This document shows positions 1-64,000 of a stretch of 64,000 nucleotides of DNA, in pieces. Each line of letters begins with the position of its first letter. The first letter of the stretch is position 1. Under the pieces are notes generated by a model. It did no database searches. It was not told the origin of the DNA and saw only the letters and a program-made list of their open reading frames with translations. A program made the translations under genes and the position numbers. This DNA is from an uncultured Alphaproteobacteria bacterium. Lineage in GTDB: Bacteria; Pseudomonadota; Alphaproteobacteria; CAAHEQ01; UBA3637. The stretch covers positions 13,513 through 77,512 of the forward strand of contig CANQUX010000005.1 in the NCBI GenBank assembly GCA_947627155.1, written 5' to 3'.

Positions 1-846
1 ATTACAACGGGGTCTGCTTGAATCCTTGCAATCCGTATGCTCTATACATTCCACACACTCGTGATTTGCTACATCACAAACAGATCTTGGAGCACTGCAA
101 TTGCCATCTCCCACACACTCCACACACGTATTACTCTCTTTATCGCATACCTGTGACTCTTCACAATCTTCATCTTTTGCACACCAACCTTCGGGACGAT
201 TCGAATCATAATTGCCGTTCACATCCGCCGCATCGAACTCAACATAAATTTCATTATTTTCATCACTGGTACATGAATCACCTCCTGTGTAGGACAAACC
301 ATTGATATCCATTTCCAAACGGCCGTCCATGGCGGCAACAAGCGTTGTGAGGGGCTTACAAACACCTTTTGAAATGTTCCCCACGACAATATAATAAGCA
401 TCTGCCTCACGACAATTATAAAGCTCATTTTTACTCTCTTTATTACCTCTGATGATACAATCATAATCAACGGGATAACGATCATATTGTGTTGATAAAT
501 GCCCGCTGTAATCTTCATTTTCTGGTGTATCATCATAAGGATCACCTAATAACAATTCTTCATTCCCCAAAGCGTATTTTACCTTTAAATCGTTACGCAT
601 TAAGTTAATTTCATTGGCAATTTGATCGGCTTGATAGTAGTTCATGGCTAATTTATAGCCGACAATCCCGCCGATTGATAAAATAGCAATAATGGCGAGC
701 ACCCCGAGCATTTCAATCATGCTCCGCCCGCTTTGCGATTGTGTTTTGATGCTATTTTGCTTTTCTTCTTCCCCGCTCACGATTTGTTCTTTATTTCTTT
801 GCATTTCTGCGTAGTTTAGCTGATTTTTTCTTGCATATTTCGTCAT
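1..846 (-). CDS. Modular type IV pilin-like protein, paralog A. Partial: start codon at 846, 3' end lies beyond the window start. Carries a prepilin-type N-terminus followed by Cys-rich repeats
   Basis: Reverse-strand translation from the ATG at 846 gives MTKYARKNQ...SQSG|RSMIEMLGVLAIIAILSIGGIVGYKLAMNYYQADQIANEINLMRNDLKVKYALGNEELLLGDPYDD.... This is >95% identical to paralog D over about 270 aa. It then becomes C-like (CVEC..DC..P.C) repeats. A conserved RBS (aaagggag) and leader lie upstream. It is missing from the ORF track only because no stop codon falls in the window. Confidence 0.7.
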   Translation of the reverse strand, partial: MTKYARKNQLNYAEMQRNKEQIVSGEEEKQNSIKTQSQSGRSMIEMLGVLAIIAILSIGGIVGYKLAMNYYQADQIANEINLMRNDLKVKYALGNEELLLGDPYDDTPENEDYSGHLSTQYDRYPVDYDCIIRGNKESKNELYNCREADAYYIVVGNISKGVCKPLTTLVAAMDGRLEMDINGLSYTGGDSCTSDENNEIYVEFDAADVNGNYDSNRPEGWCAKDEDCEESQVCDKESNTCVECVGDGNCSAPRSVCDVANHECVECIEHTDCKDSSRPRCN

Positions 847-882
847 TTTTGACTCCCTTTCACTCTACGAATAGCATAAAAT

Positions 883-1038
883 AAACGTACCTTTAATGCA
901 ACGCGGATTCGGGGGTAAAATTACCCTCAAAAATTGTTGAAATAGCCTTTTTATAACTATTTGATATTGCATTTATTTTCCTCTAAACTAAATTTTTTTT
1001 GAAAGAATCAAAAAAAGTGTTGCAAAAATCGTACGTTT
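883..1038 (-). promoter_or_regulatory. Conserved leader segment of paralog A, bounded by 20 bp imperfect inverted repeats. The arms are AAACGTACCTTTAATGCAAC and GTTGCAAAAATCGTACGTTT. This is a candidate invertible or operator-controlled promoter/5'UTR
   Basis: The same about 156 bp IR-flanked segment is present upstream of all four pilin-like paralogs. The arms are almost invariant while the interior diverges. Confidence 0.5.
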
Positions 1039-1077
1039 TTTTTGTGCAACACTCCCCAAAATAAAACTCTTTTTTGC

Positions 1078-1105
1078 TTGACATTATTTTGAATATCCTT
1101 ATACT
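1078..1105 (+). promoter_or_regulatory. Sigma70-like promoter (TTGACA-16 bp-TATACT) firing rightward toward the IR hairpin and repeat R1
   Basis: Consensus -35 TTGACA at 1078-1083 and -10 TATACT at 1100-1105. Confidence 0.4.
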
Positions 1106-1192
1106 TTTAGACAGGGTAACTGATATGCGCCCCCAAAGTGTAAACTTTTCTTGTAAAAGAATAGATTTTATGCTTTTTTTATAAAACCGGAT

Positions 1193-1255
1193 GATCGAAA
1201 GATGGTAAGATTTAGTATTAACATTATTTCGAATGATAATTACCATCTTTCGGTC
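1193..1255. repeat. 16 bp inverted repeat (GATCGAAAGATGGTAA / TTACCATCTTTCGGTC, 15/16 matches) with an about 31 nt spacer; predicted large hairpin
   Basis: Direct inspection of the sequence. Confidence 0.6.
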
Positions 1256-1333
1256 GCCTCTCATTAAAGTCATTATTTTTTCTCTATTGTTCACAATATT
1301 TTCCCCCTTTTAACAGGCGATGATTCTTTTCTT

Positions 1334-1672
1334 TTATTTTCGACGGAAAGTGCTGTCCCGTGAAACGTGGGATAGCGCGGTGTGCCGAAAATAAGAAACG
1401 GAAAGCAGCAATATTGATATTTTCTCTGATTTTCGGCACATAGCGGGACGTCACTTTTCGCGACGTCCCACACCCGCCGAGAATCAGAGAAAGGAAGCAA
1501 GGCAAACAGATAATTTTTCTCTTTCATGGGTGAAAATCGTGTTGTTAAGCAATTTTCCCCTTTGTCGGTGGGTGGAAAGTAATGAAACACTCCCTCTTTT
1601 CCTCTATCGGCGGGTGTGATGCGCTGCTGAAAGGAGCGCATCGCTATGGGCCGATAGGAGAAAATGAGCGGC
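1334..1672. repeat. GC-rich structured repeat element R, copy 1 (about 339 bp). Candidate ncRNA or regulatory element; the second copy is at 48563..48902
   Basis: About 93% nucleotide identity to copy 2. It contains several perfect or near-perfect hairpins: GGGACGTCACTTTTCGCGACGTCCC, GATGCGCT..AGCGCATC, and TCTCTGATTTTCGG..CCGAGAATCAGAGA. GC content is far above that of the surrounding intergenic DNA. Confidence 0.6.
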
Positions 1673-1685
1673 AGGCGGGCTGGTC

Positions 1686-3098
1686 TCACTCACATAACGC
1701 GGAGTAGGAGGCGTTGCCATTGGTGGTGTAGACGTAACCATAGTCAAGGGAGACGTTGTACGCGAAGCAGGAATCTATTTTATTTTCCAACCAGACTCTG
1801 TCTCTTGTCTTACTGCTAAAATCATCTTTCAAATCCGTCCTTGTCTGACTGTTACATGTGCCAAGCCCCACCACACTGCCACACCCGATGCTTGCCCGCG
1901 TTGCTTGCTTCCTTCCTAATGCCTCGCAGAACCGCCCTGCACTCCACCAGTTCATCTCCGTACTTTCTGCATCTTCCGGCCACGCTAATGCAAAGCCGGT
2001 TTTCTTTCCTATTACTTTATCTTTGCTCGCATTCCGGCATTCACTCTTATGAAAGCTATTTCCTCCAAATTTATTAGGGTCAAATTCTTTGCCGTCACCA
2101 CATTGATACCCCCAATACATGTAGCAATACTCTCCCAGCCCGCAATCAGCATTGCTTTCGCATTCTCCGACGCGCTCCTTATCACATCCGCCGTTTTCAA
2201 GTGATGCTTTCCATTCTTTACTTGTGTCACTGCTACAAACGCATTTTCCACCCTCCGGTTTACTGTCTTCCGGACATTCTGTGCATTTAGTGCCGTCCCA
2301 ATATGGTGTAGCAGTGCTGCATACACAGTCTTCGCCATCTTCGCTAAGCTCTGCTCCCGCCGGACAAGCACACTTTCTACCGGTCCATACCTTTCCGCCC
2401 GAACAACCCGCGCAACAGCCGCCGTTACAGGTTTTCTCGGTGTCCTCACAGGTGCATTCGCCCTTATCGTCACTCAACGTTGTACCTCTCGGACATTCTG
2501 CCGGCACGGGGTCATCATCTTGCGGCGCATCGCCTTGTTCCGTGTCTGTTGGCGGATTGCTGCTTCCGCCGCTCACCCCGCCTATATCTTTGGTCGAAAA
2601 GGCGACCATTACTTCATTCGTTTCACCGCAGAAATTATCCTGCTCATCATAATAACTTTTGTCACCTATTTTTATATCAGCCGTATCGTCCATGTTATCT
2701 AACAAGGCTACCAACGGTTTACACACTCCCTCAGGAATGTTTGATAACGTAAACGAATAGCCTTTTTCCGTTTCACCCAATATCTCAATCGGATAAGCTA
2801 TCTCAATGCCATAATTACTGCCAAAATTTAAGTGTTTTTCATCGTCGTATGGCGAGCCGAGCAATAATTCGTCCACCCCGCGCGCAACTTTCATTTTTGC
2901 ATCGGTACGCATCAGGTTAATTTCATTTGCAATCTGATTCGCTTGATATCGATTCATGGCCATTCTGTATCCTGCTATACCGCCAATGCTTAACACCCCG
3001 ATAATAGCCAAAACGCCCAACATTTCAATCATTGAACGGCCTTCTTGAGCTTGATTTTGAACTTGTTTGAACTCTTTTTTCTTTATTTTATTGCTCAT
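1686..3098 (-). CDS. Modular type IV pilin-like protein, paralog B (470 aa). Domains in order: prepilin-type N-terminus, Cys-rich region, C-terminal C-type-lectin-like domain
   Basis: The N-terminus QEG|RSMIEMLGVLAIIGVLSIGGIAGY has the prepilin peptidase site and Glu+5. Many CxxC/DC motifs follow. The C-terminus MNWWSAGRFCEALG...SALCE is CTLD-like. An RBS and the conserved leader lie upstream. Confidence 0.8.
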   Translation of the reverse strand: MSNKIKKKEFKQVQNQAQEGRSMIEMLGVLAIIGVLSIGGIAGYRMAMNRYQANQIANEINLMRTDAKMKVARGVDELLLGSPYDDEKHLNFGSNYGIEIAYPIEILGETEKGYSFTLSNIPEGVCKPLVALLDNMDDTADIKIGDKSYYDEQDNFCGETNEVMVAFSTKDIGGVSGGSSNPPTDTEQGDAPQDDDPVPAECPRGTTLSDDKGECTCEDTEKTCNGGCCAGCSGGKVWTGRKCACPAGAELSEDGEDCVCSTATPYWDGTKCTECPEDSKPEGGKCVCSSDTSKEWKASLENGGCDKERVGECESNADCGLGEYCYMYWGYQCGDGKEFDPNKFGGNSFHKSECRNASKDKVIGKKTGFALAWPEDAESTEMNWWSAGRFCEALGRKQATRASIGCGSVVGLGTCNSQTRTDLKDDFSSKTRDRVWLENKIDSCFAYNVSLDYGYVYTTNGNASYSALCE

Positions 3099-3131
3099 TT
3101 TCTGCTCCCTTTCATAACAAATAGCATAAAT

Positions 3132-3288
3132 TAAACGTACCTTTAATGCAACGCGGTTTCGGGGATAATTTTACCCCTAAAAAGTGTTGAAACAAGCCTG
3201 TTATAACCCGTTGATATTGCATTAAAATTACCTCCATATAAATTTTTTTTGAAAAAATCAAAAAAAAGTGTTGCAAAAATCGTACGTT
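3132..3288 (-). promoter_or_regulatory. Conserved IR-flanked leader segment of paralog B
   Basis: Arms AAACGTACCTTTAATGCAAC (3132-3151) and GTTGCAAAAATCGTACGTTT (3269-3288). It is homologous to leaders A, C and D. Confidence 0.5.
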
Positions 3289-3303
3289 TTTTTGATGCAT
3301 ATT

Positions 3304-3330
3304 CAAAAAAAATCGCCTTGATGAGAGGCG
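3304..3330 (-). terminator. Putative Rho-independent terminator on the minus strand (CGCCTCTCATCAAGGCG hairpin followed by a T-run). No upstream minus-strand gene is evident
   Basis: GC stem with an A8 run on the plus strand (T-run on minus). Confidence 0.3.
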
Positions 3331-3637
3331 ACCGGAAGTTGCTAACTATCTATTCGACATAGTGCAGTATATTGACCAAAAGGTTTATTTTACTACCTTC
3401 CGGCCAGTTGACCATTTCCTTTTTTGATATCAATCAAAAAAGGCACAATTATTTATCCTTTTTCAAGGATACGAATAGAGAGGTTAGCATACCTCGGGGC
3501 ACACATCACTTGCCTTGCCTTTGAGTATAAAGGCAGTCAAAACTAATGTCAAGCAGAAAATTTGCCTCCTTTCACAAATGAAAAGGCCATTAAAATAACA
3601 ATAAACAAAACAACCGGAGCGTTTTTCAAAAAACAAC

Positions 3638-3665
3638 TTGATTTTTTGGGCCTTTTGCATATAAT
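3638..3665 (+). promoter_or_regulatory. Sigma70-like promoter (TTGATT-16 bp-TATAAT) upstream of the SNF transporter gene
   Basis: Hexamers at 3638-3643 and 3660-3665. Confidence 0.35.
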
Positions 3666-3702
3666 ACGATTGAAATATTCATTTTTTTCAAAGGATTTTT
3701 AA

Positions 3703-5109
3703 ATGAAACGAGCACAATGGGGCGGACAAATCGGTTTTATTCTGGCAACGGCCGGATCGGCTATCGGATTGGGTAATGTTTGGCGTTTTCCCTATATGGC
3801 CGGCCAAAACGGCGGCGGTACATTTTTATTTTTATATCTGCTCTGTGTGTTCGGGTTGGGCTATTTTTTACTGTTGTCCAAACTGGCTTTCGGCCGATGC
3901 GCTCATACAAATATGGTTGACGGTTTTTCGGTTGTTGCCGCCAAAAATAAAAAAATTATCTCGCCTTGGTGGGGAAAAACGGCCGGCGCGTTAACTTTGT
4001 TTAACACATTACTGGTTCCCGGGGTTTATGTGGTTGTCATCGGCTGGACTTTGTTTTATTTGGTTCATGCCGTTTTATATTTGCTTCATCTTTCCGATAC
4101 GCCTTTAAACAAAACCTTGTTTGAAGGTTTAACTGCCTCTTTCGGCGAACAGTTGTTTTGGAGTGTTATTTGCATTGTTGCCACTATGGGCATTATTATG
4201 CGCGGCATTCGAAAAGGCATTGAAAAAATATCGCTGCTGCTGATGCCGATTTTATTTGTTTTGCTTGTTTTTATGGCCGTTCGAATGCTTCTGATGCCCG
4301 ATGCTTTTAAAGGCATTGAATTTTTCTTAAAACCCGATTTCACCGCCATGGGCTTCACCGCCGACGGCTTTCAATTTAAAACGTTCGCAGCGTTATTGTT
4401 ACAAGTGATGGGGCAAGCCGTTTATTCTTTATCGTTGGGCTTGGGTGTTTTGTTTGTTTACGGATCATATTTATCCGATAAAGAAAATTTGTTGAAATCC
4501 ACTGCGTGGATTGCCTCACTGGATACGTTGGTTGCGCTGCTTTCCGGCTTTATTGTTTTACCGGCCGTTTTTGCCTTTCATTTACCGCCCGAATCCGGCC
4601 CGACTTTGAGTTTTATTACGCTGCCGATGGTGTTTGAACAAATGCTCGGCGGTGCTTTTTTAACGGTTGTTTTCTTTGCACTGCTTTTTATTGCCGCCAT
4701 TACGTCGTTAATTTCCATGTATGAAGCCGCCGTGAACGTTATTTCCGAAAAAATGCATTTAAATCGCACACACGCTGTTTGTCTTGTCGGCGGGTTGAAC
4801 AGTATGATAACCGGTATTATTTTGCTTTCTTTTTCAAAAACGGTTCCGTGGCAAATTAACAATATGGACCTGTTTTCTTTTGCCGATGTTTTAACCGGTT
4901 CTTTTACCATGGGATTTTTGGTTTTATATACAACACTGTTTATGGGCTGGGTTGTTTCAACGGCAGTGATTCAAAACATTCAAAAGGGTCTTTCCAAACC
5001 GTTGCCGAAGTTTTTTAAACGCTATTTAAGATTTACGTTGCGTTTTACCGCGCCGCTTCTTTTAATTGTTTTGTTTATCACGGCATTGACCGATTTAATC
5101 AATCAATAA
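3703..5109 (+). CDS. Sodium-dependent transporter, neurotransmitter:sodium symporter (SNF/NSS) family
   Basis: N-terminal hallmark GSAIGLGNVWRFPY; polytopic hydrophobic protein. Confidence 0.85.
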   Translation: MKRAQWGGQIGFILATAGSAIGLGNVWRFPYMAGQNGGGTFLFLYLLCVFGLGYFLLLSKLAFGRCAHTNMVDGFSVVAAKNKKIISPWWGKTAGALTLFNTLLVPGVYVVVIGWTLFYLVHAVLYLLHLSDTPLNKTLFEGLTASFGEQLFWSVICIVATMGIIMRGIRKGIEKISLLLMPILFVLLVFMAVRMLLMPDAFKGIEFFLKPDFTAMGFTADGFQFKTFAALLLQVMGQAVYSLSLGLGVLFVYGSYLSDKENLLKSTAWIASLDTLVALLSGFIVLPAVFAFHLPPESGPTLSFITLPMVFEQMLGGAFLTVVFFALLFIAAITSLISMYEAAVNVISEKMHLNRTHAVCLVGGLNSMITGIILLSFSKTVPWQINNMDLFSFADVLTGSFTMGFLVLYTTLFMGWVVSTAVIQNIQKGLSKPLPKFFKRYLRFTLRFTAPLLLIVLFITALTDLINQ

Positions 5110-5118
5110 CACGCATCA

Positions 5119-5153
5119 AAAAAGGCGATTCGAAAAATTCAAACCGCCTTTTA
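5119..5153. terminator. Bidirectional Rho-independent terminator between the SNF gene and atpF
   Basis: AAAGGCG..CGCCTTT stem flanked by A- and T-runs. Confidence 0.5.
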
Positions 5154-5167
5154 AAACACTCTTTTTT

Positions 5168-5668
5168 TTATTTAAATGTTGCCTGCTCCAAAACATGAAA
5201 GACTTTATCCAAAGCCTTATCCATTTCCTTTTCGGAGGGAGGCGCCGATTCATCTTGAAGCAATTCTTTTGTTTTATTCACAACCTGCTTTAACAAAACA
5301 GCCGTGATATCCTGCCCGGCGTTTGTTTCAATGGCTTTGATTCTGTCTTGCACGTCTTTTTTACGCACTGCCAAACGTTGACAGATTTTTTCATCGGCAT
5401 CTTGCTGAATTAAAACAGCCTCTTTTTTCGCTTCGTTGATAATTTCAAGACATTCTTTATCCGAATTTTTGGTGCGTTCCCGATATTCTTCATACAGTGC
5501 TTCCGCCTGCTCTCTTAACTGATGCGACTCATCTATTTCTTTTTTAATGAGCGCCGCACGGGATTTTCCCCAACCAGAGAGCTTTTGTTTCAAGGGTTTT
5601 ATCATAATTAAAACCACCGCACAAAATGCAAAGGCAACCCAAAATTCCGGATTTTGCAATTCTGTCAT
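5168..5668 (-). CDS. atpF: F0F1 ATP synthase subunit b
   Basis: Single N-terminal TM helix followed by a long charged coiled-coil. Sits last in the atpI-B-E-F'-F cluster. Confidence 0.75.
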   Translation of the reverse strand: MTELQNPEFWVAFAFCAVVLIMIKPLKQKLSGWGKSRAALIKKEIDESHQLREQAEALYEEYRERTKNSDKECLEIINEAKKEAVLIQQDADEKICQRLAVRKKDVQDRIKAIETNAGQDITAVLLKQVVNKTKELLQDESAPPSEKEMDKALDKVFHVLEQATFK

Positions 5669-6126
5669 TTCTTATCCTTTTGACTTTTTCGTTCTTTTCC
5701 GATAAGTTTATGCGTTAACTCTCGAGCCAGAACGGCCGCAACCTGATCGGATTCGCGCATCACCGATTCTTTGACCCGTTTCATTTTTCGTTCGGCTTCT
5801 TCAATTTGCAGCCGAAACGTTTGTTCATGATCGGAATCAATGTGCGCCGCATATTTTTGAATATCCTGATATGTTTCATTCAAAATCTCGGCTTTAGTTT
5901 GCCGTGCCGAATAAATGCGACCGTTATAATCCTGAATGAGCTGCGCTGCCTGATTATTGACCGCTTCCGCAACCGATAAATCATTTTTAATTTTATGTTC
6001 GCGTTCCGCAAAAACATCTTGAATGAGCGGCATAAGAATAGAAACCGTCAAGACGTAAAAAACGCCGAAACATAAAAGCATCCAAAAAGCTTCGCCCAAA
6101 AACCAGTTCGTATCAAACTGCGGCAT
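5665..6126 (-). CDS. atpF2: F0F1 ATP synthase subunit b'
   Basis: Second b-type subunit (N-terminal TM helix plus coiled-coil) adjacent to atpF. A b/b' pair is typical of Alphaproteobacteria. Confidence 0.7.
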   Translation of the reverse strand: MPQFDTNWFLGEAFWMLLCFGVFYVLTVSILMPLIQDVFAEREHKIKNDLSVAEAVNNQAAQLIQDYNGRIYSARQTKAEILNETYQDIQKYAAHIDSDHEQTFRLQIEEAERKMKRVKESVMRESDQVAAVLARELTHKLIGKERKSQKDKK

Positions 6127-6146
6127 TGATTTTTAACCCGAATTGC

Positions 6147-6392
6147 TTATAAGAATAACAACATAATGGCCAAACCCAACGCATATAACGCGATGGCTTC
6201 CGTCATGGCGGCACCGCCCCACGCAAACACGCTGACATCTTGCTTAACATTCGGATTGCGACTGACACAGGTGATAATTGTCGTAAACACCGATGCCACG
6301 CCTTTGGCCACCGATAACATAACCAGACTGATTAAACCGACTGATAAATATTTAACGGCTTCGGCAATATAATTCATTGATTCTGTTTCCAT
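6147..6392 (-). CDS. atpE: F0F1 ATP synthase subunit c
   Basis: Small two-helix hairpin proteolipid (about 75-80 aa) lying between atpB and atpF'. Confidence 0.8.
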   Translation of the reverse strand: METESMNYIAEAVKYLSVGLISLVMLSVAKGVASVFTTIITCVSRNPNVKQDVSVFAWGGAAMTEAIALYALGLAIMLLFL

Positions 6393-6414
6393 TTTAATTC
6401 TCCTTATTTCAATA

Positions 6415-7137
6415 TTAATGCGAATGCACCGCTTCTCCGATATAAATACTGGTTAAAATCGTATAAATATACGCTTGCAGAAAAGCAATGAACACCTCAA
6501 ACAAAAGTAACACCCCCACAACAAGCAGAGGTAGTCCGCCGGCCAGTCCCAGCGAATAAACGAAGCCGGCAATAATTTTCAACAGAATATGGCCGACAAT
6601 CATATTCATAACCAATCGTACCGTTAAACTGAACGGTTTGGCCAGAAACGAAAAAATTTCAATTGGAACAACAATCGGCGCCATAATCAACGGAATGCCC
6701 TCCGGCAAAAAGGTGCGAAACCAACGCACACCGTGATTGGCTAATCCGATGCCGATTGACACGATTAAGCCTAAAACGGCAAACGTGCCGACCGGTGCCA
6801 ATTGACTGGTATATGTAAACGCATAGGGAAACAAACCCAGAAAGTTTCCGAAAAATACCATTAAAAAAACCGTTAAAATAAAGGGCAAATACCGTTCATA
6901 TCCCGCACCGATACAATCTTTTGCCGTTGTTCGGACAAAGCCGAATAACGCTTCACCCACCGATTGAGCCGTTGAGGGAATTAACAACTGCCGCCGCATT
7001 AAAAACCACATAATGCCAAAACCGCATAATACGGATAAAACCATAAACAAAGAAGCGTTTGTAAAACTTAAATCAATTCCGTCTATTTCAATCGGAATAA
7101 TGGATTTCACTTCAAACTGGTGCAGCGGACTGCTCAT
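6415..7137 (-). CDS. atpB: F0F1 ATP synthase subunit a
   Basis: 240 aa polytopic protein with a conserved Arg-containing C-terminal helix region; fits the operon context. Confidence 0.85.
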   Translation of the reverse strand: MSSPLHQFEVKSIIPIEIDGIDLSFTNASLFMVLSVLCGFGIMWFLMRRQLLIPSTAQSVGEALFGFVRTTAKDCIGAGYERYLPFILTVFLMVFFGNFLGLFPYAFTYTSQLAPVGTFAVLGLIVSIGIGLANHGVRWFRTFLPEGIPLIMAPIVVPIEIFSFLAKPFSLTVRLVMNMIVGHILLKIIAGFVYSLGLAGGLPLLVVGVLLLFEVFIAFLQAYIYTILTSIYIGEAVHSH

Positions 7138-7145
7138 ATTTTACC

Positions 7146-7412
7146 CTACCGTTTCATGGCATACCGAATCACCGACCATAAGCCGGCAAATCCGCCGAAA
7201 ATTGTTAAGCCCGCCGTTAAAAGAGACGATGTGTTAAACAGATTTTGACACAAAACACCCAACGAAAGTCCGATTAAAACGCACCCGAACAAATTTGTAA
7301 TCATTTCAACAATGGTTTGATAGCCGTGCAAATTCGAACCCGTTTTTTGGGGTTCCTGTTGCTTTTTTTGAGCCGCAATTTTTTTTGCCAAATCATCTGT
7401 TCTTTTTGTCAT
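7146..7412 (-). CDS. atpI: AtpI-like small hydrophobic protein encoded upstream of atpB
   Basis: 88 aa with two TM helices, at the expected operon position. Confidence 0.4.
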   Translation of the reverse strand: MTKRTDDLAKKIAAQKKQQEPQKTGSNLHGYQTIVEMITNLFGCVLIGLSLGVLCQNLFNTSSLLTAGLTIFGGFAGLWSVIRYAMKR

Positions 7413-8080
7413 TTTCCCTCCAACTTTTTTTGAACGTCTCTTAAAATAATTGCCGTATCCGTGCCGACAATTCTTTCAGGAACCTGTTGATTTAAAACAA
7501 CAATGGTCGGCGTGGCGCGGACAACATATAACTCGGATAAATTGTTGCGTTGCTGCATAATTTGCTTGCGCAGCGCCTCATTGGAAACACAAGCTTCGAT
7601 GGCCTGTTCGTTTTCGGCATTAACACCGGCAAATTCCGCAATGATTTTCCGCGGTTTTTCAGCATACGCCAACTCTTTTTGATGCGTAAACATTTTTTCC
7701 ATAAAGGCTTCATAGTTTTGAGGCGGAATACACCGTGCATAAATGGCACCCGTCATAGCGCGCGAGTCATAGGGCATATCAACATAAATCAATTTTGCCT
7801 GATTGGTTGCCACAAAGTTTTTTAACAACTCCGGCCACACCTGTTGATGAAAAACCGCACAATGAGAACAACTCATTGAGGAAAAAACATAAATTGTTTT
7901 CGGATTGCTTTTATCGCCGAAAATTCTTAAATCAAACGGCTTTAAATCCGTTGCGATTAAAGAAGTCGGAACGGTATTTTCTTGTGCATTCGTTTCAACG
8001 GCGAACGCAGACTTTATTTGCAACATGCCGCAAATAACGCCCGTCAGTAAAATACCGCAAAGTGTTTTTTGAAAACGCAT
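7409..8080 (-). CDS. DsbA-like thiol:disulfide oxidoreductase (periplasmic, CSHC active site)
   Basis: Signal peptide and the thioredoxin-fold CxxC motif in FSSMSCSHCAVFH. Confidence 0.6.
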   Translation of the reverse strand: MRFQKTLCGILLTGVICGMLQIKSAFAVETNAQENTVPTSLIATDLKPFDLRIFGDKSNPKTIYVFSSMSCSHCAVFHQQVWPELLKNFVATNQAKLIYVDMPYDSRAMTGAIYARCIPPQNYEAFMEKMFTHQKELAYAEKPRKIIAEFAGVNAENEQAIEACVSNEALRKQIMQQRNNLSELYVVRATPTIVVLNQQVPERIVGTDTAIILRDVQKKLEGK

Positions 8081-8802
8081 TATCGTCTTTCGCCTAAAAA
8101 ATTTAATAAAAATTGAAACAAGTTCACAAAATCCAAATACAGAGATAACGCCCCTGTAATAACAACCGTATCTTGCACCTCCGTATTGCCGAGGGATTGA
8201 TAATAAAACGTTTTCAACCGTTGCGTATCATAAGCAACCAGACCTGCAAAAATGAAAACACCCAAAACGGATACGACAAACGAAACCATTGAGGAAGCCA
8301 AGAAAATATTCACAATCATCGCCACAATCATACCGATTAAGCCCATCACCAAAAACGAGCCGAAACCGGTTAAATCCCGCTTTGTGGCACTGCCCCAAAC
8401 ACTTAATCCCAAAAATGAAACCGCCGTAATTAAAAATGTTTGTACAACGGAAGACGGCACATAAACGGTAAAAACACTGCCCATGGATAAACCGAACAAA
8501 GCGGCAAACAACCAAAAATAAAAATTCGCTTTGGCAACATTTAAATGACCGGCCGCATTTTGAATCATAAAAATTAACACAAACGGTGCCAATAACACCA
8601 CCCACCCCAATACCGACAAACTCACTTTATCGGGTTGTACGGTATAAAGCAGGCGCACGAGCGGTTCCTGCGTGGAGGCATACGCCGTTAAGCCGGATAA
8701 AACAAGGCTGCCCGCCATATATTGATAAATTTTACCGAAAAATGCCCGCAGACCCTCCGCCGGACGTTCAACGGCTTTTGTTCGGGGTAAATTCATATTC
8801 AT
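8080..8802 (-). CDS. Bax inhibitor-1/YccA family membrane protein
   Basis: Seven TM helices and the motif AGLVAYDTQRLK. Confidence 0.6.
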   Translation of the reverse strand: MNMNLPRTKAVERPAEGLRAFFGKIYQYMAGSLVLSGLTAYASTQEPLVRLLYTVQPDKVSLSVLGWVVLLAPFVLIFMIQNAAGHLNVAKANFYFWLFAALFGLSMGSVFTVYVPSSVVQTFLITAVSFLGLSVWGSATKRDLTGFGSFLVMGLIGMIVAMIVNIFLASSMVSFVVSVLGVFIFAGLVAYDTQRLKTFYYQSLGNTEVQDTVVITGALSLYLDFVNLFQFLLNFLGERR

Positions 8803-8945
8803 TTGTTTCTCCTTTAATAAATGGTAAGTTATTATATCTCATTATACGCAAAATACAAGTTATTTTTTCATAAAAACAAAAAAATAAATGCCTTTTCGAT
8901 ATCCTTGTAAGGCTGATTTTCATAAAAATCAAGAAGAAAGCGTAT

Positions 8946-8986
8946 AAAAAACCCCGCTTTTACCGAGCGGGGCTTTTCTTTTTTGA
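8946..8986. terminator. Rho-independent terminator downstream of lpxC
   Basis: CCCCGCT..AGCGGGG stem with flanking A- and T-runs. Confidence 0.5.
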
Positions 8987-8996
8987 TATAAATCAC

Positions 8997-9950
8997 TTAT
9001 GCCGATGCTTTTCGGGACTGAAACAGAGATTCTTCATAATCATCGGCATTCACAATTTCATAAGCCGATTTATCGGCCATCAGCTTGCGTAATAAAGCAT
9101 TGGTATGCATATGCCCCGACTTAACACCGGAAAAACACCCGATAATCGGCATTCCCAATTGATATAAATCACCGATGGCATCTAACGTTTTATGCACCAC
9201 AAATTCGTTTTCGCTGCGCAAGCCTTCTTTGTTTAACACCATATCGCCTTCAACAACAACCACATTATCCAACGAACCGCCGCGACCCAATCCCATGGCG
9301 CGTAACATTTCAACCTCCTGTGCAAAACCGAACGTACGGGCATAGGCCACCGATTCTTTAAACGCTCTTTCCGTTAAAACAATGGAATATTCCTGCCGAC
9401 CGATGACCCGGGATTGTTTAAAATCAATCATAAAGTTAACCGATAAATCTTTTTCCGACGGATATAAACAAACGCCGGCGCCGTTTTTATCTTCAAACGA
9501 AACATCTTTTAAAATTTTCACGGCTTTTAACGGTGCATCTTGTTTGACAATGCCGGCACATTCGATTAATGTAACAAAATCCATTGCCGAACCGTCCATA
9601 ACGGGAACTTCCCCGCTATCCAACTCAATTAAAATATTCGTAATGCCGAAACCGGCTAATGCGGCCATTAAATGTTCAATTGTTCCCACCGTAACACCGT
9701 CTTTGTTTCCGACACACGTACACATACGCGTATCAACAACCGTTTCATATGACACCGGCACCAAATTATCTTTATCCGTTACATCAACACGCTTAAAAAC
9801 AATACCGTGTCCGACAGAAGCCGGTTTTAACGTCATGTGAACTTTTTGCCCGCCGTGCAAACCGATTCCGACGCACGGAATGGCGTTTTGTAATGTTTTT
9901 TCGCAATTTTTATAAGCGGTTAATGTTTTAATTTCAGCAATCATGCTCAA
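8997..9950 (-). CDS. lpxC: UDP-3-O-acyl-N-acetylglucosamine deacetylase
   Basis: N-terminal GIGLHGGQKV...GIVFKRVD and C-terminal HTNALLRKL motifs. Confidence 0.9.
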   Translation of the reverse strand: MSMIAEIKTLTAYKNCEKTLQNAIPCVGIGLHGGQKVHMTLKPASVGHGIVFKRVDVTDKDNLVPVSYETVVDTRMCTCVGNKDGVTVGTIEHLMAALAGFGITNILIELDSGEVPVMDGSAMDFVTLIECAGIVKQDAPLKAVKILKDVSFEDKNGAGVCLYPSEKDLSVNFMIDFKQSRVIGRQEYSIVLTERAFKESVAYARTFGFAQEVEMLRAMGLGRGGSLDNVVVVEGDMVLNKEGLRSENEFVVHKTLDAIGDLYQLGMPIIGCFSGVKSGHMHTNALLRKLMADKSAYEIVNADDYEESLFQSRKASA

Positions 9951-10129
9951 CTCCTTGTTTATCAGATTTGTTCACAGATTACTGCCGTTTTCGTTTTTTG
10001 GCAAATCAAAACTTATTTCAAAATATTTCAAAAACAATTTTCATTTTTTTTCGTTTTCTATCAATATATTCGTATGTGTTTTTCAAAATAAACTTGACTT
10101 ATGGCAAAAAATATTAGAGAGTAGAACCT

Positions 10130-11605
10130 ATGAGTTTAATAAACAGAATTCGTAAAGCATCACAACAAACAAAGATTTTTCGGTATAAAACATACAAAAA
10201 AATCGGCTGTGTCGGATATCGCAAAAAAGTTGATCGGATAATTATGAGCCTGATGGTTTTTTTGCTGATTGTCGGTGCTTTTTTCATTATTAAAAGAGAT
10301 ACGTCAACGGTTGATTCTTTAAATTGTGCACCCGACTGCCCGATTGAACCCGTTATTAACGAAGAGGCACAAGAGGTTGTACATTCCGATTTGGGAGATG
10401 AACCCGTTATTGAGGAAGAAAATTCCGAATTAACCCTCAATGATCTGGAAAATCGCGTTCGGCAAAATACTGCCAAAGTGAAAACACTTTCTTTAAATAA
10501 AAATGAATCGTTTGCCGCTCTTTTAGCGCGGGCTAATTTGGCAAAACCCAATCAAACGGGGGTTTTGGAAACAATGAATAATTTGATGGACGTTAAAACG
10601 CTTAAAAAGGGTACAACGGTTATTTTCTTCTTTGATAAAAAAAACGATTCGTTTTTAGGCTTATCCGTCGGACTTGATCATCAGGAATTTATTGCCGTCA
10701 TTAAAAATGAAAACGGCGAATTTAACGCTTCTTATCAAGAAGGCGCGCCCGAAACTCAAAATAAACGAATTACCGGTAAAATCGAACGGACGTTCAGCGG
10801 TTCGGCACAAAAATACGGCGTTCCGAAACAGGTTGTCGATCAATTGCTGAACGCGTTAGGATCGGAAATTAATTTAAGAAACGGCGTTCGCAAAGGCGAT
10901 AAATTCGAAATTATTTATTCTCAAAAAATAACGCCCGGCGGTTTGGAATTGGATTCCGGTCGACAGGCGCTTTATCTCGGTATTAAAATGGGCAAACAAG
11001 AACATCATCGCTATTTATATACCGATAAATCCGGTACACCCGCTTTTTATAATCCTTTCGGACAACGCGGCCAACGCACACTGGAAAAACGACCCGTCAA
11101 AGCCGTTCCGCGCCTATCTTCACCGTTCGGCTGGCGCATTCATCCCGTTTTAATGTATCGCATTTTTCACAGCGGTGTTGATTTGGCCTGTCCGCGCGGC
11201 ACGCCCGTTTATGCCGGCGGTGACGGCACTATTGTTCATTTGGGACGCAAAGGTGCTTACGGTAAATACATTAAAATCAGGCACGCACCCGGGCTTGAAA
11301 CGGCTTACGGGCATTTAAACGGCTATAAAGCCGGCTTAAAAGCCGGATCTCGCGTAAAACAAGGCGATATTATTGCTTATGTGGGTTCAACCGGTCGGGC
11401 AACCGGTCCGCATTTGCATTATGAAGTGTGGAAAAACGGTAAAACAACCAATCCGTTTAATACGCATGTTCTTTCGGGCAAACAATTGACGGGTTTTGAA
11501 TTGGAGCAGTTTCAATCTTTTGCCGAAAGTATCAATCCCGACTTTCAAAAACATTTATTCGGAAAATTTCCGCCCATTCCGCCCATGCGACCGAAAAACA
11601 TTTAA
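10130..11605 (+). CDS. M23 family (LytM-domain) metallopeptidase; precise start codon uncertain
   Basis: C-terminal HSGVDLA...GTPVYA...YGHL...GSTGRATGPHLHYEV. Confidence 0.8.
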   Translation: MSLINRIRKASQQTKIFRYKTYKKIGCVGYRKKVDRIIMSLMVFLLIVGAFFIIKRDTSTVDSLNCAPDCPIEPVINEEAQEVVHSDLGDEPVIEEENSELTLNDLENRVRQNTAKVKTLSLNKNESFAALLARANLAKPNQTGVLETMNNLMDVKTLKKGTTVIFFFDKKNDSFLGLSVGLDHQEFIAVIKNENGEFNASYQEGAPETQNKRITGKIERTFSGSAQKYGVPKQVVDQLLNALGSEINLRNGVRKGDKFEIIYSQKITPGGLELDSGRQALYLGIKMGKQEHHRYLYTDKSGTPAFYNPFGQRGQRTLEKRPVKAVPRLSSPFGWRIHPVLMYRIFHSGVDLACPRGTPVYAGGDGTIVHLGRKGAYGKYIKIRHAPGLETAYGHLNGYKAGLKAGSRVKQGDIIAYVGSTGRATGPHLHYEVWKNGKTTNPFNTHVLSGKQLTGFELEQFQSFAESINPDFQKHLFGKFPPIPPMRPKNI

Positions 11606-12031
11606 TTATTCATTCGTTTCGTCGGGTTCGGAAATCGGTTTTTCCAAATCGGCTTTCACACGCGGCGTATTTAACAATTGTTCAATATATTGAGAAGATT
11701 CAAATCCCGAATCGGATTTAAAAACAATTTCCGGTACAATCCGCAACCGAATTCGTTTGCCGATTTCATATCGAAACGCCCCTTTATGTTTATTCAACAA
11801 CATAATTTGTTCATCGGTATCAACGGCACCGATACCTTGAATATAAATCACGGCAAAAGACAAATCCGGCGAAACGGAAACTTCCGTAACCATAATATAA
11901 GAGGATTTTAAACCGGTAATAAATAAATTATCCGCCATCAGCATTTTGCCGATGACATGTCGGATTTCTTCCCCGACGCGCAACTGCCGTTGGGACGGTT
12001 CTTTTGTCTGCCCTTTTTGAACGTGTGTCAT
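11606..12031 (-). CDS. rbfA: Ribosome-binding factor A
   Basis: Lies downstream of infB; RbfA-like sequence LRVGEEIRHVIGKML. Confidence 0.8.
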   Translation of the reverse strand: MTHVQKGQTKEPSQRQLRVGEEIRHVIGKMLMADNLFITGLKSSYIMVTEVSVSPDLSFAVIYIQGIGAVDTDEQIMLLNKHKGAFRYEIGKRIRLRIVPEIVFKSDSGFESSQYIEQLLNTPRVKADLEKPISEPDETNE

Positions 12032-12041
12032 TTTTTATCCT

Positions 12042-14489
12042 TTATGCTTCTTCAAAATTTAATTTAACGGCAATTTGCTCCATTTCAAAACACTCAATGA
12101 TATCATCAACCTTAATATCATCATAATTATCAAAGTTAATACCGCAATCAAAGCCTTCTTTCACTTCTTTCGTATCATCTTTTTGCCGTCTTAATTGATC
12201 AATGGCACCGGTATAAATAACCACACCGTCACGCAACAGGCGTGCCTTGGCTCCCCGACGAATAACACCCTCCTTCACCATACATCCGGCAATGTTGCCG
12301 ACTTTGGAAATATGGAAAACCTGTCGAATTTCGGCATAACCCAAAATCTTTTCACGCAACTCGGGCTCCAACAATCCTTCAACGGCGCGTTTCATATCAT
12401 CGGCCACATCATACACAATAGAATAATATCGAATATCCACACCGTCTCTCTTGGCCATTTCCCGTGCACCCGGATTGGCGCGAACGTTAAATCCGATAAC
12501 AATGGCTTTTGACGCCCGTGCCAAAGCAATATCCGATTCGTTAATGGCACCGACGGCACTATGCAACACATGCACCTTCACTTCATTGTTGGCAATTTTG
12601 GATAAAATACCGTTCAGCGCCTCAACCGAACCTTGCACATCGCCTTTAATCAAAACGGGCAACTCTTTAATTTCGCCGGCCTTAATTTTAGCCAACAAAT
12701 GCTCCGCCGTGCTGATGGTTTTTACCTGCAACGTTTCCCGCGCTTTTCTTTGACGATAGGCCGATATTTCCCGCGCCCGATTTTCCGAATCGACCACAAT
12801 AAAATCATCGCCGGCAGCCGGTGTACCCTGCAAACCGATAACTTCCACCGGTTCGGACGGTAAAGCTTTATTCACACGTTGCCCTTTATCGTTAAACAAC
12901 GAGCGCACACGCCCCCATTCCTGCCCCGAAACAAAAATATCGCCGACGGATAACGTTCCTTTTTGAATTAAAACCGTTGCAACCGATCCGCGCCCTTTAT
13001 CCATACGCGCTTCAACGACAACCCCCTCCGCCGTTCTGTCCGGATCGGCTTTCAGCCCCAAAATTTCCGCCTGTAATAAAATGGTTTCAATCAATTTATC
13101 TAAATTTAAGCGCTTTTTGGCAGAAACTTCAACATCTAACACATCACCGCCCATTGATTCGACAACCACCTCATGTTGCAACAAATCGGTTCGCACTTTT
13201 TGCGGATTCGCACCCGGCACATCAATTTTATTGATGGCAACCACAATCGGCACACCGGCCGCTTTGGCATGATGAATCGCCTCAATGGTTTGCGGCATAA
13301 CACTGTCGTTTGCCGCCACGACCAACACAACCAAATCGGTCACCTTGGCACCGCGCGCCCGCATAGCCGTAAAGGCGGCATGTCCCGGTGTATCAATAAA
13401 AGTCACCTTTTGATTATCGGGCAACGTCACCTGATAAGCACCGATGTGTTGCGTAATTCCGCCCGATTCGCCTTCGGCAACGTGCGCCGAACGCAAGGCA
13501 TCCAACAAAGAGGTTTTACCGTGATCAACGTGTCCCATAACGGTTACAACCGGCGGCCGCGGCACCATGTGTTCGGGATTATCTTCTTCTTTTTTCAAAA
13601 TATCTTCCACATCGGATTCGGCCACCCGTTTAAACTTATGTCCCAGTTCCGACACCACCAATTCCGCCGTATCGGCATCGATGGTTTGCGTGATGGTAAC
13701 CATCATACCGAGTTTCATTAAAATTTTAACGACCGTTGCACCCTTTTCACTCATACGGTTTGCTAATTCCTGCACCGTAATGGTTTCGGGAATAATCACT
13801 TCGCGCACGATTTTTTCGGCAGATTTCAATTGCTCCTGATGCTTTAAACGCTCTTTTTCGTGCGCCCGCCGAATGGAGGCTAATGACCGCCGTTGATGCG
13901 GTACGCCGTCATTATCGTCATCATCATCGCCGTCGGATATGCGAATGTTCCGATAAGCATTCATATTCATTTTGCTGTTGCGTTTTTCTTCATAAGAGCT
14001 GCGGGTGTTTCTGCCCATTTTGCTCTCATCGTTCAGCTCACGCTCTTTTTTGCGGGAAAATGAAGAAGAATCGTCCGAAAAGTTTTTACGCTCTTCCCGC
14101 GTATTTTCTTTCGGTGTATTGACAACCGAAACTTCTTCTGCTGCCGCCGCTGCTGCCTTTTCCTCAGCCGCTTTGGCGGCGGCTTCTTTTGCTTCGGCTT
14201 CTTTTTTCTTTTGTTCCTCCAACTCTTGTTGTTTGGCTATTGCAGCGGCTTTTTCCAATTCCCGTTGTTTGGCTTCCTGAATTAAACGCAATTTTTGAGC
14301 GGCATCTTCCGATAAACTGCCGACGGGTGATTCCGGCGTTATAACTCTTTTTTTACGCACCTCCACCTGTACAATATTTGTTTTACCGGCCCCCATATTT
14401 TGCCGAACCCGTCCGGTTAAGGAAAGGGTTGATTTTTTCAACTCCAAGGTTTTTCCTGTTAAGGTAAGCGGTTTCTTTTCTTCCGTCAT
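12042..14489 (-). CDS. infB: Translation initiation factor IF-2
   Basis: GTPase motifs [12 protein letters not shown] and DTPGH, with a long charged N-terminal region. Confidence 0.95.
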
Positions 14490-14504
14490 CGTTTATCCTT
14501 TCGT

Positions 14505-15107
14505 TCAATCCTGTGTATAAAGGGTTATTTTTGTTGCTGTCTGCTTTAATTTTTCTGCTAACTTGCTTTCTGTCACCCAAACGTGTACCTGTTCTGCCTG
14601 CCCCGTGATTTGTCCCAACTCTTCCCGAGATAAAAAAGAAAAAACGGGAAAAGAATCCGTCGGTCGAAACAATTTATTTTTACCGTTTTCGGCAGCATCA
14701 CTTGCTTCAAAAGCAACACCCGTTTCACCCGAGGCCAACCTTTTTTTCACGTTTTCAAACCCGAAGACAAGCAAACCGGCTTTTCGAGCCATTCCTAATA
14801 AAGACAAACAATAGTCTTTCAACGCCGTTTCAACGCTTTCAATAAATGCTTCATTTATTTTCACGCTGCCGCCGGCGGCTTTATTGAATATATGTTTTGA
14901 CACGGCCGTTTGCAAAACAGCTTTATCGGCTTTAATCCACAAACCGGCACCGGGCAAACGTTCGGCAACGTCAAAAACAACCGTACCGACGGGAGAAATA
15001 ACAAAACGCAGCATTTCTTCCCGCGGTAACGATTCTCTTGTCACCAAACAAACTTTGAAGCCGTTTTCGGCTGCCCGTTTTCGCATCTGTCTATTTTTCG
15101 TTTGCAA
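14505..15107 (-). CDS. YlxR/DUF448-type RNA-binding protein fused to an L7Ae-like domain
   Basis: Positioned between nusA and infB; motif CLVTRESLPREEMLRFV. Confidence 0.6.
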   Translation of the reverse strand: MQTKNRQMRKRAAENGFKVCLVTRESLPREEMLRFVISPVGTVVFDVAERLPGAGLWIKADKAVLQTAVSKHIFNKAAGGSVKINEAFIESVETALKDYCLSLLGMARKAGLLVFGFENVKKRLASGETGVAFEASDAAENGKNKLFRPTDSFPVFSFLSREELGQITGQAEQVHVWVTESKLAEKLKQTATKITLYTQD

Positions 15108-16599
15108 ACCAGTGTTCCCGTGCTTTCATAATTAACGTATTGGCTTCTTCCAATGAAATCATTTCATTGCCCAACAGTTCAACCAACTCATCACCGGCCA
15201 AATCAGCCAAATCATCAAGCGTTTTAATGCCTTTGTTCCCCAACTTGACCAATTTATCCAAAGATAAGCCGTCAAAATGACGTAAATCATCTTTAATCTT
15301 TAATTCGGCAATTTCTTTTTCCAAATTATCCTGACGAACAATCAGATAAGCCTTGGCGCGATTTTGTAATTCTTCCGCCAATGCTTCGTCAAAACCTTCA
15401 ATATCGGCCAATTCCGCTAATGAAATATAGGCAATGTCTTCCACTTTGGAAAAACCCTCTTGAATAAGTAAATGCGCCATCATTTCATCGATATCCAATG
15501 CCTGCATAAACAAATCGACGCGTTCTTTCGTTTCATTCATCCGGTGTTCCGATTCCTGCGCCTCGGTCATCATATCAATATGCCAACCGGTTAATTGACT
15601 GATGAGCTTAATGTTTTGTCCTCTGCGACCGATAGCCATAGACAATTGTTCATCGCTTAAAACAATTTCCACGTTTTTGGATTCTTCATCAATCACAATT
15701 TTCAACACTTCGTTCGGCGCCAACGCATTCACGATAAAGGTTGCCGGATCGGAAGACCATTGAACAACATCAATTTTTTCGCCTTGCAATTCCTGCACGA
15801 TAGCTTGAACCCGCACACCGCGCATACCGATACAAGCACCGCGCGCATCTAATGTGTTATCTTTAGACCAAACGGCAATTTTCGCCCGCGAACCGGGATC
15901 CCGGGCAACAGATTTAATTTCAATGGTACCGTCATAAATTTCCGGCACCTCCGCCGTAAACAATTGCGCCAAAAATTGCGGATGCGAACGCGATAAAAAC
16001 ACTTGCGGCCCTTTAATTTCCGGACGCACATCCAACACATATGCCCGTAATCTGTCACCGATACGATACGTTTCGCGCGGAATGAGTTCATCTCGCCGCA
16101 ACAATGCTTCCACACGGCCGATTTCCAAAATTAAGTTACCGCCTTCAACGCGTTTCACAATTCCGTTCACGATTTCGCCTTTTTTGTTTTTCATTTCGTT
16201 ATATTGACGCAACCGTTCGGCTTCCCGCACTTTTTGGGTAATAACCTGTTTGGCTGTTTGTGCCGCAATACGTCCGAAATCCATCGGCGGCAAAATATCA
16301 ACAATTTCATCACCGAGCTTTAAATTTTTATCTTTTTTCCGGGCATCGGCCAAAGAAATTTGCGTAAATTCATCTTCAACCGTTTCCGTTACCGTTAAAT
16401 ACCGAGCCATTTTAATGGCGCCGGTGTTGGGATCGATTTGAGTGCGAATATCATAATCCGGCCCGTATTTTGACCGTCCCGCTTTTGAAATACCTTGTTC
16501 CATTGCTTCCAAAACATCGGCTTTGGTAATGTCTTTTTCACGCGCCAAAGCGTCTGCCATTTGAATAAGTTCCGGTCTGGGAAGAGTTGCTACTTGCAT
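15091..16599 (-). CDS. nusA: Transcription termination/antitermination factor NusA
   Basis: S1 and KH domains plus a C-terminal acidic repeat; conserved operon context. Confidence 0.95.
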   Translation of the reverse strand: MQVATLPRPELIQMADALAREKDITKADVLEAMEQGISKAGRSKYGPDYDIRTQIDPNTGAIKMARYLTVTETVEDEFTQISLADARKKDKNLKLGDEIVDILPPMDFGRIAAQTAKQVITQKVREAERLRQYNEMKNKKGEIVNGIVKRVEGGNLILEIGRVEALLRRDELIPRETYRIGDRLRAYVLDVRPEIKGPQVFLSRSHPQFLAQLFTAEVPEIYDGTIEIKSVARDPGSRAKIAVWSKDNTLDARGACIGMRGVRVQAIVQELQGEKIDVVQWSSDPATFIVNALAPNEVLKIVIDEESKNVEIVLSDEQLSMAIGRRGQNIKLISQLTGWHIDMMTEAQESEHRMNETKERVDLFMQALDIDEMMAHLLIQEGFSKVEDIAYISLAELADIEGFDEALAEELQNRAKAYLIVRQDNLEKEIAELKIKDDLRHFDGLSLDKLVKLGNKGIKTLDDLADLAGDELVELLGNEMISLEEANTLIMKAREHWFANEK

Positions 16600-16617
16600 A
16601 ATGTTTTCCTTTCTTTA

Positions 16618-17115
16618 TTAATGATTTTTTTTAGAATGTTGTTTAGAAGTGCCGACATCAGCCGTCAGCAGTTTTGCTTTTGCGATATTTGAAAAATCAA
16701 TCACCATTTCCGATTCTTCAAACGCAAACGTTAAACGCATTTGAGTCATATCAAAAGCCGTAATTCGACCTTTAAATCTTTTACGACCGTTTATTTCCGA
16801 TACCGTTTCAATTTTGGCATTTGATCCTTGAAACCGCACATAATCGGCCGGCTTTACTAACGGACGATCAATACCGGGGGAAGAAACCTCCAACATATAT
16901 TTTCCGGGAAAAGGATCGGCAACATCAAGCAATGCCGATACCGTTCGACTGACTTTTTCACAATCACTTAACGTCATGCTTTTTCGATCCGCGCGCTCTG
17001 CCATAATTTGAACGGTTTTCACATCACCGCCTTGCAGAACAATTCTCACAATTTCATAGCCGAGTGCCGTTAAAGACGGTGCTAACTGTTCTTCTAATTC
17101 GGTACACAATTCCAT
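16618..17115 (-). CDS. rimP: Ribosome maturation factor RimP
   Basis: Begins MELCTELEEQLAPSLTALGYEIV. The tracked ORF extends further upstream, but the ATG at 17115 matches RimP. Confidence 0.8.
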   Translation of the reverse strand: MELCTELEEQLAPSLTALGYEIVRIVLQGGDVKTVQIMAERADRKSMTLSDCEKVSRTVSALLDVADPFPGKYMLEVSSPGIDRPLVKPADYVRFQGSNAKIETVSEINGRKRFKGRITAFDMTQMRLTFAFEESEMVIDFSNIAKAKLLTADVGTSKQHSKKNH

Positions 17116-17319
17116 TTTCTTTCCTTTTTCTATCAAAAAAGGCGAGCTTTTCAGCTCACCCCCACTATAAATTATATTGAAGATTAATGTTATTATGCAC
17201 AAAATTTTAAAAAAGACAAGCTTTTTTTTCAAAAAAACAAAAAAAAATGAAAAAAGGTTGCAAAATTTAAAAAATTATGCCAAAACATAAAGAAAGAACA
17301 AAGTGAGAGAGGGACAATT

Positions 17320-18624
17320 ATGTTTTTTAAAGCACCAAATCCGGTTAAATTAACACAACCGACAACACCAACGGCCATGCCCATACCAACACCCATGCCG
17401 CAACAACAGGCTTCTTTTACACCCGAACCGATACCGAGTGCTCCGGCTCCTTTGCCGGAATCGACGGTACCGCCGGAACAAACGGAAACGCCAGCAATTT
17501 CACCCGTTCAGGTCACAGAAGCACCGGCCGTAAATCCGTATGCAAAACCGGCCGGCTATGTTGAGCCGCAGCAACAGGAACCTGCGCCGGAAACACATGT
17601 TACGGTAAATACTATAGAGCCGCATGAAGAAATTTTACCGAACGGTGATAAAGTCTTCAAGGCAGCTTCTTTAAAAGATGTCAGTTTTTCGGATATTTGG
17701 TATACACCCGAAAAAATAGCCTATATTCGGGATAAATCCACCAAATTTGCACTTATTCCGTTTGAAACGAACGATTTGGAAGATTTTTACAAAATGTTGG
17801 AACAAGGCTATACGGGCGCTTCCTCCTATGCCTGCCGATTTAAAGGCGAATCGTATCGTATCGAACGAGTCGTTACAACAACGGGCATTCAATACAATTG
17901 CCGTAAAATGCCTGTTTCAACACCGAATTTATATACATTGGGCATTCCCGATCCGATTACAAAATATTTGGCAACATTGGCAACGGAAGCCGGCTTAATT
18001 TTGTTTGCCGGTCCGACGGGTATGGGAAAAACAACCACAGCCTCTGCTTTAATGAGAGAATTTTTGGAAAATCACGGCGGCTTTTTATATACGATTGAAG
18101 ATCCGCCGGAAATGCCGCTGGACGGTTTATATCACGCCAGAAACGGCGCATTGGGATTGTGCAAACAATCACCGGTGGAAAACGAGCGCTGGGAAGACGG
18201 CTTAAAATCGGCGTTACGTTCTCGTCCGCGTTATATTTTGGTTGGCGAAATCAGAGCGCCGGAGGTTGCCTCGCAGGTTTTACGGGCAGCCACTTCCGGA
18301 CACTTGGTGTTATCCACCATTCACGCCACCAGCGTGGAAGATGCTTTGAATTCCATGATTAAGTATGCCTCCGGTGCCGGATTAGATGAAAAACTGGTCG
18401 CTGACTTGTTGGCACGCGGTATTTTAGCGGTTGTTCATCAAAAACTGGAAGGTACACTCACATTACACCCTGTTGTTCAAACGTGTTTTGCCAATCCGAA
18501 TCCGTTAATGCCCGATCAAATGCGCAACGCCATTCGGGAGGGACGAATCAGCTTGGGAACTTTAATGGAGGCGCAACAAACAAAATTGTTCCGCGGGGCT
18601 TCCATGTTTAAAGAAATGCGTTAA
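17320..18624 (+). CDS. PilT/VirB11-family secretion ATPase with an about 130 aa Pro-rich N-terminal extension
   Basis: Walker A GPTGMGKTTT, Asp box TIEDPPE, Walker B ILVGEIR, His box GHLVLSTIHA, and PilT-like C-terminal motif MRNAIRE. Confidence 0.75.
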   Translation: MFFKAPNPVKLTQPTTPTAMPIPTPMPQQQASFTPEPIPSAPAPLPESTVPPEQTETPAISPVQVTEAPAVNPYAKPAGYVEPQQQEPAPETHVTVNTIEPHEEILPNGDKVFKAASLKDVSFSDIWYTPEKIAYIRDKSTKFALIPFETNDLEDFYKMLEQGYTGASSYACRFKGESYRIERVVTTTGIQYNCRKMPVSTPNLYTLGIPDPITKYLATLATEAGLILFAGPTGMGKTTTASALMREFLENHGGFLYTIEDPPEMPLDGLYHARNGALGLCKQSPVENERWEDGLKSALRSRPRYILVGEIRAPEVASQVLRAATSGHLVLSTIHATSVEDALNSMIKYASGAGLDEKLVADLLARGILAVVHQKLEGTLTLHPVVQTCFANPNPLMPDQMRNAIREGRISLGTLMEAQQTKLFRGASMFKEMR

Positions 18625-18633
18625 AAAATCAAA

Positions 18634-18667
18634 ATGCCCGTTTTGAAAAAAGCGGGCATTTTTTTTA
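18634..18667 (+). terminator. Rho-independent terminator following the PilT-like gene
   Basis: ATGCCCG..CGGGCAT stem followed by T8. Confidence 0.55.
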
Positions 18668-18746
18668 TTTTTTTAATCATACATATTGCTTTTTGTTCAA
18701 AACAACCTATATGTGTATGTCATCAAAAAAAGAAAGAAGGTTACTC

Positions 18747-20603
18747 ATGACGGAAAAAGAAGAACAAAAAATCGAGTTTAAAGCCGAAGTCAGCAAGGTT
18801 TTGGATATTGTGATTCATTCATTATATTCCAATAATGAAATTTTCTTACGCGAATTGATTTCAAACGCCTCGGACGCGTGTGACAAATTGCGTTATGCCC
18901 TGCTCATTCACCCGGATTTATCCAAAGAAGCTTCGGCGTTTAAAATTACGTTAACTCCCGATTCGAAAGCCGATACGCTCACCGTTACCGATAACGGCAT
19001 CGGCATGGATAAAGAAGATTTAATCAATCATTTGGGCACCATTGCCCGATCGGGTTCTGCCGAATTCATCAAATCTTTAACGGGGGATAAACAAAAAGAT
19101 ATGGCCTTAATCGGACAATTCGGCGTGGGATTTTATGCCGCTTTTATGGTGGCGGACAGCGTGACCGTCAAAACGCGGAAAGCCGGCACCGATACCGGTT
19201 ATGTGTGGACATCGGCCGGCGCCGATTCGTTCACGATAACGCCGGCGGAAAAATTGCCGGTCGGCACCAGCGTGATTTTGCACTTAAAACCCGATGCCAA
19301 AGAATATTTGGAACCGATTCGGTTGCGTCATCTTGTACGACAATATTCCGATCACATTTCTTTACCGATTATTTTGAAAGAAGGCGATAAAGAAGAAACA
19401 ATCAATTCGGCCAGCGCTTTATGGACGCGCAAAAAAACCGATATCACGCCTGAACAATATAAAGATTTTTATCAATCCGTTTCGCATGCTTTTGATGATC
19501 CGTGGATGACGCTTCATTATAAAGCCGAAGGCGTGATTGACTATACGGCTTTATTGTTCGTGCCGACAAAACCGCCGTTTAATTTATTTCAACCCGATCG
19601 AAAATCCGGCCTGCAATTATATGTCAACAAAGTGTTTATTTCCGATGATATTCCCGATTTAATGCCGTTCTATCTGCGGTTTGTGACCGGGGTTATCGAC
19701 ACCAACGATTTACCGCTGAACGTAAGTCGTGAAATGTTGCAAAAAACGCCCGTGATGAGTAAAATTAAAAAGGGCATTGTCAAACATTTATTAACGGAAT
19801 TGAAAAAACGTGCCGAAGATAAAGCCGATTACCAAAAGTTTTGGGACAGTTTCGGTATTGTCTTTAAAGAAGGTCTTTATGAACCGATTGACGAAAGAGA
19901 AGAAGTTGCCGAATTATGCCGATTCCACGTTTCCGCCTCCGATGATCTCATCAGTTTTGCCGATTACGTAGGGCTGATGAAACAAAATCAGGAAAATATT
20001 TATTATTTATCCGGCTCCGATTTGGCCACCTTAAAAACAAATCCGCAACTGGAAGGATTTTCGGCACGCGGTATTCCCGTTTTATTGTTGACTGATCCGA
20101 TTGATGAGTTCTGGGTGCAAACATTTACGGAATATAAAGGCAAAAAAATTATTTCGGTCATGCATGCCAAAAACGATTTGGAAAAAATTAAACCCGAATC
20201 GGAACCGGCGGGTGATAAATTGGAAAAAGCCGATGAATTAACCAAACGAATCAAAGAAATTTTAGGCGATAAAATCAATTCGGTACAAGTGACCGATCGA
20301 CTCACCAAAAGCCCCATGGCGCTTATCACGCCCGAAGGACAAATGAGCCTTCACCTGGAACGCTTAATGAAAGCCAACGGACAACAAATTGCCTATGCCA
20401 GCGACCGAATCGTCGAGATTAATCCGCGTCATCCGCTGATTCATAAACTGGCCGAGCTTGTCAGCCGGAAAGAAGCGCCGGAAAAAGTGGCCGATGCCGT
20501 TTGGGTGTTGTATGATCAAGCCTTAATTGCGGAAGGCGAAAATATTTCCGATCCGGCGGCCTTTACCGACCGACTCGGAAAATTTATGTTGTCAGGTTTA
20601 TAA
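18747..20603 (+). CDS. htpG: Molecular chaperone HtpG (Hsp90)
   Basis: GHKL ATPase motif LISNASDACDKLRY; RBS-supported start MTEKEEQ at 18747. Confidence 0.95.
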   Translation: MTEKEEQKIEFKAEVSKVLDIVIHSLYSNNEIFLRELISNASDACDKLRYALLIHPDLSKEASAFKITLTPDSKADTLTVTDNGIGMDKEDLINHLGTIARSGSAEFIKSLTGDKQKDMALIGQFGVGFYAAFMVADSVTVKTRKAGTDTGYVWTSAGADSFTITPAEKLPVGTSVILHLKPDAKEYLEPIRLRHLVRQYSDHISLPIILKEGDKEETINSASALWTRKKTDITPEQYKDFYQSVSHAFDDPWMTLHYKAEGVIDYTALLFVPTKPPFNLFQPDRKSGLQLYVNKVFISDDIPDLMPFYLRFVTGVIDTNDLPLNVSREMLQKTPVMSKIKKGIVKHLLTELKKRAEDKADYQKFWDSFGIVFKEGLYEPIDEREEVAELCRFHVSASDDLISFADYVGLMKQNQENIYYLSGSDLATLKTNPQLEGFSARGIPVLLLTDPIDEFWVQTFTEYKGKKIISVMHAKNDLEKIKPESEPAGDKLEKADELTKRIKEILGDKINSVQVTDRLTKSPMALITPEGQMSLHLERLMKANGQQIAYASDRIVEINPRHPLIHKLAELVSRKEAPEKVADAVWVLYDQALIAEGENISDPAAFTDRLGKFMLSGL

Positions 20604-20634
20604 AAACCTCATCTCGTTTTCTTTCAGTTTTAAA

Positions 20635-20664
20635 ATCCCTGCCGATTCGCAGGGATTTTTTTTA
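20635..20664 (+). terminator. Rho-independent terminator following htpG
   Basis: ATCCCTGC..GCAGGGAT stem followed by T8. Confidence 0.6.
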
Positions 20665-21060
20665 ATGTATTCAAAAGAACAAAAAAATAATTCGATTTAT
20701 TAAAAAAATATTTAAAAAAGTAAATAAAAACAACCTGTTTTTCAAAAAAATATTCATAAAACACCCCTTTTTCGAAAAAACGAATCAAAAAATAAAATAA
20801 AAATTTTTAAATTCAAAAGATTATAATTATATGCGTTTTTTTGCCTTTCCTATTTTTCGGCTTTTATACCTTTTTGTCCAGTTTGTCAAAAACCATACGA
20901 AAAAATCGTTCAAAAAAATGCTTATTTTTGAATGCATTTTAAAAAAAATTTTTTTTATGGCAAAAAACGTTTGACATTTTAATATCAGACATGCTAACTG
21001 GAATCAGTAAAAACAAATTTTCTACCATATCTTGTGTTTATTTGATAAAAGGAGTACTAT

Positions 21061-23121
21061 ATGTTGGGCGTTGTACAAGGCGAAGACAAAAACAATATTG
21101 ATTTGGGACCTTTAACCGAAGTCATTAAACGGGACGGTGCCCGGCATGCATTTGATGCCTCCAAAATTGCCATGGCCATCACGCGCGCCGGTGAAGCCAC
21201 AAACGAATTCGGCACCGATGAAGCTTGGTTATTAACACGGCAGGTCATTAAGGTTTTAAAACATAAATTTGCTTTCGGACATATTCCCGCCATTGAGCAA
21301 ATTCAAGATGTTGTCGAACAGGTTTTAATTTCCTCGAATTACTATAAAACGGCGCGCTCTTATATTGTTTATCGCGAACAACGGGATAAAATTCGCAAAG
21401 ACAAGCATGCTGCCATTGATGCCATTTCCTCCATTAACGAATATTTGGATCGTTCCGATTGGCGGGTGAATGCCAATGCCAATCAGGGTTATTCGCTCGG
21501 CGGCTTAATTTTAAACGTGTCGGGAAAAGTGGTTGCCAACTATTGGTTAAATCACGTTTACACGCCGGAAATCGGTGAAGCGCACCGCAACGGTGATTAT
21601 CACATTCACGATTTGGATATGTTATCGGGTTATTGTGCCGGCTGGTCGTTACGGGTGTTATTAACGGAAGGATTTAACGGCGTACCGAATAAAGTGGAAT
21701 CAAAACCGCCGCGTCATTTGGTTTCGGCATTCAGTCAAATGATTAACTTTTTAGGAACGCTGCAAAACGAATGGGCAGGCGCACAAGCCTTTTCATCGGC
21801 CGATACTTATTTAGCACCCTTCGTACGCATTGAAAAACTATCGTATGAAGATGTCAAGCAAGCCATGCAATCTTTTATCTTCAACTTAAACGTGCCGTCA
21901 CGCTGGGGAACACAAACACCGTTTACGAATTTAACGTTTGACTGGACGTGTCCCGATGATTTAAAAGATCGTCATCCGATTATCGGCGGTGTGGAACAAG
22001 ATTTTGTTTACGGCGATTTACAAAAAGAAATGGATATGATCAATCGGGCCTTTTTGGAAGTAATGGGTGCCGGTGATGCCAAAGGTCGACCGTTTACATT
22101 CCCGATTCCCACTTATAATATTACCGATGAGTTTCCGTGGGATTCGCCCAACACCGAATATTTGTTTGAAATGACGGCAAAATACGGCCTGCCTTATTTT
22201 TCAAACTATTTAAATTCCGATATGAAGCCGAGTGACATTCGTTCCATGTGCTGCCGGTTACGGTTAGACTTAACCGAATTGAAAAAACGGGGCGGAGGTT
22301 TATTCGGTTCGGCCGAACAAACGGGATCCATCGGCGTTGTCACCATTAACTGCGCCCGACTGGGTTATTTATTCAAAGGACAGAAAGAAGCGTTATATAA
22401 ACGGTTGGACGAATTATTGGATTTAGCCAAAACATCGTTGGAAATTAAACGGAAAACCATTTCCATGCATATGGACAGAGGGTTATATCCCTATACGCGG
22501 CGGTATTTGGGAACCTTCCGCAACCACTTTTCAACCATCGGTGTGAACGGTATCAATGAAATGATTCGTAACTTCACAAATGATATGGAAAACATTACCA
22601 CCGAATACGGTCGTACGTTTGCCAAAGATTTTTTAACGCATATTCGTGAAAAAATGCTGGAATTCCAAGCTGAAACAGGTAATATGTATAATTTGGAAGC
22701 AACCCCGGCGGAAGGAACGACATATCGTTTTGCCAAGGAGGATCAAAAACGGTACAGCGGTATTATTCAAGCCGGCACCAAAGAGGCGCCTTACTATACC
22801 AACTCTTCTCAATTGCCGGCCGGCTTTACGGATGATCCGTTCAAAGCACTGGATTATCAGGATGACTTACAAACGCAATATACCGGCGGCACCGTTTTAC
22901 ACTTATACATGAGTGAACGCATTTCATCGGCATCAGCTTGTAAAGCGCTGATTCGGCGTGTTCTGGAAAATTATCGGTTACCTTATGTATCGGTCACACC
23001 GGTTTATTCCATTTGCCCGAAACACGGCTACATTGCCGGCGAACACAAATACTGCCCCCTCTGCGATCAGGAATTGATTGAGAAAAAACGCAAAGAATTG
23101 GAAGCGGCAGGTAACTTTTAA
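21061..23121 (+). CDS. nrdD: Anaerobic ribonucleoside-triphosphate reductase (class III) large polypeptide. It ends after the Zn-ribbon and lacks the glycyl-radical motif
   Basis: Class III RNR core, plus a C-terminal CxxC...CxxC ribbon (ICPKHGY...CPLC). Confidence 0.9.
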   Translation: MLGVVQGEDKNNIDLGPLTEVIKRDGARHAFDASKIAMAITRAGEATNEFGTDEAWLLTRQVIKVLKHKFAFGHIPAIEQIQDVVEQVLISSNYYKTARSYIVYREQRDKIRKDKHAAIDAISSINEYLDRSDWRVNANANQGYSLGGLILNVSGKVVANYWLNHVYTPEIGEAHRNGDYHIHDLDMLSGYCAGWSLRVLLTEGFNGVPNKVESKPPRHLVSAFSQMINFLGTLQNEWAGAQAFSSADTYLAPFVRIEKLSYEDVKQAMQSFIFNLNVPSRWGTQTPFTNLTFDWTCPDDLKDRHPIIGGVEQDFVYGDLQKEMDMINRAFLEVMGAGDAKGRPFTFPIPTYNITDEFPWDSPNTEYLFEMTAKYGLPYFSNYLNSDMKPSDIRSMCCRLRLDLTELKKRGGGLFGSAEQTGSIGVVTINCARLGYLFKGQKEALYKRLDELLDLAKTSLEIKRKTISMHMDRGLYPYTRRYLGTFRNHFSTIGVNGINEMIRNFTNDMENITTEYGRTFAKDFLTHIREKMLEFQAETGNMYNLEATPAEGTTYRFAKEDQKRYSGIIQAGTKEAPYYTNSSQLPAGFTDDPFKALDYQDDLQTQYTGGTVLHLYMSERISSASACKALIRRVLENYRLPYVSVTPVYSICPKHGYIAGEHKYCPLCDQELIEKKRKELEAAGNF

Positions 23122-23288
23122 AACAGGGAGAAAACCATGAGTCAAAAACCTCAACAAACAAAAAAGAAAATCTCAACGCAAAAGCCGTTTGTTTGGCTCC
23201 CTCGTTCCGAAAAGAAAGAAAAGGGACTTCGGCAATTGTCGTTTGATGATTACTTGAAAAAAACAAACCAACATACGAAAGGATAACC

Positions 23289-23477
23289 ATGACAGATACC
23301 GAAATTTTAAAAAACCACGAACAAGAACGTCAACCCGTCGAATGCTGGACACGCGTAATGGGTTACTTCCGTCCGTACAGTCAATTCAATAAAGGGAAAA
23401 AATCGGAATTCAACGAACGCCAATGGTTCCTTGAAGAAAAATGCAATTGTGCCCGTACAACCGAAAAAGCTGCTTAA
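23289..23477 (+). CDS. Small protein carrying an NrdD-type glycyl-radical motif; candidate stand-alone radical domain
   Basis: TRVMGYFRPYSQFNKGKKSEFNERQ resembles the NrdD C-terminal RVCGY...N.GK..EF region. It lies between nrdD and nrdG. Confidence 0.55.
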   Translation: MTDTEILKNHEQERQPVECWTRVMGYFRPYSQFNKGKKSEFNERQWFLEEKCNCARTTEKAA

Positions 23478-23489
23478 TCGGAGTTTATC

Positions 23490-24179
23490 ATGTTAACGCC
23501 GGCCGGATTGGTTCCCTTCACCACCATTGATTTTCCGAACCGTCTGGCCGCCGTTATTTTTTTTCAGGGATGTCCGCTCAGATGTCCCTTTTGTCATAAT
23601 CCGAATTTGCAACCGGCCCATGCGCAAAGCACAACCGATTGGGAGGAAATCATTTCTTTTTTAAAATCCCGTCAAAAGCAGCTGGACGGCGTTGTTTTCA
23701 GTGGCGGCGAACCTTTAATGCAGCCGGATTTAAAAAAAGGCATGCAAACAATTAAAGATATAGGCTTTCAAGTTGCCATTCATACCAGCGGTGTTTTTCC
23801 CGATAAGTTTGCCGAAGTGTTACCGCTCATTGATTGGGTCGGGTTAGATATTAAAGCGCCATGGGAAAAATATGCCCTGCTGACGGGGCGCGCCGATATA
23901 ACGGCAGCGGTACAAAAAAGTTTACGTCTTGTGTTGCAATCACAAACGGATTATGAAGTTCGCACCACTTTGGATCCCCGATATTTAACCGTTGATGATG
24001 TTTATCATCTGGCCGATGAATTAACGGCCGAAAAGGTGCAAACTTACACATTGCAAAAATATCGCACGTTTGATACGGATCAAAATCCGCCGCAACAAAG
24101 TCAAATCGATTCGTTTTTCAAAGATACCGCCTTAATGACTTATTTACAAAATCATTTTTTGCACTTTACCTGTCGATAA
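23490..24179 (+). CDS. nrdG: Anaerobic ribonucleotide reductase activating protein (radical SAM)
   Basis: Radical SAM motif CPLRCPFCHN; located downstream of nrdD. Confidence 0.85.
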   Translation: MLTPAGLVPFTTIDFPNRLAAVIFFQGCPLRCPFCHNPNLQPAHAQSTTDWEEIISFLKSRQKQLDGVVFSGGEPLMQPDLKKGMQTIKDIGFQVAIHTSGVFPDKFAEVLPLIDWVGLDIKAPWEKYALLTGRADITAAVQKSLRLVLQSQTDYEVRTTLDPRYLTVDDVYHLADELTAEKVQTYTLQKYRTFDTDQNPPQQSQIDSFFKDTALMTYLQNHFLHFTCR

Positions 24180-24269
24180 CAAATAAAAAGCTTGTCTTTT
24201 CTTCTTTTTTCGGGTATAATGGAAAAAGAATAAATTGAAACAGGTTTTTATGAAAGACAGAGGCCCCAA

Positions 24270-25487
24270 ATGGCGGAGATAAAACAAACACCCGATATTC
24301 CCGTTGAAGAAACCGAATTGAATCTCTCTTCTTTTGATTTTCAACAACAGTTGGAACTGTTAAATCGTCAAAAAGCCGATTTGTTGCATCGAAAAAAAGT
24401 GGCCGATCATTTTTCTCAAACCGCCCAGCGAAAATTAGATGAAATTGATGAGCAAATTTTAATTATTAAAGGCTTTTTGGGCGAAAAAGACACCAATGAA
24501 ATCAAGCCTTTGGAAGTGTTTGATGATAAAACAAACGAACGCTTCCAGGCAAATCCCGCACCCCAAAAATTTGAGCCGCGTTTAATTGTGAAAGGCAAAC
24601 AGGAGGAAGACGCGGAAAACGAAGAAACCGAAAAGAAAGAAAAAGAAGCTTTCACGCAACAAGCGCAGCCCAATCAGCCGCAACAACCGCAACAGCCGCG
24701 AACACCCCCGCAACCCAATCAACCGCAGCAACCGCAACAGCAGCCGGAATTAACCCCTGCCGAACGATTGGAACAAATTCGGCAAAAACTTACGCAACGC
24801 GATCCGCGCAAGCAAAAAGAAGGGTTGGAGGAGTTGAAAAAACCCGAAAACAAAGAGCTGGGTAAAGATGATCCGGTGTTTCAAAAATTGAAAAAAAATG
24901 CCGAAAAACGTGTCCAACGTTTTGATAAGATTCGCGAGAGTTTGCGCAAAAACTTAAAAACGTTAATGCAGTCCGATTCGGAAGTCGTTAAAAAAAATTT
25001 GGATCACATTCGTGCCGGTCGAATCGGTATGGGTATGGCCGGTATGAAAGAAATCGGCAAAACAACCGATCCGCGTTTTAATGATGTTGCCAAAGCAGCC
25101 CAGGGATTGTTTGAAAACGTCAGTGCCCTTTATAAGGAATTCGGCATTAAGCCCGAAGAAGCACTTTCTCGGGAAGCGCTTAATGAAGCAAAACCCACAT
25201 TTACCCGACAAATGGGCTTTAAATCGAAAGAAGATAAAGACATTGATCGCAATTCGGGTCAAAACCGTTGGTTAGGACAATCGAACGAGTTGAGCGAAGA
25301 AGAACGACACACTTATAAGAAAATTAAAGATATTTACGGTGTTGAGGTGGATAAATTACCGCCGGTTGATGCGCAAACACAAAAAGATATGTGGATTATA
25401 CGGGAAATTATTAAAGAAACAGCCCAAACAACCACAACCAAAATTAAACCGGCTTTATTGATGCAATCGGGCGGAAACTCTTTATAA
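24270..25487 (+). CDS. Hypothetical charged protein with Gln/Pro-rich tandem repeats (QPQQPQQP...)
   Basis: ORF only. Low-complexity repeats at about 24660-24750; no recognizable domain. Confidence 0.5.
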   Translation: MAEIKQTPDIPVEETELNLSSFDFQQQLELLNRQKADLLHRKKVADHFSQTAQRKLDEIDEQILIIKGFLGEKDTNEIKPLEVFDDKTNERFQANPAPQKFEPRLIVKGKQEEDAENEETEKKEKEAFTQQAQPNQPQQPQQPRTPPQPNQPQQPQQQPELTPAERLEQIRQKLTQRDPRKQKEGLEELKKPENKELGKDDPVFQKLKKNAEKRVQRFDKIRESLRKNLKTLMQSDSEVVKKNLDHIRAGRIGMGMAGMKEIGKTTDPRFNDVAKAAQGLFENVSALYKEFGIKPEEALSREALNEAKPTFTRQMGFKSKEDKDIDRNSGQNRWLGQSNELSEEERHTYKKIKDIYGVEVDKLPPVDAQTQKDMWIIREIIKETAQTTTTKIKPALLMQSGGNSL

Positions 25488-25833
25488 AATAAAACCGTTT
25501 TTAAAATTTTTGTGTCAATACAACACATATCTTAAAAAAACACCTTCTCTACCTTTGGTTATGTTTTAACAGACGAGTCGTTTTTATTCTTGTCCCGAGT
25601 CGTTTTACAGCACTTCTTTATTTTTCAAAAAAGTGTTTATTATTTTCTTTTTTTGCGTTTAATAATACCATATATTGATTCTTTGAATCTATATGTTGGG
25701 TCAAGAATTTTATTTTTAAAAATTAACAAAAAGTTAATTGCATTTTTAAGAGAACCCTTTAATATGATTCTTGTGAGAGAAAAGAAAAATCACAAAAGGA
25801 ATAAAATAAAAAAGACAAAAGTCAGGGTTAATA

Positions 25834-27273
25834 ATGGAAGAACAGACACAAATTATCGGCGAGTGGGAAAAAGTATACGGTGCTTTGGAAAAAGAAGTCA
25901 ATAACCGATTGGTTATGAAGTGGCTGAAACGCAGTATTCCCGAAAAAACCGATTCGAATCGCGTTTGTTTGGCCTTTCCGTCTCCCTGTATCGAAGAGGT
26001 GATTAAGCGCAATTATGCACATCAGATTTTAAATATTTGGCAACGGGAAAATCCGGCCGTCACTGCTCTTGATTTTAAAGTTTTATCACCTCAAAATAAA
26101 AATAACAGCGCTCCTTTACCGGCCGCCGACTCTTGTGAATTGCAACCGATTGTCGATTCTGCCGAATCACAACCGATTGTTGTCGATAAAATGAAGCGTT
26201 ACGGCTTCTCAAAGGTTGAAATTGATGTAACGAGCGATAGCGAAACAATTCCCTGTTATTTAGACGAATCGCATACGTTTGATCAATTTGTTGTCGGGCA
26301 ATCAAATGTTTTTGCTTATGAAGCCGCACGCCGGGTGGCCGAAGATGAAAAAGATGTGTTTAATCCGCTTTACATTCATGCGCCGGTGGGATTGGGCAAA
26401 ACGCATTTATTACATGCCGTTGCCTGGCGCGTAAAAGAACTGTATCCCGATAAAAACGTGCTTTATATTTCCTCGGAACAATTTTTCCAATATTTTTTAA
26501 AGGCGTTACGAAACAAAAAAACCGATTCGTTTCGTGATTTATTCCGCGCGGTCGATATTTTAATGATTGATGATATTCAATTTATCTGCGGGAAAAAAGC
26601 AACGCAGGAAGAGTTTTTTCACACGTTTAATCAACTGATTGCCTGCGGGAAAAAAGTGATTTTATCATCCGATTCGCACCCCATGGATCTGGTTGAAATG
26701 CAAGAACGCTTAAAAACCCGTATTGCCCAAGGGCTGGTTGTTCATATTGAGCCGACAACTTATGAATTGCGACTGGGTATTTTACGGGAAAAAGGAAAGC
26801 ATTTACCCGTTCAAATCAGTGACGAAGTTTTAGATTTTCTGGCAAAAAACATTACCGGCAGCATTCGGGAATTGGAAGGGGCATTAAAGCGATTGACGGC
26901 ACATGCGCAAATTATGGGAACGCCCATCAATCCGCAAACCACCCGAAGCGTTTTAAAAGATATGTTGCAAGTTTATGATCGGCAATTTTCAGTAAACGAA
27001 ATTCAACGTGTTACGGCCGATTACTATCATTTAAAATTATCTGACATACAATCATCCCGTCGAGATCGAAAAATTGCGCGGCCGCGGCAAATGGCCATGT
27101 ATTTGGCCAAAACGGCAACGGCTTTATCGCTTCCCGATATCGGTCGGCGATTCGGGCGTGATCACACTACGGTCATGCATGCCGTTAAAACCATTGAAGA
27201 TTTAATGAGTCGGGATAAGCAATTATGCCAAGATAAAGAAAACATTTTAATGCGGTTAAGGGAGGGTGTATGA
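25834..27273 (+). CDS. dnaA: Chromosomal replication initiator protein DnaA
   Basis: AAA+ Walker A GLGKTHLLHAV and a C-terminal DnaA-box-binding domain (MAMYLAK...HTTVMHA). Confidence 0.95.
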   Translation: MEEQTQIIGEWEKVYGALEKEVNNRLVMKWLKRSIPEKTDSNRVCLAFPSPCIEEVIKRNYAHQILNIWQRENPAVTALDFKVLSPQNKNNSAPLPAADSCELQPIVDSAESQPIVVDKMKRYGFSKVEIDVTSDSETIPCYLDESHTFDQFVVGQSNVFAYEAARRVAEDEKDVFNPLYIHAPVGLGKTHLLHAVAWRVKELYPDKNVLYISSEQFFQYFLKALRNKKTDSFRDLFRAVDILMIDDIQFICGKKATQEEFFHTFNQLIACGKKVILSSDSHPMDLVEMQERLKTRIAQGLVVHIEPTTYELRLGILREKGKHLPVQISDEVLDFLAKNITGSIRELEGALKRLTAHAQIMGTPINPQTTRSVLKDMLQVYDRQFSVNEIQRVTADYYHLKLSDIQSSRRDRKIARPRQMAMYLAKTATALSLPDIGRRFGRDHTTVMHAVKTIEDLMSRDKQLCQDKENILMRLREGV

Positions 27274-27713
27274 GCAATTCAAATCCGTTTCACAATCCGT
27301 TTATGCTGGGTTTTGACGAACTGGAAGATATTTTTTTAAGTATATCCAAAGGAGCAGAGAGTTTTCCGCCGTATAATATTGAACAAACGGGAACACGTAC
27401 GTTACGCATTACATTGGCAGTGGCGGGATATAGGGAAGACGATTTGGAAGTTGTATTGGAGGAGAATCGATTGATTATCCGCGGGCGTCAAACACCGGAT
27501 GAAAATCGGCATTTTCTATACCGCGGCATTGCGGGGCGGACGTTTTTAAAATCTTTTGTTTTGGCGCAAGGGTTAAAAATAACGGGTGCTTCTTTGGAAA
27601 ACGGTTTATTGAATATTGATTTGGAACGACCCGAATCAGTTAAAAACATTCAAAAAATTACCATTCAAACAAAAGGAAAAGAAAAAAAATTATTAAAGGG
27701 GAAAATTTCATGA
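27270..27713 (+). CDS. Hsp20/alpha-crystallin family small heat-shock protein
   Basis: Alpha-crystallin domain (NIEQTGTRTLRITLAVAGYREDDLEV). Confidence 0.85.
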   Translation: MSNSNPFHNPFMLGFDELEDIFLSISKGAESFPPYNIEQTGTRTLRITLAVAGYREDDLEVVLEENRLIIRGRQTPDENRHFLYRGIAGRTFLKSFVLAQGLKITGASLENGLLNIDLERPESVKNIQKITIQTKGKEKKLLKGKIS

Positions 27714-27931
27714 CAAAAGAAATTGAAATAGCCTTATCATATGTGCAAGATGCTTTGGTGCATTCGTCCGACGGAATGGAACCGGCATATATCAAGAAAG
27801 AAATGTTGAATAACAATGCCGTGTGGTCCATTTATAATGTACAAGGGGAAAAAATGGGTTATGCGGCAACGCGAGAAATGGCATTTGCCATTGCAAAACA
27901 AAATGCCTATACCGGCACAAGTGTGCATTAA
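27710..27931 (+). CDS. Hypothetical small protein (73 aa), translationally coupled to the hsp20 gene
   Basis: ORF with a 4 nt overlap. Confidence 0.35.
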   Translation: MTKEIEIALSYVQDALVHSSDGMEPAYIKKEMLNNNAVWSIYNVQGEKMGYAATREMAFAIAKQNAYTGTSVH

Positions 27932-27952
27932 GTGAACGATATTCAAAAAAAA

Positions 27953-27982
27953 CTTGCAAAATAAAAACAATCAACATATACT
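27953..27982 (+). promoter_or_regulatory. Sigma70-like promoter for tRNA-Gly (TTGCAA-18 bp-TATACT)
   Basis: Hexamers 8 nt upstream of the tRNA 5' end. Confidence 0.4.
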
Positions 27983-27990
27983 GGTAAAGT

Positions 27991-28064
27991 GCGAGTGTAG
28001 CTCAATGGCAGAGCGGAAGCTTCCCAAGCTTAAGACGAGGGTTCGATTCCCTTCACTCGCTCCA
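27991..28064 (+). tRNA. tRNA-Gly (anticodon CCC), 74 nt with CCA encoded
   Basis: Manual cloverleaf: acceptor stem GCGAGTG/CACTCGC, anticodon loop TTCCCAA, T-loop TTCGATT. Confidence 0.85.
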
Positions 28065-28150
28065 TTTTTTTGAATAAGATATCATGCGAAAGTATGTAAA
28101 AATGCAGGGGCATCTACTTTGTTTTGAAATATTTTAAAGCGGAGTTAAAC

Positions 28151-28858
28151 ATGATATATGGCTACATTCGTGTTTCTTCCGACAAGCAAACGTTGGAAAA
28201 TCAAAAATTTGAAATTCGCAAATTTGCTTTACGCAACAGCATTCACATTGATCGCTGGGTTGAAGAAACCATTTCCACGCGCAAACCGCTTGAAAAGCGC
28301 AAATTAAGTCGATTATTAAATATCTTAACGGCAAATGATATTTTAATTACGTCCGAAATATCACGACTGGGGCGTTCATTATTGGAAGTAATGGGTATTT
28401 TACAAAATTGTTTATTAAAGGGGTGTCAAATCTGGACGATTAAAGAAAACTATCGGCTGGGTGCTGATTTACAATCCAAAGTAATGGCATTTGCGTTTGG
28501 TTTATCGGCAGAAATCGAGCGACAACTTATTTCCGATCGCACGCGGTCATCATTGGAAAATTTAAAGGCAAAAGGTATTAAGCTGGGGCGGCCGGTGGGT
28601 GCAAACGGTGCTGTTTTAAAATTACCGGAGAGTTTGGAAAAAATATTTCTTCTGATTAAAAACGGTTGTTCACAAGCCGAAGTTTCACGCATTATGGGTG
28701 TTCACAAGTCAACTATTTGTCGTTTGGTTAAGAAAAATTATCCGGAACTGATGGAAGAGGAAGAAGATTTATTGTTTACGTTGGAATCGCCACTCTCCGT
28801 TCCGTCCGATTTAATGCTTGATTCAACAACTTATCCGCCGTCTACAAACGAAAATTAA
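28151..28858 (+). CDS. Serine recombinase of the resolvase/invertase family
   Basis: N-terminal catalytic motif YGYIRVSSDKQ and a C-terminal HTH region. RBS-supported ATG at 28151. Confidence 0.85.
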   Translation: MIYGYIRVSSDKQTLENQKFEIRKFALRNSIHIDRWVEETISTRKPLEKRKLSRLLNILTANDILITSEISRLGRSLLEVMGILQNCLLKGCQIWTIKENYRLGADLQSKVMAFAFGLSAEIERQLISDRTRSSLENLKAKGIKLGRPVGANGAVLKLPESLEKIFLLIKNGCSQAEVSRIMGVHKSTICRLVKKNYPELMEEEEDLLFTLESPLSVPSDLMLDSTTYPPSTNEN

Positions 28859-30054
28859 AAATGCTTCGGCAACCGGCGTTGACGAGGAGTAACAATACCT
28901 AACTCCATCAATCGTTTCATATATAATGACCCGCGAATAAATAAAATTTTTTCAGGCGGAATTAAAAAATACAAAGAAGAAGTAAATCCGCCGACCCAAT
29001 CGGGTTCATGACCGGTTAAGAAAAACGCTTCAACAGGAATTTGAGAATTAAGCGTATCATATTTCGGAAGAGCTTTTTGCAACAAATGACATTCTTTTTT
29101 GGCACTATAAGAAGGATGGCATTTTAAAAACACACGCGCAGGAATATTTTTGAAAAAAGAGAAAACACTTATTTCCTGATTGACTGATTTTTCATTTCCG
29201 AAAAAATATCCGGCAGTTAAAAACACCTTTTTTTGCGGCGTTGATAAAGCTTGAACGGTTACCGAATCAATTTCAAAAAAATGCTCCAACAACTTTTTTT
29301 CATGCGGAGCAAGCCGAGCAGCTTCCGATTTTAAACTGATATTTTTAATATTCTTACGACCTATCCAATTGACAAACGTTTTTAATTTTTTATCTTTAAT
29401 AATTTCATCAGCACGACACAAATGGTAGGTAGCCGGCACCAACTTTCCGATAGAAGCTTTCCAAAATGCCACATCTTCATTTTTAATTTCACTGAAAAAA
29501 TTCGGATTTTTTTCAAAATTCCGTAAAATTTTAACATCGGGTTTAAACCGCATCCAAAAACCATATTCATTCCCGATAACATTACAAGCGCCGTCTTCAT
29601 ATAAATGAATATGCTCAATTCGAGAGGGGAGTTCTTTAATCAGCCGTAACAAGAAATAGCGCGTTTGATTGATATTTGAATAAACTTCAAATTGAGCTTT
29701 CGGATATCGATCGGCAATTCTTTTTAATGTTTTGATAAAAGAAGCCGAATGATACCCCCATAAACCTTCCGACGCCGCCAGATTAACTTCAACGGCATTT
29801 ATTTTGGATAAATCAAAAATTCTTGCGCGATTGGGGTAGCGATGAAAGAAAAAAACTTTTAATTCATTTTTTTCATGAGCCGCTTTAATAAATTCCACAC
29901 TTTCCCAAAGAACAGGTGAAGTAGCATAAACTTCAAAAAAAACTTTAATTTTACGAATATGTTGGGGGGGGGGGGTATTGTATAAGCATAAGAGAAGAAC
30001 GGTCAAAACCGTTAAAATAAATGTCTTTAAAAAAACTCTAACGGAATGTTTCAC
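28855..30054 (-). CDS. Membrane-anchored hypothetical protein with a C12 tract in codons 26-30. Possibly a glycosyltransferase-like LOS-modifying enzyme (uncertain); candidate for phase variation
   Basis: N-terminal signal-anchor. The poly-C tract encodes TPPPQ. No confident family assignment was possible by eye. Confidence 0.5.
   Translation of the reverse strand: MKHSVRVFLKTFILTVLTVLLLCLYNTPPPQHIRKIKVFFEVYATSPVLWESVEFIKAAHEKNELKVFFFHRYPNRARIFDLSKINAVEVNLAASEGLWGYHSASFIKTLKRIADRYPKAQFEVYSNINQTRYFLLRLIKELPSRIEHIHLYEDGACNVIGNEYGFWMRFKPDVKILRNFEKNPNFFSEIKNEDVAFWKASIGKLVPATYHLCRADEIIKDKKLKTFVNWIGRKNIKNISLKSEAARLAPHEKKLLEHFFEIDSVTVQALSTPQKKVFLTAGYFFGNEKSVNQEISVFSFFKNIPARVFLKCHPSYSAKKECHLLQKALPKYDTLNSQIPVEAFFLTGHEPDWVGGFTSSLYFLIPPEKILFIRGSLYMKRLMELGIVTPRQRRLPKHF
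29964..29975. repeat. Homopolymeric G12 tract (C12 on the coding strand) inside the 5' end of the 28855..30054 CDS
   Basis: Counted directly in the sequence. Confidence 0.9.
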
Positions 30055-30520
30055 GCGAGTAAGCTCCGTAAAAATCTTCCTTATTTAACCAACCTTCATA
30101 TTCTCTGTCATTAAAGATGAAAGAAACACGACATGCATCAACTTCACATTCTTCCAACTTTCCCAACGCGCCTTTTTGAACAAAGGCCACCGGTGAAGCT
30201 GTTGAATTAATGTTTTTGCGCAGAACGGAATCTTCCGTCAGAATAACATACCGTCCGGAACTGAGCATGCGACGATGAACCCAACCAACAGTTCCGTCTA
30301 CTTCGCGAATTTGACGCCATAATTCATATTCATCAATCACTTCAACGGGATAATTTTTCATACGATAAACAAATTTAATCGGATAACGATTTCCGGGACC
30401 CGTTCTTAAATTCACATCCGCTCGACGAAATGAAACGAATCGGGGAATAGCCAATTCCTGCGCCGAAACAGCACCGGCCAGACAAAGAACGCCGAAACAG
30501 AGCCAATATTTAACTTTCAT
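30038..30520 (-). CDS. Secreted SH3b-like domain protein
   Basis: Signal peptide MKVKYWLCFGVLCLAGAVSA. Start placed at the ATG at 30520. Confidence 0.5.
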   Translation of the reverse strand: MKVKYWLCFGVLCLAGAVSAQELAIPRFVSFRRADVNLRTGPGNRYPIKFVYRMKNYPVEVIDEYELWRQIREVDGTVGWVHRRMLSSGRYVILTEDSVLRKNINSTASPVAFVQKGALGKLEECEVDACRVSFIFNDREYEGWLNKEDFYGAYSRETFR

Positions 30521-31046
30521 TTGAAGCTTTGACCCTTTCGCGAACGGTTTTGACGGTACGTTTATGAATGGCTGCATTTTTTTGAGATCCCTCTTCCGTA
30601 TTTTCCTCATCGGTATCTAATGTTAATTCATGGGTTTCCTGCACCATTTGACCGGTAATTTCATTCCAACAGACCTGATAAACGGGAATAATCAGCATTT
30701 GAGCAAATTCTTCCCCGCGACGTAAAATTAACTGCCGACGAGAAGCATTTTGCACCAAAACAAAAAGAGCTTCTCTGTCAGCGGGATTAAGAATTTGCGG
30801 TGCATCAAGCACAATTAACCCCTTTTCAACAGCAATTTGAGGCAGCGACACAATTTGCCCGCACAAACCGTCGGGAACACCGAATCCGAAACCGACCGGA
30901 ACCAATGCGCGCTCGTGGGGATCCAATTTCAGCACGGTCGGAACAGCAGCACGCAACACCAAGCCGACATGATGCCGAGATGTGTAGGACGGCAAAGGAA
31001 AATCAACGCCGTCAGGTGTGCGAATGATGTGAATTTTCGGAATCAT
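30510..31046 (-). CDS. dut: dUTP diphosphatase (divergent, with an acidic C-terminal extension)
   Basis: DFPLPSYTSRHHVGLVLRA aligns with Dut motif 1-2 (EFPLPTYATSGSAGLDLRA). Confidence 0.75.
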   Translation of the reverse strand: MIPKIHIIRTPDGVDFPLPSYTSRHHVGLVLRAAVPTVLKLDPHERALVPVGFGFGVPDGLCGQIVSLPQIAVEKGLIVLDAPQILNPADREALFVLVQNASRRQLILRRGEEFAQMLIIPVYQVCWNEITGQMVQETHELTLDTDEENTEEGSQKNAAIHKRTVKTVRERVKASNES

Positions 31047-31215
31047 TTTTTACCTTTCGTATTTTTTTTATTTTGCCGTATTAAATTTTTTTTGTCAAGG
31101 AGTTTTTTTTAAAGATTACCCTCCAACAAAATATTTTGAAGCATTTAAAAATAAAAAGTACATACAAAAAACCGTTTGAAAAATATAACAGGCTTAATTT
31201 ATAAGGATCTGACAA

Positions 31216-31671
31216 TTATTCATCGGGGGTATTTAAATCAAACTTATATATTTTAACATCTCTGCCCAAGGGGAAAAAAACAATATCACCGACAGCATAT
31301 TTAACTTTTTCGCAAGCAAGTAAAAACGAACAAGATATGGAATGACCGTATTTTGAAACAAATTTATCTTTTTGCGGCATACGATCACCCGCCAGACAAG
31401 CTCCGACATTTTGAATTCGGCAAGAACCCAAAACCGATTTAATTTCAACCAAACTGCGGGCAATTTGTTTAAATTGGGCACCATCCACAAACAACAGGGG
31501 CGCTCGCGATAAATCCCAGGTGTTCACAAAATCGGAAAACGGTCCTTTCAGAACGGCGGTTGCCGCCGATTCACGGATTCGAATTTTTTGCGCGGCAAAA
31601 TATTTACTGCCAACAATACCGAACAAAATAATCAAACAAATAACAACAAGAATTATTATCCCTTTTTTCAT
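31216..31671 (-). CDS. Hypothetical membrane-anchored protein
   Basis: ORF with an N-terminal TM helix. Confidence 0.4.
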   Translation of the reverse strand: MKKGIIILVVICLIILFGIVGSKYFAAQKIRIRESAATAVLKGPFSDFVNTWDLSRAPLLFVDGAQFKQIARSLVEIKSVLGSCRIQNVGACLAGDRMPQKDKFVSKYGHSISCSFLLACEKVKYAVGDIVFFPLGRDVKIYKFDLNTPDE

Positions 31672-31881
31672 TCATTTTCTCCTTAAAAAAAGTGTTTTAC
31701 TCCCGTTAAAGGAACGGAACTTCTGTTGTTCGTTTTATTGTACAGTGACAAAAGATTCTTGTCAAGTTTCCTTTGCAAAAAAAATTTTATTTATTTTTTA
31801 TCAGTTTCTTATTTAAACCAAAATATCAAAATATTTTATACGATTGTCCATATTTTTTTATGAAAAAATACCCTCATAGCC

Positions 31882-34800
31882 CTATTGAAATAATCGTCCC
31901 AATATGCCCGGTGCTATACTCGATAACGGATGAAAATCAATTTTGGCGCTTGATGGTTCTCCTTTAATGGAATAACTTGCACCCACCAATCCTCCGTGTG
32001 CCGATGAGCGAAACAATCCCCCGATAACGGGGATTTTCCCCGGCAAACTGTTTAATGCATACGCCGGTATGACCGACCCTTTGATATTCATGTATCCCTG
32101 CTTTAAATAACCCTCAAATGTTATTCCCAGCGAATTACCGTATAATGCGCCGTCGGTTATCATCACCACAAAATTCGGTGTTAACGTGAACGGGACGCTT
32201 GCATGGCTGAAATGCAACTCCTTCCCCCGAAACGCATCAATAATGCCGATAATTGAAAGCGCCTGCATCACAAAACCCGGATCTTTTAAGTTCATGTTTT
32301 TCACTTTAATGTTGCCTTTAATCAATCCGTTGACATCTTGCGCTGCTGACAACGTTGCTTTGCCCGATGCGAAATCATCTGTTAAATTCAATCGATTCAA
32401 AATATCTCCCGTGTCATAGGCAACGCCTGTCAGCGCTTTGCCGTCGGGTCCTAAACTCACCGATATTGACCCCGTTCCCTGCGCAAAAATAAAAAACTCT
32501 TTCCACACGCGCCCTGTTCGATTCGCTTTCACCGCCACCTGCTTTAACGGCATATTCGGGTTAAGAGTTAACGAATCCATGGCCACGTTTAACCGAATGA
32601 GCGGCAAAATCGGCTCTTGTTTCGGCTCTGCTTCAATGGCCTTACTCTTAAAATACGGCATATTTTTCAATTCCGTTAACAACCAGCTTTTTCCCTTTAA
32701 ATCAAGCGATAATTCTTGCCCCGAAATATATGTTATTTGCCCCGAAAAATTCGTACCCGGTGCCTGTGCTTTGGTCATGTTAATTTTTACTCCGTTATCC
32801 GGAAATGAAATTTCTCCCTGCACGTCTAATGCTTTTTTATCCGCCCTTACATCAAAAGTGATTGATTCGGGCGCATTTCCGTTCAGTCGAATAAATGCCT
32901 CCGCCTCCGCCGGAACCCCCTTGAATTTGGTATAAGCCAACGGATATAACATTAATTCCGAATCGGTTAAGTCGGCTTTCACACGCAAACTCTTCTCACC
33001 TGCTTGCGTTTGCTCATATATGACTTGACCCTTTATCATACCGATGAAATAATCGGATATATCTTTATAATAAGGTTTGAAAAACAAATCGTTTGCTTTT
33101 CCTTGCGCCTCCAAGCGCCGTTGCAGCGGATTTTTTTTCGTCGGTGCAAAAAATTCCGTCCATTCCACATCCAGCGGCATATCTTTATATTGCCCGCTGC
33201 CCTTCACAATCATTTGCGTATTATCAATCACAACCCCGAGCGCCGCATTTGTTAACGCCTGTGATTTATCTTTCGTTTGAAACATGCCGTTCGAAACCGA
33301 TGCCGTTATGTTGGCTTGTACTTCTTTTGCCGTTAACGATTCAGTTAACGGAAAACGCAATTTCGCTTCGCCCGATACGTCGCCCGCCGTGTTCACCGGA
33401 TTAATATCAAACCCCGATAATAATTCTAACGGCTTTTCATCAATTAACGCTAAAATCTCGGGCGCCGGTCCGTCAGCCTGCAACTCAATGCGCGCATTTG
33501 ATATATCATCTTTCAGCTCTGTTAAATAAACATTTCCCGCGTGCAATTGAATGTTATCAATAATCCCGCTTTGTGCAAAAATTTCAACCTTATCGGGATA
33601 CAGCATCACTTTACCCGCCGCATTCTTCACCGGCTTCATCGGCGATAAATAATCAACCGTCATATCTTGAAAATCAATGTCACCCAATAAATCCGTCAGT
33701 TCCGCACCCGTAAAATATAACTTAAAAACAGCATTCGTTGCCTTTCCGTCCCTCAAATTTTGCTTGACCCATGCATGTGCATCCGGCCCCAACCCTGACG
33801 GCCAAACCCCCGGCACCAAATGCACCGGTATGTCTTGTATTTGCGCATTTAATGTTGTTTTGACACTGCTGATATCAAACGTATCCAAAAATGAACCTAA
33901 ATTTTGTATTTGTATGTCTGCCACTGCTGTTAATTTGTTCGTTAACCCCGCATGAATCGGCTGAATGCTCAATGATTCCAAATTTTCGGCAAACGTACCC
34001 GTTGCTTTGATAAACGAAACATTATAAGTGGCCGTATCCAACGGTGGCGGTAAGACAACACTGCCGCTTTGTTCCGTTTCCACCGTAAATGACAACGATT
34101 TAAAAATATTCCGCCATTGTTGCAGTGAAAAAGTATGAAAATCAATTTCACCTTTCACCGTACCTTGCACATTTAACCGAATACCCTTCATTAAATCAGC
34201 AATTCTTCCTGCCTTCTCCAAATTGATTTGATCAAACGCGAGTTCAAATTCAGCCGTGCGCGCTCCTAAATTTATCAGCGCATTACCGTTCAGGTGCATT
34301 AAATCTTCATCAATTAACAAATTTGTTTTAAAATCAAACAAATATTGTGTAAATCGTTGTCGCTCTAATGTAGCGGTTAATTCCGGAATCATAATCCGGC
34401 GCCCGTTTAATTCATCGGCAATAATCACTCCTGCTCGATCCAAAATAATATGACGAATAGTCATTAACTTTTTAATATATTGATTGTGATGATAAATCAC
34501 TTTCGGCGCCGCCCCTTCTTTTTGAACTTGCGCAATCGGAACAGCTTTTCCTTTCTGCCCCTGCAACAACAACCGTCCGTCCGTTGTTAAAGTTAACTGC
34601 AACAGCATATCCGACACATAGGCACTGAGCGGCATATAATTTAAAGTGAACAAATTTCTTAATCCGTATGATAATTGAATGTCCGGAATATCTAAAATTA
34701 AGGAATTATCTTTCCCCATTAACGATAAATTATGAACAGATATGTGAAACAAACCGCGCCGCGAAAACCGTGCCGATAATAAAACGGAATCAGCCTCTAA

Positions 34801-34986
34801 TTTCAATCCCTCATCGGCCGGCAAAACATATCCCTGTATTTCGGGCATTAAAAATTCCAAATCCAACGGCTTGACGGATAACCGCCAAAACAAAAGTACA
34901 AGACCTAAAAATAAAAGCGTTAAAAAAATCATAAGTGTTCGACTGAAAAATTTCCAAAGAAAGATCAGAGATTTTTTTGCGCTCAT
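31882..34986 (-). CDS. AsmA-family / DUF3971-like large envelope biogenesis protein
   Basis: 1034 aa with an N-terminal TM anchor and a long beta-rich body. Confidence 0.65.
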   Translation of the reverse strand: MSAKKSLIFLWKFFSRTLMIFLTLLFLGLVLLFWRLSVKPLDLEFLMPEIQGYVLPADEGLKLEADSVLLSARFSRRGLFHISVHNLSLMGKDNSLILDIPDIQLSYGLRNLFTLNYMPLSAYVSDMLLQLTLTTDGRLLLQGQKGKAVPIAQVQKEGAAPKVIYHHNQYIKKLMTIRHIILDRAGVIIADELNGRRIMIPELTATLERQRFTQYLFDFKTNLLIDEDLMHLNGNALINLGARTAEFELAFDQINLEKAGRIADLMKGIRLNVQGTVKGEIDFHTFSLQQWRNIFKSLSFTVETEQSGSVVLPPPLDTATYNVSFIKATGTFAENLESLSIQPIHAGLTNKLTAVADIQIQNLGSFLDTFDISSVKTTLNAQIQDIPVHLVPGVWPSGLGPDAHAWVKQNLRDGKATNAVFKLYFTGAELTDLLGDIDFQDMTVDYLSPMKPVKNAAGKVMLYPDKVEIFAQSGIIDNIQLHAGNVYLTELKDDISNARIELQADGPAPEILALIDEKPLELLSGFDINPVNTAGDVSGEAKLRFPLTESLTAKEVQANITASVSNGMFQTKDKSQALTNAALGVVIDNTQMIVKGSGQYKDMPLDVEWTEFFAPTKKNPLQRRLEAQGKANDLFFKPYYKDISDYFIGMIKGQVIYEQTQAGEKSLRVKADLTDSELMLYPLAYTKFKGVPAEAEAFIRLNGNAPESITFDVRADKKALDVQGEISFPDNGVKINMTKAQAPGTNFSGQITYISGQELSLDLKGKSWLLTELKNMPYFKSKAIEAEPKQEPILPLIRLNVAMDSLTLNPNMPLKQVAVKANRTGRVWKEFFIFAQGTGSISVSLGPDGKALTGVAYDTGDILNRLNLTDDFASGKATLSAAQDVNGLIKGNIKVKNMNLKDPGFVMQALSIIGIIDAFRGKELHFSHASVPFTLTPNFVVMITDGALYGNSLGITFEGYLKQGYMNIKGSVIPAYALNSLPGKIPVIGGLFRSSAHGGLVGASYSIKGEPSSAKIDFHPLSSIAPGILGRLFQ

Positions 34987-34990
34987 CTTA

Positions 34991-35974
34991 TCATCCTTTC
35001 ATTAAAAACAATAATCCGTAACAAAGCAATCCGGCACCCGTCGGAGCCATAAACCACGATAAAACAACCGTTCCCGCTTTCTTCCATTTAAGTCCGTTCG
35101 GCCCTTTTGACAAGGCTATACCGAATACAGTCCCGATTAAAACACCCGATAACGGAACCGGCACCAACGGAAACGTCGGTAAATGACAATTGATTAAAAA
35201 ACGCTCCAACGTCACACTTGAAAAACAAAGCAATGTGACGGCACTCATTAAAACCGCAATTAAAGCCTCCGTCGGTGATAATTTAAAAACGCCGGTGGAA
35301 ACGGTTTCAATAACACGCCTGTCCGCAAAGAAAAAACCTAAGGCAATAAACAAACCGGCACCGTAAAATAATTCCTCCGGCGGTAAAGCATTCAACTCAA
35401 CAAGCGGACCGATAACGCTGCCGATATTATTTGCCCCGAAAGCATACGCCGAAAACGCACCGACACTCAAAAGTCCGATTCGAATTAACTTATCTCGCAA
35501 TAAAAGCCGAATTGGAAAGCGATGTAACAAAAATCGAAACACTTTAAAGCCGAAAAACGATAAAAACAAGCCGATTAAAGGCGTATAAATCCACCCGAAA
35601 ACACTTTGTGTCAATAAAGAAATCGGTTGCGGAGCCTGATAAAAAAAGTTAAAAGCAACATAAGCGCCCGTTGTTGTTTGCACCACCGATGCGGGACATC
35701 CCGATTTACCCAAAAGCCATAACAAAATACCCGCACTGAAACAAATGGCAAACGCATCTTGAAATGTTTGAACGTTTCCTAAATTCGTCACGTTTTGTGT
35801 GACCGCCGATCCGCTGAATACGGCGCCCGCAATCACAAAAATCGAGGCGATTAAAGCGCCTGTTTGAAACGACAGCATACGCGTTCCGATGGCAGAACCG
35901 AACAGATTGCTTAAATTGTTCCGTCCCAACATAACTGCCAAAAAAAAGACCGTTATAACCGCCAAAGTCATCAT
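34991..35974 (-). CDS. Inorganic phosphate transporter, PiT family
   Basis: PHO4 signature YAFGANNIGSVIGPL. Confidence 0.75.
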   Translation of the reverse strand: MMTLAVITVFFLAVMLGRNNLSNLFGSAIGTRMLSFQTGALIASIFVIAGAVFSGSAVTQNVTNLGNVQTFQDAFAICFSAGILLWLLGKSGCPASVVQTTTGAYVAFNFFYQAPQPISLLTQSVFGWIYTPLIGLFLSFFGFKVFRFLLHRFPIRLLLRDKLIRIGLLSVGAFSAYAFGANNIGSVIGPLVELNALPPEELFYGAGLFIALGFFFADRRVIETVSTGVFKLSPTEALIAVLMSAVTLLCFSSVTLERFLINCHLPTFPLVPVPLSGVLIGTVFGIALSKGPNGLKWKKAGTVVLSWFMAPTGAGLLCYGLLFLMKG

Positions 35975-36651
35975 ATTAAATGTTTCACCGCCATAATTTT
36001 TAACACGTCCGCCACATCTTCCGCGATATCGGAAATTTTTTCAATGTTATAAATAAATTCTTTGAGCTGTAATTGTCGCGCCAAAGGCAAGTCTTTATTT
36101 TCAAAAACAACCTCCTTCAAATGATAGGCTTGTTTATCAACCAAATGTTCGTAATGATATGTGCGGAGCGTATATTCCCCCACATCGGGTTGTCCCGCAA
36201 AAAAATCTTTCACGCCCGAAATTAAAGCGCCAACACAATCCAAATTCGTTTGCACCATTTTTAATAAATTAATGGAAAGATCATCAATCAGCTGTGGTTT
36301 TTCAACTGTCATTAAAAGCAAATTCGATTCATATTTATTGATAATTTTATCGCACCCTTCCAACAATTTTAAAATATCCGACCGCATATCGGGCAACAGC
36401 ATGTATTCATATAAATCGTTTTCAATTTCACGTCGATACGAATCGTTTTCGCTTTCCAGCTTCGAAACGGTTTTTCGAATGTTTAAAAAATCTGCCGAAC
36501 ACCCCTCTCGGGTATAAGTTTCAATGCCTTGCGCGTAATACACACCGGCTTCGATAATGTTCATTAAAAATGCCGTTATTTTGGCCTCCAATTTTTGCGT
36601 GCGCTTAAATAAATCACGACTTAAAAAACTTAATCGTCCTTTTTTGATCAT
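35971..36651 (-). CDS. DUF47/TIGR00153-type Pit accessory protein
   Basis: Conserved pairing upstream of pit; helical PhoU-like protein. Confidence 0.5.
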   Translation of the reverse strand: MIKKGRLSFLSRDLFKRTQKLEAKITAFLMNIIEAGVYYAQGIETYTREGCSADFLNIRKTVSKLESENDSYRREIENDLYEYMLLPDMRSDILKLLEGCDKIINKYESNLLLMTVEKPQLIDDLSINLLKMVQTNLDCVGALISGVKDFFAGQPDVGEYTLRTYHYEHLVDKQAYHLKEVVFENKDLPLARQLQLKEFIYNIEKISDIAEDVADVLKIMAVKHLI

Positions 36652-37749
36652 TTTGCCCCCAAATCTGCTAACGCCGCCCGCATAAAGCCGTTTAAATCAC
36701 CGTCCAACACGCCGGCGGTATCTGATGTTTCATAGTTTGTTCGTAAATCTTTAACCAATTGATACGGTTGTAACACATATGAGCGAATTTGATTGCCCCA
36801 ACCGTTATCGCCTTTCGATAAATCAATAGCACCTTGTGCCGCTTGTCGTTTTTGCAGCTCCGCTTCATATAAACGCGACCGCAACATATTCCATGCCTCT
36901 TCTTTATTTTGAAATTGCGATCGACCGGTTTGACTTTGCACCACAATGCCCGTCGGCAAGTGCGTAATACGCACCGCGCTTTCCGTACGGTTAATGTGTT
37001 GTCCGCCGGCACCCGATGCCCGAAACACATCAATGCGACAATCTGCCGGATTGATATCGATTTGAATGGAATCATCCACAACCGGATAAACCCAAACCGA
37101 AGCAAAACTCGTATGCCGCCGCGCATTGGAATCAAACGGTGAAATCCGCACCAGCCGATGAACGCCCGATTCATATTTTAACCACCCGTAAGCATTCAAG
37201 CCTTTAATTTTCAGCGTACTCGATTTAATACCCGCCTCCTCGCCGATATTTTCTTCCAGCAAGGCCACCGACATTTTGTTTTTTTCCGCCCAGCGCATAT
37301 ACATCCGTCGCAACATATCTGCCCAATCCTGCGATTCGGTTCCGCCGGCACCGGCATGAATTTCCAAGAAGGCATCATTTGCATCACCCTCGCCGGATAA
37401 CAAACTTTCCAACAACATATTTTCTATGGTTGTATCCAGTGCCAAAAATTGATTTTCGGCTTCCGAAAGCAAGGCTTCATCATTTTCGCTTTCGGCAAAC
37501 TCAACCATTTCATATAATTCATCGACTTGTTGAATCAAATCTCGTAAAGAATTGATTTGATCGCTTAATCGCGTGCGTTCGCTAATCAACTTTTGCGCCC
37601 GTTCCGGATTGTCCCACAAATGCGCATCTGCCGTTAACGAATCCAATTCGTCTTTGCGTAACAGGGCATTATCCCAGTCAAAGACGCTCCTTCAGCAGTT
37701 GAACCGCTGTCAGGTATTTTTGCTTGCTTTGTATAATTTCCGCTTTCAT
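36648..37749 (-). CDS. prfB: Peptide chain release factor 2, with programmed +1 frameshift. Frame 0 runs 37749..37681 (MKAEIIQSKQKYLTAVQLLKERL), then shifts at CTT-TGA-C to continue 37679..36648
   Basis: SPF and GGQ motifs. An SD-like AAGGAG sits 3 nt upstream of CTT TGA C at 37678-37683. Confidence 0.9.
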
Positions 37750-37768
37750 CAAAAATCCTTTGTTAAAG

Positions 37769-48342: not shown

Positions 48343-48497
48343 AAACGTACCTTTAATGCAACGCGGATTCCGGGGCAAAATTACCTTTAAAAAGCAAAAA
48401 ATCACCCTTAAAAAACAATCGAAAAATCAATGAATTCCGGCCAAAATAAATTTTTTTTGAAAAAATCAAAAAAAAGTGTTGCAAAAATCGTACGTTT
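48343..48497 (-). promoter_or_regulatory. Conserved IR-flanked leader segment of paralog C
   Basis: Arms at 48343-48362 and 48478-48497. Confidence 0.5.
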
Positions 48498-48562
48498 AAT
48501 TGAGGAAAGAGAAGCAGGGAAAATATGTTTGTTTTATTTGGTATTCGTTGGGCTACTCTCTG

Positions 48563-48902
48563 TTATTTTCGGCGGGAAGTGCTGTCCCGTGAAACGTGGG
48601 ACAGCGCGGTGTGCCGAAAATAAGAAACGGAAAGCGGCAATATTGATATTTTCTCTGATTCTCGACACATAGCAGGACGTCACTTTTCACGACGTCCCAC
48701 ACCCGCCGAGAATCAGAGAAAGGAAGCAAGGCCAACAGATAACTTTTCTCTTTCATGGTTGAAAATTGTGTTGTTAACGAACTTCCCCCTTTTGTCGGTG
48801 GGTGGAAAGTAATGAAACACTTCCTCTTTTCCTCTATCGGCGGATGTGATGCGCTGCTGAAAGGAGCGCATCGCTATGGGCCGATAGGGGGAAAGTGAGC
48901 GG
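48563..48902. repeat. GC-rich structured repeat element R, copy 2; lies between the divergent leaders of paralogs C and D
   Basis: About 93% identical to 1334..1672, with a compensatory change in the TCTCTGATT(C/T)TCG(A/G) stem. Confidence 0.6.
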
Positions 48903-48929
48903 TTTATTTTGGGAAGCGTTGCACAAATT

Positions 48930-49085
48930 AAACGTACGATTTTTGCAACACTTTTTTTTGATTTTTTCAAAAAAAATTTATTTTGGACGGAATTCATTGA
49001 TTTTTCGAGTGTTTTTTAAGGGTGAATTTTGGCAGTTTGAAGGCAAATTTTGCCCCCGAAACTGCGTTGCATTAAAGGTACGTTT
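48930..49085 (+). promoter_or_regulatory. Conserved IR-flanked leader segment of paralog D
   Basis: Arms AAACGTACGATTTTTGCAAC (48930-48949) and GTTGCATTAAAGGTACGTTT (49066-49085). Confidence 0.5.
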
Positions 49086-49121
49086 ATTTTATGCTATTCG
49101 CAGAGTGAAAGGGAGTCAAAA

Positions 49122-50669
49122 ATGACAAGACAATTCAAAAAAAATCAATTAAAACAATTTCAAAATCAAGCGCAACAAGGCCGGTCAATGGTTGAAATGC
49201 TCGGCGTACTGGCTATTATTGCTATTTTGTCAATCGGCGGGATTGTCGGCTATAAATTAGCCATGAATTATTATCAGGCCGATCAGATTGCGAATGAAAT
49301 TAACTTAATGCGTAACGATTTAAAGGTTAAATACGCTTTGGGAAATGAAGAATTGTTGCTCGGGGATCCTTATGATGATACACCAGAAAATGAACATTAC
49401 CGCGGGCATTTATCAACACAATATGATCGTTATCCCGTTGATTATGATTGCATCATCAGAGGTAATAAAGAGAGTAAAAATGAGCTTTATAATTGCCGCG
49501 AAGCAGATGCTTATTATATTGCCGTGGGGAACATTTCAAAGGGTGTTTGTAAACCGCTTACAACGCTTGTTGCCGCCATGGACGGCCGTTTGGAAATGGA
49601 TATCAATGGTTTGTCCTACACAGGAGGTGATTCATGTACCAGTGATGAAAATAATGAAATTTATGTTGAATTCGATGCGGCGGATGTAAACGGCAATTAC
49701 GATTCGGGGCGCCCAAAAGGCTGGTGTGCCAAAGATGACGATTGCGAAGGATTATCAACCCCTGTTTGCGATAAGGAAAACAATACGTGTGTGGAATGTA
49801 CGGAAAATACGCATTGCGCCTCAAATATATGTCGGAAAGATCACACTTGCGGTGAATGCACAAAAGATTCGGATTGTGTCAATCCGCGCCCGATATGCGA
49901 TACGGAATCGGCAACATGTATGAGATGTGCTGTTGACGATGAATGTCAAAGAGCCAACGTGAATAAACCTGTTTGCGACATGGGTACCGGCGCTTGTTGC
50001 GATGATCCGCTCATGACATGGAATGGCAGCGAATGCGTTTGCCCCGAAGATTATGCCAAATCGGAAACCAGTTCCGGTCAAGCTATTTGTTTACCTTATT
50101 GCGAGGAAAATAATATCGGTATTATTTTAATGACGGATACTTCCGGCTCAATGACTCTGCAAATGTTTGAAAATGCCAACAAAGCCAAAGAGGCGCTTCA
50201 TATTCCGGAAGATATTCCGTCAGCCGTTTATTGGTGTGCTGCTTGTTATGATGCACATTGTTTGAAAAACACGCCATCCGGTCCGGTAAATGAACATCTT
50301 TCTTACGGAAAACATTCTGTCAGTGAAATTCGCGCTGCTCTTCAAACAAATGTATCGGACAGGCTCAAAGTAACCGGTGATTTTGGTGGCAGTATTTATA
50401 AAATTATGGATTATTGCTCAACCATTAAAGAAAAACTCATTATTATTGTTTGGTGGGATAATCAAAAACCGGCCGATACCGGTAATGATATACCTGCATT
50501 TTCAAAATTGAAAGAAAAATGCCCCGAAACGGTTATTTATAATGTATCACCGAATGCCAAATCATTTGCAAGCGCTGATAAATCTTTTGATTTAAATGAC
50601 ATTACAACGGAATATACGGAAGTTTTAAATCAATTCATTCAAAAAGAAGGTTGTGTTGAGCGAGAATAA
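49122..50669 (+). CDS. Modular type IV pilin-like protein, paralog D (515 aa). Domains in order: prepilin N-terminus, Cys-rich repeats, C-terminal vWA-like domain
   Basis: MTRQFKKNQLKQFQNQAQQG|RSMVEMLG...; vWA MIDAS-like motif IILMTDTSGSMT. Confidence 0.8.
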   Translation: MTRQFKKNQLKQFQNQAQQGRSMVEMLGVLAIIAILSIGGIVGYKLAMNYYQADQIANEINLMRNDLKVKYALGNEELLLGDPYDDTPENEHYRGHLSTQYDRYPVDYDCIIRGNKESKNELYNCREADAYYIAVGNISKGVCKPLTTLVAAMDGRLEMDINGLSYTGGDSCTSDENNEIYVEFDAADVNGNYDSGRPKGWCAKDDDCEGLSTPVCDKENNTCVECTENTHCASNICRKDHTCGECTKDSDCVNPRPICDTESATCMRCAVDDECQRANVNKPVCDMGTGACCDDPLMTWNGSECVCPEDYAKSETSSGQAICLPYCEENNIGIILMTDTSGSMTLQMFENANKAKEALHIPEDIPSAVYWCAACYDAHCLKNTPSGPVNEHLSYGKHSVSEIRAALQTNVSDRLKVTGDFGGSIYKIMDYCSTIKEKLIIIVWWDNQKPADTGNDIPAFSKLKEKCPETVIYNVSPNAKSFASADKSFDLNDITTEYTEVLNQFIQKEGCVERE

Positions 50670-50672
50670 AAA

Positions 50673-50693
50673 AAGCGCCATCAATGCGCTTTT
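50673..50693. terminator. Short hairpin terminator between paralog D and tRNA-Ser
   Basis: AGCGC..GCGCT stem followed by a T-run. Confidence 0.4.
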
Positions 50694-50695
50694 CG

Positions 50696-50783
50696 TGGCG
50701 GAGAGTACAGGACTCGAACCTGTGCATCCTTTTAGGGGATGACGGATTAGCAATCCGCTGCATTACCGCTCTGCCAACTCTCC
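50696..50783 (-). tRNA. tRNA-Ser (anticodon GCU), class II with a long variable arm, 88 nt
   Basis: Manual cloverleaf: acceptor stem GGAGAGT/ACTCTCC, anticodon loop TTGCTAA, variable arm CATCC..GGATG, T-loop TTCGAGT. Confidence 0.85.
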
Positions 50784-50831
50784 GTATTTTTGTATTTTAC
50801 TTATTTTTTTTAAAAAGTCAATTTTTATTTC

Positions 50832-51131
50832 TTAATATGCAAATATTTTTTGTATAATCTCTACAATCTGCCGATGAATTTGATCGGGCAACAAACCGAT
50901 TTTCAGTTTTAAATCTTTTTGATTAACGGGTTGAATTAAATCCATGGCAATATAGGCTTTTTTTCCACGTAATCCGATTCCGACCCGCGTCGGTAATTGA
51001 CTGGAACTAACGGTGATAGGAGCTACCAAAGCATACGGCAATGCCTCGTTTAATTCATCGGGCGAAACAATTAAACAAGGCTTTTCAACACCTTGAAACA
51101 CACCCATATAAACTTCAAATCTTTTTACCAT
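50832..51131 (-). CDS. mazF: MazF/PemK-family toxin (mRNA interferase)
   Basis: MVKRFEVYMGVFQGVEKPCLIVSPDELNEALPYALVAPITVSS. Confidence 0.7.
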   Translation of the reverse strand: MVKRFEVYMGVFQGVEKPCLIVSPDELNEALPYALVAPITVSSSQLPTRVGIGLRGKKAYIAMDLIQPVNQKDLKLKIGLLPDQIHRQIVEIIQKIFAY

Positions 51132-51340
51132 ATCCACTCCGCTTGCCAATTTTGTTGTCCGTTTAAATCGGGATGAATTTTCTCGCGCCAATTTGCCCGA
51201 TCTTGACTTTGAGCCGTTAAAATAACGCGTTTTTGTTCAACCGTTAAATTGATTTCCGATTCAAATCCGCATTCGGCAATCACGCTTTTAGGCAATCGAA
51301 TGCCGTGTGAATTTCCTATTTTCGTGAGTTTCACAAGCAT
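51125..51340 (-). CDS. mazE: MazE/AbrB-family antitoxin
   Basis: LTKIGNSHGIRLPKSVIAE matches the SpoVT/AbrB swapped-hairpin motif. Overlaps the toxin start. Confidence 0.65.
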   Translation of the reverse strand: MLVKLTKIGNSHGIRLPKSVIAECGFESEINLTVEQKRVILTAQSQDRANWREKIHPDLNGQQNWQAEWIW

Positions 51341-52870
51341 TTATAACTCCTTTTTCAAAACATCGGCCAACACCATATATAACCGGCCGACATCGGAACC
51401 GATTAAAACACTCATCAGCAAATTGCTTTCTTCGCTTTCGCTGGCTTTTTTGGTCATACCCTCAAACTCGGACATATAACGCGCAACGGCTAAACGAAAA
51501 TCTTCATTTTGTTTATAAAATTCAATGATTTTCTTGTGTTGCGATTCACTGATCATTTTTGTAATATGCCGCATAAACACGGCTTTATCGCCGTCATAAT
51601 ATTTTTGCCATAAACCATCTTCCGATTTCGGTGTAAAAATATGAGCCATATCAACGGAGAATGACTGCAAATGATTTAAAATAACGGTAGCATCTTGCAA
51701 CAAATCGGCTTGGGCTTGTTTTTTGGCACTCGGAAACACCGTTGTTGCCTTTTGAACGGTCTCTTTAACGGCAGTTTCAATTGATTCCACATCGGTTTTA
51801 ATTGTTGTAATTGTTTTTTGAATTTTTAAAATCGTTTCTTCAAACGCGTTATTAACCAGTGATAACTCTTTCAAAGCGGCCGCAGATTTTTGAATCATAC
51901 CGTCGGCATTGTTTCCGAGCGATTCTTCCAAAACGCCGATTCGGTTGGCTGTTTGCTGAACTTCGTTATCTAACAACACCCCTTGATTTTTAAAAACAGA
52001 TAAAATCTTTTCCAAATTGGTATATAATTTTTGCGTGTGTTGCGTTAAATCGGCAGCATATTTTTGCATAACGGTTTCAATTTCTTTTCCGGATTGATCC
52101 ATATTTTGAACAAGAAGCCCGGCCGTTTTTATGGCTTCGTTTGTTCTGTTATTGGCTGTTTCCATGGCATGAGCCAAATTTTGCACGTCGCTTGTTTGAT
52201 TTTGCAACGATAATGAAACCGCCCCTATTTTCTGACGGGATTCCTCCGTTACAACCGTTAACGATTGAACCTGATCGGCGAACAGTCTTAACGTTTCTTC
52301 CGTGGCATCGTTTGCCTTTTCCGTCATCGCGGTTAAATTTTGAACATGATCGGCAATTTCACGAATGGAAGAAATGGTTTTCGTATCAACATGCTTAATT
52401 ATTTTGCTTAAATCACCGATCCATTGCTTCAAATCATCGCGTACCAACACCGTTTCCTTATTTACCTGCGCAAAAACCGAGCGAAATTCTTTTATTTGCA
52501 TGCGTAAAGCAGCAGTAAGCGATTTTGTATAATCCGTGCCGGATGGTGACATAATAATTTCATTTAACAATTCTTTCCAATAATCGGCATCAACAGACGA
52601 TTGGCCTGAATGATCAACAAAATTTGACAATAAAAACGCAATCACAATCGGCAAAAACAATCCGCAAAAACTGCCGACAAATTCGGCCGGTGACAAATCA
52701 TACCGACTGCTCCACCAACCCGAATAAAAAACGTAATCAAAAATAAACGCCAGCCAAACGGTTGAAAACAAACTGGCAACCATAAAACCTTTTTTCTCCC
52801 AAAAGGCCTGCCGATCATTATTTTCCGAAATAAAATCTTCCGGTTCTCTAATTTTTCGACGTGAATACAT
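51341..52870 (-). CDS. Hypothetical membrane protein with an extended coiled-coil
   Basis: Two N-terminal TM helices followed by heptad-rich sequence. Confidence 0.45.
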   Translation of the reverse strand: MYSRRKIREPEDFISENNDRQAFWEKKGFMVASLFSTVWLAFIFDYVFYSGWWSSRYDLSPAEFVGSFCGLFLPIVIAFLLSNFVDHSGQSSVDADYWKELLNEIIMSPSGTDYTKSLTAALRMQIKEFRSVFAQVNKETVLVRDDLKQWIGDLSKIIKHVDTKTISSIREIADHVQNLTAMTEKANDATEETLRLFADQVQSLTVVTEESRQKIGAVSLSLQNQTSDVQNLAHAMETANNRTNEAIKTAGLLVQNMDQSGKEIETVMQKYAADLTQHTQKLYTNLEKILSVFKNQGVLLDNEVQQTANRIGVLEESLGNNADGMIQKSAAALKELSLVNNAFEETILKIQKTITTIKTDVESIETAVKETVQKATTVFPSAKKQAQADLLQDATVILNHLQSFSVDMAHIFTPKSEDGLWQKYYDGDKAVFMRHITKMISESQHKKIIEFYKQNEDFRLAVARYMSEFEGMTKKASESEESNLLMSVLIGSDVGRLYMVLADVLKKEL

Positions 52871-53023
52871 TGTTATTCTCCTTTTTTAAAATTTTCTCTT
52901 CTTTTTACACCTAAATAAAACGCTCGTCAACCATTAAATGATAAAATCAACAAAAAAGTTATTACAAAATATTTATATTATATTAACAACGTTCTTTCAA
53001 GTTAAAAATTACAAAATAATTAC

Positions 53024-53860
53024 TTAAAAAACAAATTCTTCCGGATTGACAACTTCCGTTTTATCCTTTATTTGATGCGTAAACCAAGTTACCTGCCTTT
53101 TGGCATAATGACGCGTTACCCGTTGACCTGTTTCACATAATTGATGAAAATCGCATTCATGATATAAATAAGAAATAATCTGCTCAACACCGATTGCTTT
53201 CATCACACCGCCCGTGGCATGAATCTCCAACAAATGTTTTACTTCCTCTATAGCTCCGTTTTGAAGCATTTTTTCAAAACGTGAATCACATTGTTCATAC
53301 AATTTATCACGCGGCGGATTGATAAAATAAACTTTAAAATCGGCATCAATTTCTTTAATTTTAGGCTTATTTTGAAAATAAGATAACGGTTTTCCGGTGG
53401 ATAATTGAACCTCCAAAGCCCGCCGTAACCGTTGAGAATCGTGGTAAAAACAATTTTTAACCTGTTGCCGAACTTCATTAATATCCATTTGCCGCACTTT
53501 TTCCCGAACATTTAAATCAATCGGCGGAATCGGCGAAATACCGTTCATTAAAATATCAATATATAATCCCGTACCGCCGATCAAAATCGGATTTTCAATT
53601 TTTTGAATAATTTGAATCACCTTCTTTAACCAATCATATGCCGAATTTTTTTCATGAGAACCCAAATAACCGTATAAATGATGTGTAATACCGTTCATTT
53701 CACTTTCAAGCGGACGCGCGGACAAAATTTTTAAATCCTGATAAACCTGCATTGAATCGGCATTGATGATTTCTCCCTTTATTTTTTCCGCCAATCGCAG
53801 TCCGAATGACGATTTTCCGCTTGCTGTCGGTCCGACAATGATATTTATTTTTTGCTTCAT
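53024..53860 (-). CDS. miaA: tRNA dimethylallyltransferase
   Basis: P-loop IIVGPTASGKSS. Confidence 0.9.
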   Translation of the reverse strand: MKQKINIIVGPTASGKSSFGLRLAEKIKGEIINADSMQVYQDLKILSARPLESEMNGITHHLYGYLGSHEKNSAYDWLKKVIQIIQKIENPILIGGTGLYIDILMNGISPIPPIDLNVREKVRQMDINEVRQQVKNCFYHDSQRLRRALEVQLSTGKPLSYFQNKPKIKEIDADFKVYFINPPRDKLYEQCDSRFEKMLQNGAIEEVKHLLEIHATGGVMKAIGVEQIISYLYHECDFHQLCETGQRVTRHYAKRQVTWFTHQIKDKTEVVNPEEFVF

Positions 53861-53928
53861 TCAGATATAATCCTTGTTTTTTTCAAAAAAATGAATTATG
53901 ATGAGTTAAACACGAAAAGGATAACATA

Positions 53929-54456
53929 ATGTTTTATAAAAATCTACTGATATTTGCAATGATTTTATTGAGCGGTTGCGGTTTTACCCCGATGAATCGC
54001 ATCAATAACGGACAAAATATAACGACGGTTACAGAAAAAATTGCCATCGGAAACATTCCGAATCACGACGGATATCTTCTGAAAAAAGAACTGCAAAATC
54101 TGTTAAATCCGGAAAAAACGGCCGGACAGAAAGATTATTTTCTTTCTATTACATTAAAATCCCCAATCTATGAAGATCAAACCATTCAGGGCGATAATTT
54201 TGCCAGTCGGGAAACGATTACAATTCAAGCTTCTTTTCAGTTAAAAGAAATTAAAACAAAAAAAATTATTTTATCCGATTCCACAATGGCAACCGGCGCC
54301 TATAACATTGTTCATGAGCCATACGCCACACAAATGGCTCGCAATAAATTAAAAGATAATTTAATTAAAATTATTTCAAATAACATTTCCGTGCGAATCG
54401 TCTCTTTCTTAAAATCAAATGAGGAAAAAGATGAAGGCGAAACCCATACAAATTGA
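53929..54456 (+). CDS. lptE: LptE-like outer-membrane lipoprotein
   Basis: Lipobox LLSGCG; conserved position immediately upstream of holA. Confidence 0.45.
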   Translation: MFYKNLLIFAMILLSGCGFTPMNRINNGQNITTVTEKIAIGNIPNHDGYLLKKELQNLLNPEKTAGQKDYFLSITLKSPIYEDQTIQGDNFASRETITIQASFQLKEIKTKKIILSDSTMATGAYNIVHEPYATQMARNKLKDNLIKIISNNISVRIVSFLKSNEEKDEGETHTN

Positions 54457-55465
54457 GGCTTTGAGAAAACAATTAACCGAACAATATCATGTTGTTTTGT
54501 TGTTCGGATCTGATTTCGGTGTCGTGTCGGATTGTGCGGAAAAAATTATTCAAATTATTTTACCGAAAAAAGATGATTTTTCGTTAATTAAAGTTTCCAA
54601 AACACAGCTTAAAGAACATCCCTCCTTGTTAATTGATGAAGCCAATACCGTTTCTTTTTGGACCGACAGAAGAATTATTTGGCTGAAAGATGCCGATAAT
54701 AATCAAACGAATGCCGTTGAATCATTTTTGGAAAATATTCAAACCAACACTGTTTTACTTCTGACAACGGAAAATTTAATGAAAAACGCTTCTCTGCGTG
54801 TTTTATGCGAGAATCATGCCGATGCTTTGGCCATAGCCTGTTATGAAGACAGTGAAAGTGATATGCGTTTTTTAATTAAAGAATATTTAAAATCAAATAA
54901 TTATTACTGTTCAACCGAAGTGTTAGATGTTTTGGTTACCCGGTGTAACGAAAATCGACTGATTACAAAAAATGAATTGACAAAACTATTGACATATATG
55001 GGAGAAAATAAAGAAATAACCGTTTCCGATGTCGAAAACATCATTCCCGATTTAAAAAATTCAACTTTGGAAAATTTATGTTTTTGTGTGGCGGGCGGCG
55101 ATCAGAAACAAGCAGATAAAGCTACAAAAATTCTATTGGATAACAATGAAATTCCGGTCACAATCGTACGGGCTTTATCGCAATATTTTAATAAGCTTTT
55201 AATCGGAAAAGATTTATTGCTCAAAAAAACCGGCAGTGACGTGATTTTTAAAAAATTACTGCGTGCCAATCAATATATGTTTAAAGAAACGTTTTTCAAT
55301 CAACTTCAATTGTGGAATAAGGAACTTCTTTTAAAAACACTTCTTTTATTGAATGAAACGGAAGAACAAATTAAAAGTACAGGTACTCCGGCCGAAGTGG
55401 TGTTGCACAGAACAATTACTGCTATCAGCGGTTTGGCAAGAAAACTCAAAAGACAATCTTTTTAA
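54419..55465 (+). CDS. holA: DNA polymerase III delta subunit
   Basis: Expected size, and the conserved lptE-holA context. Confidence 0.65.
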   Translation: MRKKMKAKPIQIEALRKQLTEQYHVVLLFGSDFGVVSDCAEKIIQIILPKKDDFSLIKVSKTQLKEHPSLLIDEANTVSFWTDRRIIWLKDADNNQTNAVESFLENIQTNTVLLLTTENLMKNASLRVLCENHADALAIACYEDSESDMRFLIKEYLKSNNYYCSTEVLDVLVTRCNENRLITKNELTKLLTYMGENKEITVSDVENIIPDLKNSTLENLCFCVAGGDQKQADKATKILLDNNEIPVTIVRALSQYFNKLLIGKDLLLKKTGSDVIFKKLLRANQYMFKETFFNQLQLWNKELLLKTLLLLNETEEQIKSTGTPAEVVLHRTITAISGLARKLKRQSF

Positions 55466-55466
55466 G

Positions 55467-56339
55467 TTATTTTTTTAAGGCGCCGCCGACACTGATTCGT
55501 TGTAAAATAACATCTAATTGATCGGCAGATTGACAATCAATAATTACTTTTCCCGTTAATCCCGCCCAATGAATGGAAATTTTGGTATTCAACAATGCGC
55601 TGAATTGAGCTGCTAACGATTCAATATGTTTATTTTTTTCTTTTTGAACCGGTTGTGCTTTATTTTTTTGAGTTGCCAATTTTTCGGTTTGACGCACATT
55701 TAATCCCTTTTTAATAACCTCGCGAGATAGGATAACGGGATTATCGGCAGCCAATAAAGCACGCGCATGTCCGACCGTAATTTCCTTTTTTTCCAACAAT
55801 GTTTTAATTTCTTCGGGTAAATCCAATAAACGCATCATATTTGCCAAATAACTTCGGCTTTTACCGATCACACGGGATAAATCTTCCTGTTTATAATGAA
55901 ATTCTTTAATTAAACGTTTATAAGCTTCGGCTTCCTCCAACGGATTTAAATCCTCCCGTTGTAAATTTTCAATAATGGCAACTTCCAATGCTTCTTTATC
56001 GGTCAAATTTTTAACAATAACGGGAATTTTGGTTAATCCCGCCATTTTGGAAGCCCGAAATCGACGCTCTCCGGCAATAATTTCATATAAATTATTTCGA
56101 GCGCTTTTTCGCACCAATAAAGGTTGTAACACACCTTTTTCTTTAATGGAAACAACTAAATCCGCCAATGCTTCGGTGGTAAAAACACGACGCGGTTGAA
56201 AAGAACCGGCAACCAGTTCAGAAATATCTTTATATAAAACAGTATTAACGGAATCATTTTGAACAACCGGTGTTTCCTCAAACTCTTCATCTCCCATCAA
56301 TGTTTGTAAACCCCGCCCTAATCCTAAATTTTTATCCAT
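55467..56339 (-). CDS. parB: Chromosome partitioning protein ParB
   Basis: ParB box GERRFRA and an HTH. Confidence 0.9.
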   Translation of the reverse strand: MDKNLGLGRGLQTLMGDEEFEETPVVQNDSVNTVLYKDISELVAGSFQPRRVFTTEALADLVVSIKEKGVLQPLLVRKSARNNLYEIIAGERRFRASKMAGLTKIPVIVKNLTDKEALEVAIIENLQREDLNPLEEAEAYKRLIKEFHYKQEDLSRVIGKSRSYLANMMRLLDLPEEIKTLLEKKEITVGHARALLAADNPVILSREVIKKGLNVRQTEKLATQKNKAQPVQKEKNKHIESLAAQFSALLNTKISIHWAGLTGKVIIDCQSADQLDVILQRISVGGALKK

Positions 56340-57111
56340 TTAATAACTCCTTTTCTCTGTTTAAAATTTCTGCCGCCAATCGAATATAACTTTTGGCTCC
56401 CATACTTTTCACATCGTATATAATAACCGGTTTTCCATGCGACGGCGCTTCCGGAATACGAACGTTTCGGGGAATAATCGTATCATAAACATAGTCTTTA
56501 AAATAAGACTTCACATCAGCCACAATTGATTTTGATAAATTGGAACGACCGTCAAACATTGTCATGACAATTCCGTGTAATGCCAATTTTGCATTAAAGT
56601 TTTGTTGCACTTTTTGAATGGTTTTCATTAAATCGGCAACACCTTCCAAAGCTAAATATTCGCATTGAACCGGTATAATCACATAATCGGAAGCCACAAG
56701 CGCATTTAACGTTAATAAACCGACGGCGGGCGGACAATCAATAAAAACATAATCAAAATCTTTAATATCTTTTAAAGCTTTTTTCAAAAAGAATTGCGGC
56801 TTTTTTTTATCGGCCAATTCAATATCAATACCTAATAATTCTTTGCCGGAAGGCATAATATATAGTTGGGGAATTTGTGTTTCGACAATCACATCCGATA
56901 AAGAATTATGTCCCGTGATAAAGGTGTAAGAATTCAATCCTTTTTTTCTTTTAGAACCGACACTGACAGTTGCATTTCCCTGCGGATCCAAATCAATAAT
57001 CAAAACTTTCTTTCCGATAGCAGCTAAAGCCGTTGCCAAATTGACGGTTGTTGTTGTTTTTCCAACCCCTCCTTTTTGATTTGAAACTGAAAAAATACGT
57101 GGTTTAATCAT
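56332..57111 (-). CDS. parA: Chromosome partitioning ATPase ParA
   Basis: Deviant Walker A NQKGGVGKTTT; start MIKPRIF. Confidence 0.9.
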   Translation of the reverse strand: MIKPRIFSVSNQKGGVGKTTTTVNLATALAAIGKKVLIIDLDPQGNATVSVGSKRKKGLNSYTFITGHNSLSDVIVETQIPQLYIMPSGKELLGIDIELADKKKPQFFLKKALKDIKDFDYVFIDCPPAVGLLTLNALVASDYVIIPVQCEYLALEGVADLMKTIQKVQQNFNAKLALHGIVMTMFDGRSNLSKSIVADVKSYFKDYVYDTIIPRNVRIPEAPSHGKPVIIYDVKSMGAKSYIRLAAEILNREKELLNG

Positions 57112-57712
57112 TATTTTTAACCTCTGATATTTGAACAATATAACTTCCGTTAATACCGGCCGAACAGGTCGTATGAAAAGATTTTTCAATATCTTTTATT
57201 TCTTCCGATACTTTTTCTCCTTTTAATAACAAATAAACGGTCTTTTCCTTAAAAAAAGAATAACCGTATTGAAGAATACGATCAATTTGAGCAAATCCGC
57301 GTGCTGTAATCACATCGGCTTTCAACTGTTTTACATTTTCTATTCTGTCATTGACAATATGAACATTCACACCTAATTCTCGGGCAGCTTCCTGCAAAAA
57401 AACACATTTTCGACCATCACTTTCAATTAAATAAAAATCGGTTAAATTTCCCTTTAAACATTTATTTAAAACAGCTAAAACCAAAGCCGGAAAACCGCCG
57501 CCTGATCCGAAATCAACCAAAACTTTCGCATTTGTCGGTATATAAAAATAAAGTTGAGCGGAATCTAAAATATGACGTATCCATAAATTTTTAATATCAT
57601 TTTTTGAAACAAGATTCAGTGCTTTTTGCCAGCGCAAAATTATTGTTTCATATTGCTTCAAAAGTTTGACGGCCGGCTTAATTTTTTGACTTAATTGTTC
57701 CATGTGAAACAT
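57104..57712 (-). CDS. rsmG: 16S rRNA m7G527 methyltransferase RsmG (GidB)
   Basis: SAM-binding motif DFGSGGGFP; context with parAB. Confidence 0.85.
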   Translation of the reverse strand: MFHMEQLSQKIKPAVKLLKQYETIILRWQKALNLVSKNDIKNLWIRHILDSAQLYFYIPTNAKVLVDFGSGGGFPALVLAVLNKCLKGNLTDFYLIESDGRKCVFLQEAARELGVNVHIVNDRIENVKQLKADVITARGFAQIDRILQYGYSFFKEKTVYLLLKGEKVSEEIKDIEKSFHTTCSAGINGSYIVQISEVKNND

Positions 57713-57834
57713 TCCTTATAAATGCATTAACAAAACATTAACTTTTTTTTATTTTAATTGCAAGCATTATTTTTCATCTGAAAATGTTTCCCGTGAAACA
57801 TTCATAAAAAACATAAATAAAAACAATAAATTAT

Positions 57835-58260
57835 CTAAAATATAAATTTTAGACTGTTTTTATCATCACACTCTTTTTTTGAGGTTTGATTGATTAAAAG
57901 AGACTGATATTGAAGAGAATGAATCAATTTTGAACAAAACTGTTTGTCAACGTTTTGAAAAATAAGCGCAAATTTTTGATGATCAATTCCTTGAATATCC
58001 CAATTAAGCGGATTTAACGCGTATGAAAATTGTGATTTTTTAATATTTTTTTTATCCGACAACAAAGAAGCTTCCATTATTAACAAATTGATTTTATTTA
58101 TTAATTCATTCTGCTGTATCATCGTAAACCCTGTTTTTAATTGTTTGGCCGATTGAGCATTCATCTGTCCCTGAATAGCCATATTTGATAATAAATCAAT
58201 CATTTGACTCATTGCTGTTGAAGAAAATAATAAACAAGACAAAAAAATAATTTTTTTCAT
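57835..58260 (-). CDS. Hypothetical secreted protein
   Basis: Signal peptide. Confidence 0.4.
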   Translation of the reverse strand: MKKIIFLSCLLFSSTAMSQMIDLLSNMAIQGQMNAQSAKQLKTGFTMIQQNELINKINLLIMEASLLSDKKNIKKSQFSYALNPLNWDIQGIDHQKFALIFQNVDKQFCSKLIHSLQYQSLLINQTSKKECDDKNSLKFIF

Positions 58261-58961
58261 TCAATCCCCCATAAATTATTTTTAATTCTTCGCATAAACT
58301 CTTTATGTTGTTCTTCCTCTTCCGGTGAAACAGGAAAAGGGCGCGGTTCATGATAGGTTAAATTGTCAGCTTTTAAAGTTACAGACACGGTCGACACCGG
58401 TTGATTTTCACCTTTTGTCTTTGTTTTTTCAGATAAAAAGTCCGGTTCTCTGCCTCCAACCAATTCCAAATAAACTTCAGCCAACAATTCACTGTCCAAC
58501 AAGGCACCGTGTTTTGTTCGAGACGAATTATCTATATGAAAACGTTTACATAATTCATCTAAATTCACTCGTGCTCCGGGAAACATTTTCCGTGCCATTA
58601 AAAGTGTATCCAAAACACGATCGGACGGAATAACCGATCGGTGACATCTGGCCAACTCGGCGTTAATAAATTTCATATCAAACCCAACGGCATTATGGGC
58701 AATTAAAACCGAATCTTCACCGATAAAATCTAAAAAATCATCAACAATTTCTTCAAATTTCGGCTTATCAGACAAAAATTCTTCCGTTAAACCGTGAACA
58801 GCAATAACTTCCTCGCTCATAGCACGATCGGGATTAATATAACATTGATAAGTTTTTCCCGTCGGAATATGATTGACCAATTCAATGCATCCGATATCAA
58901 CAATTCTGTCAAAATCAGGATTCAACCCTGTTGTTTCCGTATCAAAAACAATTTCTCTCAT
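58257..58961 (-). CDS. dnaQ: DNA polymerase III epsilon subunit (3'-5' exonuclease)
   Basis: Exo I motif FDTETTG. RBS-supported start MREIVFD at 58961. Confidence 0.85.
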   Translation of the reverse strand: MREIVFDTETTGLNPDFDRIVDIGCIELVNHIPTGKTYQCYINPDRAMSEEVIAVHGLTEEFLSDKPKFEEIVDDFLDFIGEDSVLIAHNAVGFDMKFINAELARCHRSVIPSDRVLDTLLMARKMFPGARVNLDELCKRFHIDNSSRTKHGALLDSELLAEVYLELVGGREPDFLSEKTKTKGENQPVSTVSVTLKADNLTYHEPRPFPVSPEEEEQHKEFMRRIKNNLWGIE

Positions 58962-59018
58962 TTTTTCCTCTTTTTTATACCATACAAAAATTTTTTTAAA
59001 GACGCAAGATTTTTTCGC

Positions 59019-59027
59019 TGTGGATAA
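59019..59027 (+). promoter_or_regulatory. Perfect DnaA box TGTGGATAA
   Basis: Exact consensus 9-mer. Confidence 0.6.
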
Positions 59028-59228
59028 TGTGAATTTTGAGGATAACTTATAAAAACACAAACAAAAGAGGTGAAGAGAAAAAAATTTATGCCGTTTCTTA
59101 AAAAAAAATTAAACAAACCTCCTTTCAAATAAGTTTAAAAAGAAAAAATACAGAAATTCTGACAAAGAATATCAAATTCAACGAGTCGGAAACAGATAAA
59201 AAAAGCTGTCAACAAAAATAAATTTTTT

Positions 59229-59237
59229 TTATCCACA
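59229..59237 (+). promoter_or_regulatory. Perfect DnaA box TTATCCACA, inverted relative to the box at 59019
   Basis: Exact consensus 9-mer in an AT-rich intergenic region. Confidence 0.6.
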
Positions 59238-59367
59238 TTATGCGCAGGGATAACTATCACTATTTTAATTTTTTTATAGGAACAGGAAATGAAAAAGTGG
59301 ATAAGTTTTGCTTGCAAAAAAATAAGGAACGTGATATATATTGCTTAACTTTTTATTGGAGGAAAAT

Positions 59368-60762
59368 ATGCTTTCTTTTTATAATACGGCAACTCATCAG
59401 AAGCAGGAATTTAAACCTGTTCGCGAAAATGAAGTTCGTTTTTACGGCTGCGGGCCGACAATCTATAACTATGCGCATATCGGTAATTTCAGAGCATATG
59501 TTTTTTATGATTTGATGAATCGTTATTTGCGTTATAAAGGTTTTAAAGTAACGTTTGCCATGAATTTAACCGATGTTGATGATAAAACCATTCGCGATTC
59601 GCGAGCCAAAGGAATTTCTTTACGTGCTTTTACCGATTTTTTTGCCGAAGCTTTCTTTAAAGATATAGAAGCCTTGCATATTCAAAAGCCGGATTATATT
59701 ATTCGAGCTACCGAAGAAATTGATGCCATGATTGAGTTGATTAATTTATTATTGGAAAAAGGATATGCCTATAAATCAAAAACGGGTGATATATTCTTTA
59801 AAATCAGTGCTTTTAAAGAATACGGACAAATGGCGGGTATACAATCTGCGCAATTGAAGGCAAATGCCGACGGTCGGTTGTCGGATGAATATGAAAAAGA
59901 AGATGTGAATGATTTTGCGTTATGGAAAGCATATACCGAAAAAGACGGTGATGTTTTTTGGGAGGCGCCGTTCGGAAAAGGGCGTCCGGGTTGGTCTTTG
60001 GAGTGTTCGGCCATGGCGCGTAAATATTTGGGACAACCGCTTGATATGCATTTGGGCGGTGTTGATTTAATTTTTCCGCATCACACAAATGAAATTGCTC
60101 AATCCGAGTGTGCTTACGGATGTAAATTCGTGAATTATTGGGTTCATAACGCACATTTAATGGTGAATGGTCAGAAAATGTCAAAATCAGCCCATAATTT
60201 TTACACGTTACGGGATTTAACCGATAAAGGATATTCACCGGAAGCCGTGCGATATGAATTGTTAAAGGCACATTATCGGGTGACAATGGATTTTAAAGAA
60301 GAAAATTTATCAGGAAATCAAACGGTTATTGATAAGTTTGTCAATTTAATTCATCGATTGGATGAACCCAAAGACGGGCAAGGTTGGCAAGATTGTGAGA
60401 AAGCGCTTGAAACGGTTGCAAATAAGTTTGAAACCGCGCTTGATGATGATTTAAATATGCCGATGGCGTTGGCCGCATTTTTTGATTTTACATCGGAAGT
60501 CAATAAAAACTTTAATAGTTTAACAACCGAACAAGCGAATAAAATCAAACAACAATTATTAAAGTTTGATACTGTTTTAGCTTTGTTGCCGAAACAAAAA
60601 GAGCAAAAATTAACGGCCGAACAGGAGGCTCTCATTCAAAAACGGCAGGAATATCGAGCCGCTAAAGATTGGGCGAATGCCGATGCCGTGAAAAAACAGT
60701 TGGCAGATATGGGTGTTTTTATTAAAGATACGCCGAACGGGCCTGTTTGGACAATCGGTTAG
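59368..60762 (+). CDS. cysS: Cysteine--tRNA ligase
   Basis: HIGN and KMSKS motifs. RBS GGAGGA precedes the ATG at 59368. Confidence 0.95.
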   Translation: MLSFYNTATHQKQEFKPVRENEVRFYGCGPTIYNYAHIGNFRAYVFYDLMNRYLRYKGFKVTFAMNLTDVDDKTIRDSRAKGISLRAFTDFFAEAFFKDIEALHIQKPDYIIRATEEIDAMIELINLLLEKGYAYKSKTGDIFFKISAFKEYGQMAGIQSAQLKANADGRLSDEYEKEDVNDFALWKAYTEKDGDVFWEAPFGKGRPGWSLECSAMARKYLGQPLDMHLGGVDLIFPHHTNEIAQSECAYGCKFVNYWVHNAHLMVNGQKMSKSAHNFYTLRDLTDKGYSPEAVRYELLKAHYRVTMDFKEENLSGNQTVIDKFVNLIHRLDEPKDGQGWQDCEKALETVANKFETALDDDLNMPMALAAFFDFTSEVNKNFNSLTTEQANKIKQQLLKFDTVLALLPKQKEQKLTAEQEALIQKRQEYRAAKDWANADAVKKQLADMGVFIKDTPNGPVWTIG

Positions 60763-61679
60763 TGAAAATCAAGTAAAAATTTTTCGGCACCCAGTGCGGC
60801 AATGCAACCGCTGCCGGCGGCAATAACGGCTTGCCGATATTTTTCCTCCTGCACATCACCGCATGCAAAAACGCCGGGAACAGATGTTTCCATGGTTCGC
60901 TTGTTTGTTTCGATATATCCGGCGGACGTGATTTGAAGCTGATCTTTCACCAAATCAATTTGCGGAACGGTGCCAACAGCTTCAAAAACGCCCTGTACGA
61001 ATAATTCATATTCTTGGTTTGTTTGTGTATTCTTCCACACCAGTTTTTCCAATCGTTCATTGCCTTGAAACGACAAAACATCGGCATTTTTATAAATAAC
61101 AATTTTTTCGTTTTGAAGAACTTGTTCCTGCAACAGTTTCTCGCCGGAAAAAACATCAAATTTATTTAATAAATAAACTTTATCGGCCACTTTTGATAAA
61201 AATAATGCTTCATATAAAGCCGTATTCCCGCCACCGATAACGGCAACCGTTTTTCGACGATAAAAAAAGCCGTCACAAGTGGCACAAACGGAAATGCCCG
61301 ATCCTTTAAACTTTTCTTCTCCCTCAACATTAAGCCATCTGGCCTTGGATCCGGTTGCAATAATCACGCTTTTTGCCGTTCCGCCGCCGGTTTCCGATTT
61401 AAAAGAAAAGGGATGTGTTTTTAAATTGATTTCGGTAATGATTTCATTAAAAATTGTTGTTCCGACCTGTTGATTTTGTTTGTGAAAAATATCGGTCAGT
61501 TCAATACCGGATATTTTATCAAAACCGGGAAAATTTTCAATTTCATGCGTGTAAATTAATTGTCCGCCGACATTCGGACCGGTAAAAAGGGTTGTATGTA
61601 AACCCGCGCGTGTTGCATAAAGACCTGCCGTATAACCGGCAGGCCCCGAACCGATAATAAGAACGTCTGTTTCAATCAT
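60759..61679 (-). CDS. trxB: Thioredoxin reductase
   Basis: FAD and NAD(P) binding motifs GSGPAGYTA and GGGNTA; redox-active site CATCDG. Confidence 0.9.
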   Translation of the reverse strand: MIETDVLIIGSGPAGYTAGLYATRAGLHTTLFTGPNVGGQLIYTHEIENFPGFDKISGIELTDIFHKQNQQVGTTIFNEIITEINLKTHPFSFKSETGGGTAKSVIIATGSKARWLNVEGEEKFKGSGISVCATCDGFFYRRKTVAVIGGGNTALYEALFLSKVADKVYLLNKFDVFSGEKLLQEQVLQNEKIVIYKNADVLSFQGNERLEKLVWKNTQTNQEYELFVQGVFEAVGTVPQIDLVKDQLQITSAGYIETNKRTMETSVPGVFACGDVQEEKYRQAVIAAGSGCIAALGAEKFLLDFH

Positions 61680-61709
61680 ATAAAGCCTCCTTTAAGGCTT
61701 TATATAGGA

Positions 61710-62186
61710 TTAAATAAATTGAACGTCCAGTATTTCGTAAGATTTTTCGCCTTTCGGTGTTTTAACATCAACAAAATCACCTTTTTGTTTACCGATTAAA
61801 GCATGTGCAATCGGAGAAAGCAGGGAAATATGCCCTTTTTCAAGATTTGCTTCGTATTTACCGACAATTTTATATGTATGTTCGGTACCGGTTTCCGAAT
61901 CCTCCAGTTTAACCGTTGATCCGAACAAAACTTTATCGCCGGATAAGGTTTTCACATCAATTACCTGGGCATGAGAAAGCGCGCTTTCCAATTCCATAAT
62001 GCGCCCTTCGTTAAAACTTTGTTGTTCACGCGCCGAGTGATATTCAGCATTTTCGGATAAATCGCCGTGGCCGCGGGCCTCTTCAATGGCCGCCACAATA
62101 CGCGGTCTTTCAACAAATTTTAATTTTTTTAATTCTTCCGTTAAATCGGCATATCCTTGAGTTGTCATCGGAATTTTTTCTTCCAT
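61710..62186 (-). CDS. greA: Transcription elongation factor GreA
   Basis: Typical GreA N-terminal coiled-coil and C-terminal FKBP-like domain. Confidence 0.9.
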
Positions 62187-62380
62187 GGTTATGTTCCTTT
62201 TCGGTTTGGTTTGAAAAATAAAACTACGGCTTTTTGAACCGTAGCGGTTACTGTTTTTTTTATTTTTATCATTATAATGGAAATAAAATAAAAAAGCAAG
62301 GTTATTTTTTTAAAAAAGGTATTGATTTTTTAAAAATGCTTTGTTATCCTGAAAAAAATTTTTTGAGTAAGGATTATTTT

Positions 62381-64000
62381 ATGCACGAACTTCATTCTCT
62401 TTTGGTTGATTTAACGTTAATTTCCGTTTATGCCGCCATTATTACATTGATTTTTAAAAAATTAAAACAACCGACTGTTTTAGGATATATTTTAGCGGGA
62501 ATTTTTGCCGGACCTTTTCTGGCGTTTTTACCGACGGTGACCGAAAAAGAAAATTTAACGATTTGGGCAGATATCGGCGTGATTTTTCTTTTGTTCGGTT
62601 TGGGGTTGGAATTTAGTTTTAAAAAAATGATGAATGTCGGAAAAGCTGCCATTATTACGGCAACATCCAATGTATTTTTTCTGTTGTTTTTAGGATATAA
62701 TACCGGTTTATTGCTCGGTTGGCCCACATCGGACAGTTTTTTTCTGGGCAGTATGATTTCCATGTCTTCAACAACAATCATCATTAAAGCGTTTGAAGAC
62801 TTAAACATTAAAAAACAACCGTTTACAAATCTTGTATTCGGTGTTTTGGTGGTGGAAGATTTAGTCGGTATTTTACTGTTGGTTTTGTTGCCGACCGTTG
62901 CTTTAAGTAATGCCATTAACGGTTCTGCTTTAATATTAAGCGCGTTAAAATTGGCCTTTTTCCTTGTTTTATGTTTTATTACGGGCATTTACCTTATTCC
63001 GACGTTTTTTAAAAAAATTCAAAATTATTTAAATGAAGAAATTTTGCTTTTGGTAACGTTGGCGCTTTGTTTTACCATGGTGTGGCTTGCCACGTCATTT
63101 GGTTTTTCATCGGCGTTAGGAGCCTTTATCATGGGATCGATTTTGGCAGAAACCGGTTGTGTCGAGAAAATTGAAAAAATCATTAAACCGTTAAAAGACT
63201 TTTTCGGTGCCGTCTTTTTTGTTTCGGTCGGTATGATGGTTAATCCGGCTATGTTTATACAATATGCTTATCCGATTTTAATGATTACTTTAATTGTGAT
63301 TTGCGGACAAATTTTCTTTTCCTGCATGGGATTTTTAATATCGGGGCAAAGTTTAAAAACAGCCGTTCAAGGTGGTTTTTCATTGGCACAAGTCGGTGAG
63401 TTTGCATTTATTATTGCTTCTCTCGGTATGAGTTTAGGAGTTATTAACGAACGGGTTTATCCGATTATTATTGCCGTTTCCGTTATCACAACGTTTTTAA
63501 CACCGATGATGATTAAAACCGCTATGCCGACATATCGGTTTTTATCTCGTATTTTGCCGGAAAAATGGTTGTTATTTTTGGAACAGAATACACAAAGCAA
63601 TCAAAGTACCAAACATGAGGAGCGGTTGTGGAATATATTGTTTAAAAATTATTTTATTCGATTTATTTTGTTTGTGATGATTAATTATGCTTTAATCGGT
63701 GTCGGAAAATATTTAATTAAACCGGGGGTTTACTTCTTATTGCCGAATGTGCCGGCACGGATTGTCGTAACCGGTTTAACGCTGATGATTATGGCGCCTT
63801 TTTTAAAAGCTTTACTGGGATGGGAAACATTGTTACCTCAAGCATTAAAAGAAAAGGTTCCGAATGCTTCTCTTATGAAAGAAGCGTTGTTTTCAAAATA
63901 TTTGAAACATCAACTTGTTCAAAAAGTTGAAGAAACAATTACCGAAAAAACCAATCTTTTAAATATGTTCAGCTTTCATAATCGCTTGGAAAAAATTTAT
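62381..64000 (+). CDS. Monovalent cation:proton antiporter (CPA2/KefB-like). Partial: the 3' end lies beyond the window end
   Basis: Uninterrupted hydrophobic ORF starting at ATG 62381 with an RBS. Absent from the ORF track because it has no stop codon within the window. Confidence 0.7.
   Translation, partial: MHELHSLLVDLTLISVYAAIITLIFKKLKQPTVLGYILAGIFAGPFLAFLPTVTEKENLTIWADIGVIFLLFGLGLEFSFKKMMNVGKAAIITATSNVFFLLFLGYNTGLLLGWPTSDSFFLGSMISMSSTTIIIKAFEDLNIKKQPFTNLVFGVLVVEDLVGILLLVLLPTVALSNAINGSALILSALKLAFFLVLCFITGIYLIPTFFKKIQNYLNEEILLLVTLALCFTMVWLATSFGFSSALGAFIMGSILAETGCVEKIEKIIKPLKDFFGAVFFVSVGMMVNPAMFIQYAYPILMITLIVICGQIFFSCMGFLISGQSLKTAVQGGFSLAQVGEFAFIIASLGMSLGVINERVYPIIIAVSVITTFLTPMMIKTAMPTYRFLSRILPEKWLLFLEQNTQSNQSTKHEERLWNILFKNYFIRFILFVMINYALIGVGKYLIKPGVYFLLPNVPARIVVTGLTLMIMAPFLKALLGWETLLPQALKEKVPNASLMKEALFSKYLKHQLVQKVEETITEKTNLLNMFSFHNRLEKIY

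What the first reader, a model, noticed from the sequence alone, without database searches (positions are those of the whole stretch)
27991..30054. tRNA-Gly, then a serine recombinase, then a convergent gene with a C12 tract (candidate phase-variable surface-modification locus)
A resolvase/invertase-type serine recombinase is encoded directly 3' of tRNA-Gly(CCC). tRNA genes are classic integration sites for mobile elements.

The recombinase's stop overlaps the stop of a convergent 399-aa membrane-anchored protein. That protein has 12 consecutive C residues on its coding strand at codons 26-30, encoding TPPPQ.

Homopolymeric tracts of this length near a gene's 5' end undergo slipped-strand mispairing, which switches the reading frame ON and OFF.

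The protein's size and composition are reminiscent of phase-variable LOS glycosyl- or sialyl-transferases of mucosal pathogens. That specific family assignment is unverified.

This gene is co-oriented downstream of the dut and SH3b genes.

The recombinase could be an integrase remnant. It could also be a DNA invertase acting in trans, for example on the IR-flanked pilin leaders.
Basis: partly seen in the sequence, partly recalled or inferred. Interest (0 to 1): 0.6.

Follow-up and report, generated by a model that had tools for sequence, protein, structure and literature searches.

The report
Phase-variable sialyltransferase beside a master invertase
An uncultured gut alphaproteobacterium carries a sialyltransferase-like gene that a slippery run of 12 C's switches on and off, next to a conserved Bacteroides-type DNA invertase that probably flips small promoter cassettes in front of pilin-like adhesin genes; both are known kinds of switch in a new host lineage.

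Summary
tRNA-Gly(CCC) lies at 27991-28064. A 235-aa serine recombinase lies at 28151-28858. A convergent 399-aa gene lies at 28855-30054, with an uninterrupted C12 run (29964-29975; codons 27-31, not 26-30).

The 399-aa protein is a GT80 (PM0188-type) sialyltransferase homologue. It passes the Pfam cut-off, has every catalytic motif, and its model matches only GT80 structures at the top.

The tract is hypervariable. Assemblies otherwise identical over 12-21 kb carry C11 or C12, and called proteins imply C8 and C10. Only 3n lengths join the membrane anchor to the catalytic domain. A sister species also varies. Relatives with interrupted proline codons are always in frame.

The recombinase is not a tRNA-integrated element. 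There is no att repeat, and dnaA-hsp20-DUF1150-tRNA-recombinase-sialyltransferase-SH3-dut is syntenic in at least five other lineages. It scores 265.5 bits on NCBI's Mpi master-invertase model (cut-off 272).

The window holds four inverted-repeat cassettes of about 155 bp. Their core, AAACGTAC, resembles Bacteroides Mpi sites, and each sits just upstream of a type-IV-pilin-like gene. A fifth cassette elsewhere lies in the opposite orientation before a glycosyltransferase gene.

Inversion, reversible switching and sialyl transfer were not shown. This is a new member of known kinds.

The parts
27991..28064 (+). tRNA-Gly (anticodon CCC). It is a conserved neighbour of the recombinase, not an integration scar.
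   Evidence: ARAGORN and Rfam at 68 bits. There is no second copy of its 3' end in the window. The same tRNA sits at the same place in L009, L010 and L011.
28151..28858 (+). Small serine recombinase of the Mpi (master DNA invertase) type, 235 aa. It carries a C-terminal tail of about 37 aa that the roughly 200-aa relatives lack.
   Evidence: Pfam Resolvase E 3.5e-30 plus HTH_38. NCBIfam NF009949 gives 265.5 bits over model positions 1-198 of 203, against a cut-off of 272. R7, S9, R72 and R75 align with catalytic residues of gamma-delta resolvase. Orthologues share 81-96% identity in syntenic loci.
28855..30054 (-). GT80-family (PM0188-like) sialyltransferase homologue, 399 aa, with an N-terminal membrane anchor. 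It is the last gene of a dut-SH3b-ST string.
   Evidence: PF11477 scores 35.3 bits against a cut-off of 25. A family profile against the PDB gives E 5e-31, to GT80 sialyltransferases only. The AF2 model has pLDDT 85, and the top 24 Foldseek PDB hits are all GT80. E153-D154-G155, H313-P314, E342 and S359-S360 are invariant.
29964..29975 (-). Uninterrupted C12 tract on the coding strand, codons 27-31 (TPPPQ), between the anchor and the catalytic domain. This is the slippage switch.
   Evidence: It is the only G/C run of 8 or more in the window. Lengths of 11 and 12 are read directly in other assemblies, and 8 and 10 are implied by called proteins and contig lengths. Frame consequences are tabulated.
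29980..30036 (-). Coding region of the N-terminal hydrophobic anchor (residues 7-25). It joins the catalytic domain only when the tract length is 3n.
   Evidence: Highest 19-residue hydropathy window in the protein, mean 2.3. Modelled as helix 3-26. The N-terminus is conserved in all homologues.
29987..29989 (-). Internal ATG, 14 nt upstream of the tract. At C5, C8, C11 or C14 it opens an anchorless ORF of 375-378 aa. No Shine-Dalgarno motif precedes it, so it is probably only a gene-caller start.
   Evidence: Frame table and upstream sequence. Gene callers report 377-aa and 376-aa products beginning MLIQYPP.
30038..31046 (-). SH3b-domain gene (30038-30520/30610) and a divergent dut-like gene (30510-31046). 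Both are co-oriented and overlapping, and lie upstream of the sialyltransferase gene.
   Evidence: Pfam SH3_4/SH3_3 and dUTPase. The same order is seen in L001, L002, L009-L011, L031 and L033.
883..1038 (-). Candidate inverton 1. The repeats are AAACGTACCTTTAATGCAAC (gene-proximal) and AAACGTACGATTTTTGCAAC (distal), around 116 bp. It lies upstream of pilin-like gene 1 (<1-846, - strand).
3133..3289 (-). Candidate inverton 2, upstream of pilin-like gene 2 (1686-3098, - strand, 470 aa).
48343..48497 (-). Candidate inverton 3, upstream of pilin-like gene 3 (46759-48306, - strand, 515 aa).
48930..49085 (+). Candidate inverton 4, upstream of pilin-like gene 4 (49122-50669, + strand, 515 aa), which is divergent from gene 3.

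Best explanation
The locus holds two separate phase-variation devices on the core chromosome of an uncultured gut alphaproteobacterium, near the replication origin.

**1. The sialyltransferase switch.** The 399-aa gene encodes a membrane-anchored GT80 glycosyltransferase, most likely a sialyl- or other nonulosonic-acid transferase that decorates a surface glycoconjugate. The C12 run lies between the anchor and the catalytic domain. Slipped-strand mispairing during replication changes its length.
- At 3n lengths (C12, C9, C15), translation from the GTG start yields the full anchored enzyme. This is the ON state.
- At other lengths, translation ends after 32-65 codons. This is the OFF state.
- 3n changes only add or remove a proline in a linker.

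**2. The recombinase.** It is not an integrase of a tRNA-inserted element. It is a vertically inherited Mpi-type small serine invertase that acts in trans. Its likely substrates are cassettes of about 155 bp bounded by 20-bp inverted repeats sharing the core AAACGTAC. These sit 35-45 nt upstream of type-IV-pilin-like adhesin genes and, in a related contig, upstream of a glycosyltransferase gene. Flipping a cassette would change what lies upstream of a fixed -10/SD region and so switch those genes.

**Shown here:** family and fold of both proteins, the tract polymorphism and its frame consequences, the conserved synteny, the repeats and their two orientations.

**Inferred:** reversibility of the tract switch, the sugar transferred, the recombinase-cassette pairing, and which cassette orientation is ON.
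For: **Sialyltransferase identity**
- PF11477 scores above its gathering cut-off.
- phmmer and a family profile against the PDB hit only GT80 sialyltransferases, at E 2e-8 and 5e-31.
- The D/E-D/E-G and HP motifs that define bacterial GT52/GT80 sialyltransferases are present. So are the equivalents of PmST1 Asp141, His311, Glu338 and Ser355/356 (PMC4202792). They are E153-D154-G155, H313-P314, E342 and S359-S360, all invariant in 11 homologues.
- The AF2 model has pLDDT 85. The top 24 Foldseek PDB hits are all GT80 (E about 1e-16, TM 0.65-0.73). The next GT-B hits are at 1e-5.

**Tract variability**
- L001 differs from the window over 20.7 kb only by one tract base and 2 SNPs. L003 differs over 11.8 kb only by one tract base.
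- Direct reads of the tract give C11 in L001, L003 and L008, and C12 in the window, L002 and L006. Three contigs end at or inside the tract.
- Cluster members of 399, 377, 376 and 347 aa come from contigs of 45167, 45164 and 45166 nt. These imply C12, C11, C8 and C10.
- The sister species (L009/P0004 cluster) has C11 and in-frame forms.
- Internal control: relatives with interrupted codons are 399 aa in every sequence recovered, four contigs plus the P0002 representative. These are ACC CCT CCC CCT CAG in L031/L032 and TCC CCG TTG CCG in L033/L034.

**Recombinase**
- NF009949 (Mpi family) scores 265.5 bits at full length. The next-best family scores 27.7 bits.
- Relatives score 255-274 bits around the 272 cut-off, and NCBI names one of them Mpi family.
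- Synteny with dnaA, hsp20, DUF1150, tRNA-Gly, ST, SH3 and dut holds in L009-L011. L031 and L033 show the same protein-gene order; the tRNA was not scanned there. Recombinase identity of 81-96% tracks DnaA at 81-96%.

**Cassettes**
- Eight sites form four inverted pairs in the window, where essentially none (about 0.1 or fewer) would be expected by chance.
- The sites and the adjacent 30-45 nt are invariant across the four cassettes, while the middles vary.
- The core resembles the B. fragilis Mpi repeat ARACGTTCGTN (8 of 10) and the B. intestinalis repeat GTTCGTTTAA (9 of 10) (PMC8375218).
- The L025 cassette has swapped arms and a reversed interior, but the same gene-proximal flank AATTTATACAAT. 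It lies 33 nt before a glycosyltransferase gene.
Against: - No read-level data were available. Homopolymer length calls in low-coverage Illumina assemblies (2.5-9x) can be wrong, and library PCR can slip, so part of the tract variation could be technical.
- No sialic-acid synthesis or activation gene (neuA, neuB, neuC) was seen among the window genes that were annotated, so the donor sugar is unverified.
- Sequence identity to characterised GT80 enzymes is only about 20%.
- All nine pilin cassettes recovered are in one orientation. No single locus was found in two states. Contigs break at the repeats.
- The oppositely oriented cassette is at a different locus, so a fixed arrangement is not excluded.
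- The recombinase falls 6.5 bits below NCBI's Mpi cut-off.
- No clear promoter lies inside the cassette. A TTGCAW-17-TATGCT/TATACA promoter-like arrangement spans the proximal site in either orientation, so the ON/OFF logic is unclear.
Confidence: 0.68

Rival explanations
1. The recombinase marks a mobile element or integrase remnant inserted at tRNA-Gly, and the sialyltransferase gene is its cargo.
For: The recombinase starts 87 nt after a tRNA gene. The sialyltransferase region has somewhat lower G+C, 0.35 against about 0.41 for the window. The sialyltransferase also diverges faster than its neighbours, 52-80% against 81-96% identity.
Against: No repeat of the tRNA 3' end occurs anywhere in 64 kb. 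The order dnaA-hsp20-DUF1150-tRNA-recombinase-ST-SH3-dut is kept in L009, L010 and L011. L031 and L033 keep the same protein-gene order; the tRNA was not scanned there. Contig-length coincidences suggest the linkage holds in two more lineages. The tRNA-recombinase spacer is alignable in four species. The protein is a 235-aa invertase/resolvase type, not a large serine or tyrosine integrase. The flanking genes are housekeeping genes.
Confidence: 0.04
2. The tract-length differences are sequencing or assembly artefacts, or the gene is simply decaying. The C run only encodes a proline linker and has no switching role.
For: Assemblies have low coverage, 2.5-9x by contig names. G/C homopolymers are error-prone on Illumina platforms (general knowledge). 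Three contigs stop at the tract.
Against: Differences of -2 and -4 bases (C10, C8) exceed typical miscalls. In the near-clonal contigs L001 and L003 the tract is the only indel in 12-21 kb, and the more diverged L002 carries other indels but an in-frame C12. In-frame alleles persist in both species that have the tract, with no other disabling mutation. Lineages with interrupted proline codons show no frameshift. The uninterrupted run is kept at the same codon in two species whose proteins are 74% identical.
Confidence: 0.15
3. The recombinase is a resolvase/invertase with some other target not in the window. The AAACGTAC repeats are operator or promoter elements of the pilin gene family that do not invert.
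For: All nine pilin cassettes recovered are in the same orientation. A promoter-like -35/-10 pair spans the proximal repeat in either orientation. No same-locus inversion was found.
Against: The repeats are inverted pairs with an identical 8-bp core and arm-specific differences. In L025 the arms and interior are exchanged exactly at that core, while the outer flank stays homologous. The core resembles published Mpi-type repeats. An Mpi-type recombinase is encoded in the same genome, and no other recombinase was noted in the window genes examined.
Confidence: 0.25

Closest known systems
GT80 bacterial sialyltransferases: Pasteurella multocida PmST1/PM0188 and the Photobacterium alpha-2,3/2,6-sialyltransferases (PDB 2EX0, 2C84, 4R9V, 2Z4T, 2ZWI)
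   Same: Pfam family PF11477. GT-B fold. The D/E-D/E-G and HP motifs. Equivalents of Asp141, His311, Glu338 and Ser355/356. An N-terminal hydrophobic leader or anchor before the catalytic domain.
   Different: Only about 20% identity to these enzymes. The host is an uncultured gut alphaproteobacterium rather than Pasteurellaceae or Vibrionaceae. A hypermutable C tract lies in the linker. Donor and acceptor are untested, and no neu genes lie nearby.
Contingency loci switched by homopolymer slippage in LOS/LPS glycosyltransferase genes: Neisseria lgtA/C/D poly-G, Campylobacter jejuni cstII and other poly-G genes, Helicobacter fucosyltransferases poly-C, and Haemophilus lic3A with a tetranucleotide repeat (from my own knowledge; homopolymer-fragmented Helicobacter GT25 genes are mentioned in PMC3234257)
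   Same: An uninterrupted G/C run in the 5' coding region of a surface-glycan transferase. Length polymorphism between near-identical strains. ON only at 3n lengths.
   Different: The known phase-variable sialyltransferases belong to GT42 or GT52. This one is GT80 and sits in a commensal-type gut lineage. Switching rate and phenotype are unknown.
Bacteroides fragilis Mpi master DNA invertase and its invertible polysaccharide promoters (PMC4747536, PMC8375218, PMC12632263)
   Same: A small serine recombinase matching NCBIfam NF009949 over its full length. One chromosomal gene, with several distant cassettes flanked by inverted repeats in front of surface-structure genes. Repeat core AAACGTAC(G/C) against ARACGTTCGTN and GTTCGTTTAA. 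Cassettes of 150-230 bp.
   Different: The score is just under the family cut-off. A C-terminal tail of about 37 aa is added. The phylum differs. The targets are pilin-like adhesin genes and a glycosyltransferase gene, not capsule operons. No internal promoter was identified. Inversion has not been demonstrated.
E. coli fimS and R64 shufflon pilus switches
   Same: DNA inversion that controls or diversifies pilus proteins.
   Different: Those systems use tyrosine recombinases (FimB/FimE, Rci) encoded next to their target. Here a serine recombinase is encoded 19-27 kb from the cassettes.

Membership tests
GT80 sialyltransferase (Pfam PF11477, PM0188) | Match to the family model above the curated cut-off | tested here: met
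   35.3 bits against a cut-off of 25, covering model positions 7-355 of 390. All 12 homologues carry PF11477.
GT80 sialyltransferase (Pfam PF11477, PM0188) | D/E-D/E-G motif holding the catalytic base (PmST1 Asp141) | tested here: met
   HLYEDG, with E153-D154-G155 invariant in 11 sequences. It aligns to YDDGS of PM0188 and of the Photobacterium enzyme.
GT80 sialyltransferase (Pfam PF11477, PM0188) | HP motif (His311), plus Glu338 and Ser355/Ser356, which bind CMP | tested here: met
   K311-C-H313-P314, E342 and S359-S360 are invariant and aligned to KGHP, FEV and SSLYF.
GT80 sialyltransferase (Pfam PF11477, PM0188) | GT-B fold most similar to solved GT80 enzymes | tested here: met
   AF2 pLDDT 85.2 and pTM 0.82. 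Foldseek PDB ranks 1-24 are all GT80, at E 5e-16 to 1e-14. Other GT-B folds begin at E 1e-5.
GT80 sialyltransferase (Pfam PF11477, PM0188) | Transfers sialic acid from CMP-sialic acid, with a donor supply (neuA/B/C or scavenging) present | not testable with these tools
No neu genes were found among the window genes examined. The rest of the genome could not be queried.
Slipped-strand contingency locus | Uninterrupted repeat tract inside or just upstream of the coding region, longer than chance allows | tested here: met
   C12 at codons 27-31. It is the only G/C run of 8 or more in 64 kb.
Slipped-strand contingency locus | Tract length differs between otherwise near-identical genomes, with frame consequences | tested here: met
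   C8, C10, C11 and C12 occur in the same lineage. In near-clonal contigs the tract is the only indel in 12-21 kb. ON only at 3n.
Slipped-strand contingency locus | Relatives without the uninterrupted tract do not show the frameshifts (control) | tested here: met
   L031/L032 and L033/L034 have interrupted codons. All members of those clusters are 399 aa.
Slipped-strand contingency locus | Reversible, high-frequency switching within one population, with a phenotype | not testable with these tools
   This needs per-read counts or colony assays. Only consensus assemblies were available.
Mpi-family master DNA invertase (NCBIfam NF009949) | Score at or above the curated equivalog cut-off | tested here: inconclusive
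   265.5 bits against 272, over model positions 1-198 of 203. Orthologues and relatives score 255-274, and two of them pass. The next-best family scores 27.7 bits.
Mpi-family master DNA invertase (NCBIfam NF009949) | Serine-recombinase catalytic residues and a C-terminal HTH | tested here: met
   R7, S9, R72 and R75 align to R8, S10, R68 and R71 of gamma-delta resolvase. HTH_38 covers residues 163-196.
Mpi-family master DNA invertase (NCBIfam NF009949) | Several dispersed promoter-region cassettes flanked by inverted repeats that share one consensus | tested here: met
   Four cassettes in the window and more in L025, L027 and L029, with identical 20-bp repeats. The core is close to published Mpi repeats.
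Mpi-family master DNA invertase (NCBIfam NF009949) | Those cassettes invert, and inversion depends on this recombinase | tested here: inconclusive
   The only evidence is comparative. One cassette (L025) has exactly the flipped configuration relative to a homologous flank. No same-locus two-state evidence was found, and dependence on the recombinase is untestable here.
tRNA-integrated mobile element | Direct repeat of the tRNA 3' end (attL/attR) bounding the insert | tested here: not met
   There is a single match, the tRNA itself, allowing up to 3 mismatches in 64 kb.
tRNA-integrated mobile element | Presence/absence polymorphism between related genomes | tested here: not met
   The recombinase and sialyltransferase are present in the same gene order in every related locus recovered.

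The most novel reading that the evidence does not exclude
Uncultured gut Alphaproteobacteria run a Bacteroides-style global inverton network. One conserved Mpi-type invertase flips a family of about 155-bp cassettes in front of many large, cysteine-rich type-IVb-pilin-like adhesin genes and glycosyltransferase genes. On top of this sits a slippage-switched GT80 sialyltransferase that gives host-like sialylation. A bolder sub-reading is that the tract acts as a three-state switch. It would give an anchored enzyme at 3n, an anchorless 375-378-aa form from the internal ATG at 3n+2, and nothing at 3n+1.
Probability: 0.35. Interest if true: 0.6.

Novelty: new member of a known kind. Interest (0 to 1): 0.45.

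Why it matters
Phase-variable sialylation and Mpi-driven surface switching are textbook immune-evasion and phage-evasion strategies. They are described mainly in mucosal pathogens and in Bacteroides.

Finding both in a little-known, uncultured lineage of animal-gut Alphaproteobacteria suggests these commensals also vary their surface. It adds a GT80 enzyme to the list of slippage-controlled sialyltransferases.

It also gives concrete sequence targets, one tract and a 20-bp repeat motif, that can be scored directly in existing metagenomic reads.

Tried and rejected
- **JGI metagenome scans.** One used a two-site cassette pattern and one a junction pattern covering both orientations. The lineage seems absent from that collection.
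- **Same-locus inversions.** I looked in other assemblies through neighbouring proteins. The contigs either match the window orientation (L019, L022-L024, L023 across cassette 1) or break at the distal repeat. That break is explained by about 50 nt shared between cassettes, not by inversion.
- **L028 versus L027.** Their cassette interiors differ, but this is strain divergence (97.5% overall), not an exchange between cassettes.
- **Failed look-ups.** Pilin gene 4 and P0144 returned nothing. L026 (P0154) has no cassette.
- **Exact B. fragilis motif.** ACGTWCGT occurs no more often than chance and not at the cassettes. A first site pattern was mis-spaced and gave no hits.
- **Literature.** The original Mpi paper is not held, and string searches for the consensus failed. 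The consensus was taken from PMC8375218 instead.
- **Promoter scan.** It gave no more hits than shuffled sequence, and none inside the cassettes.
- **Weak repeat inside the sialyltransferase gene.** A 31-nt inverted repeat at 29775-30044 is only 71% complementary and was dismissed as chance.
- **Other scans.** Rfam found only the two tRNAs, and no other notable tandem repeat was found.
Full report
**What is there**

ARAGORN and Rfam place tRNA-Gly(CCC) at 27991-28064. A + strand ORF follows. From its ATG at 28151 to 28858 it encodes a 235-aa protein with a Resolvase catalytic domain (E 3.5e-30) and a C-terminal helix-turn-helix. R7, S9, R72 and R75 align with R8, S10, R68 and R71 of gamma-delta resolvase.

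A 399-aa ORF converges on it at 28855-30054 on the - strand. It has a GTG start with GGAG 9 nt upstream. The two stop codons overlap by 2 nt.

On the coding strand the gene carries 12 uninterrupted C's (window 29964-29975). This is the only G or C run of 8 or more in the window. It lies directly after a strongly hydrophobic N-terminal segment, residues 7-25. The gene is the last of three co-oriented, overlapping genes: dut-like, SH3b, then this gene.

**What the 399-aa protein is**

- It matches Pfam PF11477 (sialyltransferase PM0188, CAZy GT80) above the curated cut-off, 35.3 against 25 bits.
- phmmer against the PDB returns only GT80 sialyltransferases.
- A profile of 11 homologues raises this to E 5e-31.
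- The two motifs that define bacterial GT52/GT80 sialyltransferases are D/E-D/E-G and HP. The PmST1 catalytic and CMP-binding residues are Asp141, His311, Glu338 and Ser355/356 (PMC4202792). All have invariant counterparts here: E153-D154-G155, H313-P314, E342 and S359-S360.
- An AlphaFold model (pLDDT 85, pTM 0.82) gives GT80 structures as its top 24 Foldseek PDB matches, at about 1e-16. Other GT-B enzymes follow ten orders of magnitude behind.

Family membership is therefore established. The sugar actually transferred is not. No neu genes were seen among the window genes examined. The window is otherwise origin-proximal housekeeping DNA: dnaA, parAB, gidB, nusA-infB, atp genes and lpxC.

**Is the tract a switch?**

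Independent metagenome assemblies carry the identical recombinase gene.

- The tract reads C12 in the window, L002 and L006, and C11 in L001, L003 and L008. Three further contigs stop at or inside the tract.
- L001 differs from the window over 20.7 kb only by the missing tract base and two SNPs. L003 differs over 11.8 kb only by the tract base.
- The 90%-identity protein cluster holds products of 399, 377 (MLIQYPPPQ...), 376 (MLIQYPPQ...) and 347 aa. They come from contigs of 45167, 45164 and 45166 nt. These correspond to C12, C11, C8 and C10 in the frame table.
- Translation from the GTG start gives the full protein only at 3n lengths. Other lengths stop after 32-65 codons.
- At 3n+2 an internal ATG opens an anchorless ORF of 375-378 aa. 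This is what gene callers report. It has no Shine-Dalgarno motif, so I treat it as OFF.
- A sister species (protein 74% identical) has the same uninterrupted tract. It shows both C11 (L009, frameshifted) and in-frame forms.
- Closer or equally close relatives encode the same or a similar linker with interrupted codons: ACC CCT CCC CCT CAG, or TCC CCG TTG CCG. All their recovered sequences are 399 aa.

Variation is thus tied to the uninterrupted tract, as expected for a contingency locus. The main caveat is that these are low-coverage consensus assemblies. Per-read heterogeneity and reversibility were not observed.

**What the recombinase is**

The mobile-element idea fails.

- No copy of the tRNA 3' end occurs elsewhere in the window.
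- The order dnaA-hsp20-DUF1150-tRNA-Gly-recombinase-sialyltransferase-SH3b-dut is kept in three other GTDB species of uncultured animal-gut Alphaproteobacteria.
- The same protein-gene order is kept in two more metagenomic lineages, where the tRNA was not scanned.
- Recombinase identity of 81-96% parallels DnaA.
- The tRNA-recombinase spacer is alignable across four species.

The best family match by far is NCBIfam NF009949, 'master DNA invertase Mpi family'. It scores 265.5 bits at full length against a cut-off of 272, and the next family scores 27.7 bits. Relatives score 255-274 bits, and NCBI already names one alphaproteobacterial relative Mpi family.

**Candidate substrates**

- The window contains eight copies of a 20-bp site, arranged as four inverted pairs: 883-1038, 3133-3289, 48343-48497 and 48930-49085.
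- Each pair encloses 115-117 bp and lies 35-45 nt upstream of the start codon of a gene. Each gene product has a type-IV prepilin-like N-terminus (G|RSMIEML...) and a large cysteine-rich C-terminal part. Homologues of that N-terminus carry the Pfam Bundlin and PilS_N domains.
- The gene-proximal site is always AAACGTACCTTTAATGCAAC, and the distal site is AAACGTACGATTTTTGCAAC.
- The sites and the 30-45 nt next to them are invariant among the four cassettes, while the middles vary.
- The core resembles the repeats reported for Mpi-controlled promoters in B. fragilis (ARACGTTCGTN) and for B. intestinalis capsule invertons (GTTCGTTTAA, against GTACGTTTAA here) (PMC8375218).
- One contig, L025, comes from a sample that also holds this strain. 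It carries a cassette whose arms are swapped and whose interior matches the pilin cassettes better in reverse (0.61-0.70 against 0.46-0.59 identity). Its gene-proximal flank (AATTTATACAAT) is the same as in a pilin cassette. It sits 33 nt before a glycosyltransferase gene. That is the configuration an inversion at the AAACGTAC core would produce.
- All nine pilin cassettes recovered are in one orientation. No single locus was seen in two states, because contigs break at the shared repeats. Inversion and the enzyme-substrate pairing therefore remain inferences.
- Which orientation is ON is also unknown. A TTGCAW-17 nt-TATGCT/TATACA arrangement spans the proximal site in both orientations. Flipping would mainly exchange a G+C-rich hairpin-like segment for an A/T-rich segment upstream of it.

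**Comparison and verdict**

The sialyltransferase gene works like the homopolymer-switched LOS glycosyltransferase genes of Neisseria, Campylobacter, Helicobacter and Haemophilus (my own knowledge). By every sequence and fold test it is a GT80 member.

The recombinase works like, and sits at the edge of, the Bacteroides Mpi family (PMC4747536, PMC8375218, PMC12632263).

Both are known kinds of device. The new elements are the host lineage, the GT80-homopolymer combination, and pilin-like adhesin genes as likely Mpi-type targets.

I rate interest as moderate.

Noticed in passing
window 1330-1670 and 48559-48902: A hairpin-rich element of about 344 nt is present twice at 93% identity. One copy lies downstream of pilin-like gene 2. 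The other fills most of the 424-bp gap between divergent cassettes 3 and 4. A related stretch precedes the L025 cassette. It has no Rfam match, and ORFs of 103-132 aa are called across it.
   Followed up: partly
window <1-846, 1686-3098, 46759-48306, 49122-50669: A family of four large genes (470-515 aa). Each has a conserved type-IV prepilin-like N-terminus and a variable, cysteine-rich C-terminal region. None has a Pfam hit. Genes 3 and 4 are divergent, and their 5' regions form a 303-nt inverted repeat that is 91% complementary.
   Followed up: partly
L025 1697-1850 and 1884-2846: A cassette of the same type but in the opposite orientation lies directly upstream of a 320-aa glycosyltransferase gene (Caps_synth/Gly_transf_sug). 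The pilin-like gene before it is split into 253-aa and 217-aa ORFs by a frameshift.
   Followed up: partly
window 40300-46525, with tRNA-Ser at 50696-50783: A TraG/VirD4-type coupling protein (43142-45325) is surrounded by unannotated ORFs, with a dip to 30% G+C at 41-42 kb. The stretch lies between a PBP1 gene on one side and the pilin-like pair with tRNA-Ser on the other. It may be a remnant of a conjugative element.
   Followed up: no
window 30010 and 30036: These two SNPs are the only substitutions between the window and L001 in 20.7 kb. Both fall in the anchor-coding 5' end of the sialyltransferase gene, within 72 nt of the tract. L001 is in the OFF frame.
   Followed up: no
window 28740-28858: The recombinase has an acidic, Pro/Ser-rich C-terminal tail of about 37 aa that the roughly 200-aa Mpi-family relatives lack. 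Tails of similar length occur in the syntenic orthologues (233-241 aa).
   Followed up: no
window 23121-23490: Two tiny ORFs (49 and 62 aa) follow the anaerobic ribonucleotide reductase gene nrdD. The second has its own NRDD Pfam hit. A similar 65-aa ORF occurs in L025. It may be a detached glycyl-radical domain.
   Followed up: no
window 30510-31046: The dut-like gene is divergent. It scores 26.5 bits on Pfam dUTPase and 68.5 bits on NCBIfam against a cut-off of 103. Its C-terminal extension of about 45 aa overlaps the longest reading of the SH3b ORF.
   Followed up: no
window 25834-27273 and 55467-57712: dnaA, parB, parA and gidB all lie within 32 kb of each other, so the window is close to the chromosomal replication origin.
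   Followed up: no
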